Source of the DNA: a virus
Taxonomy: Duplodnaviria; Heunggongvirae; Uroviricota; Caudoviricetes
IMG/VR virus record: IMGVR_UViG_3300025133_000025
Reading direction: 5' to 3' (one strand)
DNA length: 64,000 nt
Positions 1 to 64,000 of the stretch are shown here, one piece after another (the first letter of the stretch is position 1; every line of letters starts with the position of its first letter). The notes under the pieces were generated by a model. That model saw only the letters and a list, made by a program, of their open reading frames with translations. It was not told where the DNA came from and did no database searches. The translations under genes were made by a program, and so were the position numbers.

Positions 1-156
1 TGCAACCTCAGCCTCCGGCTGGCGTACCCGTAGAAGAGTGGCACCGCTTTGTTGCTGTCCGTGAAGCCGAGGGAATGCGAGGAAGCTGATAATGGATTAC
101 GACCTTGAAGATAAGAGCTGCCCCGACCACGAGCTGTTGCCGGGGAGGAAGTAGCC

Positions 157-435
157 ATGAGGCACCTGATTGAAGACCTGGGGACCGCCCTCTGCGAGGG
201 CCAGGAAACCCTCAGCCTGACCCACCACCTGTCGGGCGAGACCGGGGTCTTCACCTGGAACAAGAAGAAGTACGAGTTCTGGCCCTTGCAGGCCGTTGAC
301 GTGATTCGCCGGGTGACCAAGCACACCCTCGCCAAGCCGCACAAGGTTGAGGCCGAAGCCGAGAAGAACGTGGAGCGGGGCGGGGCCTGGTACATCGGAC
401 TCAGGCTTGCCGGTGGGAAGTGGGTCAAGGAGTAG
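157..435 (+). CDS. hypothetical protein (first 12 aa and RBS duplicated in next ORF); lies in GC-rich island
   Basis: ORF track 92 aa; GGAAGTAGCC-ATG context; GC about 65 percent. Confidence 0.4.
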   Translation: MRHLIEDLGTALCEGQETLSLTHHLSGETGVFTWNKKKYEFWPLQAVDVIRRVTKHTLAKPHKVEAEAEKNVERGGAWYIGLRLAGGKWVKE

Positions 436-437
436 CC

Positions 438-761
438 ATGAGGCGCTTGATCGAGAACCTCCAAGACGCTCTCACGGAGTCTGCCTCGGCTGCGATGGAT
501 GCGGTCCAGGCGGAGTTCAAGGACGCCTCGGTCCACTCGTCGGTGGTCATCGCGAGCCTCGGGATCAAGAAGGGCCTGATGGGCGCGCCGCGTGAGGAAT
601 TGGGTGAGGGATGGTGCGCCACTGTAGAGCCTCCACACTGTGGACTAAACGTGTGGTGTGTATTCATCCACCTTGAGGAACAACGTCCAATTCAGGGAAC
701 AGAATATAATGGAGCCACTGAAGGTGAAGCCATCCTCGCTGCAATTCTAGGACAGTCATGA
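438..761 (+). CDS. hypothetical protein; start taken at MRRLIENL, a near-copy of the upstream gene start
   Basis: AAGGAGTAGCC-ATG RBS; ORF runs across the GC-rich to AT-richer boundary, so the 3' part is doubtful. Confidence 0.3.
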   Translation: MRRLIENLQDALTESASAAMDAVQAEFKDASVHSSVVIASLGIKKGLMGAPREELGEGWCATVEPPHCGLNVWCVFIHLEEQRPIQGTEYNGATEGEAILAAILGQS

Positions 762-867
762 CAGTGCTTAGAGCTTTTTTGATTTGCGCGCTGAGCGGAT
801 GCATCGGCGTGCATTATGATGGTGATCATTATCTGATGCGTTGTGCGAAGATCACAATCACATAGTA

Positions 868-896
868 TTTCCGCATAAAACTTGTTGTTGTATAAT
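868..896 (+). promoter_or_regulatory. phage promoter motif TTTCCG-N14-TTGTATAAT
   Basis: TTTCCG at 868-873, extended -10 TGTATAAT about 891-896, 50 nt upstream of the 947 start. Confidence 0.45.
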
Positions 897-946
897 AAAG
901 ACAGGCAGGCAATCACCTGTTTAAACGTTAACCTGGAGAGAGATCG

Positions 947-1237
947 ATGAAGGGTACTTTTGCAAGCGGCCGAGTGAATCCCAACAACCCGCCGGGATAT
1001 CGCAATTCAACGCCAACACATCCTTATGCGTTGGCACGTAAAGAGTCAGCTGCCGAACGCCAGGTTGAGCGTGATGCGCGCAGTCCTGAACAGCAGCTGG
1101 CGTTGTTGGACAAGCGACGAGGGAACAGTGCAAAGGAGCGTGCTCGGCTTGAAGCACAGATTGCTGCAGCGTTGCCGAAGGAAAAGCCAAAGAAGGAGCG
1201 GCAGCCCAAGAAGAAGCGCGGCGAGGGGAAGAAGTGA
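947..1237 (+). CDS. small basic K/R/E-rich protein (possible nucleic-acid binding)
   Basis: 96 aa, GGAGAGAGATCG-ATG RBS; C-terminal KEKPKKERQPKKKRGEGKK tail. Confidence 0.55.
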   Translation: MKGTFASGRVNPNNPPGYRNSTPTHPYALARKESAAERQVERDARSPEQQLALLDKRRGNSAKERARLEAQIAAALPKEKPKKERQPKKKRGEGKK

Positions 1238-1523
1238 ATCGCAAAACTGAAGATGAAAAGCCTGAGGTTGAGGTTGTGTTTGCGGCAGCAAATCATGATG
1301 CGCAGGTGAATGTTATCCGCGCACTCCTTCAGGACAAGCAGGAAGCAGGGGTAGAAGCTATGCTTGCAGCTGGCATGATTACAGAAGAGCAGATTCGGAT
1401 TGCCAAGCTATGAGTTGGGCGGATGCATTTTGTATCGTTGGCGCAACATGGGCGATTGTCTGGATGATTGTTCAGCTTAATCGTGATCTTTAGCTGACCG
1501 CCGAAGGTCCTGGACGCAGCAAG

Positions 1524-1562
1524 TTTCCGCATCCAAGCTGTTGTGATAAAATAGAATTACCA
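1524..1562 (+). promoter_or_regulatory. phage promoter motif TTTCCG-N14-TGTGATAAAAT
   Basis: same spacing and architecture as the other copies; precedes the 1583 gene. Confidence 0.45.
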
Positions 1563-1582
1563 ATTGAGGTAAGGGAGTTAGA

Positions 1583-1981
1583 ATGGCCAAGCGCAAGTGG
1601 AGCCCTGGAAGCCGTGTCAATCGTCAGCACTTGGGAACGATGCTGTCCCGTGGCGATGAAGATTACATTGCCTTTGTTGCAGCAATCTTCGCTGCAAAGA
1701 GTGAGGGTGATGTTGAGAAACTTGAAACGCTAATTGAGCAGGGTAAGAAGATGGAATATCTTCCCTTTGATGCCCTCGAACGTGTCACTGGAAGTGCCAC
1801 CTCTGCTGTTGAAGTTGCCCGGGCTGCAGCTGCCAACGGTGCCCGCCAGCTTGTCTTTAGCCTCTTGCAGAGCGGCCTCGATGATGCTGTTCAGTCATTG
1901 ATCGATGATGAAAGCCAGCCTTATGTGACTGAGGAATCTGTTGCAGAATGGCGAGAGCTGCTTAAGGCAGCTAGCTCGTAG
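1583..1981 (+). CDS. hypothetical protein, paralog of 8446..8871
   Basis: AAGGGAG RBS; shared N-terminal pattern RKWSPGSRVNRQHLGTMLSRGDEDYIAFV versus RKSRWSGRSATNTSHLQNMLRGGDVEYFTAV. Confidence 0.6.
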   Translation: MAKRKWSPGSRVNRQHLGTMLSRGDEDYIAFVAAIFAAKSEGDVEKLETLIEQGKKMEYLPFDALERVTGSATSAVEVARAAAANGARQLVFSLLQSGLDDAVQSLIDDESQPYVTEESVAEWRELLKAASS

Positions 1982-2050
1982 AGTAAATTGATTGCTGTGT
2001 GAAGTGTTTCATGCAACAAAACTACAGACAGAGAAGAGAGAATAAGAAGC

Positions 2051-2887
2051 ATGAGTGATTTTGATTTTGTTGACTTTAACCTCACGCCTGGTGCCACAGA
2101 TTTTCCAGAGGAATTTCTTCGCCGAGCGTTTGCTGTTGCAGTCACACCTTTTGCAGAAGAGCATAGTGGCATCGTTTTTGACGATGCCCGTAATGCTATT
2201 AATACCCTATTGATTGGACTTGTTGAGCAGAGCGGCGATGTGTTTGAGATTGGATTCAACGCCGGAATTCCGGATGTGTCTACTGCGAACATCTACGCAT
2301 TGTTTTTGCTTCACTGGAAGTGTGATGATTTTGGGTGCACTGCATGTGCTGCGCCCAGTGTGATTGCAAGCCGTGTGAAGTTCCATGGTGATTTCAATCG
2401 TGAAACTGCGATTGCTGACCTCAACGCTGCGATTTCTTTTGCATACGATGGAATGGATGATGTGCTTGACAGCACAAATCCTGCCGGCGGAGCAAACCCT
2501 GCAGGGATTCTCGGTATCCCGCCCAGTGGACCTGACTTCGGGTCCAGCAAGGACGGAATGATGTCAAGCCTGATTGACTTGGCATTGCCGGGAGCGGCGC
2601 TGTACAACGCAACTGCAGCTGCAATTGTGGCCGTGGCCGAAGAGTCTGGTAACAGTCTTGATGCTGTGATTGCAAGGATGGAAGCGGATACTGGGATTAC
2701 AGTTCCCGCGGAAGTTCACACAGCGCTGCGTGATGAAACGTATCCCGGAGGTGCAAACAGCAATATCTCTGCGGAAGAGTTCTACGGCGTGACAGAGAAG
2801 CTCTTTGGTTTGCAGCCGCCCGGAGCGCCCTCTGCAGACTTCCGACTGTCCGAGGCCCCTGACGGAACGTTCAGCTTCGAAAACTAG
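2051..2887 (+). CDS. hypothetical protein 278 aa
   Basis: long ORF, AAGAGAGAATAAGAAGC-ATG RBS, followed by strong hairpin. Confidence 0.6.
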   Translation: MSDFDFVDFNLTPGATDFPEEFLRRAFAVAVTPFAEEHSGIVFDDARNAINTLLIGLVEQSGDVFEIGFNAGIPDVSTANIYALFLLHWKCDDFGCTACAAPSVIASRVKFHGDFNRETAIADLNAAISFAYDGMDDVLDSTNPAGGANPAGILGIPPSGPDFGSSKDGMMSSLIDLALPGAALYNATAAAIVAVAEESGNSLDAVIARMEADTGITVPAEVHTALRDETYPGGANSNISAEEFYGVTEKLFGLQPPGAPSADFRLSEAPDGTFSFEN

Positions 2888-2896
2888 TTTGCTGCA

Positions 2897-2934
2897 TGTG
2901 CACAGGGTCAGTTATATAACTGACCCTGTGCACA
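2897..2934 (+). terminator. perfect 18-bp inverted repeat hairpin (TGTGCACAGGGTCAGTTATA / TATAACTGACCCTGTGCACA)
   Basis: seen directly after the 2887 stop; no T-run, so could also be a protein-binding palindrome. Confidence 0.5.
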
Positions 2935-2940
2935 ATTGGA

Positions 2941-3591
2941 ATGACTATGAAGTTTGATGCCGCCACATTTAAGTTCACAAGTAAGACTGACATCTCTTCA
3001 CTTGGTGATGAGTGGTGGGAGATGTGGGAGCGCCTTGTTGGCGCAACAGAAGTTGTTGAACGCGCCCGGGTCACTGGGAAAATTACAAGTGCCCCCGAGC
3101 TGGAAGATAGTTTGGCAAAAATTGTGAGCTTTCTGCGCATGATGATGATGGGCTGGTTGATCGCATACCTTGGTGATGCTGATCCCAGTGAGCTCCGCAA
3201 GTCGATGGCTGCCCATGATCTCCCTGTCGATGATAAGCTGTTTGAAGCCAATTACGTTATGTTTCTTTTCTTCTGGAATTGTGGAACAGACTGTGGCATT
3301 TGCATTTTGCCAAATTCAAACGAGCGTCAAAAGCTTATGGATGAATTCAATGCGCACGGATCCGCAGAGGCAATCAAGTTTGCAACAACGGTTCTGCGTG
3401 GACGAGCACTCGGTGCTATAACTGAGATGCAAGAAGAAATGGGGCTTGTTCCCGCAGGAACTGCAAAGCTTGTTACAGCCATGCAGGAAGCAATCGGCAG
3501 TAATGACATTGACAATCTGTCAGACGACGCCAGGACTGGGCTTGAATTGAGTGCACTATGGTCATCAACAGTAGAAGCAGGAGAAGCCTGA
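2941..3591 (+). CDS. hypothetical protein 216 aa
   Basis: ORF track; begins right after hairpin. Confidence 0.55.
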   Translation: MTMKFDAATFKFTSKTDISSLGDEWWEMWERLVGATEVVERARVTGKITSAPELEDSLAKIVSFLRMMMMGWLIAYLGDADPSELRKSMAAHDLPVDDKLFEANYVMFLFFWNCGTDCGICILPNSNERQKLMDEFNAHGSAEAIKFATTVLRGRALGAITEMQEEMGLVPAGTAKLVTAMQEAIGSNDIDNLSDDARTGLELSALWSSTVEAGEA

Positions 3592-3763
3592 TGCTTAGTC
3601 ATCTTTTCAATTGTCACAATGAATGGACCGGAGTGCTTGTGGCACTTGGTATGCTACCATTCATTGGACCTTGGGTGCGAATTAAGTTGTGTTCGCTGAA
3701 GGACCACTTCCAGGACCGCACGCACGGTCACGATCACACACCTCACAACCACTAGGAAAAAAC

Positions 3764-4009
3764 ATGTCTGAAAGTAAGAGTACTGCGACAGCTTCTGGCG
3801 GAGGCCTTGGCTGCCTCGGCCTCATTATCATCCTTAGCCTGGTCGCTTGGGCTGGCCTTGAGATGGAGCCGCGGCCCGCTGTTTGGTGGGGAATCAAGTG
3901 GACGCTTTATACGTATCTTGCATTCTTTGGAATCATCATTGCAATCGCACTTGGTGTGATTGGTCTAGGAATGGGTGGATCAAATCGTCGGAACAAGAGG
4001 GGTTGGTAA
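3764..4009 (+). CDS. small membrane protein (two hydrophobic helices)
   Basis: internal ATG with GGAAAAAAC-ATG; LGCLGLIIILSLVAWAGL and YLAFFGIIIAIALGVIGLGMG segments. Confidence 0.5.
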   Translation: MSESKSTATASGGGLGCLGLIIILSLVAWAGLEMEPRPAVWWGIKWTLYTYLAFFGIIIAIALGVIGLGMGGSNRRNKRGW

Positions 4010-4055
4010 ATGCTTCTCGATCTTGGCGCAGAGCTTGTGCTCCTCAACAAGGTAG

Positions 4056-4379
4056 TTGTCTTTCACCTCTATGGTATTGTTGAACTGTGACATGGAAGAT
4101 ACCGTAAACGTTCGTATTTTTCTAGCAGAAGGAGATGATATTGCTATCTCCGCTGCAGTTCGAGCAGCCAGGGATGTTGTCGGAACTGAGGTTTCATCTC
4201 CTGGTGAAATTCTGGCCATGCAAGACGCGACGGTCGAATTTCATGACAACGTTCATCAGGTCTGGTTTGTTTCGCCTGTTGATCGCCATGCTGACCCTGG
4301 CGCAATTGCCCCTTATTGGATGAAGCAATTGTCCCAGGATGATTATTTGGCTGCCAAGCTTGAGTTTCTCAGAGAGTGA
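4056..4379 (+). CDS. hypothetical protein
   Basis: ORF track 107 aa; weak RBS. Confidence 0.35.
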   Translation: MSFTSMVLLNCDMEDTVNVRIFLAEGDDIAISAAVRAARDVVGTEVSSPGEILAMQDATVEFHDNVHQVWFVSPVDRHADPGAIAPYWMKQLSQDDYLAAKLEFLRE

Positions 4380-4605
4380 AGAGATTTACGACCAAAACTG
4401 AAGATCAGCGCGGCGTCATTTATGACCTTGGATTGGGGCAAAGAATTGCTTCTCCAAATTGGCCAGTAAATGTGTGGACAGAACAGGTTTCTGGTTCCAG
4501 ACAACGGGTCAAGTCATCAAAATTGAAGACTGTAAAGCAACTGGTGAATGACTAATCGTGTTGGCGGCGTGCTAAATAAAAAGCTGACTTGAGCAGGCTT
4601 TTAGG

Positions 4606-4634
4606 TTTCCGCGCTCGATAACATGTGGTAAAAT
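4606..4634 (+). promoter_or_regulatory. phage promoter motif TTTCCG-N14-TGGTAAAAT
   Basis: identical architecture to the 1524 copy; 25 nt upstream of the 4660 ATG. Confidence 0.45.
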
Positions 4635-4659
4635 AGAAATAGGAAATGAGGAGTTAGCA

Positions 4660-4830
4660 ATGCATCCTGCAGCAATTATCTACATCGTTCTCACGTGTCT
4701 CGGCTTGTACCGTAGCGCCATTAAGGATGGTGAATATGAGCAAATCAGTTTTGGTGTTACAGTCTTTAGTACTGTTATCATTTTGGCGCTCCTCATGTGG
4801 GGAGGATTCTTCTCTGTGGGCGGCAGGTGA
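4660..4830 (+). CDS. small membrane protein (56 aa, below ORF-track cutoff)
   Basis: strong RBS AGGAAATGAGGAG 7 nt before ATG; hydrophobic IIYIVLTCLGLY and VIILALLMWGGFF. Confidence 0.45.
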   Translation: MHPAAIIYIVLTCLGLYRSAIKDGEYEQISFGVTVFSTVIILALLMWGGFFSVGGR

Positions 4831-5062
4831 TGCGGTGCCTACAGGGCAGGTGCCGTTCGCTGCGGCACAATGAGCACCCTTGGTGTCTGTGGTGTCGAAG
4901 GGCAAATCCTGAGGGGGCAAGTGCTGCGGAGGCATCATGGAAGCGAGCGCGCACTCCACCCAGCAACACATTCGAATATGAAAGTGATTGGATCGTAGGG
5001 GTTGATGAACATCCACTGTACGACACACTAGATGAAAAGACTGACTACGGAGAAATAAACGG

Positions 5063-5389
5063 GTGGGACGACTAAGCAATCAAATTGTTGCAACTGCCAT
5101 TTCGGAGGCAAGGAAGTCGCCGCATGTACATTCTCACCATGGTGCAGTTTTACTTCTTAAGGATGGACATGTTCTTCGTGGTTACAACCATGGACTTACC
5201 CACGCAGAAAAGCATGTTGTAATCAAGGCAGGGTCTCGTGCTTATGACGCTGAGCTTGTTGTTGTTCGTATTCGTGCTGACAATAGCCTGACAAACAGTA
5301 AGCCTTGTGTTAACTGCATGAAGCTCATTAAGAAGTATAGTCTCTCAACATGGTACAGTAATGGCGAAGGAATTGTCGTCAAGCTTTAA
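5063..5389 (+). CDS. cytidine/deoxycytidylate-deaminase-fold zinc enzyme
   Basis: HAE ... PCVNCMKL zinc-binding signature (CDA fold); 108 aa. Confidence 0.55.
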   Translation: MGRLSNQIVATAISEARKSPHVHSHHGAVLLLKDGHVLRGYNHGLTHAEKHVVIKAGSRAYDAELVVVRIRADNSLTNSKPCVNCMKLIKKYSLSTWYSNGEGIVVKL

Positions 5390-5639
5390 GATGCCCCAAT
5401 TTACAGAATACAAGCTTGAATTAGATCAGCTTTTTGGACTGCAGGTTCAAGAGCAGAGCGAAGCAAGAATGCTCTTGGCGCGCCAGCTTCATTGGCGCAT
5501 GTGTATGGCAAGCGGTTCAGCAGATTGGCAGCGCGAATTACCTGAATTTGCAGCAGCCCTGTCGCCTTTGGCGGCACACCCAAATTTCCCGCATGCTCCT
5601 GGCATGCTCATCTTGAGTAAGAAAGAAAGAAATGAATAG
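5361..5639 (+). CDS. hypothetical protein
   Basis: ORF track 92 aa. Confidence 0.3.
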   Translation: MAKELSSSFKMPQFTEYKLELDQLFGLQVQEQSEARMLLARQLHWRMCMASGSADWQRELPEFAAALSPLAAHPNFPHAPGMLILSKKERNE

Positions 5640-5835
5640 TCCTAAGTATCTTGTGACCATGCCCGCTTACCCGCCCAAGAATGCGCCTGGCTCTGTTGCC
5701 AAGCAATGGCCGCGTAGGACTGGAATCGTTTTCTCCAATCGCAGTGAAGCAGCAGACTATGTTCGTAATAGTGATTCTGCTCGGCAGATTGCAGGACCCT
5801 TTCTTATTCGCAGGCTTGACAATCAGGAGGCGTAA
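5632..5835 (+). CDS. hypothetical protein
   Basis: ORF track 67 aa; 4-nt overlaps with neighbours on both sides. Confidence 0.3.
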   Translation: MNSPKYLVTMPAYPPKNAPGSVAKQWPRRTGIVFSNRSEAADYVRNSDSARQIAGPFLIRRLDNQEA

Positions 5836-6293
5836 TGGTTGACTGGACTGCTGAGCGAAAGAGGCTGGCTGTGGAGTTGGTAACTAACTTCGCAAAATAC
5901 TCCCGTGAGTATACGCTTAAGATTGGCGAACTACTTGAGCAAGATGAAGTTGATGTCACGCACGTTCTCAGTATTCTCTATGGAGTTTTGCGTGAAGGTG
6001 AATTGATGGTGGCAGATCTTCTGCCTTATGTGAATGACAACACACTTGATGAGGCGAGAACTGCTGCAACTCTAATGCAAAGTCTCAATGAGCTGGCTCG
6101 CACAATCATGATGACACGCTTGTTCAAGGGATCATGGGCCGCTTTGCTGATTGCTGCTGTGCCAGAAATCAACGACTACATTGGTTTGACGTGCATTGGT
6201 GAAAGTGAGGTAATCTTGCCATTGCCGCGGGCGGCCAGTGATGATGTCGTTGACTTGGCAGGAATCCCGGATGATTTGTCGGAGCTACTATGA
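5835..6293 (+). CDS. hypothetical protein 152 aa
   Basis: ORF track; ATGA-type overlap with upstream stop. Confidence 0.5.
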   Translation: MVDWTAERKRLAVELVTNFAKYSREYTLKIGELLEQDEVDVTHVLSILYGVLREGELMVADLLPYVNDNTLDEARTAATLMQSLNELARTIMMTRLFKGSWAALLIAAVPEINDYIGLTCIGESEVILPLPRAASDDVVDLAGIPDDLSELL

Positions 6294-6556
6294 CAGACAT
6301 TCGTGTTGCATATGCAATTCTCAGTCCATCAGGCGATAGAATTTCGCTAAATGACATAGTGGTGATGCCACGATCCACGCGATTGTGTGAGGCTGGGGGT
6401 GACCCAAAGCGTCAGCCTCTAAGAATTGGTGTTGTTGTTGGATTTCGAAAGAAGAAAGAAAGAACGTGGGTCATTGCGCAGAGCAATGGTAACCTATGGG
6501 ATATTCTTGTAGAAGATGTTGTGCTGGAGGAGAATGATAATGACAAGCCCTTTTGA
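6290..6556 (+). CDS. hypothetical protein 88 aa
   Basis: ORF track; overlapping stop/start. Confidence 0.45.
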   Translation: MTDIRVAYAILSPSGDRISLNDIVVMPRSTRLCEAGGDPKRQPLRIGVVVGFRKKKERTWVIAQSNGNLWDILVEDVVLEENDNDKPF

Positions 6557-7412
6557 AAATTTCACTTTCAACGGGAACTATGAGGACTTCCTGACTGGTG
6601 TGAGTCTTGAAGCAGCAAGTTCAAATATTCTCATTGATACCACTGCTTGGAGCGTGCCATCTACAGACGATGTTGTTTTTCTAAGCGACTTCATCAACAG
6701 TCTTCGTGTTGCTTTTCGTAATGGTGTGTCGCTAGACACTGCAGCAAAGGCTGATCTTGAATGGATCGTGGCGCAAATTGACAATGGCACACCAGCTGGT
6801 GTGCTTGTTAAATTTGTAAAGGCACGAGGATGTGATGGCTTTACAAACGAGGTTAAGCGCCAGCTGGCCGAGGCTGGACTTGATTGGGACGTGGCTGTAG
6901 AGGCTGCACAAGCAGCTGTTATTCAAAGCACAACAGTCGGGGGAGGTTACACAGCGAAGGGCACTTGGGTACCCCCTGTGATTCCTGCTCCAAAGCGCGG
7001 CGTTAACCCAGCAGGTGACGCTGGGTACCTGCTTTTTGTGAGTGACATTCAGGTTGAGCCTGACGAAATACCGATGGTGAAGAAGCTACTGATTAACGCA
7101 GTTCATGCTCAAATGATTTCCTTTGCTGATTACAAGTACCTGAGTGAGACTGTACTTGGTTCAACGCAGGCAAGCGAAAAGCAGAAGGTAGACGGGATCA
7201 TTATGTTTATTGAGCGGAAGGCTGCAGGGCGGGTGACTGCGGCGGCCCCACCGTCAGTGACGTCAATAGAAAAATGGGCGCCGCAGGAAAGCAATGTGAC
7301 AGCAGCACTTGAAGCTGCTGTCAAGGGAATTGGGAACCAGACTATCTTCACTGTTCTGCCACAAATTGATTCATTTGGACTGCCAGCGAAAGGTCGGCTG
7401 CTGCCGAATTAA
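6516..7412 (+). CDS. hypothetical protein 298 aa
   Basis: ORF track. Confidence 0.5.
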   Translation: MLCWRRMIMTSPFENFTFNGNYEDFLTGVSLEAASSNILIDTTAWSVPSTDDVVFLSDFINSLRVAFRNGVSLDTAAKADLEWIVAQIDNGTPAGVLVKFVKARGCDGFTNEVKRQLAEAGLDWDVAVEAAQAAVIQSTTVGGGYTAKGTWVPPVIPAPKRGVNPAGDAGYLLFVSDIQVEPDEIPMVKKLLINAVHAQMISFADYKYLSETVLGSTQASEKQKVDGIIMFIERKAAGRVTAAAPPSVTSIEKWAPQESNVTAALEAAVKGIGNQTIFTVLPQIDSFGLPAKGRLLPN

Positions 7413-7416
7413 GCGC

Positions 7417-8139
7417 ATGATTAAAGTTCTACATGCAAGCGATTTGCATGGATACTATTGGAATAAGCTGTGGGCAACTCCTGGACAAGATTTTGATCTT
7501 GTTCTGCTAACTGGAGACATGCTTCCAAATTGGCACCGGGGACCTGCGGGTGGCAAAGAGGGTGATAAGCAGAAAGCCTGGCTTCTTGAAAAAGATAAGC
7601 CAAAGCATGCGACCCATAGGCTTGGTATGGCCATGGAAGCCTTTGGTGATGTTCCTATTGTTGTTGTTGATGGCAACCATGATTTCTTCTGCCTGGGCGA
7701 CTTTATGCTTGAGCAGGGGTATGAAAATGTGTATCCCATCAAGCGCGGAATTGTGCATGAATTGCTAGGCCATCGAATCACCGGCTTTCCCAATATCAAT
7801 TGGATTGCAGGCGAGTGGGCTCATGAAACACGAGCGCCAGAACTCGCTGAATTGTGTGAAGAATTGCTGGCGCAGCACCCAACATTGATTGCCAATCATG
7901 CGCCATTGTCTGGGTATCTTGATAATGGTTATGGTATTCGAGCCATGCCACACTTGCTCCATTATCGGCAGTCTGATTGGGTGCAGTACTATTTCCACGG
8001 CCATGTGCACGAGCATGGTGGAAAAACTACGTATGCTGAGCTAGGCGGTCTGGAAGATGTCGACACGTTTGTTGTTCAGATCTTCAACGGAGCAACAACA
8101 GTAAAGATTCATGAGATTGAAGAAGGTCCGTTCGTATGA
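7417..8139 (+). CDS. calcineurin-like metallophosphoesterase
   Basis: IKVLHASDLHG ... LTGDM ... VVVDGNHDFF motifs; start taken at internal ATG just after the upstream stop. Confidence 0.7.
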   Translation: MIKVLHASDLHGYYWNKLWATPGQDFDLVLLTGDMLPNWHRGPAGGKEGDKQKAWLLEKDKPKHATHRLGMAMEAFGDVPIVVVDGNHDFFCLGDFMLEQGYENVYPIKRGIVHELLGHRITGFPNINWIAGEWAHETRAPELAELCEELLAQHPTLIANHAPLSGYLDNGYGIRAMPHLLHYRQSDWVQYYFHGHVHEHGGKTTYAELGGLEDVDTFVVQIFNGATTVKIHEIEEGPFV

Positions 8140-8354
8140 TTAACATTGGAGACGTTTGGGTACTCAGCGATGGCTCCCGTTTTGTTGTTCAAGGATTTGA
8201 AGACAGTGGTGACGTCGTCATCGGTGTGATGTTTTCAAATTTGGGAATTACGCTTCGAGCTGAAAAGATCCTTGCTATCGAACTGAAGGACCCAGCGCTG
8301 CTTCTTATTCGCGGTGGTTGTCCTGAGCCAATGAAGGCGATTATTTCCGCATAA
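8136..8354 (+). CDS. hypothetical protein
   Basis: ORF track 72 aa, overlapping start. Confidence 0.4.
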   Translation: MINIGDVWVLSDGSRFVVQGFEDSGDVVIGVMFSNLGITLRAEKILAIELKDPALLLIRGGCPEPMKAIISA

Positions 8355-8445
8355 CATACAACGAATTATAATATAAAAGAACAGGGGTTACGGTGAATTT
8401 GTTGCCGTGAAATCCAAACTAGGCCTGACACGAAAGGAACTTCAA

Positions 8446-8871
8446 ATGTCTGGCAATAAGAGTGAGAACACGTCCGCTCCGAGTATCACCCCCACGCGCA
8501 AGTCGCGTTGGAGTGGCCGCTCGGCTACCAACACCAGTCACCTGCAGAACATGCTGCGTGGCGGAGATGTTGAGTACTTCACCGCTGTTAGCGAAGGCTT
8601 TGGTCTCGCTGCTGGCGGTGACATCGAGGCTGCTGTCTCGTCGCTCGGGGACTTCCTTCCCGAAGGCGCAATCGGCTTCATCACGGCTACCAACTCCCGT
8701 CAGTCGAAGGCGGAGGTTGCTGCCGCGGCCAGCTCGGAAGCACGATCTGACATGATTCGCAAGATGTTCTCGTCGAACGTCCTCGCGGGTGCAATTGCTG
8801 CTGGCGTGGTTACCGATGATGAGGCGAAGGCTGCCCTCGATGATGAGCAGTACGCCAGCCTGCAGGCTTAA
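8446..8871 (+). CDS. hypothetical protein, paralog of 1583..1981; somewhat GC-enriched
   Basis: GAAAGGAAC RBS; paralogy noted above; hairpin downstream. Confidence 0.6.
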   Translation: MSGNKSENTSAPSITPTRKSRWSGRSATNTSHLQNMLRGGDVEYFTAVSEGFGLAAGGDIEAAVSSLGDFLPEGAIGFITATNSRQSKAEVAAAASSEARSDMIRKMFSSNVLAGAIAAGVVTDDEAKAALDDEQYASLQA

Positions 8872-8883
8872 TAAACCTGCGTA

Positions 8884-8906
8884 AATAACTACTGCATGGT
8901 AGTTAT
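8884..8906 (+). terminator. hairpin AATAACTAC-TGCATG-GTAGTTAT
   Basis: 8-bp stem right after the 8871 stop; no T-tract. Confidence 0.35.
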
Positions 8907-9044
8907 GGGGCTCCAGGGAAGACGCAGGGTACTGGAGAAGACCAGCGAAGGAATGTGGTAAGAGCGAACCTCTTACCCGGGAACGTTGGACAGGAACGTG
9001 AAATTCGTTCATCCCTTCAAAACAATCAACTTTGAGAGATACAA

Positions 9045-9410
9045 ATGACTCCAGCAGAATGGGCAGAGCAGAAGAGGTTGCAGAAGCGTGCAAAGACGCG
9101 GCGTGAAGATTTCACTCCCAATCCGTCCAAGCGCTTTGTTGCCAACCTTGATCGTGAGCTTGAGGAGGCTGTGCAGCTTGCTGAGGCTGGCGGCCCGTGG
9201 TTTGTGGCCATGGAAGTGCTGGAGCGGCGAGCTGCGCTCATGCAGCATCAAACGTTTCAGATCGTGAATGTCACCAACGATGATGGCACGAACGAACAGG
9301 ACATCATCATTCATGCAGACCATGACGACATCGATATCGGTGCGTTCTTCGGTCGCATGAGCGCAGCGAAGAACCGCGATGGCCAAGGACAAGAAGAAGC
9401 AGGCGCGTAA
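9045..9410 (+). CDS. hypothetical protein 121 aa
   Basis: ORF track; a 59-aa basic ORF in another frame overlaps its 3' end. Confidence 0.45.
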   Translation: MTPAEWAEQKRLQKRAKTRREDFTPNPSKRFVANLDRELEEAVQLAEAGGPWFVAMEVLERRAALMQHQTFQIVNVTNDDGTNEQDIIIHADHDDIDIGAFFGRMSAAKNRDGQGQEEAGA

Positions 9411-9541
9411 GATCGCCGCCGGCGCCAGGCGTGAAGTAACCATTCGTGAGGGTGGAATTTACGCCTGGCGTGGGCGTGCTATTCGTTTCAAGAATAAGCG
9501 CAAAGAGGCACAGCGAAATCACTGCCGACGAAAGGTAAGAA

Positions 9542-9985
9542 GTGATGACCAAGATTGAGTGGGAGAAGCTACTGGCTAATCCTTCGCTTCGAACTGACCC
9601 ACTTCCTGGCCCTGAGGCTGGACGAATTTGGGTTATGACTAGCCGGCCAGCGAGCCGGGAGCCGGAGCTTCTTGAATGCGCGTGGAACAATAACAACGAG
9701 CAGAATACATCATCTTGGCCACCATATTGGGGTGACAGTGCGGAGCCGATGTGGTGCGTTGATTACGCAGGCGCGGAAGGTCACAAGTGGTTTGCTGTAA
9801 ATCCTCTGGCACCAGTCATTAATGCAGATGATTGCAATAGAATTTTCTGTGAGTGGGAGTCTGGGTCGTTCATTAGTGCACGTCATCCAGATTTCCAAAG
9901 AGACTTTAACAGGCTTGTAGCTAAGTATGGGCCGCCTGACACTGTTGAATTCAGAGCGCGCAATGAGGGATGGATTCGAGAATGA
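9542..9985 (+). CDS. hypothetical protein 147 aa
   Basis: ORF track. Confidence 0.5.
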   Translation: MMTKIEWEKLLANPSLRTDPLPGPEAGRIWVMTSRPASREPELLECAWNNNNEQNTSSWPPYWGDSAEPMWCVDYAGAEGHKWFAVNPLAPVINADDCNRIFCEWESGSFISARHPDFQRDFNRLVAKYGPPDTVEFRARNEGWIRE

Positions 9986-10536
9986 TTATTTGCCCAGACA
10001 CTGAAATTGAAGAGCTGGCCGGCGGAGTTTACGACTGGACACCTGAGCGAGCTAGTGAGGCCTGGCAACGCAGTTACCAGAAGCTCGGCGCAGCACTTGT
10101 TGCTTGCGACCCCATGAACACCACATTCATTGTTATGGTTGGTTTGCCCGGGAGCGGGAAGAGCACCTTCTCCAGCTGGTATGACGCGAGCAACGCGACC
10201 TCGCCGAGATCGGCCATCATCTTTGATGCAACCAACGTCGCGCCAATGCGCCGAAGTGCTATGCTCAATGTTGCGATCGGCGCTGGGCTCAAAACAGCTG
10301 CAATCTATGTGCAGTGCAACGTGCAGGTTTCATTGGCCCGGCAAGCAGCTCGGGGCCGAAAGGCAATCAGTGGAGACGTCATCCGACGCATGGACAAGCA
10401 ACTGCGTAAGCCCACTGTTAACGAAGGCTTTGGCGCAATCATTGATGTTGTCACAGTTGAACCACACCCGCGTGACAACAGGGGATGGATTGAAATTAGC
10501 GTAAGTGATCGGTCATTCTGGTGCATTGGAGAGTAA
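9970..10536 (+). CDS. P-loop polynucleotide 5'-kinase-like protein (T4 Pnkp kinase-domain-like)
   Basis: Walker A VMVGLPGSGKSTF; sits directly before the RNA ligase gene. Confidence 0.6.
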   Translation: MDSRMIICPDTEIEELAGGVYDWTPERASEAWQRSYQKLGAALVACDPMNTTFIVMVGLPGSGKSTFSSWYDASNATSPRSAIIFDATNVAPMRRSAMLNVAIGAGLKTAAIYVQCNVQVSLARQAARGRKAISGDVIRRMDKQLRKPTVNEGFGAIIDVVTVEPHPRDNRGWIEISVSDRSFWCIGE

Positions 10537-10537
10537 G

Positions 10538-11719
10538 ATGCTCAACATCGAAGACTTTCGTGCTGCAGCTGAGCAGGGCAGCATCCGGCGCACTGCAAAG
10601 AATGAATACGAGCTATTCAACTACACCAGTGAAACTGCAAATAGTCGACTGTGGAATGAAATCACGCTTGAAGCGCGAGGGGTTGTGTTCCATCGTGGCA
10701 AGATTGTTTGCCGCCCGATGCGCAAGTTCTTCAATAGTCACGAGCCTGGTGCTGACTTTGTTGACGGGCTCTACACACCAGAAGTTCTGCTCAAGAAGCT
10801 TGACGGCACGCTGATTAATTTGTGGTGTGACCTTGATGGTGTACTAAATGTATCAACTCGCGGCAGTCTCGACAACGAATACATTGACGGAGCTTGGGAG
10901 CTAATCAAGCAGAACAGGATTGATAGCGCCATCGCCGCGCACTTCCCAGTAAGCTTCGGTGGTGGAACGTTCAGCTTTGAATACACCTATCCGCAGCTGC
11001 GCTTCGGCAATTCAAGTGTTGTCCCTCATGAGAATGAACGACTGTCGCTTCTCAATATTCGCATGCGAAATGGGTGTGAATATAATGCAGCCAAGATCGA
11101 CCGCTTCGGGGCTGAATTGTACGGCGAAGATGCATTCACGCTTTCACAGAAGCGCTATAGTATTGCAACAAATGTCAGCAACCCCAGTATTCCAGAGGCT
11201 GTAGAACAAGCGCTGCTATTGCCGTATACTGACGAGGGGTGGGTCGTTAGCGCATACGACCATAAGCTGCTGCGTAACATTCGCGTAAAGATTAAGGGTG
11301 CGCAGTATATTGCAATGCATCGAGTTGTTCATGGTATGACCCCACGGTCTGTTGCTGACGCATGGTACGCCGGAGTGACTGATGAACTTCTTGATATGCT
11401 GCTTGAACCGCACAAGAACCAGTTGGCCGAAGCGTTCAAGCCGTATGATGAATTGCTAGCAACTGCAACATCAGTCACGCAGGATTGGGTAGAAAATTAT
11501 CTGGCCGACTCTGAAGAGTTTACTGGTGGGACTGGCTTCGAAAGACGTGAGTTTGTCCTGGACGCGCAGCGTGACATTCCGAATCACTGGCAGTTCGCAA
11601 TTCAGGAATACTACAGTGACTCTGATCCTGACTACAAGAAGTGGGTTGTTCGAAAGCTCAATAACGGTAAGGCACCCCGAGCGTGGGAATTGCCTGTAAC
11701 TGACGATGTGAAGGAGTAG
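10538..11719 (+). CDS. RNA ligase, Rnl1 family (copy 1)
   Basis: nucleotidyltransferase motif I KKLDGTL preceded by RKFFN, as in T4 Rnl1; GGAGAG RBS; start at internal ATG abutting the kinase stop. Confidence 0.7.
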   Translation: MLNIEDFRAAAEQGSIRRTAKNEYELFNYTSETANSRLWNEITLEARGVVFHRGKIVCRPMRKFFNSHEPGADFVDGLYTPEVLLKKLDGTLINLWCDLDGVLNVSTRGSLDNEYIDGAWELIKQNRIDSAIAAHFPVSFGGGTFSFEYTYPQLRFGNSSVVPHENERLSLLNIRMRNGCEYNAAKIDRFGAELYGEDAFTLSQKRYSIATNVSNPSIPEAVEQALLLPYTDEGWVVSAYDHKLLRNIRVKIKGAQYIAMHRVVHGMTPRSVADAWYAGVTDELLDMLLEPHKNQLAEAFKPYDELLATATSVTQDWVENYLADSEEFTGGTGFERREFVLDAQRDIPNHWQFAIQEYYSDSDPDYKKWVVRKLNNGKAPRAWELPVTDDVKE

Positions 11720-11828
11720 TCATGGATATGCAGATTGTTTGGGCAGGGATGAATGCAGCAGAGCAAAATGTTGTTGTTATCTGGCTGCTAATTACTTTCT
11801 GTCTTGGGATTTTGATCGGAAGTCGGTG

Positions 11829-12083
11829 ATGCATATCACCCACACACCATGGCAGGCCGCTGGGTTTGATGAAACTGGTGATGGAGTATGCGAACTCCTT
11901 GAAGCTACGTTTCGTTGCTCAGCACACCTTGCGTACCTTGTAACAGTATCTGTCCCAATCAACGATGGTGATGATTACCTTTTTGATGTTAAGCGAGATG
12001 AGAGTTGGTGCACAGACGGTATTGCCTCATCACTGGCAAGCGTTTCTGCGCAGGTTGAAGAGTGGATTTTAGACTTTGGATAA
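11829..12083 (+). CDS. hypothetical protein
   Basis: start at internal ATG, coupled to a 35-aa hydrophobic mini-ORF upstream. Confidence 0.35.
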   Translation: MHITHTPWQAAGFDETGDGVCELLEATFRCSAHLAYLVTVSVPINDGDDYLFDVKRDESWCTDGIASSLASVSAQVEEWILDFG

Positions 12084-12086
12084 AGC

Positions 12087-12398
12087 ATGATTAATAGAGC
12101 AAAAGAAATCGCCAGTGAAGTTGCCAATTATCTTCAGACCGCCGTTGGCGAGATGGGTCACGGCTATGAGACAATGCCTGGTTTGTACGGTATCGAAGAT
12201 CTGCCTCCCCTTCGACAGCGGTTGGCCCGCCGGGGTGATGGATCGCTCGCTGATGCCTTCTACAATGATGAAGGATTGATGCACGACTTGGCAGGCGACC
12301 GCATTTATGATGCAGCCGGTGATGATGACAATCTCTTTAATGAGATTCTCAGTCACATGCCGCGGCACATCAACTGGGATGACCTTAAGAGAAAATGA
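12087..12398 (+). CDS. hypothetical protein 103 aa
   Basis: ORF track. Confidence 0.45.
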   Translation: MINRAKEIASEVANYLQTAVGEMGHGYETMPGLYGIEDLPPLRQRLARRGDGSLADAFYNDEGLMHDLAGDRIYDAAGDDDNLFNEILSHMPRHINWDDLKRK

Positions 12399-13045
12399 AC
12401 CCGCTCATCTTTCTTGATGTCGACGGCGTACTTAACACGCTTAAGTGGAACACACAGGCTGCGAAGTTACACCCTGACGTACAGGCGCTGTTAAGCAATG
12501 ACGATCCTCGGCTAACGACAGATTTCTCTATTGACACCTGGGCACACATGGTTGACCCAGCTAGGGTTGATCATGTGCAAAGAATCGCTGAGCTAACAGG
12601 CGCTGATATTGTCATCAGCTCTTCTTGGCGATTGCACCATGAGTTGGACGAGTTGCGTGAGATGCTTGGTGAAAAAGGGTTGGCTGCTGATGTCATTGGC
12701 AGAACGCCAACATTCTCTCTTGCAAACACAGCAGCATACTACGACAATATTCGTGGTCTTGAAATTGAGCAATGGCTTTTGCAAAACATTTCGCTGGCCG
12801 GACTTGTCGACCAGCGCCTCATTATCTTGGACGATGAAAAAGATATGGGAAGATTGCGGTCCCACCTGATTCAAACTAACTGGACTGGTGGAGGCCTGTT
12901 GCAGAAGCATATTGCAAAAGCCCAGCGTGTCATGAACACAGTCCCAGCAGGAAAAAAGATTGCTGAGCAACCCAACCCAGCTTGGCGTCGCGACGCTGCA
13001 ATAAAACTGTACGGCGAAGACTACATCGTTGCCCTGGAAGCTTAA
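12395..13045 (+). CDS. HAD-superfamily phosphatase (polynucleotide 3'-phosphatase-like)
   Basis: motif I FLDVDGVLNT (DxDG) at the N-terminus; 216 aa. Confidence 0.6.
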   Translation: MNPLIFLDVDGVLNTLKWNTQAAKLHPDVQALLSNDDPRLTTDFSIDTWAHMVDPARVDHVQRIAELTGADIVISSSWRLHHELDELREMLGEKGLAADVIGRTPTFSLANTAAYYDNIRGLEIEQWLLQNISLAGLVDQRLIILDDEKDMGRLRSHLIQTNWTGGGLLQKHIAKAQRVMNTVPAGKKIAEQPNPAWRRDAAIKLYGEDYIVALEA

Positions 13046-13183
13046 ATAGCTCTGCACTGTCGTCAGCGCACACTGCGCCAGCTCCGCACATTCTCTGCGT
13101 TGAGCATTCAGCTAAATTAATCAACTCAGTTTGCAGTCTGCTTCATCGCGCTGAAAGACCCGGCGCCCTGTTTGGCGCTGAGC

Positions 13184-13777
13184 TTACTCTTCATGTCCTA
13201 GTCTATGAAACAGATCAATTTCAACATACTTTACTACACGATTACGTTGGTCCATCATGCGTGTCACACCGACATGGTCCCAGTCATGACTAAAGCTCCA
13301 GATGTCTGCCATAAGCTTATGGAATTGAGCTCGGTCACCCTTGACAGAGAATGTCCGGCCAGGAAGCACAAGTGTTGTACTGAAGGGTTGCCCCAACTCC
13401 ATCATGTGGTTCAAGTGATCCACATAGCGCGGAACCACCCAATCAACTGAAAGAGAGTCTTCACGTCTGCCTGTGCATCCTGCTGACAGTGGCGGCGCAA
13501 AAACCACATGCCACTCTGGATAAACAGTACTGTAATCAATTGTTAGGGCATCGGCAATTCGTACACCCGTTCGCTCCCACTTGGGATCGATGTCAAGACC
13601 ATCACAGTCAATAAAGAAGGCCGCGTATGCATCAGCAAGAAGCTCATACGATGGACCAACGCATGCTTCGACAACACCTTCAACACCGATAGAAGCAAGT
13701 CGGTATGCACGTGCCAAGGCCACGCTTGTCTGTGTGCGTGCTGTCTCTTCTGCCGTGACCGCTGTTACGTTATTCAT
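13184..13777 (-). CDS. hypothetical protein 197 aa
   Basis: ORF track; first gene of the minus-strand block. Confidence 0.5.
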   Translation of the reverse strand: MNNVTAVTAEETARTQTSVALARAYRLASIGVEGVVEACVGPSYELLADAYAAFFIDCDGLDIDPKWERTGVRIADALTIDYSTVYPEWHVVFAPPLSAGCTGRREDSLSVDWVVPRYVDHLNHMMELGQPFSTTLVLPGRTFSVKGDRAQFHKLMADIWSFSHDWDHVGVTRMMDQRNRVVKYVEIDLFHRLGHEE

Positions 13778-14001
13778 TAGGTTTGAGACTCCCGCAGCAT
13801 CTGCTCTTGGGACTCCAACTCCGCGCAGGCTTTTGCCCGCTCATCGAAGGAAATGTTGGAGGGTCTTTGGCACCCGCATTCAACCGGATGCGACGCCCTC
13901 CAGTGTTCCAGTAGATTCGTGAACTCAGACTCAGTACCGTGCATCACCGCACCGAACGGTGTACACGGAACAGCCCACGTGAGCGTTTGTTGGACCATCA
14001 C
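13777..14001 (-). CDS. hypothetical protein
   Basis: ORF track 74 aa. Confidence 0.35.
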   Translation of the reverse strand: MMVQQTLTWAVPCTPFGAVMHGTESEFTNLLEHWRASHPVECGCQRPSNISFDERAKACAELESQEQMLRESQT

Positions 14002-14306
14002 TCAATACCCAGCGCTTCCAACAGAAGCTCTACAGTCCTGTTCTCCGCTGCGGCTGCAGCCTTGTGTAGCTCGTTCTTGACCAGGTCATCCTTCACCAGT
14101 CGGTACCCATTGCTGCACGTAACGCACAGGCCAACCTCGACAACCTTTCGGTGCAAGTCCGGCCTGTGCTCCTTGAGCTTTCGGTAGCTATCGTCCATGA
14201 CAGTCGCCTTACTCATCAGGCTCTTCATCAGGGCCGGGATCGTATCCAGGCTCCATCCACCGAGGCTCATCCTCATAGCGCGAATCATGCCGAACACTTG
14301 CAGCAT
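13998..14306 (-). CDS. hypothetical protein
   Basis: ORF track 102 aa. Confidence 0.4.
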   Translation of the reverse strand: MLQVFGMIRAMRMSLGGWSLDTIPALMKSLMSKATVMDDSYRKLKEHRPDLHRKVVEVGLCVTCSNGYRLVKDDLVKNELHKAAAAAENRTVELLLEALGIE

Positions 14307-14437
14307 AGTCAGCTGTCATGCGGTCTTCTGCTGCACGATCAGCGTCCATGCCCCACTGAATATCAGACCACACCTTTGGCTCACTGTTTAGCAGTCCTCG
14401 CTTTTCAAGCTCCTGAAGGAGTTGGTCATCAGGCACA

Positions 14438-14935
14438 TCACTCAGTCGCACTTGGCACCTCCTCAATTACACGCATAAATTGGTTGATGCCCCGAACATA
14501 TGGCGATTCATCTTGAAAGCGCCAGCTTGCAACCTTCACTGCAACACCGTTATGCGAGATAAAGCGAACGTACGTGTTCGCAGCTTTGTACCAAACAAAC
14601 CACTGCGGTGTGCCCTCGGCAGTCTGCACAAGCAAAGAGTGGGACAGCCAATGTGAAATTTCACCTATGCGTACCCATACGCCACTAGGCAGAAAGCGCC
14701 TTACTGGATAAAATACCGTCGGCGCGATGGCCTCGTGGATGGGCCTTGGCGACACAAAAATAACAGGAACTGTTTTTGGTGACTGCGTCACATTGACTCC
14801 CAAGCACGACAGCTTTGCCGCGGCTGCTTGCTGCTCATCCCAGTTGGACTGGCACGGTTGCCGCACCGCCCAGGACTGTTTTGATAGTTGATGTTGAAAG
14901 CGTTCTGCAAGCGGGTTCCATTCCACCAGCGGCAT
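14438..14935 (-). CDS. hypothetical protein 165 aa
   Basis: ORF track. Confidence 0.5.
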   Translation of the reverse strand: MPLVEWNPLAERFQHQLSKQSWAVRQPCQSNWDEQQAAAAKLSCLGVNVTQSPKTVPVIFVSPRPIHEAIAPTVFYPVRRFLPSGVWVRIGEISHWLSHSLLVQTAEGTPQWFVWYKAANTYVRFISHNGVAVKVASWRFQDESPYVRGINQFMRVIEEVPSATE

Positions 14936-14988
14936 GAAGCGCAGATCTCACGATTGCGACTTGTTGTCTCAGTGAGAGCGTCGCTCAT

Positions 14989-15303
14989 TTACTCTTCAAC
15001 AGTCGCGACGTAATCCCGGGCAAGCTCAACGCCAGCCTGCAGCGCCTGCACAGCCTCAATGCCATAACCCTGTGCTGTGCCCATCAGTGCCCAAAGAGCT
15101 TCGTACTCTGTGCACTGCAAGCAGGCTTCACACCAGTACTCAGGATCAAACTGCAGCTGGTTCTCTGTAATGAACTCATGCAACTTATCGCCTGCGCCAT
15201 CCGTTGCTGCAACGGATTCGTCGGTGATAACCATGAACTGCTGCATAAATTCAGCAGTAAGATACTTGAAATTGTAATTGGGAAATTCAGCCTGGTATTC
15301 CAT
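14989..15303 (-). CDS. acidic hypothetical protein
   Basis: ORF track 104 aa. Confidence 0.45.
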   Translation of the reverse strand: MEYQAEFPNYNFKYLTAEFMQQFMVITDESVAATDGAGDKLHEFITENQLQFDPEYWCEACLQCTEYEALWALMGTAQGYGIEAVQALQAGVELARDYVATVEE

Positions 15304-15338
15304 CTATTCATCCTAGTTTGTTTAACCAGCTACGTTAC

Positions 15339-15599
15339 CTATTGGGTATTGGCACCTGGTACATTTGAAGCGCTTTTGAACGCCCTGGACATGCTCTCAC
15401 TCTTCCAGATGGGTAGAATGATAAGCATTTCTTCATGCACACTATTAACGAACTCAATGAAGTTGAAGCCTGCAGTTTCGATTTTCTCGCGCAGTGGTAG
15501 CAGAAAAGAATCAGAGGAAGCAATTTCAAAGCCAGCCCTAACAGCCAGCTCTGCTGTTTCTTCGACGGCATCCTGGTATGCTTGCGCAAAATTAATCAT
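15339..15599 (-). CDS. hypothetical protein
   Basis: ORF track 86 aa; promoter motif directly upstream. Confidence 0.45.
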   Translation of the reverse strand: MINFAQAYQDAVEETAELAVRAGFEIASSDSFLLPLREKIETAGFNFIEFVNSVHEEMLIILPIWKSESMSRAFKSASNVPGANTQ

Positions 15600-15613
15600 T
15601 TGTTTCCTACCTC

Positions 15614-15643
15614 TATTATAACACAGAGGTCCTTACACGGAAA
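15614..15643 (-). promoter_or_regulatory. phage promoter motif (minus-strand read TTTCCG-N14-TGTTATAAT)
   Basis: plus-strand text TATTATAACA ... CGGAAA. Confidence 0.45.
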
Positions 15644-15645
15644 TT

Positions 15646-15987
15646 CTAGATGTCTGGATTGTCGCGTGTGTTGAGCGCATTGCTGAGCACGATGCGGTCT
15701 GGAATGCCTTCCCTAATCACGGTAATTTTCATGTTCACGGCATTCCAAGAAATAAATTGCACCCAGCTCCAGAGGTTGTCGTGAACAAAGAAGACAAACT
15801 CACCTTCTGGCGTCAGGGCCATTTCTCGACCCCCAGGCCTGGATCCCCTGCCTGGATGTGCAGTGATCTTGATATCTTCATGTTCGCCGTGATATGCCAG
15901 CCCAGCAATTACTTCAGTGTTTGAAATAACCTCCCGCACAGGCACGTAGCCACTGCCGTCAAAAATCCAAATAATTGGGTAGTACAC
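15646..15987 (-). CDS. hypothetical protein 113 aa
   Basis: ORF track. Confidence 0.5.
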   Translation of the reverse strand: MYYPIIWIFDGSGYVPVREVISNTEVIAGLAYHGEHEDIKITAHPGRGSRPGGREMALTPEGEFVFFVHDNLWSWVQFISWNAVNMKITVIREGIPDRIVLSNALNTRDNPDI

Positions 15988-16034
15988 TTCTCACCTCCAT
16001 GACTGGGACTTTCGGCGCCCAGCAAATGAATACG

Positions 16035-16892
16035 TCAACCGATGATTTCTTTAATCTTACGCTCAACTCGAACAAACTTACCATCAATGCAGTAGCCATC
16101 ACGGGGACCCCATGGTTCTGCATGCGCAGCCAAGGCCTCCACACTGATGAAGCAACCATCAGGGTCATCGTCAGTGTATACAATACACGACAACTGATCT
16201 CCGAAAACGCAGCCTGTATCCACGCCTCTGGCGAATGGAAACACTGCTGGTCCCTTGAATGGCTGGTGTCCAAAGACTGCAGTTCCGAACCGCCCGTCGT
16301 ACACTTCTGCCCAGTAGGAATCTTCAGGCCCTTCTTTTCCAAGCATCACGGGCATACCCTTGCTTCCGCTGATGAAACGCGTCCAACAGAGCGTTCCAAA
16401 GAACTTCTTGGTTTTTCCTGCAAGTGTAATGAATGGTGCAGTGACTTCTGTACCGATGTTCTGCATTGCTGCTGGAATGCCGGCGTGAATGACGATCAAT
16501 TCCCACTCAGGAATCCTGATGGCGAGAGGAAGACTGCAAAGGAATGCATAGTGATCCGCAGTCAGGAGCTCGTTGATTTCAACAAACCCGCCTGTACCAG
16601 ACACTGGACTTCCGCGCCTGGACTTCCGCATCGGATTGTTCTTGGGACCCTTTTCAATGTCATGCTTCTTGAAGCGCCGGTGCTTGTCTTCATGGTTGCC
16701 CATGACAACGTCATAGCCCTTCTCAATGACATAGTCAAGCAGTTCAATCTGCTTCGGCCCCTTGTCAAGAAGATCCCCGACAAAGACACGGCGGATGCCA
16801 CCTGGGAACTGCCTGTCGAGCTCTGCTTCCAGTGCAAGGAGCTCATCAAAGCAACCGTGAATGTCACCAATAATTGCTACAGGTTCCGGCAT
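16035..16892 (-). CDS. Ser/Thr protein phosphatase (lambda PPase / ApaH-like metallophosphatase)
   Basis: GDIHGC ... GDLLDKGP ... GNHE motifs. Confidence 0.75.
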   Translation of the reverse strand: MPEPVAIIGDIHGCFDELLALEAELDRQFPGGIRRVFVGDLLDKGPKQIELLDYVIEKGYDVVMGNHEDKHRRFKKHDIEKGPKNNPMRKSRRGSPVSGTGGFVEINELLTADHYAFLCSLPLAIRIPEWELIVIHAGIPAAMQNIGTEVTAPFITLAGKTKKFFGTLCWTRFISGSKGMPVMLGKEGPEDSYWAEVYDGRFGTAVFGHQPFKGPAVFPFARGVDTGCVFGDQLSCIVYTDDDPDGCFISVEALAAHAEPWGPRDGYCIDGKFVRVERKIKEIIG

Positions 16893-16996
16893 CTTACTTC
16901 CCTACTGTTCGCATGATTCTATCTTGTTGCACTGCCACTTCAATCTTTTTACGAGCAGAGCGCGCTGCTTGCCAATCACTCCTGTGGCCATAGCCA

Positions 16997-17206
16997 TTAA
17001 TTATAGAGCCCAGTAGGCGTTAGATGCAGCCTGTCGTTTCTAACAACAGCAATGCTGCCCGTGGGCAACTGGATTGACGAAGTCCCGTCAGTTCGAACTT
17101 CTACAAGAAGAACCTCACGCAATGGACCCTTCGTCATAGGGTCATCCCCCAGTTCAAGAAATGGAAGATCAGTCCACACGACCTTTCTATCAGATTGTTT
17201 TCCCAT
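16997..17206 (-). CDS. hypothetical protein
   Basis: ORF track 69 aa. Confidence 0.3.
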   Translation of the reverse strand: MGKQSDRKVVWTDLPFLELGDDPMTKGPLREVLLVEVRTDGTSSIQLPTGSIAVVRNDRLHLTPTGLYN

Positions 17207-17378
17207 CAGAATTCACCTGTCAATCCTGCAACAAACAATATTACAGCACTAAGTCCGTACGTAATTGTAGCCACACGCCAAAATCTTCCCCATCCACTCG
17301 CTGAGTTGCCATGAATGCGCCATGAAAGGGCGCAGATAACAATGGCACCAGCGAAATAAAGGAAATGGGAAAGTATAC

Positions 17379-17624
17379 TCATTCATCATCTTCGAATACA
17401 GCAGGCCTGAACCATGCATGGTCATTGTCTGCAATTTCCTGAAGGAGATTGTTTCTTCGACGCGATGCAGTAAGAAATTCAGTCACGACTGCTATAGCAA
17501 TTGCACCGCCTCCCCACAGCTTTACAAGTGTGACAGGGTCATCACCCATGATGTAGCACACAATGATGACAAGAAAGAGATAAATCTGTCTTGTCAACAA
17601 ACTTCGAAACGCTCTAAACGTCAT
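17379..17624 (-). CDS. small membrane protein
   Basis: 81 aa with hydrophobic core LFLVIIVCYIM. Confidence 0.4.
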   Translation of the reverse strand: MTFRAFRSLLTRQIYLFLVIIVCYIMGDDPVTLVKLWGGGAIAIAVVTEFLTASRRRNNLLQEIADNDHAWFRPAVFEDDE

Positions 17625-17644
17625 TCTAAACTCCGACTGAAGAT

Positions 17645-17720
17645 TTGGAGGGCCATCCGGGATTTGAACCCGGGACGTGGGGATTAAGAGTCCCTTGTTC
17701 TACCAGCTGAACTAATGGCC
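17645..17720 (-). tRNA. tRNA-Lys (anticodon CTT), CCA encoded
   Basis: manual fold: 7-bp acceptor GGGCCAT/ATGGCCC, D arm GTTC..GAAC, loop CTCTTAA, T arm CCGGG-TTCAAAT-CCCGG. Confidence 0.75.
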
Positions 17721-17730
17721 CAGATACTTT

Positions 17731-17994
17731 TTACTTTTTGAAGAAGAGAGGTTGGCTGCCCGGAGCTGCCGGAACTGCATCTTCTGCCAACACGTACTTC
17801 TGATACGAGATCGCGATCTTTCCGTCAGGCAGCTTAGTTTCAACTTCGACCAGAATCTTATCAGGTGGCTCAGCTACAATTTCGTATTCACCGAGAATTG
17901 ATGGGCGTTGTGTGCGTGTCATATGCGCCTCCTGTATTCTTTGAGATCCTTGCGGAGCTCTGCCTTGATCCTTCGTGCAGTTTCTCCCCGCCAA
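17731..17994 (-). CDS. hypothetical protein
   Basis: ORF track 87 aa. Confidence 0.35.
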   Translation of the reverse strand: MAGRNCTKDQGRAPQGSQRIQEAHMTRTQRPSILGEYEIVAEPPDKILVEVETKLPDGKIAISYQKYVLAEDAVPAAPGSQPLFFKK

Positions 17995-18224
17995 GTCGTT
18001 GCGTTTGAGAGAAAATACAACACAACAGATTCGCCATCGTCCAGACCGTACTGTGATGTAAAGTCATCCAAATAAAGCATTGCATTCAAATACGGTTGGG
18101 CGTGAGGAGAAACATTCTGCCAGTCAGTTAGAATCTCTTCAGTAATTTTCCAAATCGGTCGCATCTTACTCTCCCTAGCAGCTAATGTACTGTGTATGGA
18201 AACCAGCGTGACTTCCATCAACAA
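17919..18224 (-). CDS. hypothetical protein
   Basis: ORF track 101 aa; overlaps neighbours, so true starts are uncertain. Confidence 0.35.
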   Translation of the reverse strand: MLMEVTLVSIHSTLAARESKMRPIWKITEEILTDWQNVSPHAQPYLNAMLYLDDFTSQYGLDDGESVVLYFLSNATTWRGETARRIKAELRKDLKEYRRRI

Positions 18225-18414
18225 CGTAGCGAATGAGTCGAAAATTGTTTCCTCGTCGAGGCTCGCCCTTCATGGAAGCCACTACATCATCGATGCTAGG
18301 TGCCAAAACCTTGCCCAGGCGCTGTCCTTCACGGTACAAAAACCCAGCTCGTGTCAGCCTGAAGTGGGTTCCTGCCTTTGTCACAATTTCCATGTTCTTC
18401 ATTATCTTCCTCAT
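18175..18414 (-). CDS. hypothetical protein
   Basis: ORF track 79 aa. Confidence 0.35.
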   Translation of the reverse strand: MRKIMKNMEIVTKAGTHFRLTRAGFLYREGQRLGKVLAPSIDDVVASMKGEPRRGNNFRLIRYVVDGSHAGFHTQYISC

Positions 18415-18420
18415 TTTAAA

Positions 18421-18497
18421 TGGTCAGGGTGGCAGGTCTCGAACCTGCGAACCTCCGGACCCCAAGACCGGCGCTCTACCAACTGAGCTACACCCTG
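18421..18497 (-). tRNA. tRNA-Pro (anticodon TGG), CCA encoded
   Basis: manual fold: acceptor CAGGGTG, loop CTTGGGG, T arm GCAGG-TTCGAGA-CCTGC. Confidence 0.7.
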
Positions 18498-18519
18498 TTA
18501 TTTTCCTTCAAGTTCTTCA

Positions 18520-19098
18520 TCAAGTTCGCCAAGCCCGAGCATTCTCTCTATCTAGCTGCGCAAGGTGCTCAAGCCCAAGATCGTATTGAGCCTCATACAT
18601 GCGCCACAAAGAGTCAACATTCGTATCGTACGAAGGTGAATGCTTCGAAGCATTCAAGGCGAGCATAAACGATTCTCTCTCACCCAAATACATGGAAAAT
18701 TTGTCAACCTTTCCACGCTTAAGAATTGACCCAACACTGGCCTTGACATTTGCAATTCTGTCAGCCAGCTTTACAATCACAGCATTTTCAACACTTGCTG
18801 TTTTTGGATACGTGTTCTGGTGCCGCTCTTTTCGAGTTTCACCCGGGCCGTCAGAGACTGCCCAGACAAGCTGGGCAATTTGCCAACCAAACAACTCTTC
18901 GATATCCTGCACAGTATCGCTTGTGTCTTCAATGTTGTCATGGAGAATTACTGCAATTCTCAGCGTCTTTTCCATGATCCCAACAGAGACAAGCACATCA
19001 TGCGCATCACGAAGGTGCTTCAAATATGAAAAATCTCCATACAGCACACCATCGAATTTGTCTTCTGCATGCTTCCAAGCTTTGCTAATTCTATCCAT
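18520..19098 (-). CDS. HD-domain phosphohydrolase
   Basis: H ... HDNIEDT ... D metal-binding signature. Confidence 0.6.
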   Translation of the reverse strand: MDRISKAWKHAEDKFDGVLYGDFSYLKHLRDAHDVLVSVGIMEKTLRIAVILHDNIEDTSDTVQDIEELFGWQIAQLVWAVSDGPGETRKERHQNTYPKTASVENAVIVKLADRIANVKASVGSILKRGKVDKFSMYLGERESFMLALNASKHSPSYDTNVDSLWRMYEAQYDLGLEHLAQLDRENARAWRT

Positions 19099-19121
19099 TA
19101 TCTATGTTTCTATTTCGAATT

Positions 19122-19197
19122 TGGTGGAGACAAGGGGGATCGAACCCCTGACCTGCTGCTTGCAAAGCAGCCGCTCTCCCAACTGAGCTATGTCCCC
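19122..19197 (-). tRNA. tRNA-Cys (anticodon GCA), CCA encoded
   Basis: manual fold: acceptor GGGGACA/TGTCTCC, anticodon stem CTGCT/AGCAG, loop TTGCAAG. Confidence 0.75.
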
Positions 19198-19204
19198 AAA
19201 AGCT

Positions 19205-19333
19205 TTAAAAGAACAGTGCCTTAATGATCAGAGCTGCGCCACCAAACAAAACCAAATTTGCAATGATGCCAACTACAATAAGAACAGCGCCTCCCTTGAA
19301 GAAGGTGCCAAAGAAATCGTCGTCGTTATCCAT
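19205..19333 (-). CDS. small hydrophobic protein (42 aa, MDNDDDFFGTFF...)
   Basis: AAAGGAA RBS 7 nt upstream; lies between a promoter motif and tRNA-Cys. Confidence 0.3.
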   Translation of the reverse strand: MDNDDDFFGTFFKGGAVLIVVGIIANLVLFGGAALIIKALFF

Positions 19334-19355
19334 GTTCATTTCCTTTCATTCCTGT

Positions 19356-19388
19356 TTATATTGTACAATGTAGTTTCCAGCGCGGAAA
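19356..19388 (-). promoter_or_regulatory. phage promoter motif (TTTCCG-N14-TTGTACAAT)
   Basis: conserved architecture; upstream of the small ORF and tRNA-Cys. Confidence 0.4.
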
Positions 19389-19396
19389 CATGCAAT

Positions 19397-19708
19397 TCAA
19401 AGACTGTACACAAACACATCAAAGTCATGCCAGACTGTATCAATGATCGTTTCAATAATGTCCCAGTCACCGCCACCAAGACCAGCTCCGATTTTTGGAA
19501 ATCCGATCTTTGGATCTCTTTCACCCCACGCACTCAAATTACACCCTTCAAGAACGTCAGCTCGCATTGCCTCCATTGCAAAACGAATTGCTGCGTACTC
19601 AGCATGTCGGCCATGGCCATAACCGTATTGTGTATAGAGGTTGTAGACGTGCATTGGCTCTTCATCACGATTCGATGCAACTGCAACTGCAAACGTACCA
19701 AGCTTCAT
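19397..19708 (-). CDS. hypothetical protein (weak macro-domain-like C-terminal pattern KIGFPKIGAGLGGGDW)
   Basis: ORF track 103 aa; no in-frame N-terminal extension is possible. Confidence 0.4.
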   Translation of the reverse strand: MKLGTFAVAVASNRDEEPMHVYNLYTQYGYGHGRHAEYAAIRFAMEAMRADVLEGCNLSAWGERDPKIGFPKIGAGLGGGDWDIIETIIDTVWHDFDVFVYSL

Positions 19709-19864
19709 CGGATCACTACGCTTGGTGTTGAGCCTATCGGCATCGTAAACATGTGGCCAAGTCTGCCTAAGTTGTCATGCAATTGCAGCCGTGACCAATA
19801 ATATCACAATCTGATTTAAGTAATCGCCCTGCACATGTGTTACAGACATTTTGCTCCACTGAAA

Positions 19865-19941
19865 TGGTAGGAGGGGTGGGGATTGAACCCACGCATCATC
19901 GACTCATAAGATCGCTGCCTTTACCACTTGGCCACCCTCCT
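19865..19941 (-). tRNA. tRNA with anticodon TAT (Ile-UAU-like), CCA encoded
   Basis: manual fold: acceptor AGGAGGG/CCCTCCT, T arm GTGGG-TTCAATC-CCCAC, 4-bp anticodon stem, loop CTTATGA. Confidence 0.55.
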
Positions 19942-20003
19942 ATGAGTGAGTAGTAATTTTGGCATACACTTAGGATCATCGCCAATGACACTGGCGCTGT
20001 TAT

Positions 20004-21440
20004 TTACAATCTAGAATTCACACACTCTTCGTACGCCTTATCATCACGCCAACGAACAATTCGTGGGAAACGAAGTGCGTCAGTTTTATCACCATCAGAC
20101 CTGTACGTGCGTGAATCGTATTCAACTTCTACAACAAGCGGGTAGATGCTTTTGTCACTTAGATCTACCCGCAGCAGACCATCGGGATATTCCTTTGTGA
20201 ACTTATCCTTGATGCCGCCGCCAGCCTTACAGATCCATACCTCTTCCCCAGCCTCATTCAGCTGGTAAAGCCCGACACTGCCGCACATGCCCTGGTGCTT
20301 GCCCTTGCCGTACTCGCCGATGTCGTCTTCAGGATCCCAGCGAGCGATGAAGTCATCCTCATAGGAGGGCTTTACCTTGGCACACATGCCACGAGGCCTG
20401 TCGGGCTTACCCCTGAAGTTGAACGCCTTCTCACCATAGACAGCTGTCGGATCAACAACCACGAAGCCTTCCCAATCCAACTCCTTCGCCAGATCAGTTG
20501 CCATTGTAAGCACAGGCGGAAAATCCGCAAACTCATCTTCAAGATCAGTTGCAAGCTGCAAATCACTCGGTGTCCAAACATCCAGAGGCAGAATTGGTGT
20601 ATGTCCGAGCACCCACCAGTTCTCTAGTTTAAGCCACTCCCTGTTCATTGGCTCAAGGAGCTTTTGCCTTTCGGCGAAAGACATCGTCTTGGCAACTTCA
20701 ACACCGCCCCAAATGGCAACATCCCAGATATAATACGACACCCAACCGTCCGCTGCTTGGATGGCAAGTGATTCATGAGTCAGTGACTTTGTAACACGAG
20801 CGACGTGCGTGAAGTCATCGACACCACCGCGGTCCATGACCATCTCACCAAGGAACACAGTATTGGGTGGGAAGATTTCGACCTCAGCCATCGCTTCAAA
20901 TTCTTCTACAATCTTCGGGTAACGAAGTGCCCACGGTTTCCCAGGTTCCTTGTCCATCGACTGAAGCATTCGGCGGGAGTACACTTCAGTGCTGTCAGCA
21001 GTAACGCGAATCACGTGCATCATGCCGTCACGCTTGCGGCCGAAGATGGCTTTCCCATCCTCAATCAGCTTGAGCATCTTGCCGCCAGGCTTGTTGTTCG
21101 GCTTGTAGAAGCAGAGATTTGTTGGCAATGGCTCGTCGGCGCTTACAGCTTCAACTCGCACTTCTGTGGCAACACCATCAACATATTCAATGTAGCCTGC
21201 CCTGCGCTGCTCTTCAATCTTCTTATCGACCCGTGTCTGGGCAAATTCCTCTGGGCTTAGCTCATTTGACTTACCAATGTTGACACCAGCGTAAGTATGG
21301 GATGCCTCCTGCATCTGCCCACCGAGCTGGCCGTAACGAACTGTCTCTGTTGCTCCATGGAGCTCAATTGTCCAAAGAAGCGCAGCTGTCCTGCCCTTTT
21401 GTCGAAATTCACGCATAATCACTTCTTTCTCTGCAACCAA
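20004..21440 (-). CDS. ATP-dependent DNA ligase with N-terminal WGR-like domain
   Basis: motif I KRDGMMHV and motif VI FPRIVRWRDDK; N-terminal VRYGQLGG ... KK ... GY resembles WGR. Confidence 0.8.
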   Translation of the reverse strand: MVAEKEVIMREFRQKGRTAALLWTIELHGATETVRYGQLGGQMQEASHTYAGVNIGKSNELSPEEFAQTRVDKKIEEQRRAGYIEYVDGVATEVRVEAVSADEPLPTNLCFYKPNNKPGGKMLKLIEDGKAIFGRKRDGMMHVIRVTADSTEVYSRRMLQSMDKEPGKPWALRYPKIVEEFEAMAEVEIFPPNTVFLGEMVMDRGGVDDFTHVARVTKSLTHESLAIQAADGWVSYYIWDVAIWGGVEVAKTMSFAERQKLLEPMNREWLKLENWWVLGHTPILPLDVWTPSDLQLATDLEDEFADFPPVLTMATDLAKELDWEGFVVVDPTAVYGEKAFNFRGKPDRPRGMCAKVKPSYEDDFIARWDPEDDIGEYGKGKHQGMCGSVGLYQLNEAGEEVWICKAGGGIKDKFTKEYPDGLLRVDLSDKSIYPLVVEVEYDSRTYRSDGDKTDALRFPRIVRWRDDKAYEECVNSRL

Positions 21441-21784
21441 CCAAAGCTGAGTGCGTAGCTTGTCTCACTGGCACGTGATACGCCATGGATAACCTCATCA
21501 GGCCTGAAGATGTTCAGCCTATTGGCGAAAAAGCCTCCATAGGCCGCACGTGCACGAGCAAATAGTGACTGCCCCTGCACAAGTCTCGAACCTGTCGCTC
21601 CCCGCCAGAAAACAAAGTTAACGCGCCAATGCTTGAATCCATCAGGCGCTGGGTCTTTGTGATATGCAATGTGCACACCCTTTGGGAGCTTAAGTAGAAC
21701 TAAGTGCATGCGCAGGCGTTTTGAGTTGAGCAGCTCCACCTTGAAATAATCGCCACCTTGCCGGCCAGGTACCCACTTGAACAT
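21419..21784 (-). CDS. hypothetical protein 121 aa
   Basis: ORF track. Confidence 0.45.
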   Translation of the reverse strand: MFKWVPGRQGGDYFKVELLNSKRLRMHLVLLKLPKGVHIAYHKDPAPDGFKHWRVNFVFWRGATGSRLVQGQSLFARARAAYGGFFANRLNIFRPDEVIHGVSRASETSYALSFGWLQRKK

Positions 21785-21790
21785 AACTGC

Positions 21791-22051
21791 TCAGTTATTC
21801 TCGTGGCAGGTTGTATCGCTGATGATTCCAAACCCAAATACACACTTGACTGTGATTGATTTATTCACCCCGTCACAGGTCATGCGGACTTCTGTCTGCG
21901 AAGCGCCATTTTCGCCACCATAGTGGTGACCCAGTGACTGGTGGTTTGTGCAGTCAGGGTACGCCCTCGCGGCATAACTGGTAGCTGCGTCAGAGCTAAC
22001 ACAGCCGCTGAGCATGAACATCGCGGCAATCAAAATTACAAACTTATACAT
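21791..22051 (-). CDS. lipoprotein
   Basis: signal peptide plus lipobox MFMLSGC from the internal Met; start abuts the upstream stop. Confidence 0.5.
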   Translation of the reverse strand: MYKFVILIAAMFMLSGCVSSDAATSYAARAYPDCTNHQSLGHHYGGENGASQTEVRMTCDGVNKSITVKCVFGFGIISDTTCHENN

Positions 22052-22052
22052 C

Positions 22053-22268
22053 TTACTCTCCAGTGTACCTGACACTCTCGATTGTGATCTCTTCGTCTTC
22101 AGAGCCCCAAGTGACAGAATCAGCATCACTTTCAACAATTTCACGAAGCACTTCCTCCAGCGAGCTAGCCACTTCCCCGACAGCCCACTGTGACATGCCC
22201 TTAATTGAAAGCGTTACTTCACTTTCTTGTTCAAGAACTCTTTTAATCTTTACGCTAAATTCAGCCAT
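22053..22268 (-). CDS. acidic hypothetical protein
   Basis: ORF track 71 aa. Confidence 0.45.
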   Translation of the reverse strand: MAEFSVKIKRVLEQESEVTLSIKGMSQWAVGEVASSLEEVLREIVESDADSVTWGSEDEEITIESVRYTGE

Positions 22269-22305
22269 GTTCTCTTCTCCAGTATTGTTATCAGCACCTA
22301 TGAAT

Positions 22306-22381
22306 GGTACGCCCGGCAGGACTCGAACCTGCGACCTGCGGATTAGGAATCCGCTGCTCTATCCAGCTGAGCTACGGGCGT
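22306..22381 (-). tRNA. tRNA-Arg (anticodon CCT), CCA encoded
   Basis: manual fold: acceptor ACGCCCG/CGGGCGT, anticodon stem GCGGA/TCCGC, loop TTCCTAA. Confidence 0.75.
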
Positions 22382-22391
22382 ATTTTAAATG

Positions 22392-22547
22392 AAGGGCCAG
22401 CAGGATTCGAACCTGCATCCCAGCCAGTGATTTCTCACTACGCTTGTGTTGCAATGCAAACAACCAAATTCACCTTGCAGCACATGGTTTCTAGCGCAAG
22501 CATGAGCATCATTCCCGGCCGTATTCTACCACTTGAACTATGGTCCT
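22392..22547 (-). tRNA. tRNA-like gene of about 156 nt with about 90-nt insertion in the anticodon loop (intron-containing tRNA or disrupted tRNA)
   Basis: canonical acceptor (AGGACCA/TGGCCCT), D arm (GTTC-AAGTGGTAG-AAT), T arm (GCAGG-TTCGAAT-CCTGC) and anticodon stem CGGCC/GGCTG flank an insert; no CCA. Confidence 0.5.
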
Positions 22548-22554
22548 ATAAGCT

Positions 22555-22803
22555 TTAATCCCAGCAGGCGTCGCCGACCAACACAACAGCAGGGCCAACG
22601 ATTGGCTGCCCAGCAATGAACGAAGCCTCAGGATTTCCCGGCAATCCCTTCAGAAGACCTTCTTCATCAATAAGCATCTGTGTCTTATCACCATCAACTG
22701 GTGCAAGCTCAATCAATTGAACGTATCCACCGACAAGCTTCTGAGCAACTACAAGACTTGGCTTGTTCTTTTTGCCGCTCAGTAGTGTTACACTATCATT
22801 CAT
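22555..22803 (-). CDS. hypothetical protein
   Basis: ORF track 82 aa. Confidence 0.45.
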   Translation of the reverse strand: MNDSVTLLSGKKNKPSLVVAQKLVGGYVQLIELAPVDGDKTQMLIDEEGLLKGLPGNPEASFIAGQPIVGPAVVLVGDACWD

Positions 22804-22820
22804 GATTTCTCCTTAGTTAA

Positions 22821-22908
22821 TGGTGGGGCAGGGAAGAGTCGAACTTCCGGGCTGCATACACAGAAGGGATTTACAATCCCCACCCGCCCCCTACGGGTCT
22901 ACCGCCCC
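22821..22908 (-). tRNA. tRNA-Tyr (anticodon GTA), type II with long variable arm, CCA encoded
   Basis: manual fold: acceptor GGGGCGG/CTGCCCC, loop TTGTAAA, T arm GGAAG-TTCGACT-CTTCC. Confidence 0.7.
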
Positions 22909-22916
22909 AATTTCAG

Positions 22917-23075
22917 TTAAGCTGCGATGACGAAGCCTGATTCAATCATCGCTTCTGCGAAGGCCCAGGCTGTCATCAGTGCAAATGCAACCTTGATAAT
23001 CAAGTTTGTCCAACCATCCCTTGACCAGATGGTTGTCATAAACAGAAAAACGATCGTGGCAACAGTCTCAAACAT
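22917..23075 (-). CDS. small membrane protein (52 aa, MFETVATIVFLFMTTIW...)
   Basis: below track cutoff; GGAGATTGAGTA-ATG coupling to the upstream stop; hydrophobic. Confidence 0.35.
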   Translation of the reverse strand: MFETVATIVFLFMTTIWSRDGWTNLIIKVAFALMTAWAFAEAMIESGFVIAA

Positions 23076-23374
23076 TACTCAATCTCCTCAAGCGCAAGTT
23101 GTCCAGCAGAGAAAGCACGAATCTTCTTAAGAAGTGCTGTCAATTCTGGCTTTGCAAATTCATAAAGTTCACGTTCTTCTTCACTGGCGCCACGATATGC
23201 GCTTGAACGAAGAACAACAGAGGTGCTATTGTCGAACACAATCTCAGCCTTTTGCGGATTCTCAGGAAGCGAAGCATACGCAACAAGTCGCGAAATATTT
23301 CTATCAATGGCAGCGCGCTGCGCCATTGCCTCCCTGATTTGCTCAGCAACCTTCTCTGCAATGCTCATCTTCAT
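23075..23374 (-). CDS. hypothetical protein 99 aa
   Basis: ORF track. Confidence 0.5.
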   Translation of the reverse strand: MKMSIAEKVAEQIREAMAQRAAIDRNISRLVAYASLPENPQKAEIVFDNSTSVVLRSSAYRGASEEERELYEFAKPELTALLKKIRAFSAGQLALEEIE

Positions 23375-23384
23375 CCTCAGTTAA

Positions 23385-23460
23385 TGGATCGTAGGACGGG
23401 ACTTGAACCCGCGTCTTCGGGATCACAACCCGATGTTCTAACCAACTGAACTACCCGCGA
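23385..23460 (-). tRNA. tRNA-His (anticodon GTG), CCA encoded
   Basis: manual fold: anticodon stem TCGGG/CCCGA perfect, loop TTGTGAT; acceptor has one mismatch and no obvious G-1. Confidence 0.6.
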
Positions 23461-23562
23461 ATCAATTTTCCTTTATGCCTCTAAAGCCCCAGCCAATTAG
23501 CATGCCGGCAATTAGCGCCAGAATCATTCCCACTTCTAGGACCCAGAGCGGTACCACAATTA

Positions 23563-23757
23563 CTACCGAGCCTTCCAGCAATCTTCACACATCGTTGTTC
23601 CAGGGATCACCTTGCCTTGGTGGCAGCGAATGCAAAACTCTGATTGCAGAACCTGCGCACAAACGCCGCAGATCACACCCTTGGCAGTTTCACCGCACTC
23701 TCCGCAATGCTCAGTACAATGTCCGTGCGGATGCTTTCTTTCTGTATCACAACTCAT
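23563..23757 (-). CDS. Cys-rich zinc-finger-like small protein
   Basis: 64 aa with 13 Cys (HCTEHCGECGE ... CGVCAQ ... CIRCHQ ... CEDC). Confidence 0.45.
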   Translation of the reverse strand: MSCDTERKHPHGHCTEHCGECGETAKGVICGVCAQVLQSEFCIRCHQGKVIPGTTMCEDCWKAR

Positions 23758-23772
23758 CGTAGTTCCTAAAAG

Positions 23773-23848
23773 TGGAGCCCCCGACCCGAGTCGAACGGGT
23801 GACCCTTCCCTTACAAGGGGAACGCTCTGGCCACTGAGCTACGGGGGC
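23773..23848 (-). tRNA. tRNA-Thr (anticodon TGT), CCA encoded
   Basis: manual fold: acceptor GCCCCCG/CGGGGGC, anticodon stem TTCCC/GGGAA, loop CTTGTAA. Confidence 0.75.
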
Positions 23849-23853
23849 ATAAA

Positions 23854-24264
23854 TCAAATATTGGCTTCCTCAAGCTTGCTTGCGTCAAGAGAAAAAACCT
23901 CGGCCACCCTTCTCATTTCATCTCTAAATTTTGCTTGAAAATCAATTGGATCGCAGTCAGCAGCAAGATCATGAGCAATCACCAGGTGTGAAAATAGCTC
24001 TCCATACTGGCTAAACCTTGTAGCTTTCGAAACTACTGAGCTAGCACCCCAACCCTCTTCGTCAGCCACGGCAGCTTCGTAATCAGTCATGAATGCACCC
24101 ATGGCGCAAGCCTTTCCTCCACTGCGATACTTATAGCGGGGGGTCACGTCGGAAGTAATGCATGGACCCTGGCCTAGGATAAATGACGCAGCGTTGTCAA
24201 ACACCTCCTGGTTGGTAGGCGAAGCCTCCAAATCAAGGATTGGATATACAGTTATGTAAGACAT
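23854..24264 (-). CDS. hypothetical protein 136 aa
   Basis: ORF track; promoter motif upstream. Confidence 0.5.
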   Translation of the reverse strand: MSYITVYPILDLEASPTNQEVFDNAASFILGQGPCITSDVTPRYKYRSGGKACAMGAFMTDYEAAVADEEGWGASSVVSKATRFSQYGELFSHLVIAHDLAADCDPIDFQAKFRDEMRRVAEVFSLDASKLEEANI

Positions 24265-24313
24265 TCTAATCTCCGTTATTCAAACCGTTTTACGGGTTTT
24301 CTATTCCTGTTAC

Positions 24314-24343
24314 TATTATAACACGTTGGGTGTTAAACGGAAA
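24314..24343 (-). promoter_or_regulatory. phage promoter motif (TTTCCG-N14-TGTTATAAT)
   Basis: plus-strand text TATTATAACA ... AACGGAAAAAA. Confidence 0.45.
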
Positions 24344-24354
24344 AAACCGGCGCT

Positions 24355-24627
24355 TTATTCAAGTCCAGGCTGGCTTGCTGCATTTTGTGTCACTTCTTCG
24401 CTTCGCGTGTTAAATGTCCGCCGCCCTGGCGTGCAACTGCCCGGGCAATGTTCTTCGCCAGCAGTATTGTAGCCATCAATTTCTACCCAGCGTTTATGCT
24501 CTGGTAAAACTGCGTCTTCTTCAATATCGAACCAGACACGACACTCATCACAACCTATACGCTCCATCGATGCGCTCATGCAATCAATACCACTCTGTCT
24601 TGAAAATTCGAATTCTTGCGAACGCAC
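24355..24627 (-). CDS. Cys-rich hypothetical protein
   Basis: ORF track 90 aa. Confidence 0.4.
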   Translation of the reverse strand: MRSQEFEFSRQSGIDCMSASMERIGCDECRVWFDIEEDAVLPEHKRWVEIDGYNTAGEEHCPGSCTPGRRTFNTRSEEVTQNAASQPGLE

Positions 24628-24853
24628 TCATGGTAGCTGCTGTGCTGTACAGTTCTGCGTCATTTAAGAAAGCTGTGCGGGCAATGTAGTTAAGATCGCA
24701 GATGGCAGTCCTGTCTGGAATTTCAAGTACCTTGATGGCCTTGGCTGGTCCTACGATCGTCCAGCCCTTCTTAAAGAGTATGCCTGCAATCTCAGGGTCA
24801 AGCCCGCTGGTGACGTAATATTCAACTGTCCATTTCTCAGTGTACTCAGCCAT
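24584..24853 (-). CDS. hypothetical protein
   Basis: ORF track 89 aa. Confidence 0.4.
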   Translation of the reverse strand: MAEYTEKWTVEYYVTSGLDPEIAGILFKKGWTIVGPAKAIKVLEIPDRTAICDLNYIARTAFLNDAELYSTAATMSAFARIRIFKTEWY

Positions 24854-24891
24854 CTTCTACTCTGTCAGTTAAAATGCTCATGACTAGGTCC

Positions 24892-24988
24892 TTCAGTGAA
24901 ATGGCGGAGAGACAGGGATTCGAACCCTGACAGGGCGTTAGCCCCTAACAGTTTTCAAGACTGCAGTCGATACCCAGAATCTTTCGAC
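24892..24988 (-). tRNA. tRNA-Ser (anticodon TGA), type II, enlarged D region, CCA encoded
   Basis: manual fold: acceptor GGAGAGG/TCTCTCC, loop CTTGAAA, variable arm GGGGC-TAA-GCCCC, T arm CAGGG-TTCGAAT-CCCTG; 97 nt. Confidence 0.65.
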
Positions 24989-25000
24989 TTACCTCTCCAT

Positions 25001-25243
25001 TTATCGATCGTGTGCTGCGTTCCATGTGTTGAAAATAGAAAGCTGCCACTCTTCTTCAAACTCAGGCCCAGCTCCACAAATACTCATAATTGTATCAACC
25101 AATTCAGTCACATGAAGCCCGGCAATCTCTGGTGCAGAATATCTAATGCTGCTTTCCCGTGACGCGAGCAGCGCTCTATCACCTGGGCGGTTACGGGGCA
25201 CCAGTTCACGAATTTCGCTTGCAAGTTTTGCGTAATCAATCAT
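25001..25243 (-). CDS. hypothetical protein
   Basis: ORF track 80 aa. Confidence 0.4.
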   Translation of the reverse strand: MIDYAKLASEIRELVPRNRPGDRALLASRESSIRYSAPEIAGLHVTELVDTIMSICGAGPEFEEEWQLSIFNTWNAAHDR

Positions 25244-25257
25244 TTCTGTTCCTTATT

Positions 25258-25346
25258 TGGCGGAAGGTAAAGGAATCGAACCTTTGGGGCAGTTACACCC
25301 ATCGCTTAGCAGGCGACTCCAGCTCACCAGCCTCTGGCGACCTTCC
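25258..25346 (-). tRNA. tRNA-Ser (anticodon GCT), type II, CCA encoded
   Basis: manual fold: acceptor GGAAGGT/ACCTTCC, loop CTGCTAA, T arm AAAGG-TTCGATT-CCTTT. Confidence 0.7.
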
Positions 25347-25457
25347 AGTATTCTATCTATTTGAAACAAGTTGCGCAGGGTTGATTTGGCACCCATATTG
25401 GGCCTCCGCAATACCTGCAACGCTGCTTGCTCTTCTTCAATCTCATGATTATCCTAT

Positions 25458-25533
25458 TTGGTGCGCGAAGCAGGGCTCGAACCTGCGACATGAAGCTTGT
25501 AAAGCTCCTGCTCTACCAACTGAGCTATCCGCG
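25458..25533 (-). tRNA. tRNA-Val (anticodon TAC), CCA encoded
   Basis: manual fold: acceptor GCGCGGA/TTCGCGC, loop TTTACAA, T arm GCAGG-TTCGAGC-CCTGC. Confidence 0.7.
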
Positions 25534-25540
25534 CAAATAT

Positions 25541-25628
25541 TTGGTGGGGAAGGTGGGACTCGAACCCACACGGCCGTTGAGCCCACGGATTTTGAGTCCG
25601 CTGCGTATACCAATTCCGCCACATCCCC
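25541..25628 (-). tRNA. tRNA-Leu (anticodon CAA), type II, CCA encoded
   Basis: manual fold: loop CTCAAAA, T arm GTGGG-TTCGAGT-CCCAC; one acceptor mismatch. Confidence 0.65.
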
Positions 25629-25634
25629 AATTCT

Positions 25635-25940
25635 TTATAGGTTCTGCGCGCGAAGCGCTTCCAGGCACAATGCAATTTCTTTTTCACGTGCTCTTGCAGT
25701 TCTGATACTGCTCAACGGATCATGCACAAAATCGCAGACACCGCATGCCCAGACAAATTCCTCGGTCCCATTAAAGTAACCATTTCTACCGTAAGCTGTG
25801 CCATCCCAACTAACAACGCTATGAATGTCGCGGGCGCATAGCCTGGCAGATCTTTTGGCATTTCGCCCTTCTTTGTATTTCGCCCACCACGATTGCTTTT
25901 TCATTCCTGCTCTTCTCCAGTCAAAGGAGGTGCGTTCCAC
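25635..25940 (-). CDS. hypothetical protein (possibly starting at internal MKKQSWW)
   Basis: ORF track 101 aa. Confidence 0.4.
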   Translation of the reverse strand: MERTSFDWRRAGMKKQSWWAKYKEGRNAKRSARLCARDIHSVVSWDGTAYGRNGYFNGTEEFVWACGVCDFVHDPLSSIRTARAREKEIALCLEALRAQNL

Positions 25941-26260
25941 ATTTTAATATCGCATGAAACTCCTTCACCAAGAATTGGCATGGAGCAATCAATTGCAATA
26001 ATGTCATACGCTGGATCATCATCAAGACCGTTCGGCCAAATCTTTACAGCAGAGAAGTCCTTACAGCGCATGTTGCTCCGCACTTCGTTATCAAACCACG
26101 CTGGAATTTCGCAAATTGTAATTGCGTACGCGTCATCATGAATTTCCATGACGATTTCAGAAACTACTGCTGAATCGTCATCATTACTCGGTGGAAGCGG
26201 ACATCCAGCAAGAAAAACAATGGAAGCAAGTGCCAAGCTCAGTTGAAATGCACGCTTCAT
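25901..26260 (-). CDS. lipoprotein
   Basis: MKRAFQLSLALASIVFLAGC signal peptide with lipobox; promoter motif upstream. Confidence 0.5.
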   Translation of the reverse strand: MKRAFQLSLALASIVFLAGCPLPPSNDDDSAVVSEIVMEIHDDAYAITICEIPAWFDNEVRSNMRCKDFSAVKIWPNGLDDDPAYDIIAIDCSMPILGEGVSCDIKMWNAPPLTGEEQE

Positions 26261-26295
26261 GGTTACTCCAGTTTTTGCGGTTTGATTGCCTATCT

Positions 26296-26325
26296 CTATT
26301 ATACAACTACATTTCTTTCACGGAG
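26296..26325 (-). promoter_or_regulatory. phage promoter motif (CTCCGT-N14-TGTATAAT)
   Basis: conserved architecture. Confidence 0.4.
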
Positions 26326-26344
26326 ATGCTCTCTGGCAAGCTCT

Positions 26345-26572
26345 TTAGTTCTTCACAGATCGATAGCCAGCAGTCCTTGCATTCTTCTCAGTTTCAAAAC
26401 ACCATTCTGCAACTGTCTGCCAGTAGTAACCACTTTCCGTTGTATGATACACCATAGATTCAAAGTTTCCCTTGATGGGAAACTCCTTTGTACAATGGCC
26501 CTTTGTATCTGGAAGATGAGCACACCCTGACAAAAGTAGGAGCATAGTGAGTGTGATAAAAAGCTTCTTCAT
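26345..26572 (-). CDS. lipoprotein
   Basis: internal Met MKKLFITLTMLLLLSGC with lipobox. Confidence 0.5.
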   Translation of the reverse strand: MKKLFITLTMLLLLSGCAHLPDTKGHCTKEFPIKGNFESMVYHTTESGYYWQTVAEWCFETEKNARTAGYRSVKN

Positions 26573-26593
26573 TGTTTCTCGTGCATCTTGATT

Positions 26594-26673
26594 TGGTTGG
26601 GTTGGATGGATTTGAACCATCGTGCAACCGGCTACCCTTTCAACTGCTTATCAGGCGGAGGGGATACAACCCA
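26594..26673 (-). tRNA. tRNA-like element or degenerate tRNA, identity unresolved
   Basis: clear T arm GATGG-TTCAAAT-CCATC, acceptor TGGGTTG/CAACCCA and CCA, but no canonical D or anticodon arms could be folded by hand. Confidence 0.3.
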
Positions 26674-26678
26674 ATGAT

Positions 26679-34964: not shown

Positions 34965-35935
34965 TTCAGCATTCCCCTAAAGTGCTCCAAATACATCGAC
35001 TCGGCACGATCAAAGATATCTTGCCTGTTTGGCGATGCAGGAAGAGAACTGGCTGTCATTGCATATTCAAGCTCACTCAGGCGCTCATCGATCATCTCTG
35101 CAACTTCATCAAACGGAAGCTCGCCTTTTCTGATTTGGAGAAGCAGCTCAGCATTTGGCCTGGGGAGTGTAAGATTTGCTGTGTTCGCAAGTTCAATTCC
35201 CTGGTCGGCAACCCTGTAGGCATGCATCAGTGCTTTCCAATCTTGGCCTCCAGCACTTGCCCGGGTGCGCTTGCCATAAGCTTTTTCAACGCTTCGAAGA
35301 ACGCCCAGGCTGTATTCAACTGTAGTGCTGAAGGGGAGATATCGGCTGCTGATTACAATCGCTTTGTCTTGAAACCTGCCGTCTCCATGACTCATGTCTA
35401 CAATATCGAAGTATGGTTCAGTCACGTCAGCCATCTGCTCTAGGTTGGCCGGATCAGATGCGAATTCATTGATTCGCATCTCTCCATCAAATTCTGTGAG
35501 AAATGAGATTGCCTCAACAATGGCGTCAAATCTGGCACCCTTCACACAGTACTTATTGGCCTGTGACTTACAGTAACCTGCAATCGATTCCATTCCTCTG
35601 CTTAGAAACTCTTCACGAGTGCCAACAAGATATTCCCAGTGTTGTGATGTTTCAAGTACCTTATCAGCTGGGGCCCACAACATCTCAAGAGCCATTGTTT
35701 GGGAATCAAGCGCTAGCGCAATGAACTTTCCAAGCTCAAAGAGCTCCATATCAAGTTCACCAGGCTGGATTCTAGCTGTCCCTTTCACATTACGCTTAAC
35801 AGAACGCTTCGGATTGAGAGCCATTTCACGAAATGTTGGGAAAAAGACTCCCTTAAGGTCAAGATCAGACGATGGAATGTTTGTGCCATACAGTTGAGAG
35901 CCATGCACAATCCGCACAATTGTTTTATTCACCAT
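34961..35935 (-). CDS. Pol-beta-superfamily nucleotidyltransferase
   Basis: HGSQLYGTNIPSSDLDLKGVF (GS ... D.D NTase fold motif). Confidence 0.55.
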   Translation of the reverse strand: MVNKTIVRIVHGSQLYGTNIPSSDLDLKGVFFPTFREMALNPKRSVKRNVKGTARIQPGELDMELFELGKFIALALDSQTMALEMLWAPADKVLETSQHWEYLVGTREEFLSRGMESIAGYCKSQANKYCVKGARFDAIVEAISFLTEFDGEMRINEFASDPANLEQMADVTEPYFDIVDMSHGDGRFQDKAIVISSRYLPFSTTVEYSLGVLRSVEKAYGKRTRASAGGQDWKALMHAYRVADQGIELANTANLTLPRPNAELLLQIRKGELPFDEVAEMIDERLSELEYAMTASSLPASPNRQDIFDRAESMYLEHFRGMLK

Positions 35936-36307
35936 TCAGTAGTCTCCGTCACAGAGCACAATTGCCTTAGGTTGATCAGCTGTGATCAACTTCAATGTAT
36001 AGTCTGGGCTATAAAGACTGTACTTCTTCAATTCTTTATCCAGAATTGAGCGTGCTTCTTTCTTAGAAGACGCAAGTACAATCGACGCAATACCTGTTGG
36101 AAACAAACCTAGGTGGTCAGTGCATGAATACAAATTCAATGCTGGCGACCCTCTATAGAGTTCTGGCTCAAATTCACCAGAAACTTCCCCCATTGAAACA
36201 CCCCACGCCCAACACCGCTTACAGACAGGCTGCTCTGCGACGAGCGTGCAAGATGGCATCTTACTACATACAAAACAATGGTTGAACAATAGCGCGCTGT
36301 TGCTCAT
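35936..36307 (-). CDS. Cys-rich hypothetical protein
   Basis: ORF track 123 aa. Confidence 0.4.
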   Translation of the reverse strand: MSNSALLFNHCFVCSKMPSCTLVAEQPVCKRCWAWGVSMGEVSGEFEPELYRGSPALNLYSCTDHLGLFPTGIASIVLASSKKEARSILDKELKKYSLYSPDYTLKLITADQPKAIVLCDGDY

Positions 36308-36323
36308 GCGAGTCTCCTAGAGC

Positions 36324-36581
36324 CTACCGTGCTGCCTGTTCGAATTCATCAGGGTAACAACCACTGATCATGAATTCTCTTTCATCAACATTGAGAAAGT
36401 GAAATGCATCCTGCATCATGGCTCCTTCAGCATATTCTGCCCAGCCTACCATAAACTGCGCCTCGGTGCAATTGAACACCATACTTCGCTCCTCAGGACC
36501 AAAGAACGGAAAAACTGCGTTGAACTGGATGACTGGAGAATCTGGACCATTGTGATTGATATTTGCGTTCTGAGCTTGCAT
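36324..36581 (-). CDS. hypothetical protein
   Basis: ORF track 85 aa. Confidence 0.4.
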   Translation of the reverse strand: MQAQNANINHNGPDSPVIQFNAVFPFFGPEERSMVFNCTEAQFMVGWAEYAEGAMMQDAFHFLNVDEREFMISGCYPDEFEQAAR

Positions 36582-36915
36582 GGTTTTCCTGTTTAAGTAT
36601 TGAAATTACACAACATTCACTACACCTATATTGTAACCTAAAGTAACAAGCGCAGAAAATAATGAGCCCTCAGCTCACCACGGTCTCCATTTGCCGCTGT
36701 CGGGTGACCAAATATAAACGCCTGGAATATCCTGTCTCGGAAGGAGGATACTTGCAACCAGTCCCTCTTCAACAAACCAGAAGATAAGTGCTGGGCCTAT
36801 CGGCCCATGCGTTTCAAGGCATTTGAAAACAAGCTCTTCGCAATTGAACATGCAGTCTTCATGCGTTGCTGCCTGAACATGGCGCCACAATGAAAAGACA
36901 ATTGCCCTGTATGCA

Positions 36916-37518
36916 TTAGGGAACAGTAAGCGTGTGAGCCTGTGTGATAAAGTGTGTATGACCACACCGTGTTCGTTCAAGTTCCCCAAGAACTTCTTCG
37001 GCGTCCTTGACATATTCTTCTTCGCCACCATCACTACCTCCGCCAAAATAACCATAGTCATCACGGACGAAGATTTCAATCTTCTCGTAATCTTCTGATA
37101 TATCAAGCCAGTCAGCGATCTCAAGATTGATTAATAGCCCCATTCCGTCAGCACATTCAAACTGCTGCCACCAATCTGGAAAATTAAGATCGATGTTAAG
37201 ATGTGAAATGATGAGTGCAGGATCACATACCAAGACGCGACCAGCCGGACCAGTTATCACATTCCCAACGTAACGTTCATCATTTGCAGTTAACCACTTG
37301 TTTGTGATGCGCTTAAACATTGTCACGTCTAGTATCGTTCCATCAACTTCATCTGCGTTGATTGATACCTGCAGCATACCACCAGGTTGAACCTGATAAA
37401 GTGTTGCTAGACCTAGTGCAAAGTCAGGAATTCTAAAGTCAACACCAACTGGCACGAGCGCAAGCTTTCCATGCTCAACTAAAACGTCACCATCAAAGAC
37501 TTCAACATCATCAAACAT
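36916..37518 (-). CDS. hypothetical protein 200 aa
   Basis: ORF track; the overlapping 36675..37124 frame is uncertain. Confidence 0.45.
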   Translation of the reverse strand: MFDDVEVFDGDVLVEHGKLALVPVGVDFRIPDFALGLATLYQVQPGGMLQVSINADEVDGTILDVTMFKRITNKWLTANDERYVGNVITGPAGRVLVCDPALIISHLNIDLNFPDWWQQFECADGMGLLINLEIADWLDISEDYEKIEIFVRDDYGYFGGGSDGGEEEYVKDAEEVLGELERTRCGHTHFITQAHTLTVP

Positions 37519-37530
37519 TGGCCAGATTTT

Positions 37531-37746
37531 CTAAAGTGCGCCTGCTGTGAAATGCTTCCTGATAAATCGCGAAATGGCCTTTGTCGGAGCATTGTCATTA
37601 AGTGGAATTCGCACTCTGGAGAATGACCGGGAACCTCGCTCTGCGCCCTTGTTCAGACGCCCGAGCCCGAGCTCCCATGCCACAGTTACAATTGGGTTGT
37701 TGTTCTCATCACGAATATACTGAACCCTCTGTCGTTTATCACTCAT
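37531..37746 (-). CDS. hypothetical protein (start at internal MSDKRQR)
   Basis: internal ATG coupled to the upstream stop. Confidence 0.4.
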   Translation of the reverse strand: MSDKRQRVQYIRDENNNPIVTVAWELGLGRLNKGAERGSRSFSRVRIPLNDNAPTKAISRFIRKHFTAGAL

Positions 37747-37747
37747 G

Positions 37748-37999
37748 TCATTTGTCCTTTCTTGGACTGTGCGCACGCGGGTTGATAGAAAAGTGCCGCT
37801 TATCAATAGAGAACAATTTTGAATCGTCCTTGTTGGTGTGCAGCTCGCGTGCTGTACTGTTTTCCTTAACAATTTTCTCAAGCTTCTTAAGAACATAAGG
37901 GTGGCTTGAAAAAACTGTTGCTCCCTCTTCCCAATCTGAAACAACAATGGTTGTTTCACGCTCTGACGTTGGTTTTGGAATAACTGCTCTAAATTTCAT
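37748..37999 (-). CDS. hypothetical protein, tandem paralog A
   Basis: shares IDKRH.S.N ... SPR C-terminal motif with the next gene. Confidence 0.45.
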   Translation of the reverse strand: MKFRAVIPKPTSERETTIVVSDWEEGATVFSSHPYVLKKLEKIVKENSTARELHTNKDDSKLFSIDKRHFSINPRAHSPRKDK

Positions 38000-38250
38000 T
38001 ACTGCCTCGGTGAGTAAGCTTTTTCGTTCAGTGAGATATGACGCTTGTCAATAGCACACTCAACAAAATCACTTCCGTCAAAAACCATGCGCCCTGTATC
38101 GCCCTCACAAATCTGTCGTAGCAAACGCATAACAGGCAACTGCGTAGATGAAACATACGCATACTCTTGCGCATCGTGAATTGTAATCACTGTCTCTTGA
38201 TCAGAGGATGGCTTGAACTTATTTTGTAATTTCATACTGCAAGTACGCAA
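37999..38250 (-). CDS. hypothetical protein, tandem paralog B
   Basis: paralogy with 37748..37999. Confidence 0.45.
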   Translation of the reverse strand: MRTCSMKLQNKFKPSSDQETVITIHDAQEYAYVSSTQLPVMRLLRQICEGDTGRMVFDGSDFVECAIDKRHISLNEKAYSPRQ

Positions 38251-39851
38251 TCTCTAATACCACACATACATGTATTAGTTTCATAGTCATCTGTGAAATG
38301 TGCAACAGCCGAATCAAATTCAGCGTCGGGCAGGTCCTCGGGATCCGGCACGGGCCATTCCATATCTGCTTGTGAGAATTTTGTATCAACAGCAACCAGC
38401 CCAGGCTCAGTGATATCAACATCTTCACCAGCTGTAGACATGGACCACAGCTTCTGCGTTTCATCAAAGATCTGCATGTAGATGGCGCGCTGTCGAGCCA
38501 GTGCACGAAACTTTACCATGAACAATTTCGGACCCAACACAGTCAGTGTCTTGACGAGCTCTGCAATGTCTGCAGGCGTCATTCCAGCGCCATTCTTGCA
38601 AACGTAATCTGTAATCTGCGCGTAATCACTACCAACAATTGATTTGCTCGTGTCAGTGCTATACAGATCGAGATAGTAATCAAGAACGATCTTGCGCCCA
38701 TTCGCGTCAGGCGCAGGAACATAGACAAGCTCGTCAAACCGACCTGGGCGCAAGCCTGCCCTATCAAACTTTGTAATGTCGTTGACAGTTGCAACAGTAA
38801 TTACAGGGCTCAATCTCTTTGGGAGCCACTCAAGCATCTGAAGGAGGGCCCTGTTGTCCACATCATATCTATCAAAGTCATCGAACACAACCACATTCGG
38901 GGCAAGCATTGCCAGGATTTCGGGCCCTGTTCCGTTCGTCTTTCTAAAGAAGCTTGGCTTCAAAATTACGCAGCGGCCGCTCAGGTGATTGTTGATCACG
39001 CGTGTGAGAGTCGTCTTGCCAACCCCAGGTGGGCCCAGCAGCATGATTGATCTAGAAAAGCCAGCCTCCATGAAGAGACTCGTATCTTCAGCAACCTGCT
39101 CAACTTCAGCCAGCGTTCCGCCAAGTCCAATATAGTTCTTGACGTCGTTCTCAGCGTTGATGATTGGTCGATCACCATGGTAGGTTGCCTGGAAATCGAT
39201 CTCTACAACAGACGAGCCATAGAAATCCCAAAATGCCTTTGTCAACCAATCGTTGAATCGTTTTCGCGATATCCCCATGTCAGAATCATCAGAATCTTTG
39301 ATATGAAAGTATGGCCCGCTTGACCAGCGCAGCAATTCCTCATCAGAATCTTCATGCGCCTCACCGGAGCGAGTGGCGGCGGTATTCTTCCTTCTGCCGA
39401 CCTCGTATTTCACAGCAAAGTAATCAACAGTTCCTTCAAACTCGTATGTGAAAGCAATGACCTCCGTTGCCAGGATTTGTCCTTCTGCATTCTTGATCTT
39501 GATTCGCTCACGCTTCAGGCCCTTAACGCAAGGGATGAGGATTTCACGAACAAGCTCGGCGCCTGCTCTATCCTCTGTCAGCATGTAGCAGTCGTTATCT
39601 TCAAGCCACAAGTCAACATGGTCAATGTCTTCTTCAATTTCGTAATCGTCAGTATTCTCAATCGACTCGCGGTACTGCTTGACAGCATCTGCGATATCAA
39701 ATCCTGCGTCGAGCTTTGAAAGCAGACCTTTTCTCGGCTGGACAAGCGAACGCACAACTTGCTTCAGCGGAATAAAGAAACCCGGAAGCGCAGTATTAGT
39801 TTTTCCCAAGCGTCCAAGATAACGCTCAAAATCTTCTTCTTCCCAAAACAT
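38232..39851 (-). CDS. AAA+ ATPase
   Basis: Walker A LLGPPGVGKTTL, Walker B VVFDDFD, arginine-finger region RPGRFD. Confidence 0.7.
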   Translation of the reverse strand: MFWEEEDFERYLGRLGKTNTALPGFFIPLKQVVRSLVQPRKGLLSKLDAGFDIADAVKQYRESIENTDDYEIEEDIDHVDLWLEDNDCYMLTEDRAGAELVREILIPCVKGLKRERIKIKNAEGQILATEVIAFTYEFEGTVDYFAVKYEVGRRKNTAATRSGEAHEDSDEELLRWSSGPYFHIKDSDDSDMGISRKRFNDWLTKAFWDFYGSSVVEIDFQATYHGDRPIINAENDVKNYIGLGGTLAEVEQVAEDTSLFMEAGFSRSIMLLGPPGVGKTTLTRVINNHLSGRCVILKPSFFRKTNGTGPEILAMLAPNVVVFDDFDRYDVDNRALLQMLEWLPKRLSPVITVATVNDITKFDRAGLRPGRFDELVYVPAPDANGRKIVLDYYLDLYSTDTSKSIVGSDYAQITDYVCKNGAGMTPADIAELVKTLTVLGPKLFMVKFRALARQRAIYMQIFDETQKLWSMSTAGEDVDITEPGLVAVDTKFSQADMEWPVPDPEDLPDAEFDSAVAHFTDDYETNTCMCGIRDCVLAV

Positions 39852-39855
39852 CGTG

Positions 39856-40077
39856 TTATCGCCCCAGCTTCATCCTGAAATAATCAAGCGGTTCATAATC
39901 CCGCCCGCGCGCTGACACTTTTACAAGCGTCTCAACACCATCAATAACCCTATAGTGAAAAACATCTCCTTTCTTTGTCGTTCGTTTTTGACCTGCAATA
40001 CCGATTGCACGAGTCTTACTACGCTTAACAACAGCTTTTCGATTTGCTGCTGCTGGATTATCATGGTCGCTACGCAT
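39856..40077 (-). CDS. small basic protein
   Basis: ORF track 73 aa; promoter motif upstream. Confidence 0.45.
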   Translation of the reverse strand: MRSDHDNPAAANRKAVVKRSKTRAIGIAGQKRTTKKGDVFHYRVIDGVETLVKVSARGRDYEPLDYFRMKLGR

Positions 40078-40104
40078 TTATAAACCTTTCATTCCTGTTA
40101 CCTT

Positions 40105-40134
40105 TATTGTAACAACAAGTTTTCTTCACGGAAT
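40105..40134 (-). promoter_or_regulatory. phage promoter motif (ATTCCG-N14-TGTTACAAT)
   Basis: conserved architecture. Confidence 0.4.
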
Positions 40135-40376
40135 CAAATAATGTCGTTGCTCAACATTTTGTAGATCTCAGGTGTTAGTGTGAGAACTTTAATCTTAAAA
40201 CGATCTGGGTCAGTCTTTACCTTGGCATCATTCTTTTGCAGCACGTTTAGCATGCCCATTGCAGTTTCCTTATCTTTAAAGACAACAGGCCTACCAGTTT
40301 TTACGTCAGAGAGTACAGGATTATAGTAACCCTTGCTATCAATAATTACAAACCGCGCTTCAGGCTTCGCTTTCAA
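40134..40376 (-). CDS. hypothetical protein
   Basis: ORF track 80 aa. Confidence 0.4.
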   Translation of the reverse strand: MKAKPEARFVIIDSKGYYNPVLSDVKTGRPVVFKDKETAMGMLNVLQKNDAKVKTDPDRFKIKVLTLTPEIYKMLSNDII

Positions 40377-41011
40377 AGCTTACCTTTCTCTAGACGAACG
40401 CCTCCAGCTGTTCCTATCCTAGATGCTTTGCCAATAAGCTTTACGCTCCGGCCTTTCTGCAAAAAGACACTCTTGTCGAATGATGATGCTCTTGCAGATT
40501 TTGATTTGCCGCGCGGCATATTCCAATCATTCGGTCCAATCGCAAGCGCAGTTGCTGAGAAAACAGTGCTGTCGCCGCGGGCTGTAAGAATGTAATTTAC
40601 TGGCCTTGTTAGATGGTCCTTTCTCATTAGAGCCACTGTATTTGTAATCCAATTTGGCGTGCGCTGCCCTGTAATCTTTACTTCTAAGACCATGCTTCTA
40701 TTATCGTTGTCTGTAAAAACGAAATCCCCTCCAGCACCAAGAGCATCAGCGCCAACGTCTTCCAACAAACCTAATGAATTCAGTGTGATGTGTGTTGACA
40801 TTGCCTTGAACAAAACTTTCTCCCAGGCAATTCCCATGATCCCGCCTAATTCACGCGGTTCAAGTTGAGTTGAGAGATATTTCTTTGATGCCCGCCCGAA
40901 GGATGCAAAAAAGCGATCATACTCACTAACGGCCGCAACTATTACGTCACGCGTAAGGATCTGCTTGACCAGCCTTCTATTCCACCTTCTTGTTTCTCTG
41001 TTAAAGCGCAT
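40373..41011 (-). CDS. hypothetical protein (possible PD-(D/E)xK nuclease: GDFVFTDNDNRSMVLEVK)
   Basis: ORF track 212 aa; motif match is weak. Confidence 0.45.
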   Translation of the reverse strand: MRFNRETRRWNRRLVKQILTRDVIVAAVSEYDRFFASFGRASKKYLSTQLEPRELGGIMGIAWEKVLFKAMSTHITLNSLGLLEDVGADALGAGGDFVFTDNDNRSMVLEVKITGQRTPNWITNTVALMRKDHLTRPVNYILTARGDSTVFSATALAIGPNDWNMPRGKSKSARASSFDKSVFLQKGRSVKLIGKASRIGTAGGVRLEKGKL

Positions 41012-41362
41012 TTATGCATCCCAGCTGCAATAACCCATGACACGCTCAGGGTAAAGCACGTTTCCACCATTTACTTCGCTAACAGCATCTTCAATCCAGC
41101 GCATTCCATACGCTAGACGAGGCACAGCAAACTTTGCAATGTCACCACTTGCAATTGCAAAAAAGACGTCATTGCGTCCGCCAGGGCCAGTCTCATCTGG
41201 AAGTGTTCTAATCTCTTCAAGATATTGTACAGTGACGCCAAATTCAGTTTCGGCCCAACTCTCAAATGCTGTTGAATTACTTGGTTCAACAAGCGTCGCT
41301 GGCCAAATTACAACCTGGACAAAACCCTCGTCAAGCTTTACATTTTCCATTTTCTCATTCTC
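41012..41362 (-). CDS. hypothetical protein (start trimmed to internal Met)
   Basis: ORF track; overlap with the next gene resolved by the internal start. Confidence 0.35.
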   Translation of the reverse strand, partial: ENEKMENVKLDEGFVQVVIWPATLVEPSNSTAFESWAETEFGVTVQYLEEIRTLPDETGPGGRNDVFFAIASGDIAKFAVPRLAYGMRWIEDAVSEVNGGNVLYPERVMGYCSWDA

Positions 41363-41675
41363 CATTATCAATACGGCACTCTCTGTCACCGCAATAAAGT
41401 GAAAGATACTGAATGGTGCGGTATGGCGGATGGCCATTTAGCACTGTTGCATTGCACCACGTCGGCGGACTATAGCAAACCACACCATAGGTGAAACCAT
41501 CTTCATGCGGAAACTCTTCACTCAAAAAGATTCCCGCGCGCTGCTCCGTTGCCGCTGTTCCTGTTGGAAATATTTCTGCAGCATTAAACCCAGGCCCAAT
41601 TGCTACTAAAGCACCAACAATAACAAGCGCGCAGACAAGCGCAACGAAACTCAAATATTCATTCCACATTAACAT
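41355..41675 (-). CDS. membrane-anchored hypothetical protein
   Basis: N-terminal LSFVALVCALVIVGALVAIG anchor. Confidence 0.4.
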   Translation of the reverse strand: MLMWNEYLSFVALVCALVIVGALVAIGPGFNAAEIFPTGTAATEQRAGIFLSEEFPHEDGFTYGVVCYSPPTWCNATVLNGHPPYRTIQYLSLYCGDRECRIDNGE

Positions 41676-41696
41676 CTGTTTGCTCCAAGCCTGTGT

Positions 41697-42023
41697 TTAT
41701 TCATCTGCAAACCCGACTTTCTCGTATTCACCCCTTAGTCTAATAAGCCCATCACGCTCAAGCTTTGTTGAATATTGGCGGGTGATATCTTCTACTACAC
41801 CAATTGCTGCATGTGACATTGGACCTTGCCTGGCACAAATTAATGTGCAGCGTAATGATGCTTTGTGATCATCAAGCTCAGCAGCTATATTCTCACCTGC
41901 CATTGATATGTCATGACCAGTAATTACACGCAATTGATATTTGCAATTTGGCCTTCCATGGATATCGGGTATATTGCAGGGTACATCTTCACTTTCGTGT
42001 ACAATCGAGCAATTCAAACTCAT
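41697..42023 (-). CDS. hypothetical protein
   Basis: ORF track 108 aa. Confidence 0.4.
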   Translation of the reverse strand: MSLNCSIVHESEDVPCNIPDIHGRPNCKYQLRVITGHDISMAGENIAAELDDHKASLRCTLICARQGPMSHAAIGVVEDITRQYSTKLERDGLIRLRGEYEKVGFADE

Positions 42024-42495
42024 GCTCTAAATCTTTCTTCATTCGTGTGAAATTATCCAAAAGTCGCCCCATTGCTTCCGATGTGTGTGCTTCACTCAAC
42101 TTTGCTTCATGCTCAGCCATATTTTGAAAATAGTGTGGATCGTCTAGCGTCACACCAAATGGCCTGCCATCAAGATGTTGTTTTACATGCGTAAGCTCAT
42201 GTACTAATATTCTAATATACATGAGGACATCATCTCTCTTACCTTTTCTAGCAGCTGTATAGAACTTCCCGAGCACCTCAACATTCACTTGACCGTCACG
42301 CATTATACGTGTCATTCCTCTTGTACTGCTGTTTACGAAATGCTTAACAATGTTGATTGTTAATGGCGCATCTCCAATCAGGCGCTGCACAATATGTGCA
42401 GTAAGAGCTAGCAGAAAATTATTACGCTCATGTCTGAGCTTGATGTGTCGTGAGAAGATTCTAATGCTGCGTTGCTGCTGCAGCAAGCTTCTCAC
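41989..42495 (-). CDS. HExxH zinc metallopeptidase-like protein
   Basis: LVHELTHVKQH motif. Confidence 0.5.
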   Translation of the reverse strand: MRSLLQQQRSIRIFSRHIKLRHERNNFLLALTAHIVQRLIGDAPLTINIVKHFVNSSTRGMTRIMRDGQVNVEVLGKFYTAARKGKRDDVLMYIRILVHELTHVKQHLDGRPFGVTLDDPHYFQNMAEHEAKLSEAHTSEAMGRLLDNFTRMKKDLEHEFELLDCTRK

Positions 42496-43705
42496 TCATA
42501 ATTCCCTTTCGGTGTTTAAAGTACTTTCTGGCGATCGTGCGGAAATACGATTCACCCCCCTCTGGAGAGTCAGGCTTCCAAAGACTATAAAGAGACCAAT
42601 GATCTTCACTGTTGTCAACACACTGGCGCAAATCTTCAACCATCTGCCAAGCAAGCGGCTGGATTTCACCGTCAAGGAGAGGCAGCATTCTTTCGAGGCG
42701 CCCACCCATATCGCATGACATGATGTACTTGTATGACAGTTTCGTCTGCACCATAAGATTGAGATAATCAATGAACTTAAACTTTACAAGGCGGTTGCCA
42801 AAATCAATGACGAAGCCCTCTTTGTTCTTAAACTGGCGATCTGTGATGAGATCACGAACAGCAGATTTATTCATCATGAACATCGGGGGTGTGGAAACCT
42901 TAAGTTCTCTAGCAATCCACTCCAAGCTTGCAATATCAAGCTTTTCACAATTATCGTCGTATGCTGCAAGTAAGAAAAGCTTCTTCTCATTGCCATAGTC
43001 AACATGGACCCTCGATTCAGGTGCAATTAACTCACAGATGATATTCATCACAGGCGGCATATTCAAGATTCGACGCTTTGCATTCATCGATTCAAACTGT
43101 CGCTTTGTTAGTAGTTCAAGACCAATGTCACTGTACTGCGTCTGGAGGCGGCCGCGAGTTGTGCAGCGAAGCTCACCATTGTGGACGAAGTACTCGACCA
43201 TAGCACCATCTTCCTTAGACCAAACAGGATGCAGCTCATCATCGAGCATGTCCCACTTGACCTCGGAGATTTCGTCGTAGTTAAAGAACTTTTCAAAGCC
43301 ACGAGAAACGAGCCTAACATCACCGATTGAATCATCACGATGAAGTGTCTCGCCACACGCTGCTCTTTCAGTTCTCTCATGCCTATCAAACTTAAACACC
43401 AATCCGCGGATCAGTCGCACAACCTCTGTCCAGCCACCCTCAATTGAGTGGAGAACTGCATGCGCCTGCTTGGTGTAATTCAAAAGAATGAGACTGTTCT
43501 CTTCATCGATGTCGAAGTCAAAGAGCTCATACGACTTAATTCCCCACTCATCAGGGATAGCCAGGAGGCGCCGGAACTCAGGCTCCAACTCCTTCTTCAC
43601 AAATCGCCAAGCGGCTTTCTTCTCTTCGTAGTTTGCAATCCGTGAAAGGATCATCGCAGCAATGGCTGTAATTGGACCATTGATGTTTTCAAAATCGGTT
43701 GACAT
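42461..43705 (-). CDS. RNA ligase, Rnl1 family (copy 2)
   Basis: GFEKFFN followed by motif I KEDGAMV (T4 Rnl1 KEDGSL); 414 aa. Confidence 0.65.
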   Translation of the reverse strand: MSTDFENINGPITAIAAMILSRIANYEEKKAAWRFVKKELEPEFRRLLAIPDEWGIKSYELFDFDIDEENSLILLNYTKQAHAVLHSIEGGWTEVVRLIRGLVFKFDRHERTERAACGETLHRDDSIGDVRLVSRGFEKFFNYDEISEVKWDMLDDELHPVWSKEDGAMVEYFVHNGELRCTTRGRLQTQYSDIGLELLTKRQFESMNAKRRILNMPPVMNIICELIAPESRVHVDYGNEKKLFLLAAYDDNCEKLDIASLEWIARELKVSTPPMFMMNKSAVRDLITDRQFKNKEGFVIDFGNRLVKFKFIDYLNLMVQTKLSYKYIMSCDMGGRLERMLPLLDGEIQPLAWQMVEDLRQCVDNSEDHWSLYSLWKPDSPEGGESYFRTIARKYFKHRKGIMSEKLAAAATQH

Positions 43706-43713
43706 GGCGCTCC

Positions 43714-43950
43714 CTAATGTTTGTTATTTTCAAGACTCAACAGCAAGCTATTAAAGCGAATCAGCTCAGTGTCAGGCAGGCGCAGTGTGTAGCTACGTCC
43801 AAATTCGATGATTGCATCACCAGTAATTTTGCATCGGCGCGCAGTCACATGAACAACACCTCCATCAGTTTTAAACGCGCCAGCTGTGGTTGTTCCATCG
43901 GCATCAAGCATAGCACTACCCTTCTTCCAGTGTGAGATGATAAATCTCAC
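43714..43950 (-). CDS. hypothetical protein
   Basis: ORF track 78 aa. Confidence 0.35.
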   Translation of the reverse strand: MRFIISHWKKGSAMLDADGTTTAGAFKTDGGVVHVTARRCKITGDAIIEFGRSYTLRLPDTELIRFNSLLLSLENNKH

Positions 43951-43991
43951 CTTAATTATATTTTAATACTTTATCAACTGCGCAGAAAGCT

Positions 43992-44258
43992 CTACGCACG
44001 AGGCTTTTTTCGTGACTGCACAAACTCTAGGTTTGCTTCCTGACCAAGAAGACGTAGTTCATCTTCAATACACATATCACAACACCAATACTCATCTTTG
44101 CGATAACGATCACTATCCTTTACAACATAGAAGTTGAAGGTAGGTGTACACCGATAGTGACTAAGACAAACTCCACACTCTACAAAGAGGTGGCGAATGT
44201 CATGCTGCTGCCCATTGGCAACCTTGGTATGCTTATGTCGAATTACTCCAACGCTCAT
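43992..44258 (-). CDS. Cys-rich hypothetical protein
   Basis: ORF track 88 aa. Confidence 0.4.
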   Translation of the reverse strand: MSVGVIRHKHTKVANGQQHDIRHLFVECGVCLSHYRCTPTFNFYVVKDSDRYRKDEYWCCDMCIEDELRLLGQEANLEFVQSRKKPRA

Positions 44259-44280
44259 ATCTTACTCCTTAACTACAAAT

Positions 44281-44299
44281 GGATTCACCTTGTGAATCC
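44281..44299 (-). terminator. hairpin GGATTCAC-CTTG-GTGAATCC
   Basis: 8-bp perfect stem just downstream of the 44325 stop. Confidence 0.4.
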
Positions 44300-44324
44300 A
44301 CCATCCTTAAATTCATTATAATAC

Positions 44325-44630
44325 TCAGCGGCCCTTTAAGTAATCTTCCTTTTGGCTTGCCAGGTCTGAGCGGTGTTCATCAATATGGGATTGAATTGAG
44401 CGACCTGAAGGTGGCTTCCTTTGTGAAGCGTATCCGTCCTTGGCCCAGCCTCCGCCCTTCAGCATATGACTGCCCGCACTAAATGCAATGCGCTCACAGG
44501 GTTGTCCAGTTTCTGGGCAGTGTGTTACTTCATCGCGATTTGCAAGTGTTCTGATTAGCTCAAAGATTGAACCATCTTCTCGTTTATATTCATAGATTGG
44601 CACGAAGTAGTAACCTTTCTTTTTGATCAC
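44325..44630 (-). CDS. zinc-ribbon-like protein
   Basis: 101 aa; HCPETGQPCE Cys pair. Confidence 0.4.
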   Translation of the reverse strand: MIKKKGYYFVPIYEYKREDGSIFELIRTLANRDEVTHCPETGQPCERIAFSAGSHMLKGGGWAKDGYASQRKPPSGRSIQSHIDEHRSDLASQKEDYLKGR

Positions 44631-44750
44631 TCTGTTTCAGTCGGGCTCGGGCAAGGCGCGCAGCTTTCTTCTTGCCATCAACCTCTCGACAGCATGAACA
44701 CACTTTGCCTGATCCACGATATCCTTTGATACGCTTCTTAAAATCGTCCA

Positions 44751-45953
44751 TCAGGCTGCCCCAATAATCTTGAAGTCATCAAACTTTTCGCCGAGCTCTT
44801 TCTTTAGGCGCGCAATTGCAGTCTTTAACTGAACTGCTTCAATCTCTGCAACATCCTTGTGCCAGCCATCCGCGCGGAATTTGATGCGCCACTTAATGAC
44901 TGCGGACTTATCTCTTTCAGCAGGCTTAACAATTTCATGCGGCATAGGGTGGTCAGTCAGCCATGCGTCATAATGGCGATAGATTTCCTGTGCCTCAGTA
45001 TGACCTTCATCACGATAACGGAATTGTGCTCTATTCTGTGCTACAACAGCAAGTGACTTGAGGCGGCGAAGGGCTTCACGGTCACCAAGCTTCATGTATT
45101 CTTTCCAGAATTCATTCATTTTCTCTGTAGCAAGTCTTGCATCAATAATATTCGCGTACTTCAACACACCCTTAAAGCGCTGGTCAAGATCCGGCCTATC
45201 TGTCTGGCGCTTCTGTGCAGGCTGCAGTGATCGAACCTTCTTTGCTGACCTTCTTGGACTGCCGCCGAGCTTCGCAGGCTTCTCTTTCTCAGATGGATGT
45301 GTTGTAGGCTTCACCTTCTTTGGTTTAAATTCAGGTGCTTTACCAGATTCACCAGCCTCGCTCATAACCCTTAGCATTACTTTCCTGCGAATTGTATCTA
45401 CAGCATTACCAGTTGGAGCAATCTCTGCAGGCTCTGATTGCTGTGGAAACCACAACTCATCGCCGTCATTACCCTTACTAGGTACTCCGGCAAAGCCACG
45501 ATAATTGCCTCGACCTCCACCAACAGTCTGCAATGATTCTTCTTGCTCTCCAAACTTATCATCATTTGTATCAGGTGCTTGTGTTGGTGCGCCACCAAAA
45601 GCCTGAATTGATCTGCTTCGCGGCCCCCAGTCTTTCATTCCTGACGTAAACTCAGCATCTGTCGCTGGGTGCGGAATTAGTTGCTTCTGCAAACCATACA
45701 TTTGCTCTTCAACTTCTTCATGATCATTTTGATCAGTAAGTTGTCCAGTAAGAATTTCAGGCTCTGCTGACTGACAATCACACCCAGCTTCATCAATTGC
45801 ATGCCCAGATATTTTATCCAGATGACGAATGAACGGATCCTTCTGCTGCTTTCTGGTTACAGGAGCAATATACTCTTCACCAGAATCAGCAATCTCTGGA
45901 CCAGGACCATGCAATTTTTTACTCATTGCCCTCACCCTCTTCATAGATATCAT
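44751..45953 (-). CDS. hypothetical protein, largely low-complexity/disordered
   Basis: ORF track 400 aa. Confidence 0.45.
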   Translation of the reverse strand: MISMKRVRAMSKKLHGPGPEIADSGEEYIAPVTRKQQKDPFIRHLDKISGHAIDEAGCDCQSAEPEILTGQLTDQNDHEEVEEQMYGLQKQLIPHPATDAEFTSGMKDWGPRSRSIQAFGGAPTQAPDTNDDKFGEQEESLQTVGGGRGNYRGFAGVPSKGNDGDELWFPQQSEPAEIAPTGNAVDTIRRKVMLRVMSEAGESGKAPEFKPKKVKPTTHPSEKEKPAKLGGSPRRSAKKVRSLQPAQKRQTDRPDLDQRFKGVLKYANIIDARLATEKMNEFWKEYMKLGDREALRRLKSLAVVAQNRAQFRYRDEGHTEAQEIYRHYDAWLTDHPMPHEIVKPAERDKSAVIKWRIKFRADGWHKDVAEIEAVQLKTAIARLKKELGEKFDDFKIIGAA

Positions 45954-46413
45954 CCATCAAACCTTCAACAGAGTATCGCGGGCCCTTTTTCTTTGCTCTA
46001 ATTCGCCTATTCTGCTCGCGTTCGACTAGGCGCTCGAGAAGTGGATCACCTGCAATAAAAGCTTTTGTGATAGTTTCTGCAAAAAGCTGGAGGGAAATTC
46101 CTTTTTCAGTAAGGTATGCCCGCAGCTCTGCATGATCTTCAGGCCATAACCTAAAAATCACTTGCTGTCGTAAATCATTTGCCTCACCCATTCTCTTCTT
46201 CCTTTTTTGTTCACGAGCTATCTTTTTAGACATCTTGCGAATCCTAGAGAAGAAACTTATTGCTGGCATTCTGCCATTAAAAAATTCCTCTATAGCAATA
46301 TGTGAAATTGTATTAAAGCGCATCCCAATTCGGAGCTCTTTCTCAATAAGCGCAACTCGCGTCCCTGCAGAGATAGCCAGCTTGTTCTCAATAAGTAGTC
46401 TACTATTACTCAT
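45919..46413 (-). CDS. hypothetical protein 164 aa
   Basis: ORF track. Confidence 0.45.
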   Translation of the reverse strand: MSNSRLLIENKLAISAGTRVALIEKELRIGMRFNTISHIAIEEFFNGRMPAISFFSRIRKMSKKIAREQKRKKRMGEANDLRQQVIFRLWPEDHAELRAYLTEKGISLQLFAETITKAFIAGDPLLERLVEREQNRRIRAKKKGPRYSVEGLMDDIYEEGEGNE

Positions 46414-47765
46414 TAACTCAGTAGATCATTGATTGTATCAACATGCTCTTGGTCACTCATTTCCACAGCATCACTATCATTGCTGTCGAGCCACTTTTCA
46501 AGATCGCCTATCTGCTTAAGCATTTGTTGTTGCAGTTCAAACGCGCGACTCATCATCTTTTGCCCAGACGCACGGGTACCATCCCAAACTGCAAGCTCTG
46601 AGTGGACTTCCCTCAAACCTTCAACTGCAACATCAAATGAGCCTTCAACTTCTTTATACTTTTCATTGTACGTAACACCGCCAAGAGCACCCATATCGTG
46701 GCGCGCCCATGTTGCATTAATCTTTGAAGGCAGACTGTTAAATGCCTTGATTAGAGTATTAACCCTGTCAAGCAAATTATCAGCCTTCTTTGAATACTTC
46801 GGTGTTGAGTAGGGATCATTCAGTTTTACGGCAGCTGCAATGAGCTTATTAATCTTTTTTAGCTGGATGCCCATAACATACGCGATACTCCAGAGCCGTC
46901 GAACAACATCCTCTGTTTCTTGCATTGGAATTCGCTTGGCAAAGTTATCTTTGATCAAATCTTGAACTTCTTCGAAGAAATCATCCATAACACCGGAGAA
47001 GTTTTCAAGCATATTGACGTAAATCAAGCGAGCATACTCAGCATGCATCTTCCCATACTTTCCGGCGCGGGTACCACCGCCACCAGGATCAACCGATTTT
47101 AAAATCCAATCGCGGAGCTCGTTGTCTGTCTTCGGAATCTTTTCATCACTACCTTGCGAACGGAAAAATGCGTTAAAGACTGGAATGAGTTGCTCAACAG
47201 CTGATGAAAGGACGCCTGTTTCTGCTGCGTAATTCAGCATGGCCTCCATAACAGAATCACCCTTCCATTCAAGATCGCCTAGGCCATTTAGAACATCACG
47301 AATTGCATCAATGGTTCTGTACATCCTCTCTTCAAATGTAATGGTTTTACCGATCGCTTCCTCAATCTCATTCCAGTAATCATCTTCCATGATTGCCGAC
47401 TTAATCTGTGAGTCCTTTAGAGCATTGCGAACGTAATTGCCGAATGCCTGCTCTGTTACTTCAGGCTTCCCGAAGATAACCATGAGAGCCTGCATGTTGC
47501 GCTTATCATCGACAACATCTTTGAGCGATGGTAACTTGAACTTGCCTACAGAGCGGACAATATCGTCATCCTTAATCTGCTGGGCTTTTGTTAGGCCATG
47601 CTTGCCGCTGCCCTTGCCTCTGGCGCGCTCAGGCTTTGGAGGATTTGCAGGAACTACCAGCGGCGCGAACACGGCTGTCTTTTTTCCAGCAGCTTTTTTC
47701 TTCTCTGCTGACTTTTCTTTTGCATCTTTCTTGCGCTGAAAAGCTTTTGCGAAATCAAATGGCAT
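46413..47765 (-). CDS. hypothetical protein 450 aa
   Basis: ORF track. Confidence 0.5.
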   Translation of the reverse strand: MPFDFAKAFQRKKDAKEKSAEKKKAAGKKTAVFAPLVVPANPPKPERARGKGSGKHGLTKAQQIKDDDIVRSVGKFKLPSLKDVVDDKRNMQALMVIFGKPEVTEQAFGNYVRNALKDSQIKSAIMEDDYWNEIEEAIGKTITFEERMYRTIDAIRDVLNGLGDLEWKGDSVMEAMLNYAAETGVLSSAVEQLIPVFNAFFRSQGSDEKIPKTDNELRDWILKSVDPGGGGTRAGKYGKMHAEYARLIYVNMLENFSGVMDDFFEEVQDLIKDNFAKRIPMQETEDVVRRLWSIAYVMGIQLKKINKLIAAAVKLNDPYSTPKYSKKADNLLDRVNTLIKAFNSLPSKINATWARHDMGALGGVTYNEKYKEVEGSFDVAVEGLREVHSELAVWDGTRASGQKMMSRAFELQQQMLKQIGDLEKWLDSNDSDAVEMSDQEHVDTINDLLS

Positions 47766-47798
47766 GCTGGCTATCTCCGATTAGTTCTTGAACTACAC

Positions 47799-48221
47799 TT
47801 ACTCACTTAATAAGTAGGCGTTAACACCTCTTTGATTCAGCAAATCTAACCCTGAAGAGTCACGATACATATTAATTGCGATGACTTCATCAATCTTTGC
47901 ATTCACGATTGCCCGGGCGCAAACAATGCACGGCGAATGTGTAACGTACATCTTGCGTGATTGTTGGTGCGTGTAGGGTAGCTTAATCAGCGCATTAATC
48001 TCAGCATGGATCGTTCCCTCGCCACCAGGCCTTTCGGAATCGACTGCATTTGCCCCACCGACTTCAAGCCCGTTATATCCCAAAGCAAGCACTGAAGAGT
48101 TATCAACAGACACAATTACAGCACCCACCTGCAAACGGAGTGAAACGCTGCGCTCAGCAATTGATAGTGCGAGCTCAGACCAGATTTGGTCCCAGGCTTT
48201 CCTACTTGGCAATAGAGGCAC
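47799..48221 (-). CDS. dCMP deaminase (ComEB/T4 cd-like)
   Basis: HAEINAL ... SPCIVCARAI zinc motifs. Confidence 0.7.
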   Translation of the reverse strand: MPLLPSRKAWDQIWSELALSIAERSVSLRLQVGAVIVSVDNSSVLALGYNGLEVGGANAVDSERPGGEGTIHAEINALIKLPYTHQQSRKMYVTHSPCIVCARAIVNAKIDEVIAINMYRDSSGLDLLNQRGVNAYLLSE

Positions 48222-48474
48222 CGGTTGAACTGTGACTCTGATCTAGCGCTTCAATATTGATCCCACGGGAATCGAGCATTCCATCAGTAGACCTTGGCAA
48301 GCGGGCCAGCTCACGCTGGTACCTTCTTTCAACCCGCAGACTGTCAAGTGCAATTCGAACGTTAACAATAAGCTCTGGTTCAGTAGCCACTGCGTTGAGC
48401 TCCAAAAGAAACCTACGATAGTTTGGTTTATTGCCCAGCATCGCTGCCAGCTGTTTTTCTGTAATTGAACTCAC
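48202..48474 (-). CDS. hypothetical protein
   Basis: ORF track 90 aa. Confidence 0.35.
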   Translation of the reverse strand: MSSITEKQLAAMLGNKPNYRRFLLELNAVATEPELIVNVRIALDSLRVERRYQRELARLPRSTDGMLDSRGINIEALDQSHSSTGASIAK

Positions 48475-48475
48475 T

Positions 48476-49468
48476 CTACTTATCCTTTTTGTTTAACGTT
48501 TTCTTCTTAAATTGAGCCACAAGGAGCTCAATCATTCCCCACCAAAAAGGATGAACAAGTTCACGGAGGGAAGCCAGATCGGGCATGTCCTGCCCGTTTT
48601 CGTAAGCGGCACGAAGGCCCTTCTCAATGACCAGCATTTCGTTGATGCTTGTCTCATTCTCAGTTTCAGATTCAGGAATATCGCCGATGTATGGCCCGTC
48701 ATACTCAAACATCTCAATAACGTCAGTCTCTTCAGCAATCCGCTTAAGCATATCGTAGTGCAGTTCATACACATGCAGGCTACCACTGTTATGATAATAC
48801 CACCCTGGCTTAATTCCAAGCTTAACAGCTAGAAGTTTTTGTGCAATCATGAAGAATGGCATATCATAGCTGATTCCCCTGATCAAATCGGACGATCGCA
48901 TGTTAACAATCATGTCAAGCCGACCATCACGAATGAAGAACTGGAGCGTCATTGTGCATGGAACATCAGGGTTGCTGAAGTCTGTTGTGTGAAACTTATC
49001 CTTAATATGGATTACAGCCTGCCGTGTGTCAGTGTCTTCCTGCAGCTGCGCGGCAACCTTCTGGAACTGCGACATCACGGCCACATCACCATCTTTGTTT
49101 GTCACAAGATCGTGGTCATACCAGATATGATAACCGTACGCTGAATTTAGAAGACCATCTTCACCTGCGCACTTCTTCCAGAATGAAGAATAATATGAAA
49201 CGTCATCTACTGCTTGACTTCCTGACAGGTACCACGCAAGTTCGCCAGCCATGTACAATCTACTAAACTTGCGGGCGCAACTAGCTAGAAAAACTTCTGA
49301 CTCATCAACCCAGATTGGTTCAAAGCTATAATTGATAAGCTCCTTAATTGGTAGCCCGCGGGGAGCTGCATCCTTCCCATGAAAGCGAATATCCCTGGCA
49401 GCTTTTCGAAATGCTTTTGTCATGCCTGACAGTGCTCTTGTTACTGCAGCTGTTTTCTTTTCCATCAA
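48476..49468 (-). CDS. thymidylate-synthase-fold enzyme; candidate deoxycytidylate 5-hydroxymethyltransferase
   Basis: ThyA core PCT.TLQFF, RSSDL.RG, H.Y; Asp (GISYDMPFFM) where ThyA has the dUMP-specifying Asn (GLPFNIASYAL). Confidence 0.7.
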   Translation of the reverse strand: MMEKKTAAVTRALSGMTKAFRKAARDIRFHGKDAAPRGLPIKELINYSFEPIWVDESEVFLASCARKFSRLYMAGELAWYLSGSQAVDDVSYYSSFWKKCAGEDGLLNSAYGYHIWYDHDLVTNKDGDVAVMSQFQKVAAQLQEDTDTRQAVIHIKDKFHTTDFSNPDVPCTMTLQFFIRDGRLDMIVNMRSSDLIRGISYDMPFFMIAQKLLAVKLGIKPGWYYHNSGSLHVYELHYDMLKRIAEETDVIEMFEYDGPYIGDIPESETENETSINEMLVIEKGLRAAYENGQDMPDLASLRELVHPFWWGMIELLVAQFKKKTLNKKDK

Positions 49469-50022
49469 AAACCCATCCTCATCAAATCAGCAATGATTCG
49501 TAGGGTAAGAACCTCTGAATCTTCGTACTCACTTACATCGTATGAGAGTAACTTGCATTGTGTGTGTCTGCCCTCAGCAAATTCTTTGTAAAGAGCGTTG
49601 ATTTTTCCCATATTCTCTTCAATGTGAGAAAATTCGTCCCTGTCATCAAGGCCGCTCAAGTCAGAGCGATGCAGAACAACGATGACTGCGCCGAGGCGCG
49701 CCCATTGTAGATCAATATTCTTAAAAACCTCTAAGTTAAATTCCCTATTGAACACCTGTGAGTAAACAAACTCACTCGGATATGTTCTATCAAAGAGTGC
49801 AGACACACCTGTCTGGTCAAGAAAATCAACAAAGAAGGGTTGCGACCAATCGAGGAGATTCTTGAAATACGAACCCTTACCGCCGCCCGTGAGATGGGCC
49901 TGTGACTCGCCCCCATGCTTGAAATAGGGAAGACCAAATGTGGCCTGCAGCTTTCGACTGATTGTCGTCTTCCAGTTCTTGTCTGCTCCCTCAATGATGA
50001 GAAGCCTTTGTTTTTCACTCAT
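49465..50022 (-). CDS. P-loop nucleotide-kinase-like protein (possible dNMP kinase for the modified nucleotide)
   Basis: degenerate Walker A LLIIEGADKNWKTT; operon position after the ThyA-fold gene. Confidence 0.45.
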   Translation of the reverse strand: MSEKQRLLIIEGADKNWKTTISRKLQATFGLPYFKHGGESQAHLTGGGKGSYFKNLLDWSQPFFVDFLDQTGVSALFDRTYPSEFVYSQVFNREFNLEVFKNIDLQWARLGAVIVVLHRSDLSGLDDRDEFSHIEENMGKINALYKEFAEGRHTQCKLLSYDVSEYEDSEVLTLRIIADLMRMGF

Positions 50023-51161
50023 GCCATAATTCCTGCGCTAGAAAGAAATTTCTCTACATTGAAGACATTGTTCCCTAGAACTGTCCCCAGGACTGCGTCG
50101 TAGTGCTCATCCCATTGCCTCTTTGTTTCAGCAGCATCGAAGGTGTCGTGCATACCAAACAAAAGACTTCCCCACACACTCTCAAACTCTAGTGGGTCTT
50201 CGTATCCAAGATTGTCATAGTAAAATTCATGACCATAGAACTCGTTGAATCCGATTGGTAATGACCCGCCGGCGAGGACTTCGAAGAGCCGCGGAGTAAT
50301 GTGCCCCTCTTCGAAATAAATATCCTTTGCGATCATTGGAACAAAGAGGGCACGTCGATGAATATGCGCAATCTCAGCCTTGGTAGCTTTACTGTGTTGT
50401 ATAACGCCCTGCATAACGACGGGATCATACTTTAGCCAATTACCATACACATGAATACGACCAGGATAATCACAGCCAAATTCTCTAATCCAGCGATCAA
50501 GTGCTCCATCGCGGTCGTAGTTATTACCAATATAGACCATAACTGCGCGAGGATCTTTACTGTCACCAAAGCCTGTGTATGGCAACTTGACATCAGACTT
50601 AGGCAGCGCTCTTAAGAATCTATCAGAGATAGGACAATGGCGTGTTGAAGTGCATGGAAACCCTGTTGGCATTTTTCCTGTGTCTTTATCACGAACACGA
50701 TGAACTGTTATGTTTGTTGTGTTGATGTTGCGCAGCCATTCTGGCATAGTATCAACAGTGAACTTGTAGTCTTCATCCCAGATAACAATTTGTGTATCAG
50801 TCGACTCAGCATAGTACGTGACTATGCCACGCTGGCGCTGCATAATATAGTCATCAGTGGGGCGGCCGTTGTGCCAGCGCCACCGTACAAGAAGATAATC
50901 AAGCCCAGGAAAATCGTTAGTTGGATCAGCAACAAACTTATTAAACATCATCTGGCGCATTGCTGGATAATAGAATTCAGGAACTGTATTGAAGATCCTG
51001 CTTTGACCTGCAAAGCGCTGGTCGAAGTAATGAACGGTGCCGCCGGCTTTCCAGCGCCACCATGACATAATCGATGCTGTCATCAACTCTTCACTATTGT
51101 CAGGGCGGTCAATGACTTTATCACCCCACTCATGAAAAACAAGCAGTCCTAGCGATTTCAT
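50019..51161 (-). CDS. hypothetical 380-aa protein, first gene of the modification operon
   Basis: ORF track; promoter motif 25 nt upstream; overlapping stops link it to the kinase and ThyA-fold genes. Confidence 0.5.
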   Translation of the reverse strand: MKSLGLLVFHEWGDKVIDRPDNSEELMTASIMSWWRWKAGGTVHYFDQRFAGQSRIFNTVPEFYYPAMRQMMFNKFVADPTNDFPGLDYLLVRWRWHNGRPTDDYIMQRQRGIVTYYAESTDTQIVIWDEDYKFTVDTMPEWLRNINTTNITVHRVRDKDTGKMPTGFPCTSTRHCPISDRFLRALPKSDVKLPYTGFGDSKDPRAVMVYIGNNYDRDGALDRWIREFGCDYPGRIHVYGNWLKYDPVVMQGVIQHSKATKAEIAHIHRRALFVPMIAKDIYFEEGHITPRLFEVLAGGSLPIGFNEFYGHEFYYDNLGYEDPLEFESVWGSLLFGMHDTFDAAETKRQWDEHYDAVLGTVLGNNVFNVEKFLSSAGIMA

Positions 51162-51183
51162 TCATGCATCCTTATATTGTAGT

Positions 51184-51214
51184 ATATTGTACCACTAGGT
51201 GACATACTCGGAAA
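51184..51214 (-). promoter_or_regulatory. phage promoter motif (TTTCCG-N14-TGGTACAAT)
   Basis: conserved architecture. Confidence 0.45.
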
Positions 51215-51218
51215 ATAT

Positions 51219-51434
51219 CTAGTAATTTGCAGTAATCGCTTCAAAGAGATGGTGCGTTGATTTGAACAGTGTGAATTCACCTTCAACAAATCCCCCAACA
51301 AGAACCTGAAGAACGATGCTATCCGGTGACAGCATCACTATACTATGATGCGCATCTGATACACCATCTAGATACGCCACCCTGCCGTGCTCATCTACAA
51401 AACAAGCGTCCGGATGTTCTTCTAGGAAGCTCAC
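51219..51434 (-). CDS. hypothetical protein
   Basis: ORF track 71 aa. Confidence 0.4.
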   Translation of the reverse strand: MSFLEEHPDACFVDEHGRVAYLDGVSDAHHSIVMLSPDSIVLQVLVGGFVEGEFTLFKSTHHLFEAITANY

Positions 51435-51676
51435 TTGTCTTCCTCAATGGTTAGCTTATACTTGACATTGAGATGCATGTATTCAGCTTCACGAGATTTT
51501 GCAAGTAGCGTAAGCGCCTGATCATCAAAGTGGTCTTTCAGCGCTGCCATAACCTCCTCTGTCACGTCAGCATCTGACGGGATCCCACTAACATCGCAAA
51601 AGCTGACAGTACCGCTTCCAGCAATAACAACATATGTGTCAGTCTGTGTCATTCGCATCTTTTTACCTTTTCTCAT
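51431..51676 (-). CDS. hypothetical protein
   Basis: ORF track 81 aa. Confidence 0.4.
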   Translation of the reverse strand: MRKGKKMRMTQTDTYVVIAGSGTVSFCDVSGIPSDADVTEEVMAALKDHFDDQALTLLAKSREAEYMHLNVKYKLTIEEDK

Positions 51677-51678
51677 AA

Positions 51679-54600
51679 TTAATCCACCAATGTGTCAAGG
51701 CGGGATAGTCGTCCACCCCAAGGTGTTGAAAATCCCCAGTTATCGTCGTACTTCAGGCGCGCTGCAACAACAGCATTCTTTGTAAGCTTAGCTGTGTCGT
51801 ACTTTGCATTATATCCCCAGTATGTCATCCAGTGCAGATTACCATCACTACCCATCACACGTAGTTTTGCAAATGGCTTACCACGCTTTGTAGTGCGAAT
51901 GTTAACTTCACGAATAATAAACCAAACGACCTTACTCTCTGACACTAGATCTTCAATTTCACCCTCATAACCCTCAGGAATCTCATGATAATCATGAATA
52001 CCATCGACACCAAGCGCACTGAGCTTTTCAACTAGTTCGTCGTTTAAGATTAGATCAATGTTAACGCTGCCATAAACAGTCTCATAAAACTCAATCTGTT
52101 CCTCACGTGTCCAAGGTTCAACCTTACCGCGATACTCTTCAATAAGCTCATAAAAGCGTGCATGGCCATTACGTTCTGGTGAGCGCTTCAGCGGGCGTTT
52201 CTTAATCTCATCCCAGTGACCAACGATGACAGCATGCATGTGAGCATAATTATCGAACAGTTTACCCTCACCAATAATACTAAGGCTGTCGAATGCCTTA
52301 ATCTTAATCAACGCATCAACACAACCCTTATTCATCTTACTTGGCCAGAATGTATTATCATCGCGCCAGAACACTTCGTCAATTGCTCTGAACGGACGAT
52401 TGGCCATAATCTCCTCAACGGCCTTATCACCCACTCGCTTCACCGGACTAAAGGAGGACATTAGCTTTACGCCAACCTCATCCTCAATTGCTGTCCAGCC
52501 CCAGCCAGCCTGATTGATATCAGGCAGCACAACTTCGTAGCCAAACGACTTGGCCGTTGAGAATGCCCGTGCCTTCTTTTTATCACCCTTCTCAGAGTAT
52601 GTCTCAAGGAATGCAGCCATCCATTCGTTTGGATAGTATGTGAAGAGCCATGCGCAGATGTAGCTATCGAAAGCATAGGCAAGAGCGTGACTCTTATTAA
52701 AACCGTAGCCTGCAAAGAGTTCCATATCATCCCAAAGCTTTTGGGCCTTAAGCACATCTAAGCCAGCATTGACGCAGCCTTCAACAAACTGTAGATTCAG
52801 AGCACGCCTCTCTTGCTCTGCCTTACCTTTCCCATCCATAGATCGCTTAACGATGGCCTTTCGGAGACGGTCACAATCATTTAAATCCATGCCTGCCAGC
52901 TCGTGGGCCAGCTGCATCATCTGCTCCTGGAAAATGATTACGCCGTTTGTTGGCGACAACACTTTCTCAATTGCAGGATGATCGTATGTGAATGCTTCAC
53001 CTCTTCGACGATTAATATAGACCTTGTCAACACCGAGCTTTTTGGGTCCAATTTCAGCAGCCAGAGGACCTGGTCGATAGATTGACGTACCAGTGGCGAT
53101 GTCCAAGACCATCTCAGGCCGAATACGCTTAATTAGTTTTTGGGCGCCATCCTCTGTGAACTGGAAGATTGCAGGGAACTTTCCTTGCCAGTATACATTC
53201 TTTAGAACCTTCATATCAGCATCGTCAATGACGTCAGCGCGCAAGTTCTTATCGTAAAATGTACGTACTTCTGCAAAAGTTGGATTCGGATTACCCTGTG
53301 AAATGAGTACATTGCGGATCGCAAGCTCAATCACACGCAGTGTCTCAAGACCAAGGACATCAAACTTAATGAAACCAAGCTCTGGAAGATGCTTATAGTG
53401 AAGACCTTCTGTCCAAGGAGCCTGACACTCACCACGAATCTTGATCACTGGCATGGTGCCTTCCAGCTGGTCGTAAATTAGCACACCACCAGCGTGGCGG
53501 CTAATTGCCTTGAGTTGCTGGAAGAGGTCACGAATGTGCGCTGCAGCTTCCGGATAATCACAAACGTATTTCTGAAACGTGGGACTGTGCTCAAATGCCA
53601 AATCATATGTAAGATAGAAAAGGTTCTTGTCCATGCCCTTCTTCAAAACCTTTGCCTTGACCTCAGGTTCGACGCGCTTTGTTACAGCGTTAACTTCCTG
53701 ATAAGGAATATCAAAGAACTTTGAAACATCTTTAATCAAGGATTTCAGCTGGAGTCGGTTGTAGTTTGAGATTGTAATGACATTATCATCACCAAACTCA
53801 TCCCTCAAAATCTCAACTGCCAGCTCTTTACTTGCGACGTCCGAATCAATATCCGGAAAGCCCTTTCGAAATCTGCTAATGAACCTCTCGAAGAGTAGAC
53901 CATATTGAATTGGATCGAGCTCCGTAATATCAAGAAGATAACAAACTAATGACCCCGCACCAGAGCCTCGGCCCGGACCCATTAACATGCGCTCCTTTAG
54001 TCGGATTGCAATACGTTCGTAGCAAAGGAAGTAATCAGCAAAATCACGATCGCCAATTACACCAAGCTCAACTTCAAGACGGTCCCAATATTTGTTCTTG
54101 CCAGTATGTGGCGACTCCCTTAATGCCTGTTCACACTTCTCACGTAGGATCTGCTGGCTTGTCTTGGTAGGCGTTGCGTAGGTAAAAATCTTCGTCGCAG
54201 TATCGGGACTGACAGCGCCAATCTGCTGATGTGCAATATCATGTGTAATATCAATAGCATCCCAGATGCGCTTGTTCAAATCATTATGTTCAAACTGCTC
54301 GTAGTACTCAGGGTGCGCATCACGATACTTCTCCCAATAACGCCACATCTCTTCCCCATTCTTAGGATAGAGCTGGTACTGCATATCATCAATATCGTCA
54401 GGAAGATCGTCTAGTGTGTGTTCCTTCTTCCCCATCCATGAGATGCGCTTGTAGACCTCCCTGGCCCGCCACTTATCCGGTGACGGATAATGTGAATCTG
54501 CGGTTGCCACGAGAGGGATACCAAAGTCGATGCTTGCGCGGAGGAGCTGTTCATTGACCTGATGCTGGATGGGAATGTCGTTAAACTGTACTTCAAGGTA

Positions 54601-55260
54601 GAAGTTTTCCTGCCCGACTGCGTCAACGAATCTGTCGGCGAGATTAGCGAGCTCCAGTTGAATTTGCTCGGGTGATAGGTCATCATGGAAACCCTTCAAT
54701 ACCTCATATGAGAATGGGCCGCCAAGGCAAGCAGATGTTACGATGACGTCTTCTCCATGCTCCTTCAGCATATTAAAATCAAAACGTGGGAATCGATACA
54801 TTCCCTCCTTGTAACCGCGGGAGACCAGGGTAAAGACGTTCTTCAATCCCTTGGCAGATTTAGCCAGCGTTACAAGATGATGACGTCGATTGACCGGATT
54901 GAACCACTTGGCCTTCTTCGACTCCTCCTCATCCTCAAGTGCTACTTTTTCATCGTCTACAATATGGGCCTTTCGGAGTTTTGCATCCTCACGGTCTGCC
55001 TCCCACTGCTCAAGACTTGGATGAAAGTAGCCCTCAAAGCCATAAACTGGCTTAAAGGCAGAACCCAACTTCTTAGCATGAAGATACTGGTGTGGGAAGC
55101 CGTTCATATGACCGTGGTCAGTCAGGGCAAGTGCGTCCATCCCGTTTTGCAGTGCAAAATCAATGTGCTCTTCGGGTTTGCCGAATCCATCGCCTATCGA
55201 AAATCCACTGTGACCGTGGAGCCCGACGAATCTCGGATCTTTTCTATTTGTCATTCCCAA
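51679..55260 (-). CDS. dnaE: DNA polymerase III alpha subunit-like replicative polymerase with N-terminal PHP domain
   Basis: 1193 aa; FVGLHGHSGFSIGDG PHP motif; overall DnaE architecture. Confidence 0.85.
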   Translation of the reverse strand: MGMTNRKDPRFVGLHGHSGFSIGDGFGKPEEHIDFALQNGMDALALTDHGHMNGFPHQYLHAKKLGSAFKPVYGFEGYFHPSLEQWEADREDAKLRKAHIVDDEKVALEDEEESKKAKWFNPVNRRHHLVTLAKSAKGLKNVFTLVSRGYKEGMYRFPRFDFNMLKEHGEDVIVTSACLGGPFSYEVLKGFHDDLSPEQIQLELANLADRFVDAVGQENFYLEVQFNDIPIQHQVNEQLLRASIDFGIPLVATADSHYPSPDKWRAREVYKRISWMGKKEHTLDDLPDDIDDMQYQLYPKNGEEMWRYWEKYRDAHPEYYEQFEHNDLNKRIWDAIDITHDIAHQQIGAVSPDTATKIFTYATPTKTSQQILREKCEQALRESPHTGKNKYWDRLEVELGVIGDRDFADYFLCYERIAIRLKERMLMGPGRGSGAGSLVCYLLDITELDPIQYGLLFERFISRFRKGFPDIDSDVASKELAVEILRDEFGDDNVITISNYNRLQLKSLIKDVSKFFDIPYQEVNAVTKRVEPEVKAKVLKKGMDKNLFYLTYDLAFEHSPTFQKYVCDYPEAAAHIRDLFQQLKAISRHAGGVLIYDQLEGTMPVIKIRGECQAPWTEGLHYKHLPELGFIKFDVLGLETLRVIELAIRNVLISQGNPNPTFAEVRTFYDKNLRADVIDDADMKVLKNVYWQGKFPAIFQFTEDGAQKLIKRIRPEMVLDIATGTSIYRPGPLAAEIGPKKLGVDKVYINRRRGEAFTYDHPAIEKVLSPTNGVIIFQEQMMQLAHELAGMDLNDCDRLRKAIVKRSMDGKGKAEQERRALNLQFVEGCVNAGLDVLKAQKLWDDMELFAGYGFNKSHALAYAFDSYICAWLFTYYPNEWMAAFLETYSEKGDKKKARAFSTAKSFGYEVVLPDINQAGWGWTAIEDEVGVKLMSSFSPVKRVGDKAVEEIMANRPFRAIDEVFWRDDNTFWPSKMNKGCVDALIKIKAFDSLSIIGEGKLFDNYAHMHAVIVGHWDEIKKRPLKRSPERNGHARFYELIEEYRGKVEPWTREEQIEFYETVYGSVNIDLILNDELVEKLSALGVDGIHDYHEIPEGYEGEIEDLVSESKVVWFIIREVNIRTTKRGKPFAKLRVMGSDGNLHWMTYWGYNAKYDTAKLTKNAVVAARLKYDDNWGFSTPWGGRLSRLDTLVD

Positions 55261-55261
55261 T

Positions 55262-55516
55262 TCACTTTCCTACCAGAGCAAGCTTAGCTGGCTCAAGTAC
55301 AAGATAAGATTTGCCAATACGAACAACCTCAAATGTGCAATCCTTTATAACTACCTGTTCACCCTCAGTGAAAATTGACCAGGTATCAGGCACGGGAGAA
55401 CCGTCAGCAAATACAAGATTACTAAGTTGTGCTAGTTCATCTACGAGGGGAGCCAGTGCTTTATCATCTGAGATTTCTTCGAATAATTGTTCAAATTGCT
55501 TTGTGTCAGGATTCAT
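55262..55516 (-). CDS. hypothetical protein (start trimmed to MNPDTKQ so the promoter lies upstream)
   Basis: ORF track start at 55567 would lie downstream of the promoter -10. Confidence 0.4.
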   Translation of the reverse strand: MNPDTKQFEQLFEEISDDKALAPLVDELAQLSNLVFADGSPVPDTWSIFTEGEQVVIKDCTFEVVRIGKSYLVLEPAKLALVGK

Positions 55517-55552
55517 TACTTGCTTTCTTGAAAATTTGAAATTGGTATATTT

Positions 55553-55583
55553 TATTTTACAACGCAATATGCTTTGCGGAATC
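55553..55583 (-). promoter_or_regulatory. phage promoter motif (ATTCCG-N14-TTGTAAAAT)
   Basis: conserved architecture in an AT-rich intergenic region. Confidence 0.4.
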
Positions 55584-55585
55584 TA

Positions 55586-56605
55586 TCACAGTCTAGTTGA
55601 ATTCTCTAGTCTTGTTCCACTTGAAATGCGTTGAAAAACTGCATTATCACGAAGGATTCGTAGATTAGATGCACCTGAATATGATAGGCCTGACCTCACG
55701 CCGGCTGCTAGCTCCAGCACGACATTTGCGACTGGGCCGGCGTAGGGCACTGTGGTGTTGATTCCTTCTGCAGCTATATGCGAGCTTGTTCGATTTGGAT
55801 TATCGTTGTATGCTTCCTTTGAAGCCATGCCCCGATATACTTTGAACTTACCGTCCGGTGTATCAATCACTGCCCCGGGAGTCTCGTCTGTCCCTGCTAG
55901 GAGCCCGCCAATCATGACAGCATCAGCGCCTGCTGCAAGTGCTTTCACGATATCACCTGACGTTTTGATTCCTCCGTCAGCAATTATTGACACGCGATTT
56001 TCAATTGATTCTTTAATGTTTAAGATTGCAGATAACTGAGGGAACCCATGACCTGTGACTGATCGCGTTGTGCAGACAGCACCAGGGCCTACACCAACCT
56101 TAATCACATTTGCTCCAGCGTCGTACAAGCGCCAGGCAGCTTCTGGTGTGGCAACATTTCCAGCTACGATTGTAAGTTCAGAGCGATCTTCTACAGAATC
56201 TCTAACTAATCTAATCATGGCAAGAACGTGCTGCGAATCGCCATGCGCAATATCAATCAAGAAGTGGCGAGCACCCGCAGCAATGGCATCCTTGATAAAA
56301 AGTAATTCGTTTGTACCAACGCCGATTGTGACAGGGAGACCAGCTTTTGCCCAAGCAAGCCTCTCCTCAAGTGTTGTAAAGCGATGCAGATATGCAAAGC
56401 CCCCGATGCCCTTTGCTGTCATTGCAGTAAACATTTCAATGCCTGAAATTGTATCCATGTTGGCCGCGATTATCGGCAACTCTAAACTTAGACCATTGAT
56501 GGATGTCTTCAGCGAAACTTGCCTACGTGATTGAACATTAGAAAATCGTGGCGAAAGAATTACATCATCATATGTAAATGCCTCTTGTGCAACAACAACT
56601 GCCAT
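55586..56605 (-). CDS. guaC: GMP reductase (IMPDH/GMPR family without CBS domains)
   Basis: [11 protein letters not shown] and [16 protein letters not shown] catalytic loop; 339 aa. Confidence 0.7.
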
Positions 56606-56826
56606 TATTCTTCCATGACTATTGTAAAATCGACGCCGTACGGCTCAAGACTGACATTGCTTTGATCTACACCAACCAGCTTCTTGTCAACCCCACCATT
56701 GCCGTAGTATGCTGTTAGCTCTGGGCATATTTCTTCTGCAAGCAAAAGGGCCTCATCCTCGCTATCAGCCTCAAGTGTTACTTGGACTTCTACGTTGGCA
56801 TTTCCAATTACTACGTACGTTGGCAT
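56605..56826 (-). CDS. hypothetical protein
   Basis: ORF track 73 aa. Confidence 0.4.
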   Translation of the reverse strand: MPTYVVIGNANVEVQVTLEADSEDEALLLAEEICPELTAYYGNGGVDKKLVGVDQSNVSLEPYGVDFTIVMEE

Positions 56827-56827
56827 T

Positions 56828-57430
56828 TTAACCTCGCTTTAAAGTGTAATCATACAACAACACATTGGCTGCTTGTGAAGTGTTGAGACAAACACCCATA
56901 CCAGGCATGGGAACCTCAACAATTTGCGAATTTAACAATAAGGCTGTTGGTACGCCAACAGCTTCATGCCCAACAATAATTGTCACAGGGCCAGTAGGCC
57001 ACTGGAAATTGTGTAAGCTAACAGCCCGCTCATGCAATTCAGCAGCAACAAGCGTGCGTCCAACTGACCTTATAAGAAAACTCTCTGGGTTACTGTACTG
57101 TTTAATGTCAAGATAGTCAACAGTTGAACCGCTTTTATTTTTTAGCACGTGATGCTTTGGCAAATGTCCGATAACATCAACACCCTCTGCGCCGAAGCAT
57201 GCAGCCGCCCGAATAACAAATCCAAGATTCTCATCAATACGAAAATTCACTGTTGCTATGCGTAGAGGAAAAACTTTTGCGTGTAAAAGTTTTGCGTCGA
57301 CACGCTGACGACGCGTAGGTCCGGAGCGTATGAATTTATCTTGTTGTAATTGACCCTTAGCCACAATAAATTGAGCATTTCTTACATGGGCAAACAAGAC
57401 CAATTGGTCTGTCATGCTCAAAACCATCAA
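56828..57430 (-). CDS. SPOUT (SpoU/TrmH-type) RNA 2'-O-methyltransferase
   Basis: IVGHEAVGV ... EVPMPGMGVCLNTSQAANVLLYD motifs. Confidence 0.65.
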   Translation of the reverse strand: MMVLSMTDQLVLFAHVRNAQFIVAKGQLQQDKFIRSGPTRRQRVDAKLLHAKVFPLRIATVNFRIDENLGFVIRAAACFGAEGVDVIGHLPKHHVLKNKSGSTVDYLDIKQYSNPESFLIRSVGRTLVAAELHERAVSLHNFQWPTGPVTIIVGHEAVGVPTALLLNSQIVEVPMPGMGVCLNTSQAANVLLYDYTLKRG

Positions 57431-57791
57431 GCAAACAAGGCTGCTCTGGCAATTTCTTCATGCTTTCATTAAATGAATCAAAGCTCTTATCCACCTGTGG
57501 CGAAACAAAGATATCCTTTATCAGCTCAAATGGATCGACAAAACGTTCTTGGGTGGGAACTCCCGAATGTTCAGCACGCGCGGCACCCAGAAACGCTTCG
57601 CCGATTTCTTTTGCAACTTCCCTTGACAATGTCCAAGCGCGGCTTCTATTAATCGTCTTCTCACTTAAAAAGATGTGACCATTACGAATATCAAGCTGTA
57701 AGATTGCGGTTTGTTCTGCAATGGATTCATTACCATCACCTGGTTTATAGGGAAATGTAACTTTAAAAGTTGTTAACTTTTCTGTTCCCAT
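57357..57791 (-). CDS. hypothetical protein
   Basis: ORF track 144 aa. Confidence 0.4.
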   Translation of the reverse strand: MGTEKLTTFKVTFPYKPGDGNESIAEQTAILQLDIRNGHIFLSEKTINRSRAWTLSREVAKEIGEAFLGAARAEHSGVPTQERFVDPFELIKDIFVSPQVDKSFDSFNESMKKLPEQPCLLDGFEHDRPIGLVCPCKKCSIYCG

Positions 57792-58318
57792 TAAAGTGCC
57801 TCAGAGAAAATGTCACCGCCACATGTGATTGATTGCTCAATAGCTGCACCAACAGCTTCACGAACAAAATCCTCAGGATATTGAACACCACCATCACGCT
57901 TGTACAGCAGCTTCATAGCAGTCATGGCATGCGTTCCACCGCTGCCACAAACAGCAATACCGTTCTTTCCGGGAAGCACAATCACTGTGCCCGCCCCTGA
58001 CCATGCTGCATCTTTTGTAACAAGCACAAAACCAAATCCATCAGCCTGGTCTGCCGGCATACCAAGATCAATGTTCTGTTGCTTAATCCAGTCAGCAAAC
58101 TTTGCAACATCATCTTTTGTATTCAATGGACCAGACCAATTAGAAATTTTCTTTCGCACAACTTCAAGTGTCGCAGCGAAACCTGCAATCCCAACGAGAA
58201 ATGATCCTGCATTAATCACCTTAGATCCCATGTTCAAAGGTGTGTCACCCAACGTGGCTTGTGAATCACTTGCAATTGCTGCGCCATTACTTCCTGCGAA
58301 ACCTGCAATAACTGTCAT
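57791..58318 (-). CDS. HslV-like Ntn-hydrolase peptidase
   Basis: M-TVIAGFAG ... SDSQATLG, with Thr right after the start as nucleophile; start trimmed to MTVIAG. Confidence 0.6.
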   Translation of the reverse strand: MTVIAGFAGSNGAAIASDSQATLGDTPLNMGSKVINAGSFLVGIAGFAATLEVVRKKISNWSGPLNTKDDVAKFADWIKQQNIDLGMPADQADGFGFVLVTKDAAWSGAGTVIVLPGKNGIAVCGSGGTHAMTAMKLLYKRDGGVQYPEDFVREAVGAAIEQSITCGGDIFSEAL

Positions 58319-58608
58319 TATTTTGCCCTCACTTGTTGCCATCCAGCATCTTCCATTTCACCTGTAAACGCAATGTGCGTTCGTGAAATTCGTGTGATCA
58401 CGCCCTCAGCAAGAAGACTATTGAGATGACGATAGAATGGTTGTAGCATTCCTTGATAGCCTGCGGCTGTTCGTCCAAAAAGTGTAGAAGACCATTTACT
58501 TTCTACATTTGCAATAGCATCGGCGCGCTTTGCAAGCTTACGTGTAGTTGCAACACCATTCAATTGCTCGAGTGCTGTTAGAATTGCATATTCATATTTG
58601 TTGTACAC
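58318..58608 (-). CDS. hypothetical protein (possible winged-helix)
   Basis: ORF track 96 aa. Confidence 0.4.
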   Translation of the reverse strand: MYNKYEYAILTALEQLNGVATTRKLAKRADAIANVESKWSSTLFGRTAAGYQGMLQPFYRHLNSLLAEGVITRISRTHIAFTGEMEDAGWQQVRAK

Positions 58609-59021
58609 TATTGAACCCTAACCATCGTCTCTTGGTCATAAAACCAGGGTGATACGTAATATCCGCGGTACATGATTTGCTCAAATACCTTTCCCCAACC
58701 GTCAGACCACTGGTCTGACGTTACACCAGTCAAGCGGCCAAGTTCATCTGCCGATGGGATGTGTTTTGGATCAACTGTCTCAAATACAGTTCTTATCCAT
58801 AGCAGGCCTTCTTGAATGAAAAACGAGCAGTTGCCACCCACAAACATATCAAGCTCATCATACGATGTCCAGCATAACGACAACTCTTCTTCCTCACCAA
58901 CTGCGCCAACTAATGATTGCAGCGCCGACAAAGAATAAACTGGATCTGCACCTTCGTCAGCCCAATCACCGTCTTTGTAATAGACCTTGGCTTCGCCTTC
59001 AACGAAGATTTTCATTTTCAC
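58608..59021 (-). CDS. hypothetical protein
   Basis: ORF track 137 aa; GTG start in track, ATG 6 nt later has an AGGAG RBS. Confidence 0.4.
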   Translation of the reverse strand: MKMKIFVEGEAKVYYKDGDWADEGADPVYSLSALQSLVGAVGEEEELSLCWTSYDELDMFVGGNCSFFIQEGLLWIRTVFETVDPKHIPSADELGRLTGVTSDQWSDGWGKVFEQIMYRGYYVSPWFYDQETMVRVQ

Positions 59022-59029
59022 TCCTACCT

Positions 59030-59060
59030 TTATTATACTTCTTTGAATATAACGCGGAAT
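59030..59060 (-). promoter_or_regulatory. phage promoter motif (ATTCCG-N14-AAGTATAAT)
   Basis: conserved architecture. Confidence 0.4.
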
Positions 59061-59587
59061 TATTTTTTACCTGGCCAGCCACCTGGATAACAGTGTGTGC
59101 ACGAAAAGCTACCACACATTGTGTAACTACAATCATGCCACTCAATTGCGCTAGTAGGTGTTGGTAATTCAAGTGCTTGCTCTGTAGGTGGTTCCTGCGC
59201 GGGCAACTCTTCGTCAAGCCTCACATGCGTCACATCAACTTTCTCTTTAAAGGCTGCCATGAATTCGTCAGGCGTAACTTCGAGGAGAATTAAAACCTCA
59301 AGAAGAAAGCGTTGCGCATCAACAAATTCTTCGACAAACGCTGCACGATCCCAAGAGTCTTGGTCACTCCTCCATGGCTTCCCTGCCTTCAGATGTTGCA
59401 GTGCTTCAAAGATTTCTTCAACAGCACGAGTTCCAACATCTCTGAGGAAAGCGAATGATTCCTTCTCATTCATGTCCAGCGGAAACTCAGGAAACCCTGA
59501 CACTTTCTGCAGGCGGCGCATGAAGCTGGTCTGTAACATGAACATGTCATGCAGCATATCATCGCCCTCATGCGCCCCATTATTCAT
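59060..59587 (-). CDS. possible MazG-like all-alpha NTP pyrophosphohydrolase
   Basis: RAVEEIFEALQHLKAGKPW helix typical of MazG/dimeric dUTPase-like proteins; tentative. Confidence 0.35.
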   Translation of the reverse strand: MNNGAHEGDDMLHDMFMLQTSFMRRLQKVSGFPEFPLDMNEKESFAFLRDVGTRAVEEIFEALQHLKAGKPWRSDQDSWDRAAFVEEFVDAQRFLLEVLILLEVTPDEFMAAFKEKVDVTHVRLDEELPAQEPPTEQALELPTPTSAIEWHDCSYTMCGSFSCTHCYPGGWPGKK

Positions 59588-59877
59588 GCTGACAGGCCTG
59601 CTAGCTGCTGCTGCTCACTGTCATCTGCAACTGCTGCAAGGCGCGACGTTGTTGTTCGCAGATCTTGCATTGCATTCATTAATTCTCTTACATTCGGGCC
59701 GCGCTCATTTGGTTCACGCGGATCATTAGCCAACTGCTGGATCTTTGCCATTACAAGTGAAATATCAGCGTCGACCGCTGCTGTCCATGACTTCTTGCCA
59801 GATCGCTGCTTATTCAGGTTTGCTTGTGCTGCTGCTCGCATTTTTTTCTCTCTCCATCTTTTAATTGAGCCCCACAT
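59584..59877 (-). CDS. hypothetical protein
   Basis: ORF track 97 aa. Confidence 0.35.
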   Translation of the reverse strand: MWGSIKRWREKKMRAAAQANLNKQRSGKKSWTAAVDADISLVMAKIQQLANDPREPNERGPNVRELMNAMQDLRTTTSRLAAVADDSEQQQLAGLSA

Positions 59878-60221
59878 TATGCTCTCCTGACAGCATCGTC
59901 AGTTACAGCAAAGTGGTGACCTCCTTCGTACCAATAATCAATGATTATTCGATTATTATGTGGTTCTTCAATATATTTGCAAAACATTCCAGTATGCTCA
60001 CCACGCAAATCTGTTTTGAAAACAACGTTGTTACCAAAGCGGAATTCATAAGGATTAAATGGCGGTTTTGGCTTGATGAGGCCATCAGCAACTGCCTGCG
60101 CAAGAACCTTCATGGAAATTCGCTTCTTCTTGTAGCGCGTTTTGATAACAGCCTTTTGTGTGTTTGTTAGCTCTGCTACTGTAATTCCAATGTCAAATTC
60201 ATCGTTTGTTGGTCTAGCCAT
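59877..60221 (-). CDS. hypothetical protein
   Basis: ORF track 114 aa. Confidence 0.4.
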   Translation of the reverse strand: MARPTNDEFDIGITVAELTNTQKAVIKTRYKKKRISMKVLAQAVADGLIKPKPPFNPYEFRFGNNVVFKTDLRGEHTGMFCKYIEEPHNNRIIIDYWYEGGHHFAVTDDAVRRA

Positions 60222-60438
60222 GTTGCACTACAAAGAAAGTATGAAGATTATAATCAGTGTCTTCTGCGCCGAAGAAGAAACCTTCGCCTGTCTCTTCGGA
60301 ACAATCAACCGCTGTGTTAACAAAATCGATCTTTTTGTAATAGCCAGGCTCTGTTCCATCGTCATCATAGATGACGATATCGAGCTCACGATCAAGCTTG
60401 GCAAGCATACTAATTACTTCTTTGACTTTCATCCGCAC
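60214..60438 (-). CDS. hypothetical protein
   Basis: ORF track 74 aa. Confidence 0.4.
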   Translation of the reverse strand: MRMKVKEVISMLAKLDRELDIVIYDDDGTEPGYYKKIDFVNTAVDCSEETGEGFFFGAEDTDYNLHTFFVVQHG

Positions 60439-63005
60439 TTACTCCAGCCGCAATCGCACTTTACACAATTCTCTTCGTAGATTAAGAAGCTGCTACCGCA
60501 ACTCAGGCACTCAGGATCAACTGCTTTTGCAACTTCAACCTGCTGCTCTTGTGTTAAGTACTTCTTGAGAATTCTTGACAAAATTGTTGAAAAATCAAAC
60601 ATGCTGCCCTGGCATTTAGCAAGCTGCTGTACAATAAACCTAGGTGGTGTTCCATGGCGTAATGATGTTGACAGCAACCTTGTAAATGCTGACTGCTCAT
60701 CAGTCTGCAACAGATCAGCTATATTTTCAAGAACAACGATTTCATTACCATCTAATACATTGTAAATCCCAGATGAATCCTTGGAAACAACGTAGTTTTC
60801 ATCTCTACGGATAACAAAATCATCAGGCGGATGTGCACCAGCAAAAACTTCGTACAGTTCACCATCAAGAAGTCCAACAACAACAAGCCATGGAACACCT
60901 TTCACACGAGCCCTGTGAAGCTCTGCAGGGAGAATCCTCCCTCGTTTCGGGGCCTTTCGGCGTGAGATCTTTGCAGGTGCCTCTTTTACACCGACAGCTT
61001 CAAGGACTTGAATCTTTGATCCATCTCTATAGACTGTCACTGATTTACAACCTAACTGATAAGCAAGCTTGTACGCATCCTCAACATCCTCAACAGTTGC
61101 GCTATTTGGAAGATTGATTGTCTTACTTACGCCACTATCATTATGCCTTTGAAAAACCGCGAGCATCTTAATATGGTCTTCCACACTAATCTCAGATGCT
61201 GCCTCAAAGTAGTCAGGAACTTGAAGAATGTGTTTGATTTCATCCATCGGAAGATCTTCATCAAGATACTCCAAAAACGATTCCCACAAGCCTTCGCTGC
61301 GAAGCCACTCGCCAAATGCATAAACAGTATTAACATAACTGCCGACTCGACTGTTCTGCCTAAAGGCAAGGAAGTAGCCGGGTTCGCAACCTGTTGTGAA
61401 TCCAGTGATCGTTCCCCCTGTCCCAACAGGGGCTTGCGTCAAACCCGTAATATGACGGATGCCGTGCTTAGCAATTGCTTCTTGCACATCAGCAGGAAGC
61501 CTCTTGAAAAATGCACTCTGACTATATCCCTCAAAGTCAAATACCGGAAACGGGCCTTTCTCTTTCGCAAGCTCAATAGACTCCCAATATACTTCTTCCT
61601 TGAAGGTTCGAAGAATTGACTCTGCAACTGCTCGTCCCTGAATTGAGCTGTACGCTTCACCCATAAGCATGAGCGCATCAGCCATACCTGTTGTTCCCAG
61701 ACCAATTCGGCGCTCCTTCTCACGCATTGTATCAATGCCCTCAATGCCGACATGCGTCTTATCAGCAACACATTCAAGCCATTGGACACCAATGCGCACT
61801 ATACGCTTAAACTCATCAATGTCAAAGGTGCCCTGCTTTACAAACGAAGCAATAACAATTGAGCTCAGAATACACGACGCATCAACAGGCATCCACTGTT
61901 CACCACATGGGTTGCAGCTTGACATTGGGTGACAGTATTCACCGTTGTGGAAAGCGCGAATAATATCTGTGAATGCAATGCCAGGGCAGCCGTCTTCCCA
62001 GGCAGCTTGTGCCATTTCATGAAACCACTCACCAGTTGTTTGGCGATATGGGCCGCGGATAAGTTCAAGATTAGCATTAAAGAAAGGTGCCTCTGCAGAC
62101 GCAAGAAGCTCTGCATCTTCGATATTCGGTGCTGTCACTGTACGATTAGTGTACGATCCAGACCGCTTATCAAGAACCTTATAATCGTATAAGAACCACT
62201 CGTCTTCACCCCAGAATGTTGACCATTCATCTTTTCCACCGGCCAGTACATCATCCATAAAAATGTCAGGTACCCCTGTTGTGATGTTAAACCTCTGGCC
62301 TGAATAATCATGCTTCCACTGGAATCTTGCAAACGCAGCTTCATCTGTTATGTCAGCAAACTTTCGAATATTTTCCCAATTGTTATCAGCCTTAAAGTGA
62401 ATCCATTCCTTTAGGCTTGGGTGTCGAGCGTCAAGCGTGCCCATATTTGCGCCGGATCGATTTCCACCCTGCTGGATATTCTTACTCGCGTGGGAGGTGT
62501 CAATGAGGAATCCAATAGGGCCTGACGCACGAGCGGATACAGTTTTACATACAGAAATTCTTGGTCTAAGGTTTGACCAATCAAGTCCTGTGCCGCCGCC
62601 CTGACGCTGGACTTTAAAGTGTTGCCTTTTGAATTCGCTAATTGAATCACTGTCATCTTCAATCCCTAATACAAAGCAGTTTGAATAATTCTTTGTACCC
62701 GTTCCTGCCTGAGCCATTTGCCGGCCTGCGGGAAGAAGTTGCTTCATACACATCGCCTTAAGGATCTGTACACGCAACTCTACATCATCAACAATTTCAT
62801 CTGTTATACGAACAAAGCAATCGTAAATATGGTGCTCAACTGGCTGGCCGCTAGGACCCTTCAGCGCATATCTGGCCTTCCACACGTCGTAGTGCTTTGG
62901 GTTGATAAAGTAATATTCGTCAATTGTGCGTTTGCCATCGGCTTCGAGGGGCCTAGAGAAATCTAACTTATTAACAACTTCGTAAAGAACTTCCCTGCCT
63001 ACCAT
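60429..63005 (-). CDS. nrdJ: class II (adenosylcobalamin-dependent) ribonucleotide reductase with C-terminal Cys zinc ribbon
   Basis: 858 aa; NCFV and QGGNRSGA motifs; C-terminal CLSCGSS ... CVKCDCGWSKC. Confidence 0.8.
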   Translation of the reverse strand: MVGREVLYEVVNKLDFSRPLEADGKRTIDEYYFINPKHYDVWKARYALKGPSGQPVEHHIYDCFVRITDEIVDDVELRVQILKAMCMKQLLPAGRQMAQAGTGTKNYSNCFVLGIEDDSDSISEFKRQHFKVQRQGGGTGLDWSNLRPRISVCKTVSARASGPIGFLIDTSHASKNIQQGGNRSGANMGTLDARHPSLKEWIHFKADNNWENIRKFADITDEAAFARFQWKHDYSGQRFNITTGVPDIFMDDVLAGGKDEWSTFWGEDEWFLYDYKVLDKRSGSYTNRTVTAPNIEDAELLASAEAPFFNANLELIRGPYRQTTGEWFHEMAQAAWEDGCPGIAFTDIIRAFHNGEYCHPMSSCNPCGEQWMPVDASCILSSIVIASFVKQGTFDIDEFKRIVRIGVQWLECVADKTHVGIEGIDTMREKERRIGLGTTGMADALMLMGEAYSSIQGRAVAESILRTFKEEVYWESIELAKEKGPFPVFDFEGYSQSAFFKRLPADVQEAIAKHGIRHITGLTQAPVGTGGTITGFTTGCEPGYFLAFRQNSRVGSYVNTVYAFGEWLRSEGLWESFLEYLDEDLPMDEIKHILQVPDYFEAASEISVEDHIKMLAVFQRHNDSGVSKTINLPNSATVEDVEDAYKLAYQLGCKSVTVYRDGSKIQVLEAVGVKEAPAKISRRKAPKRGRILPAELHRARVKGVPWLVVVGLLDGELYEVFAGAHPPDDFVIRRDENYVVSKDSSGIYNVLDGNEIVVLENIADLLQTDEQSAFTRLLSTSLRHGTPPRFIVQQLAKCQGSMFDFSTILSRILKKYLTQEQQVEVAKAVDPECLSCGSSFLIYEENCVKCDCGWSKCG

Positions 63006-63958
63006 TATTGATTGGCCTTCTTCCTAGCAAACGCCTGCTTCATAATCTCAAACTTTGATGTCTCATCAAGCGGTCCGAGATCCCTGACTTCTTGATTTTC
63101 ATCAGGAAGCAAGAACTCAATTGTTGATGACGATGTATTCATCATGATTGGATAGATAATACCGTCGCGGCCTGATCTGTTCTTGGCCAGTAACGACCTT
63201 CCACCTCCATCCATCTTGTCACGATTTGTTCTTGAAAGAGTTAAGATAACATCTGCAATTTGAGCCTTGGCGTACGCTTCACCAATTGCTGAAATTGTGA
63301 CAAGCTCTGCATCATGGGCGCCACGATTTGCCTGTGAGGCGGTCCAGATTGGAAGTTCTAATTCATCACCCAACGCACGCAACTCTTCGTACAGCAGTTC
63401 AAGCTCATATCTCTTTGCTTCATATTGCTTTGATGAACGGAGAAGATCAGCGTAATCAACGATGATAAGATCGGGAGTAAACTCACGCGATTTCAATCGC
63501 TCAATATGCGCTGATAATTGCGAAATGCCTGCCTTCTTGGTTGGATATTTCTTAATAATGAGCTTTCCCGTGACCTCCTTCAAACGATCCTTCAGAATCG
63601 GCACAAGGCCTGGAACATCTTCAAATTTAGCTCCGAGTAGATTTGCATCATACCGTCGAGCAACAATCGATTCACGAAGCTCAAGAGTGTAGTGAAGGAC
63701 GTTGAAGCCCTGTTGGATTGCAGCAGAGCCTAGAGCAACAAGAAAGTGTGACTTACCAGCACCTGTTGGTGCAATAACAACACCAAGCTCGCCCTTTCCA
63801 AGGCCACCCTGCATCTCATTATTGATGATTGGCCATGGCGTCGGAACTGGGCAGCGGTCAGCATCATCTTGCATACGCATGAAAATTTCATCTTCGCCAT
63901 CATATTCATGCCCGACGTTTTTCTCAACGCCGAGTTCAACAGCATGTTTCAAGCGCAT
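63005..63958 (-). CDS. DnaB-family replicative helicase (RecA-like core)
   Basis: Walker A APTGAGKSHFLV; DnaB C-terminal-domain-like motifs. Confidence 0.7.
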   Translation of the reverse strand: MRLKHAVELGVEKNVGHEYDGEDEIFMRMQDDADRCPVPTPWPIINNEMQGGLGKGELGVVIAPTGAGKSHFLVALGSAAIQQGFNVLHYTLELRESIVARRYDANLLGAKFEDVPGLVPILKDRLKEVTGKLIIKKYPTKKAGISQLSAHIERLKSREFTPDLIIVDYADLLRSSKQYEAKRYELELLYEELRALGDELELPIWTASQANRGAHDAELVTISAIGEAYAKAQIADVILTLSRTNRDKMDGGGRSLLAKNRSGRDGIIYPIMMNTSSSTIEFLLPDENQEVRDLGPLDETSKFEIMKQAFARKKANQ

Positions 63959-64000
63959 GACAACAGCACCGTATTTATCGTGCTTGAGATCGTCAACAGC

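What the first reader, a model, noticed from the sequence alone, without database searches (positions are those of the whole stretch)
47799..51214. Operon combining dCMP deaminase, ThyA-fold enzyme with Asp at the specificity position, kinase and an unknown 380-aa protein
ThyA-fold enzyme:
- The 330-aa enzyme keeps the catalytic PC...QFF and RSSDL.RG core of thymidylate synthase.
- In the segment GISYDMPFFM, aligned to ThyA GLPFNIASYAL, the conserved Asn that reads the uracil O4/N3 is an Asp.
- That is the change that defines dCMP hydroxymethylases (T4 gp42), and that converts ThyA to dCMP preference.

Context:
- It is co-transcribed from a conserved promoter (51184..51214) with a 380-aa unknown protein and a P-loop kinase-like protein (overlapping stops).
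- A dCMP deaminase lies just downstream.

Interpretation:
- This is the architecture expected for a phage that replaces dC with 5-hydroxymethyl-dC (possibly further modified by the 380-aa protein).
- It is not simple thymidylate synthesis.
- No other ThyA or ThyX is visible in this window.
Basis: partly seen in the sequence, partly recalled or inferred. Interest (0 to 1): 0.7.

Follow-up and report, generated by a model that had tools for sequence, protein, structure and literature searches.

The report
Phage operon for sugar-coated hydroxymethylcytosine DNA
An uncultivated large phage carries a T4-style gene set that most likely replaces cytosine in its DNA with 5-hydroxymethylcytosine and then attaches a sugar to it; this is a known anti-restriction strategy, found here with very divergent enzymes.

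Summary
On the minus strand, one of eight copies of a phage-specific promoter motif (TTTCCG-N17-TAYAAT) precedes five tightly packed genes:
- a 380-aa protein
- a 185-aa kinase
- a 330-aa ThyA-fold enzyme
- a 90-aa orphan
- a dCMP deaminase

The ThyA-fold enzyme carries the full published signature of a 5-hydroxymethyl-dCMP synthase. In E. coli ThyA numbering it has N177D, L143D, D169 kept, and S167/R126 kept. It lacks the D169N mark of 5-hydroxy-dCMP synthases and scores far below the thymidylate synthase cut-offs.

The "unknown" 380-aa protein is a very distant homologue of T4 DNA beta-glucosyltransferase:
- family profile against PDB: E 1.8e-12
- AlphaFold model: pLDDT 88

In 80 viral contigs that carry this transferase family, 73 have a ThyA-fold gene within 8 kb, and all 73 have Asp at position 177. 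The kinase belongs to the thymidylate/deoxynucleoside kinase group and does not match the 5-hmdU DNA kinase of phage M6.

This is a new, divergent member of a known kind of system. The sugar, the extent of replacement and the enzyme products remain untested.

The parts
51186..51214 (-). Phage-specific promoter-like motif TTTCCG-N17-TACAAT, 24 nt upstream of the ATG of the 380-aa gene.
   Evidence: The pattern TTTCCG-N{15,19}-TAYAAT occurs 8 times in the window against 0.04 expected. All copies have a 17-nt spacer and lie in the local coding orientation. The sequence was read. The motif is absent from relatives' loci.
50019..51161 (-). 380-aa GT-B glycosyltransferase, a distant homologue of T4 DNA beta-glucosyltransferase. 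Predicted to glycosylate 5hmC in DNA.
   Evidence: Sequence rarity:
- No significant Pfam hit and no PHROG, NCBIfam or single-sequence PDB hit.
- Only 4 clusters in the 5.8-billion-protein word search.
- An exhaustive HMMER search found 241 representatives.

Link to T4 BGT:
- The 81-sequence profile hits T4 BGT at E 1.8e-12.
- hhalign gives probability 96-97%.
- The AF2 model has pLDDT 88.2 and pTM 0.89.
- Foldseek gives T4 BGT TM-scores of 0.59/0.63.

Context: in 80 viral loci with this family, 73 have an Asp-type ThyA-fold gene within 8 kb.
49465..50022 (-). 185-aa kinase of the thymidylate/deoxynucleoside kinase group. Predicted to phosphorylate 5hm-dCMP to 5hm-dCDP. Its P-loop, GADKNWKT, is unusual.
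   Evidence: Family assignment:
- phrog_761 thymidylate kinase, 1.4e-8.
- The family profile's best PDB hit is SPbeta YorR (2AXP), 8e-19, followed by deoxynucleoside and thymidylate kinases.
- Pfam Thymidylate_kin matches 11 of 26 family members.
- D14, K18 and the DR motif are invariant.

Linkage: the kinase is found in 51 of 58 hydroxymethylase loci.

Negative control: it does not match M6 gp54, the 5-HMUDK (3.5 bits).
48476..49468 (-). 330-aa ThyA-fold enzyme (329 aa from the ATG at 49465). Predicted dCMP hydroxymethylase, i.e. 5hm-dCMP synthase.
   Evidence: Homology:
- Pfam PF00303, 2.1e-23.
- Best PDB hits are MilA at 1.8e-24 and T4 dCMP hydroxymethylase at 3e-15.

Diagnostic residues (E. 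coli ThyA numbering):
- C146, R166, S167, D169, H207 and Y209 are kept.
- N177D, L143D, H147T and Q165M match T4 gp42.

It scores 67 bits against a 327-bit NCBIfam ThyA cut-off.
48202..48474 (-). 90-aa ORF of unknown function between the hydroxymethylase and the deaminase. It overlaps the deaminase's long start by 20 nt.
   Evidence: ORF list. It is also called as a gene on the public contig. It has no Pfam, PHROG or NCBIfam hit and no homologue in the 80 related loci. Membership of the pathway is not shown.
47799..48221 (-). 140-aa dCMP deaminase (ComEB/T4 Cd type). Predicted to divert dCMP to dUMP for dTMP synthesis.
   Evidence: Pfam dCMP_cyt_deam_1, 3.7e-18. phrog_174 dCMP deaminase, 2.5e-34. 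HAE and PCxxC motifs are in the sequence. A homologue lies within 8 kb in 58 of 80 transferase loci.
59060..59587 (-). 175-aa MazG-like nucleoside triphosphate pyrophosphohydrolase, 8 kb upstream. Candidate dCTPase that would exclude dCTP. This is an inferred, peripheral part.
   Evidence: phrog_12184 nucleotide pyrophosphohydrolase, 4.1e-12, and phrog_173, 1.1e-10. Homologues lie within 8 kb of the transferase in 18 of 80 loci. No Pfam, NCBIfam or PDB hit. Specificity is unknown.
51679..55260 (-). 1193-aa DnaE-type DNA polymerase III alpha, immediately upstream. It is the polymerase that would incorporate the modified dNTP, and it is the conserved neighbour of the module.
   Evidence: tblastn hits to phage DnaE-like polymerases at 27-31% identity. 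Pfam PHP, DNA_pol3_alpha and related domains on the public contig. Present in 73 of 80 transferase loci.

Best explanation
The operon is a T4-like pathway for cytosine replacement and hypermodification, built from very divergent parts and carried by an uncultivated phage of about 176-179 kb that uses a DnaE-type polymerase.

**Proposed sequence of events**
1. The ThyA-fold enzyme uses methylene-tetrahydrofolate and water to convert dCMP to 5-hydroxymethyl-dCMP. This is inferred from active-site residues.
2. The adjacent thymidylate-kinase-like enzyme phosphorylates 5hm-dCMP to the diphosphate, and host NDP kinase makes 5hm-dCTP. This is inferred from family membership and linkage.
3. The phage DnaE polymerase incorporates 5hm-dC in place of dC. 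A MazG-like pyrophosphatase 8 kb upstream may remove dCTP. Both points are inferred.
4. After replication, the 380-aa GT-B enzyme, a distant homologue of T4 beta-glucosyltransferase, transfers a sugar from a UDP-sugar to the hydroxymethyl group in DNA. UDP-glucose is the likely donor, because this window encodes no sugar-nucleotide enzymes. Homology and fold are shown; acceptor and donor are inferred.
5. The dCMP deaminase splits the dCMP pool towards dUMP and dTMP, as T4 Cd does.

The biological result would be DNA resistant to restriction enzymes and probably to some CRISPR effectors.
For: **Hydroxymethylase**
- ThyA fold with catalytic Cys.
- Residues at E. coli ThyA positions: N177D, L143D, D169 kept, S167 and R126 kept.
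- Published meaning of these residues: N177D indicates a dCMP substrate, L143D/E a hydroxymethyl product, and D169N a 5-hydroxy-dCMP synthase (PMC13326640). Ser and Arg indicate a deoxy substrate, whereas Ala and Lys indicate a ribo substrate (PMC5175136).
- Control: the dUMP hydroxymethylase M6 gp58 has Asn at 177 and Asp at 143 in the same alignment procedure.
- The score is far below the thymidylate synthase cut-offs.

**Transferase**
- The family profile matches only T4 BGT in the PDB at a significant level, E 1.8e-12. Family-invariant R217, R291 and E294 fall on BGT R191, R269 and E272.
- hhalign probability 96-97%.

**Linkage**
- Of 80 viral loci chosen by the transferase, 73 carry a ThyA-fold gene on the same strand within 8 kb. 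All 73 have Asp at 177 and Asp at 169, and 71 have Asp at 143.
- Gene order is shuffled between lineages, yet the genes stay together.
- In the reverse sample, chosen by the ThyA-fold gene, 51 of 58 loci have the kinase but only 27 of 58 have this transferase. That asymmetry is expected if the transferase acts on the hydroxymethylase's product.

**Cultured analogue**
- The profile also hits the annotated beta-glucosyltransferase of Enterococcus phage VFW.
- VFW has the same DnaE, Asp-type ThyA-like and BGT context.
- VFW DNA resists bisulfite conversion (PMC4999554).

**Relative with sugar-nucleotide genes**
- In relative L001, a UDP-glucuronate decarboxylase (6e-87) and a UDP-sugar 4-epimerase (4e-64) are interleaved in the same cluster. 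This fits a sugar-transfer role.
Against: - No chemistry: nothing shows that virion DNA is modified.
- The transferase's N-terminal (acceptor) domain matches BGT only by fold, not by sequence profile. The equivalent of catalytic Asp100 is only inferred: D129 sits at the end of strand 4.
- The best PDB sequence hit of the ThyA-fold enzyme is MilA, which prefers CMP.
- The enzyme has Gln at the R127 position, a phosphate-binding Arg in ThyA. 18 of the 73 linked homologues share this.
- The kinase has Trp where the Walker A motif normally has Gly (GADKNWKT). Its nearest relative keeps the Trp, and SPbeta YorR has Phe there.
- The dCTPase role of the MazG-like protein is a guess.
- No thymidylate synthase is seen in the window to use the deaminase's dUMP. 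The remaining ~115 kb of the genome was not examined.
Confidence: 0.72

Rival explanations
1. This is an ordinary dTTP supply module. The dCMP deaminase makes dUMP, the ThyA-fold enzyme is a true thymidylate synthase, the kinase is thymidylate kinase, and the 380-aa protein is unrelated.
For: These three activities in that order form the canonical de novo dTTP pathway. Libraries label the proteins 'thymidylate synthase', 'thymidylate kinase' and 'dCMP deaminase'. No other ThyA or ThyX is in the window.
Against: The uracil-reading Asn177 is Asp, L143 is Asp, H147 is Thr and Q165 is Met, all as in T4 dCMP hydroxymethylase. The score is 67 bits against NCBIfam ThyA cut-offs of 108 bits or more, 327 bits for the best-scoring model. 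The gene is linked to a BGT-like transferase across 73 of 80 loci.
Confidence: 0.04
2. The ThyA-fold enzyme is a flavin-dependent 5-hydroxy-dCMP synthase, as in RB69, DLP3 and RL38JI. The transferase then glycosylates 5-hydroxycytosine directly through an ether bond.
For: Those enzymes also carry N177D and L143E and are also followed by DNA glycosyltransferases (PMC13326640). The product cannot be read with certainty from sequence.
Against: The diagnostic D169N substitution, present in every tested 5hodCMP synthase, is absent. D169 is Asp here, in all 120 close homologues and in all 73 transferase-linked homologues. The transferase's specific homologue, T4 BGT, acts on 5hmC.
Confidence: 0.08
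3. This is a thymidine-type hypermodification as in phages M6, ViI, SP10 and PhiW-14. 5hm-dU is made and the kinase is a DNA kinase (5-HMUDK) that activates the hydroxymethyl group in DNA for substitution. In a variant of this idea, 5hm-dCMP is deaminated to 5hm-dUMP by the adjacent deaminase.
For: A ThyA homologue, a P-loop kinase and a dCMP deaminase next to a polymerase gene is also the layout in M6-like phages.
Against: The specificity residue is Asp here, whereas the M6 dUMP hydroxymethylase has Asn. The kinase family profile gives 3.5 bits against M6 gp54 and instead matches small-molecule nucleotide and nucleoside kinases. No DNA-glycosylase-fold transferase, PLP enzyme or radical-SAM gene was found in the window.
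Confidence: 0.04
4. 5hm-dC is made, but the 380-aa GT-B protein does not act on DNA. It would glycosylate a host envelope component, a phage protein or a small molecule, and its position in the operon would be incidental.
Against: At the sequence-profile level the only significant PDB match is T4 BGT, at 1.8e-12; the next hit is at 0.014. 91% of family members in viral contigs sit within 8 kb of an Asp-type ThyA-fold gene on the same strand despite shuffled gene order.
Confidence: 0.1

Closest known systems
Bacteriophage T4 hydroxymethylcytosine pathway (gp42 dCMP hydroxymethylase, gp1 dNMP kinase, gp56 dCTPase, Cd dCMP deaminase, beta-glucosyltransferase)
   Same: The same logical set of activities is present. 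The ThyA-fold enzyme shares gp42's diagnostic residues: D at 177 and at 143, T at 147, M at 165. The transferase is homologous to T4 BGT by profile and by fold. A dCMP deaminase is present.
   Different: - Sequence identity is very low. The transferase is about 12% identical to BGT in structural alignment, and the ThyA-fold enzyme matches gp42 only at E 3e-15.
- The hydroxymethylase has an extra C-terminal region of about 85 aa, like MilA.
- The kinase was assigned to the thymidylate/deoxynucleoside kinase (YorR-like) group. It was not compared with T4 gp1.
- The candidate dCTPase is an uncharacterised MazG-like protein.
- The genes form one operon next to a DnaE-type polymerase rather than being scattered in a T4-type genome.
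Enterococcus phages VPE25/VFW (Vipetofemvirus): DnaE, ThyA-like enzyme, dUTPase and beta-glucosyltransferase cluster
   Same: The phage uses a DnaE-type polymerase. The ThyA-like gene has D143, D169 and D177. A BGT gene two genes downstream of the ThyA-like gene is hit by the transferase family profile at 4e-15. Phage DNA was shown to resist bisulfite conversion (PMC4999554).
   Different: VFW's transferase is a close (42%) relative of T4 BGT, whereas the window's protein gives no tblastn hit to any cultured phage. VFW has a siphovirus genome of 86 kb infecting a Gram-positive host. No close sequence relationship exists between the two phages: ThyA-like identity is about 33%.
RB69/DLP3/RL38JI glycosylated 5-hydroxycytosine system (PMC13326640)
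   Same: A ThyA homologue with N177D and an acidic residue at 143 makes a modified dCMP. A cognate kinase feeds it to the polymerase, and DNA glycosyltransferases then decorate it.
   Different: Those synthases carry D169N and use a flavin and O2. The window's enzyme keeps D169, which predicts folate-dependent hydroxymethylation. The arabinose-activation genes of that system are absent here.
MilA, CMP 5-hydroxymethylase of mildiomycin biosynthesis (PDB 5JNH/5B6D)
   Same: It is the best solved-structure sequence match, at 1.8e-24. It is of similar length, is cytosine-specific through Asp, and performs hydroxymethylation chemistry.
   Different: MilA has Ala176 and Lys133, which favour the ribonucleotide. 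The window's enzyme has Ser and Arg at those positions, as do the deoxynucleotide-using enzymes. The context here is phage DNA replication, not an antibiotic gene cluster.
Thymidine hypermodification clusters of phages M6, ViI, SP10 and PhiW-14 (dUMP hydroxymethylase with 5-HMUDK)
   Same: A ThyA-family hydroxymethylase with D143, a P-loop kinase and a dCMP deaminase lie near the replication genes.
   Different: The M6 enzyme reads uracil, with Asn at 177. Its kinase acts on DNA and is not matched by the window's kinase family. The downstream enzymes differ: DNA-glycosylase-fold, PLP and radical-SAM enzymes there, a glycosyltransferase here.

Membership tests
dCMP hydroxymethylase / 5hm-dCMP synthase (T4 gp42 type, thymidylate synthase superfamily) | ThyA fold with the catalytic Cys146 and the conserved nucleotide-binding residues (E58, R166, S167, D169, H207, Y209). 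| tested here: met
   Pfam PF00303, 2.1e-23. All of these residues are conserved in the alignment with E. coli ThyA and T4 gp42.
dCMP hydroxymethylase / 5hm-dCMP synthase (T4 gp42 type, thymidylate synthase superfamily) | Asp at the position of E. coli ThyA Asn177 (cytosine rather than uracil). | tested here: met
   D in the query, in 120 of 120 homologues and in 73 of 73 transferase-linked homologues. The control M6 dUMP hydroxymethylase has N. The rule comes from PMC13326640 and PMC5175136.
dCMP hydroxymethylase / 5hm-dCMP synthase (T4 gp42 type, thymidylate synthase superfamily) | An acidic residue at the position of ThyA Leu143 (water access, giving a hydroxymethyl rather than a methyl product). 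| tested here: met
   D in the query (DVPC), as in T4 gp42 and M6 gp58. The rule comes from PMC13326640.
dCMP hydroxymethylase / 5hm-dCMP synthase (T4 gp42 type, thymidylate synthase superfamily) | Ser167 and Arg126 (2'-deoxy substrate) rather than the Ala and Lys of the CMP-specific enzymes MilA and BcmA. | tested here: met
   S and R in the query and in 120 of 120 homologues. The rule comes from PMC5175136.
dCMP hydroxymethylase / 5hm-dCMP synthase (T4 gp42 type, thymidylate synthase superfamily) | Enzymatic conversion of dCMP plus methylene-THF to 5hm-dCMP. | not testable with these tools
   Needs the in vivo or in vitro assay with LC-MS described under next steps.
Thymidylate synthase ThyA (EC 2.1.1.45) | Asn177, Leu143, His147 and Gln165, and a score above the curated equivalog cut-offs. 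| tested here: not met
   The residues are D, D, T and M. The best NCBIfam ThyA model gives 67.5 bits against a cut-off of 327.
5-hydroxy-dCMP synthase (RB69 gp48 / DLP3 gp80 type) | Asn at the position of ThyA Asp169 (D169N). | tested here: not met
   Asp is retained in MRSSDL. The rule comes from PMC13326640.
T4 DNA beta-glucosyltransferase family (GT-B DNA glycosyltransferases) | GT-B two-domain fold closest to BGT. | tested here: met
T4 DNA beta-glucosyltransferase family (GT-B DNA glycosyltransferases) | Sequence homology of the nucleotide-sugar-binding C-terminal domain, with the UDP-contacting residues Arg191, Arg269 and Glu272. | tested here: met
   Profile against PDB: E 1.8e-12, covering BGT residues 140-338. 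Family-invariant R217, R291 and E294 align with those residues. hhalign probability 96-97%. The role of these BGT residues is recalled from the BGT structure papers and was not checked here.
T4 DNA beta-glucosyltransferase family (GT-B DNA glycosyltransferases) | Catalytic base Asp100 in the N-terminal (DNA-binding) domain. | tested here: inconclusive
   No sequence-level alignment of the N-terminal domain was obtained. Nearly invariant D129 and D131 follow strand 4 of the model, as D100 follows strand 4 of BGT. This is inferred by topology only. The importance of D100 is supported by the PDB entry title for 1nzd.
T4 DNA beta-glucosyltransferase family (GT-B DNA glycosyltransferases) | Transfer of a sugar from a UDP-sugar to 5hmC in duplex DNA. 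| not testable with these tools
   Supported only by gene linkage.
Thymidylate kinase / deoxynucleoside kinase group of P-loop kinases | Walker A GxxxxGK[ST], the DR(Y/F) motif, and profile similarity to solved members. | tested here: met
   - The family profile hits YorR (2AXP) at 8e-19, deoxyguanosine kinase at 1e-6 and thymidylate kinases at 1e-5.
- Pfam Thymidylate_kin matches 11 of 26 members.
- K18 and D78-R79 are invariant.
- The window's own P-loop deviates (GADKNWKT). Its 66%-identical relative P0126 has the same sequence, and YorR has Phe at that position.
- Substrate was not tested.
5-hydroxymethyluracil DNA kinase (5-HMUDK) | Homology to M6 gp54 / ViI gp67. | tested here: not met
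   The kinase family HMM gives 3.5 bits against M6 gp54. tblastn of the kinase against 50,697 phage records hits only Microbacterium phage 'thymidylate kinase' genes.
dCMP deaminase (ComEB / T4 Cd type) | Cytidine/deoxycytidylate deaminase zinc-binding fold with HAE and PCxxC motifs. | tested here: met
   PF00383, 3.7e-18. phrog_174, 2.5e-34. Motifs are in the translation. It scores below the NCBIfam ComEB equivalog cut-off, 63.6 against 219 bits.

The most novel reading that the evidence does not exclude
The 380-aa protein would represent a large family of DNA glycosyltransferases that the four profile libraries used here do not catalogue. The family has at least 241 representatives at 50% identity, is only distantly related to T4 BGT, and is spread through uncultivated phages that use a DnaE-type polymerase.

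Different members may attach sugars not yet described on 5hmC. In relative L001 the transferase is flanked by a UDP-glucuronate decarboxylase (UDP-xylose synthase) and a UDP-sugar 4-epimerase. That would predict a xylosyl- or L-arabinosyl-5-hydroxymethylcytosine made by a route different from the known arabinofuranose pathway of RB69 and DLP3.

For the window's own phage, the sugar and linkage could likewise be new.
Probability: 0.2. Interest if true: 0.6.

Novelty: new member of a known kind. Interest (0 to 1): 0.42.

Why it matters
**For annotation.** Standard annotation would label this operon as thymidylate synthase, thymidylate kinase and a hypothetical protein. That labelling would miss that the phage probably has fully modified, glycosylated cytosines.

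**For practical work with this phage's DNA.** If the reading is right, the modification would affect:
- how the DNA behaves in sequencing, cloning, restriction and CRISPR targeting;
- how host range and defence evasion are interpreted for a whole clade of uncultivated DnaE-type phages.

**For enzyme discovery.**
- The transferase family found here is invisible to Pfam, PHROGs, NCBIfam and single-sequence searches.
- It can now be recognised through its profile link to T4 beta-glucosyltransferase.
- Relatives with their own sugar-nucleotide genes are leads for new DNA sugars and for enzymes that label 5hmC.

Tried and rejected
**Searches that found nothing or too little**
- Megablast of the operon and of the first 25 kb against 50,697 phage records: no match. 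There is no close cultured relative.
- tblastn of the 380-aa protein against phages: no match.
- Single-protein scan of IMG/VR for the 380-aa protein: nothing.
- The 81-sequence alignment was too diverse for pattern scanning. A 10-sequence alignment worked.
- The 4-sequence profile of the 380-aa family found nothing in the PDB. Only the deeper profile from the exhaustive search worked.
- Single-sequence PDB search with the kinase: nothing.
- PDB, Pfam and NCBIfam searches for the MazG-like protein: nothing. Only PHROGs name it.

**Structure work**
- AlphaFold with the 4-sequence alignment gave pLDDT 51 and was discarded.
- The BFVD fold search gave only generic viral GT-B hits.
- No sequence-level alignment of the transferase's N-terminal domain to BGT could be obtained.

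**Operon boundaries and promoter**
- Terminator and sigma-70 scans were at chance level, so the operon's 3' end is undefined.
- The promoter motif is not shared with relatives.

**Hypotheses rejected on diagnostic residues or homology tests** (see the rival explanations)
- thymidylate synthase
- 5-hydroxy-dCMP synthase
- CMP-specific MilA-type enzyme
- 5-HMUDK-type DNA kinase

Full report
**What is in the sequence**

The region 47799-51214 carries five co-oriented, tightly packed ORFs on the minus strand:
- 380 aa (51161..50019)
- 185 aa (50022..49465)
- 330 aa (49468..48476; 329 aa from the ATG used in public gene calls)
- 90 aa (48474..48202)
- 140 aa (48221..47799)

The first three overlap at their stop and start codons.

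Upstream of the 380-aa gene lies TTTCCGAGTATGTCACCTAGTGGTACAAT (51214..51186). The pattern TTTCCG-N17-TAYAAT occurs eight times in the window against 0.04 expected. Every copy is in the local coding orientation. It is therefore a genuine phage-specific promoter-like motif. It is not found in the loci of related phages.

No terminator signal above chance follows the deaminase, so transcription may run on past 47799.

The window belongs to a metagenomic contig of about 176-179 kb. It has no nucleotide-level relative among 50,697 phage records. Its DnaE-type polymerase, immediately upstream, is only 27-31% identical to any cultured phage polymerase.

**The ThyA-fold enzyme**

It matches Pfam Thymidylat_synt at 2.1e-23. 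Its best solved relatives are the CMP hydroxymethylase MilA (1.8e-24) and T4 dCMP hydroxymethylase (3e-15).

In those pairwise alignments, the Asp of GISYDMPFF falls on T4 D179, on the MilA Asp, and on the Asn of a bacterial ThyA.

The T4 segment 54-226 agrees with the PDB alignment. In E. coli numbering, the query and its family show:

| Position | Residue in query | Note |
|---|---|---|
| C146, R166, S167, D169, H207, Y209 | kept | |
| N177 | D | 120 of 120 homologues |
| L143 | D | 120 of 120 homologues |
| H147 | T | as in T4 gp42 |
| Q165 | M | as in T4 gp42 |

A 2026 paper with in vivo assays gives the meaning of these positions (PMC13326640):
- N177D marks dCMP as substrate.
- An acidic residue at 143 marks hydroxymethyl rather than methyl products.
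- D169N marks the newly found flavin-dependent 5-hydroxy-dCMP synthases.

The MilA structure paper shows that Ser167 and Arg126 go with deoxynucleotides, and Ala and Lys with ribonucleotides (PMC5175136).

The query therefore has the complete 5hm-dCMP synthase signature. As a control, the dUMP hydroxymethylase of phage M6 shows Asn at 177 and Asp at 143 in the same procedure. The protein scores 67 bits against a 327-bit cut-off for NCBI's thymidylate synthase model. It is the only ThyA-fold ORF in the window, and no ThyX was found.

**The 380-aa protein**

Pfam gave only a sub-threshold hit; PHROGs, NCBIfam and single-sequence searches gave none. The word-indexed search of 5.8 billion proteins found only three other clusters.

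An exhaustive HMMER search with that four-sequence profile found 241 representatives. A profile of 81 of them gave the following:
- It matches T4 DNA beta-glucosyltransferase in the PDB at E 1.8e-12 over BGT residues 140-338. The next hit is at 0.014.
- The family's invariant or nearly invariant R217, R291 and E294 align with BGT R191, R269 and E272. From memory of the BGT structure papers, these residues contact UDP.
- hhalign gives 96-97% probability against T4 BGT, against the Enterococcus phage VFW BGT, and against both together.

With the 81-sequence alignment, AlphaFold gives a confident model (pLDDT 88.2, pTM 0.89). The four-sequence attempt had failed.

Structure searches with the good model:
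- Foldseek gives the highest TM-scores to BGT entries.

The N-terminal, acceptor-binding domain is matched by fold only. The equivalent of the catalytic Asp100 is inferred to be D129 or D131, after strand 4.

**The kinase**

The window's protein has an odd P-loop, GADKNWKT. A 66%-identical relative from another sample shares it, so it is not an error.

The family otherwise has GxDxxGK[ST] and an invariant DR motif. Its profile hits:
- the SPbeta prophage protein YorR (PDB 2AXP) at 8e-19; YorR itself has Phe at the same P-loop position
- deoxynucleoside kinases
- thymidylate kinases

It gives 3.5 bits against the 5-hmdU DNA kinase of phage M6. A nucleotide-level kinase is therefore the best reading. 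5hm-dCMP as its substrate is inferred from context.

**Comparative genomics**

*Two closer relatives.* L001 and L002 keep the transferase and kinase genes adjacent.

*Sample chosen by the transferase.* A scan of IMG/VR with a 10-sequence profile of the transferase returned 80 loci. Within 8 kb and on the same strand:

| Neighbouring gene | Loci out of 80 |
|---|---|
| ThyA-fold gene | 73 |
| DnaE | 73 |
| dCMP deaminase | 58 |
| kinase | 56 |
| MazG-like pyrophosphatase | 18 |

All 73 ThyA-fold genes have Asp at 177 and Asp at 169, and 71 have Asp at 143. Gene order differs between lineages while the linkage persists.

*Reverse sample, chosen by the ThyA-fold gene.* Of 58 loci with full flanks, 51 carry the kinase but only 27 carry this transferase family. 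The search pattern used for this sample included the Asp. The transferase thus depends on the hydroxymethylase more than the reverse, and the kinase travels with the hydroxymethylase. This is the pattern expected if the kinase serves nucleotide synthesis and the transferase acts on the product in DNA.

*Cultured counterparts.* The profile hits the annotated beta-glucosyltransferase of Enterococcus phage VFW (4e-15) and a protein of Ralstonia phage RsoM2USA (1e-9). Both lie near Asp-type ThyA-like genes. VFW and VPE25 DNA was reported to resist bisulfite conversion (PMC4999554).

**Other parts of the pathway**

- The 140-aa protein is a dCMP deaminase with HAE and PCxxC motifs.
- A MazG-like pyrophosphohydrolase at 59060-59587 is recognised only by PHROGs, at 4e-12. 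It is a candidate dCTPase, by analogy with T4 gp56. I recall gp56 as belonging to the same all-alpha NTP pyrophosphatase superfamily. Nothing here tests its specificity.
- The 90-aa ORF has no homologues and no assigned role.

**Most likely mechanism**

1. dCMP is hydroxymethylated by the ThyA-fold enzyme.
2. 5hm-dCMP is phosphorylated by the kinase and then by host NDP kinase.
3. The DnaE polymerase incorporates 5hm-dC.
4. The BGT-like enzyme glycosylates 5hmC in DNA from a UDP-sugar.
5. The deaminase feeds dUMP to thymidylate synthesis.

Shown here: the folds, the homologies, the diagnostic residues and the gene linkage. Inferred: every substrate and product, the sugar, and whether replacement is complete. 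I put the whole picture at about 0.72.

**Rivals**

- A plain dTTP module is contradicted by four active-site residues and by the family cut-offs.
- A 5-hydroxy-dCMP synthase is contradicted by the retained D169.
- An M6/ViI-type thymidine hypermodification is contradicted by the Asp at 177 and by the kinase family.
- A transferase working on something other than DNA remains possible, at about 0.1. GT-B folds are promiscuous and the acceptor domain is not matched at sequence level.

**Novelty**

The kind of system is well known: T4, and recent large-scale mining of phage ThyA homologues and DNA glycosyltransferases. This is a new and very divergent member, not a new kind.

What is new in practical terms:
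- Four profile libraries and single-sequence searches fail to recognise the transferase family.
- The family appears to be common in uncultivated phages that use a DnaE-type polymerase.

The most novel reading left open is that family members attach undescribed sugars. In relative L001 the cluster includes a UDP-glucuronate decarboxylase (6e-87 to human UXS1) and a WbgU/WbpP-type 4-epimerase (4e-64). These point to a UDP-pentose donor made by a route different from the arabinofuranose pathway of RB69 and DLP3.

Noticed in passing
window 30645-33287 (-): An 880-aa protein resembles the eukaryotic major vault protein. Pfam MVP_shoulder 9.7e-22, Vault_3 2.4e-8, Band_7 1e-6. PDB major vault proteins match at 4e-18 over residues 492-872. 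No close relative was found in IMG/VR by pattern scan. Phage and bacterial MVP homologues have been reported in preprints (10.1101/2023.11.10.566534, 10.1101/872010).
   Followed up: partly
L001 2896-3876 and 6220-7152 (JGI 3300041086 Ga0452216_014835): In a related phage, the transferase-kinase-hydroxymethylase cluster is interleaved with a UDP-glucuronate decarboxylase (UXS1-like, 6e-87) and a WbgU/WbpP-type UDP-sugar 4-epimerase (4e-64). This suggests a UDP-xylose or UDP-arabinose donor for DNA glycosylation.
   Followed up: partly
window 49465-50022 (-), residues 12-19: The kinase's Walker A motif reads GADKNWKT, with Trp in place of the usual Gly before Lys. The same sequence occurs in a 66%-identical protein from another sample. 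L006 has Tyr and SPbeta YorR (PDB 2AXP) has Phe at that position.
   Followed up: partly
window 868-896 (+), 8344-8372 (+); 15615-15643, 19360-19388, 24315-24343, 28256-28284, 33908-33936, 51186-51214 (all -): Eight copies of TTTCCG-N17-TAYAAT against 0.04 expected. All are in the coding orientation, which switches near 13 kb. This is a phage-specific promoter consensus with an unusual -35 element. It is absent from relatives' loci.
   Followed up: partly
window 17646-27737 (-): A cluster of 15 tRNA genes (Lys, Pro, Ala, Ile, Arg, Tyr, His, Thr, Ser, Val, Leu x2, Met, Asn, Gln) is interspersed with small ORFs.
   Followed up: no
window 9970-13045 (+), 34961-35935 (-), 42461-43705 (-): An RNA-repair gene set: two T4 Rnl1-like RNA ligases (10505-11719, 42461-43705), a P-loop kinase of AAA_33 type (9970-10536), a HAD_SAK_2 phosphatase domain (12395-13045) and an RlaP nucleotidyltransferase (34961-35935). 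Together with the tRNA cluster, this suggests a counter-measure to host anticodon nucleases.
   Followed up: no
window 5063-5389 (+): A second, 108-aa cytidine-deaminase-like protein with HAE and PCxxC motifs. Pfam dCMP_cyt_deam_1 2.9e-7; the best NCBIfam matches are cytidine deaminases, below cut-off. It lies on the opposite strand arm, far from the operon.
   Followed up: no
window 34371-34964 (-): An NT5C-type 5'(3')-deoxyribonucleotidase (Pfam 3.2e-11). It could reshape dNMP pools alongside the modification pathway.
   Followed up: no
window 55586-56605 (-): An IMP dehydrogenase/GMP reductase-like protein (Pfam IMPDH 5.9e-88), below all NCBIfam equivalog cut-offs. A 43%-identical homologue sits directly after the ThyA-fold gene in L001, and homologues occur in 5 of 80 transferase loci.
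   Followed up: no
window 56828-58342 (-) and 60429-63958 (-): Other genes in the replication arm: a SpoU-family RNA methylase (56828-57430), an HslV-like peptidase (57791-58342), a ribonucleotide reductase large-subunit homologue with a weak C-terminal TSCPD match (60429-63005) and a DnaB-like helicase (63005-63958).
   Followed up: no
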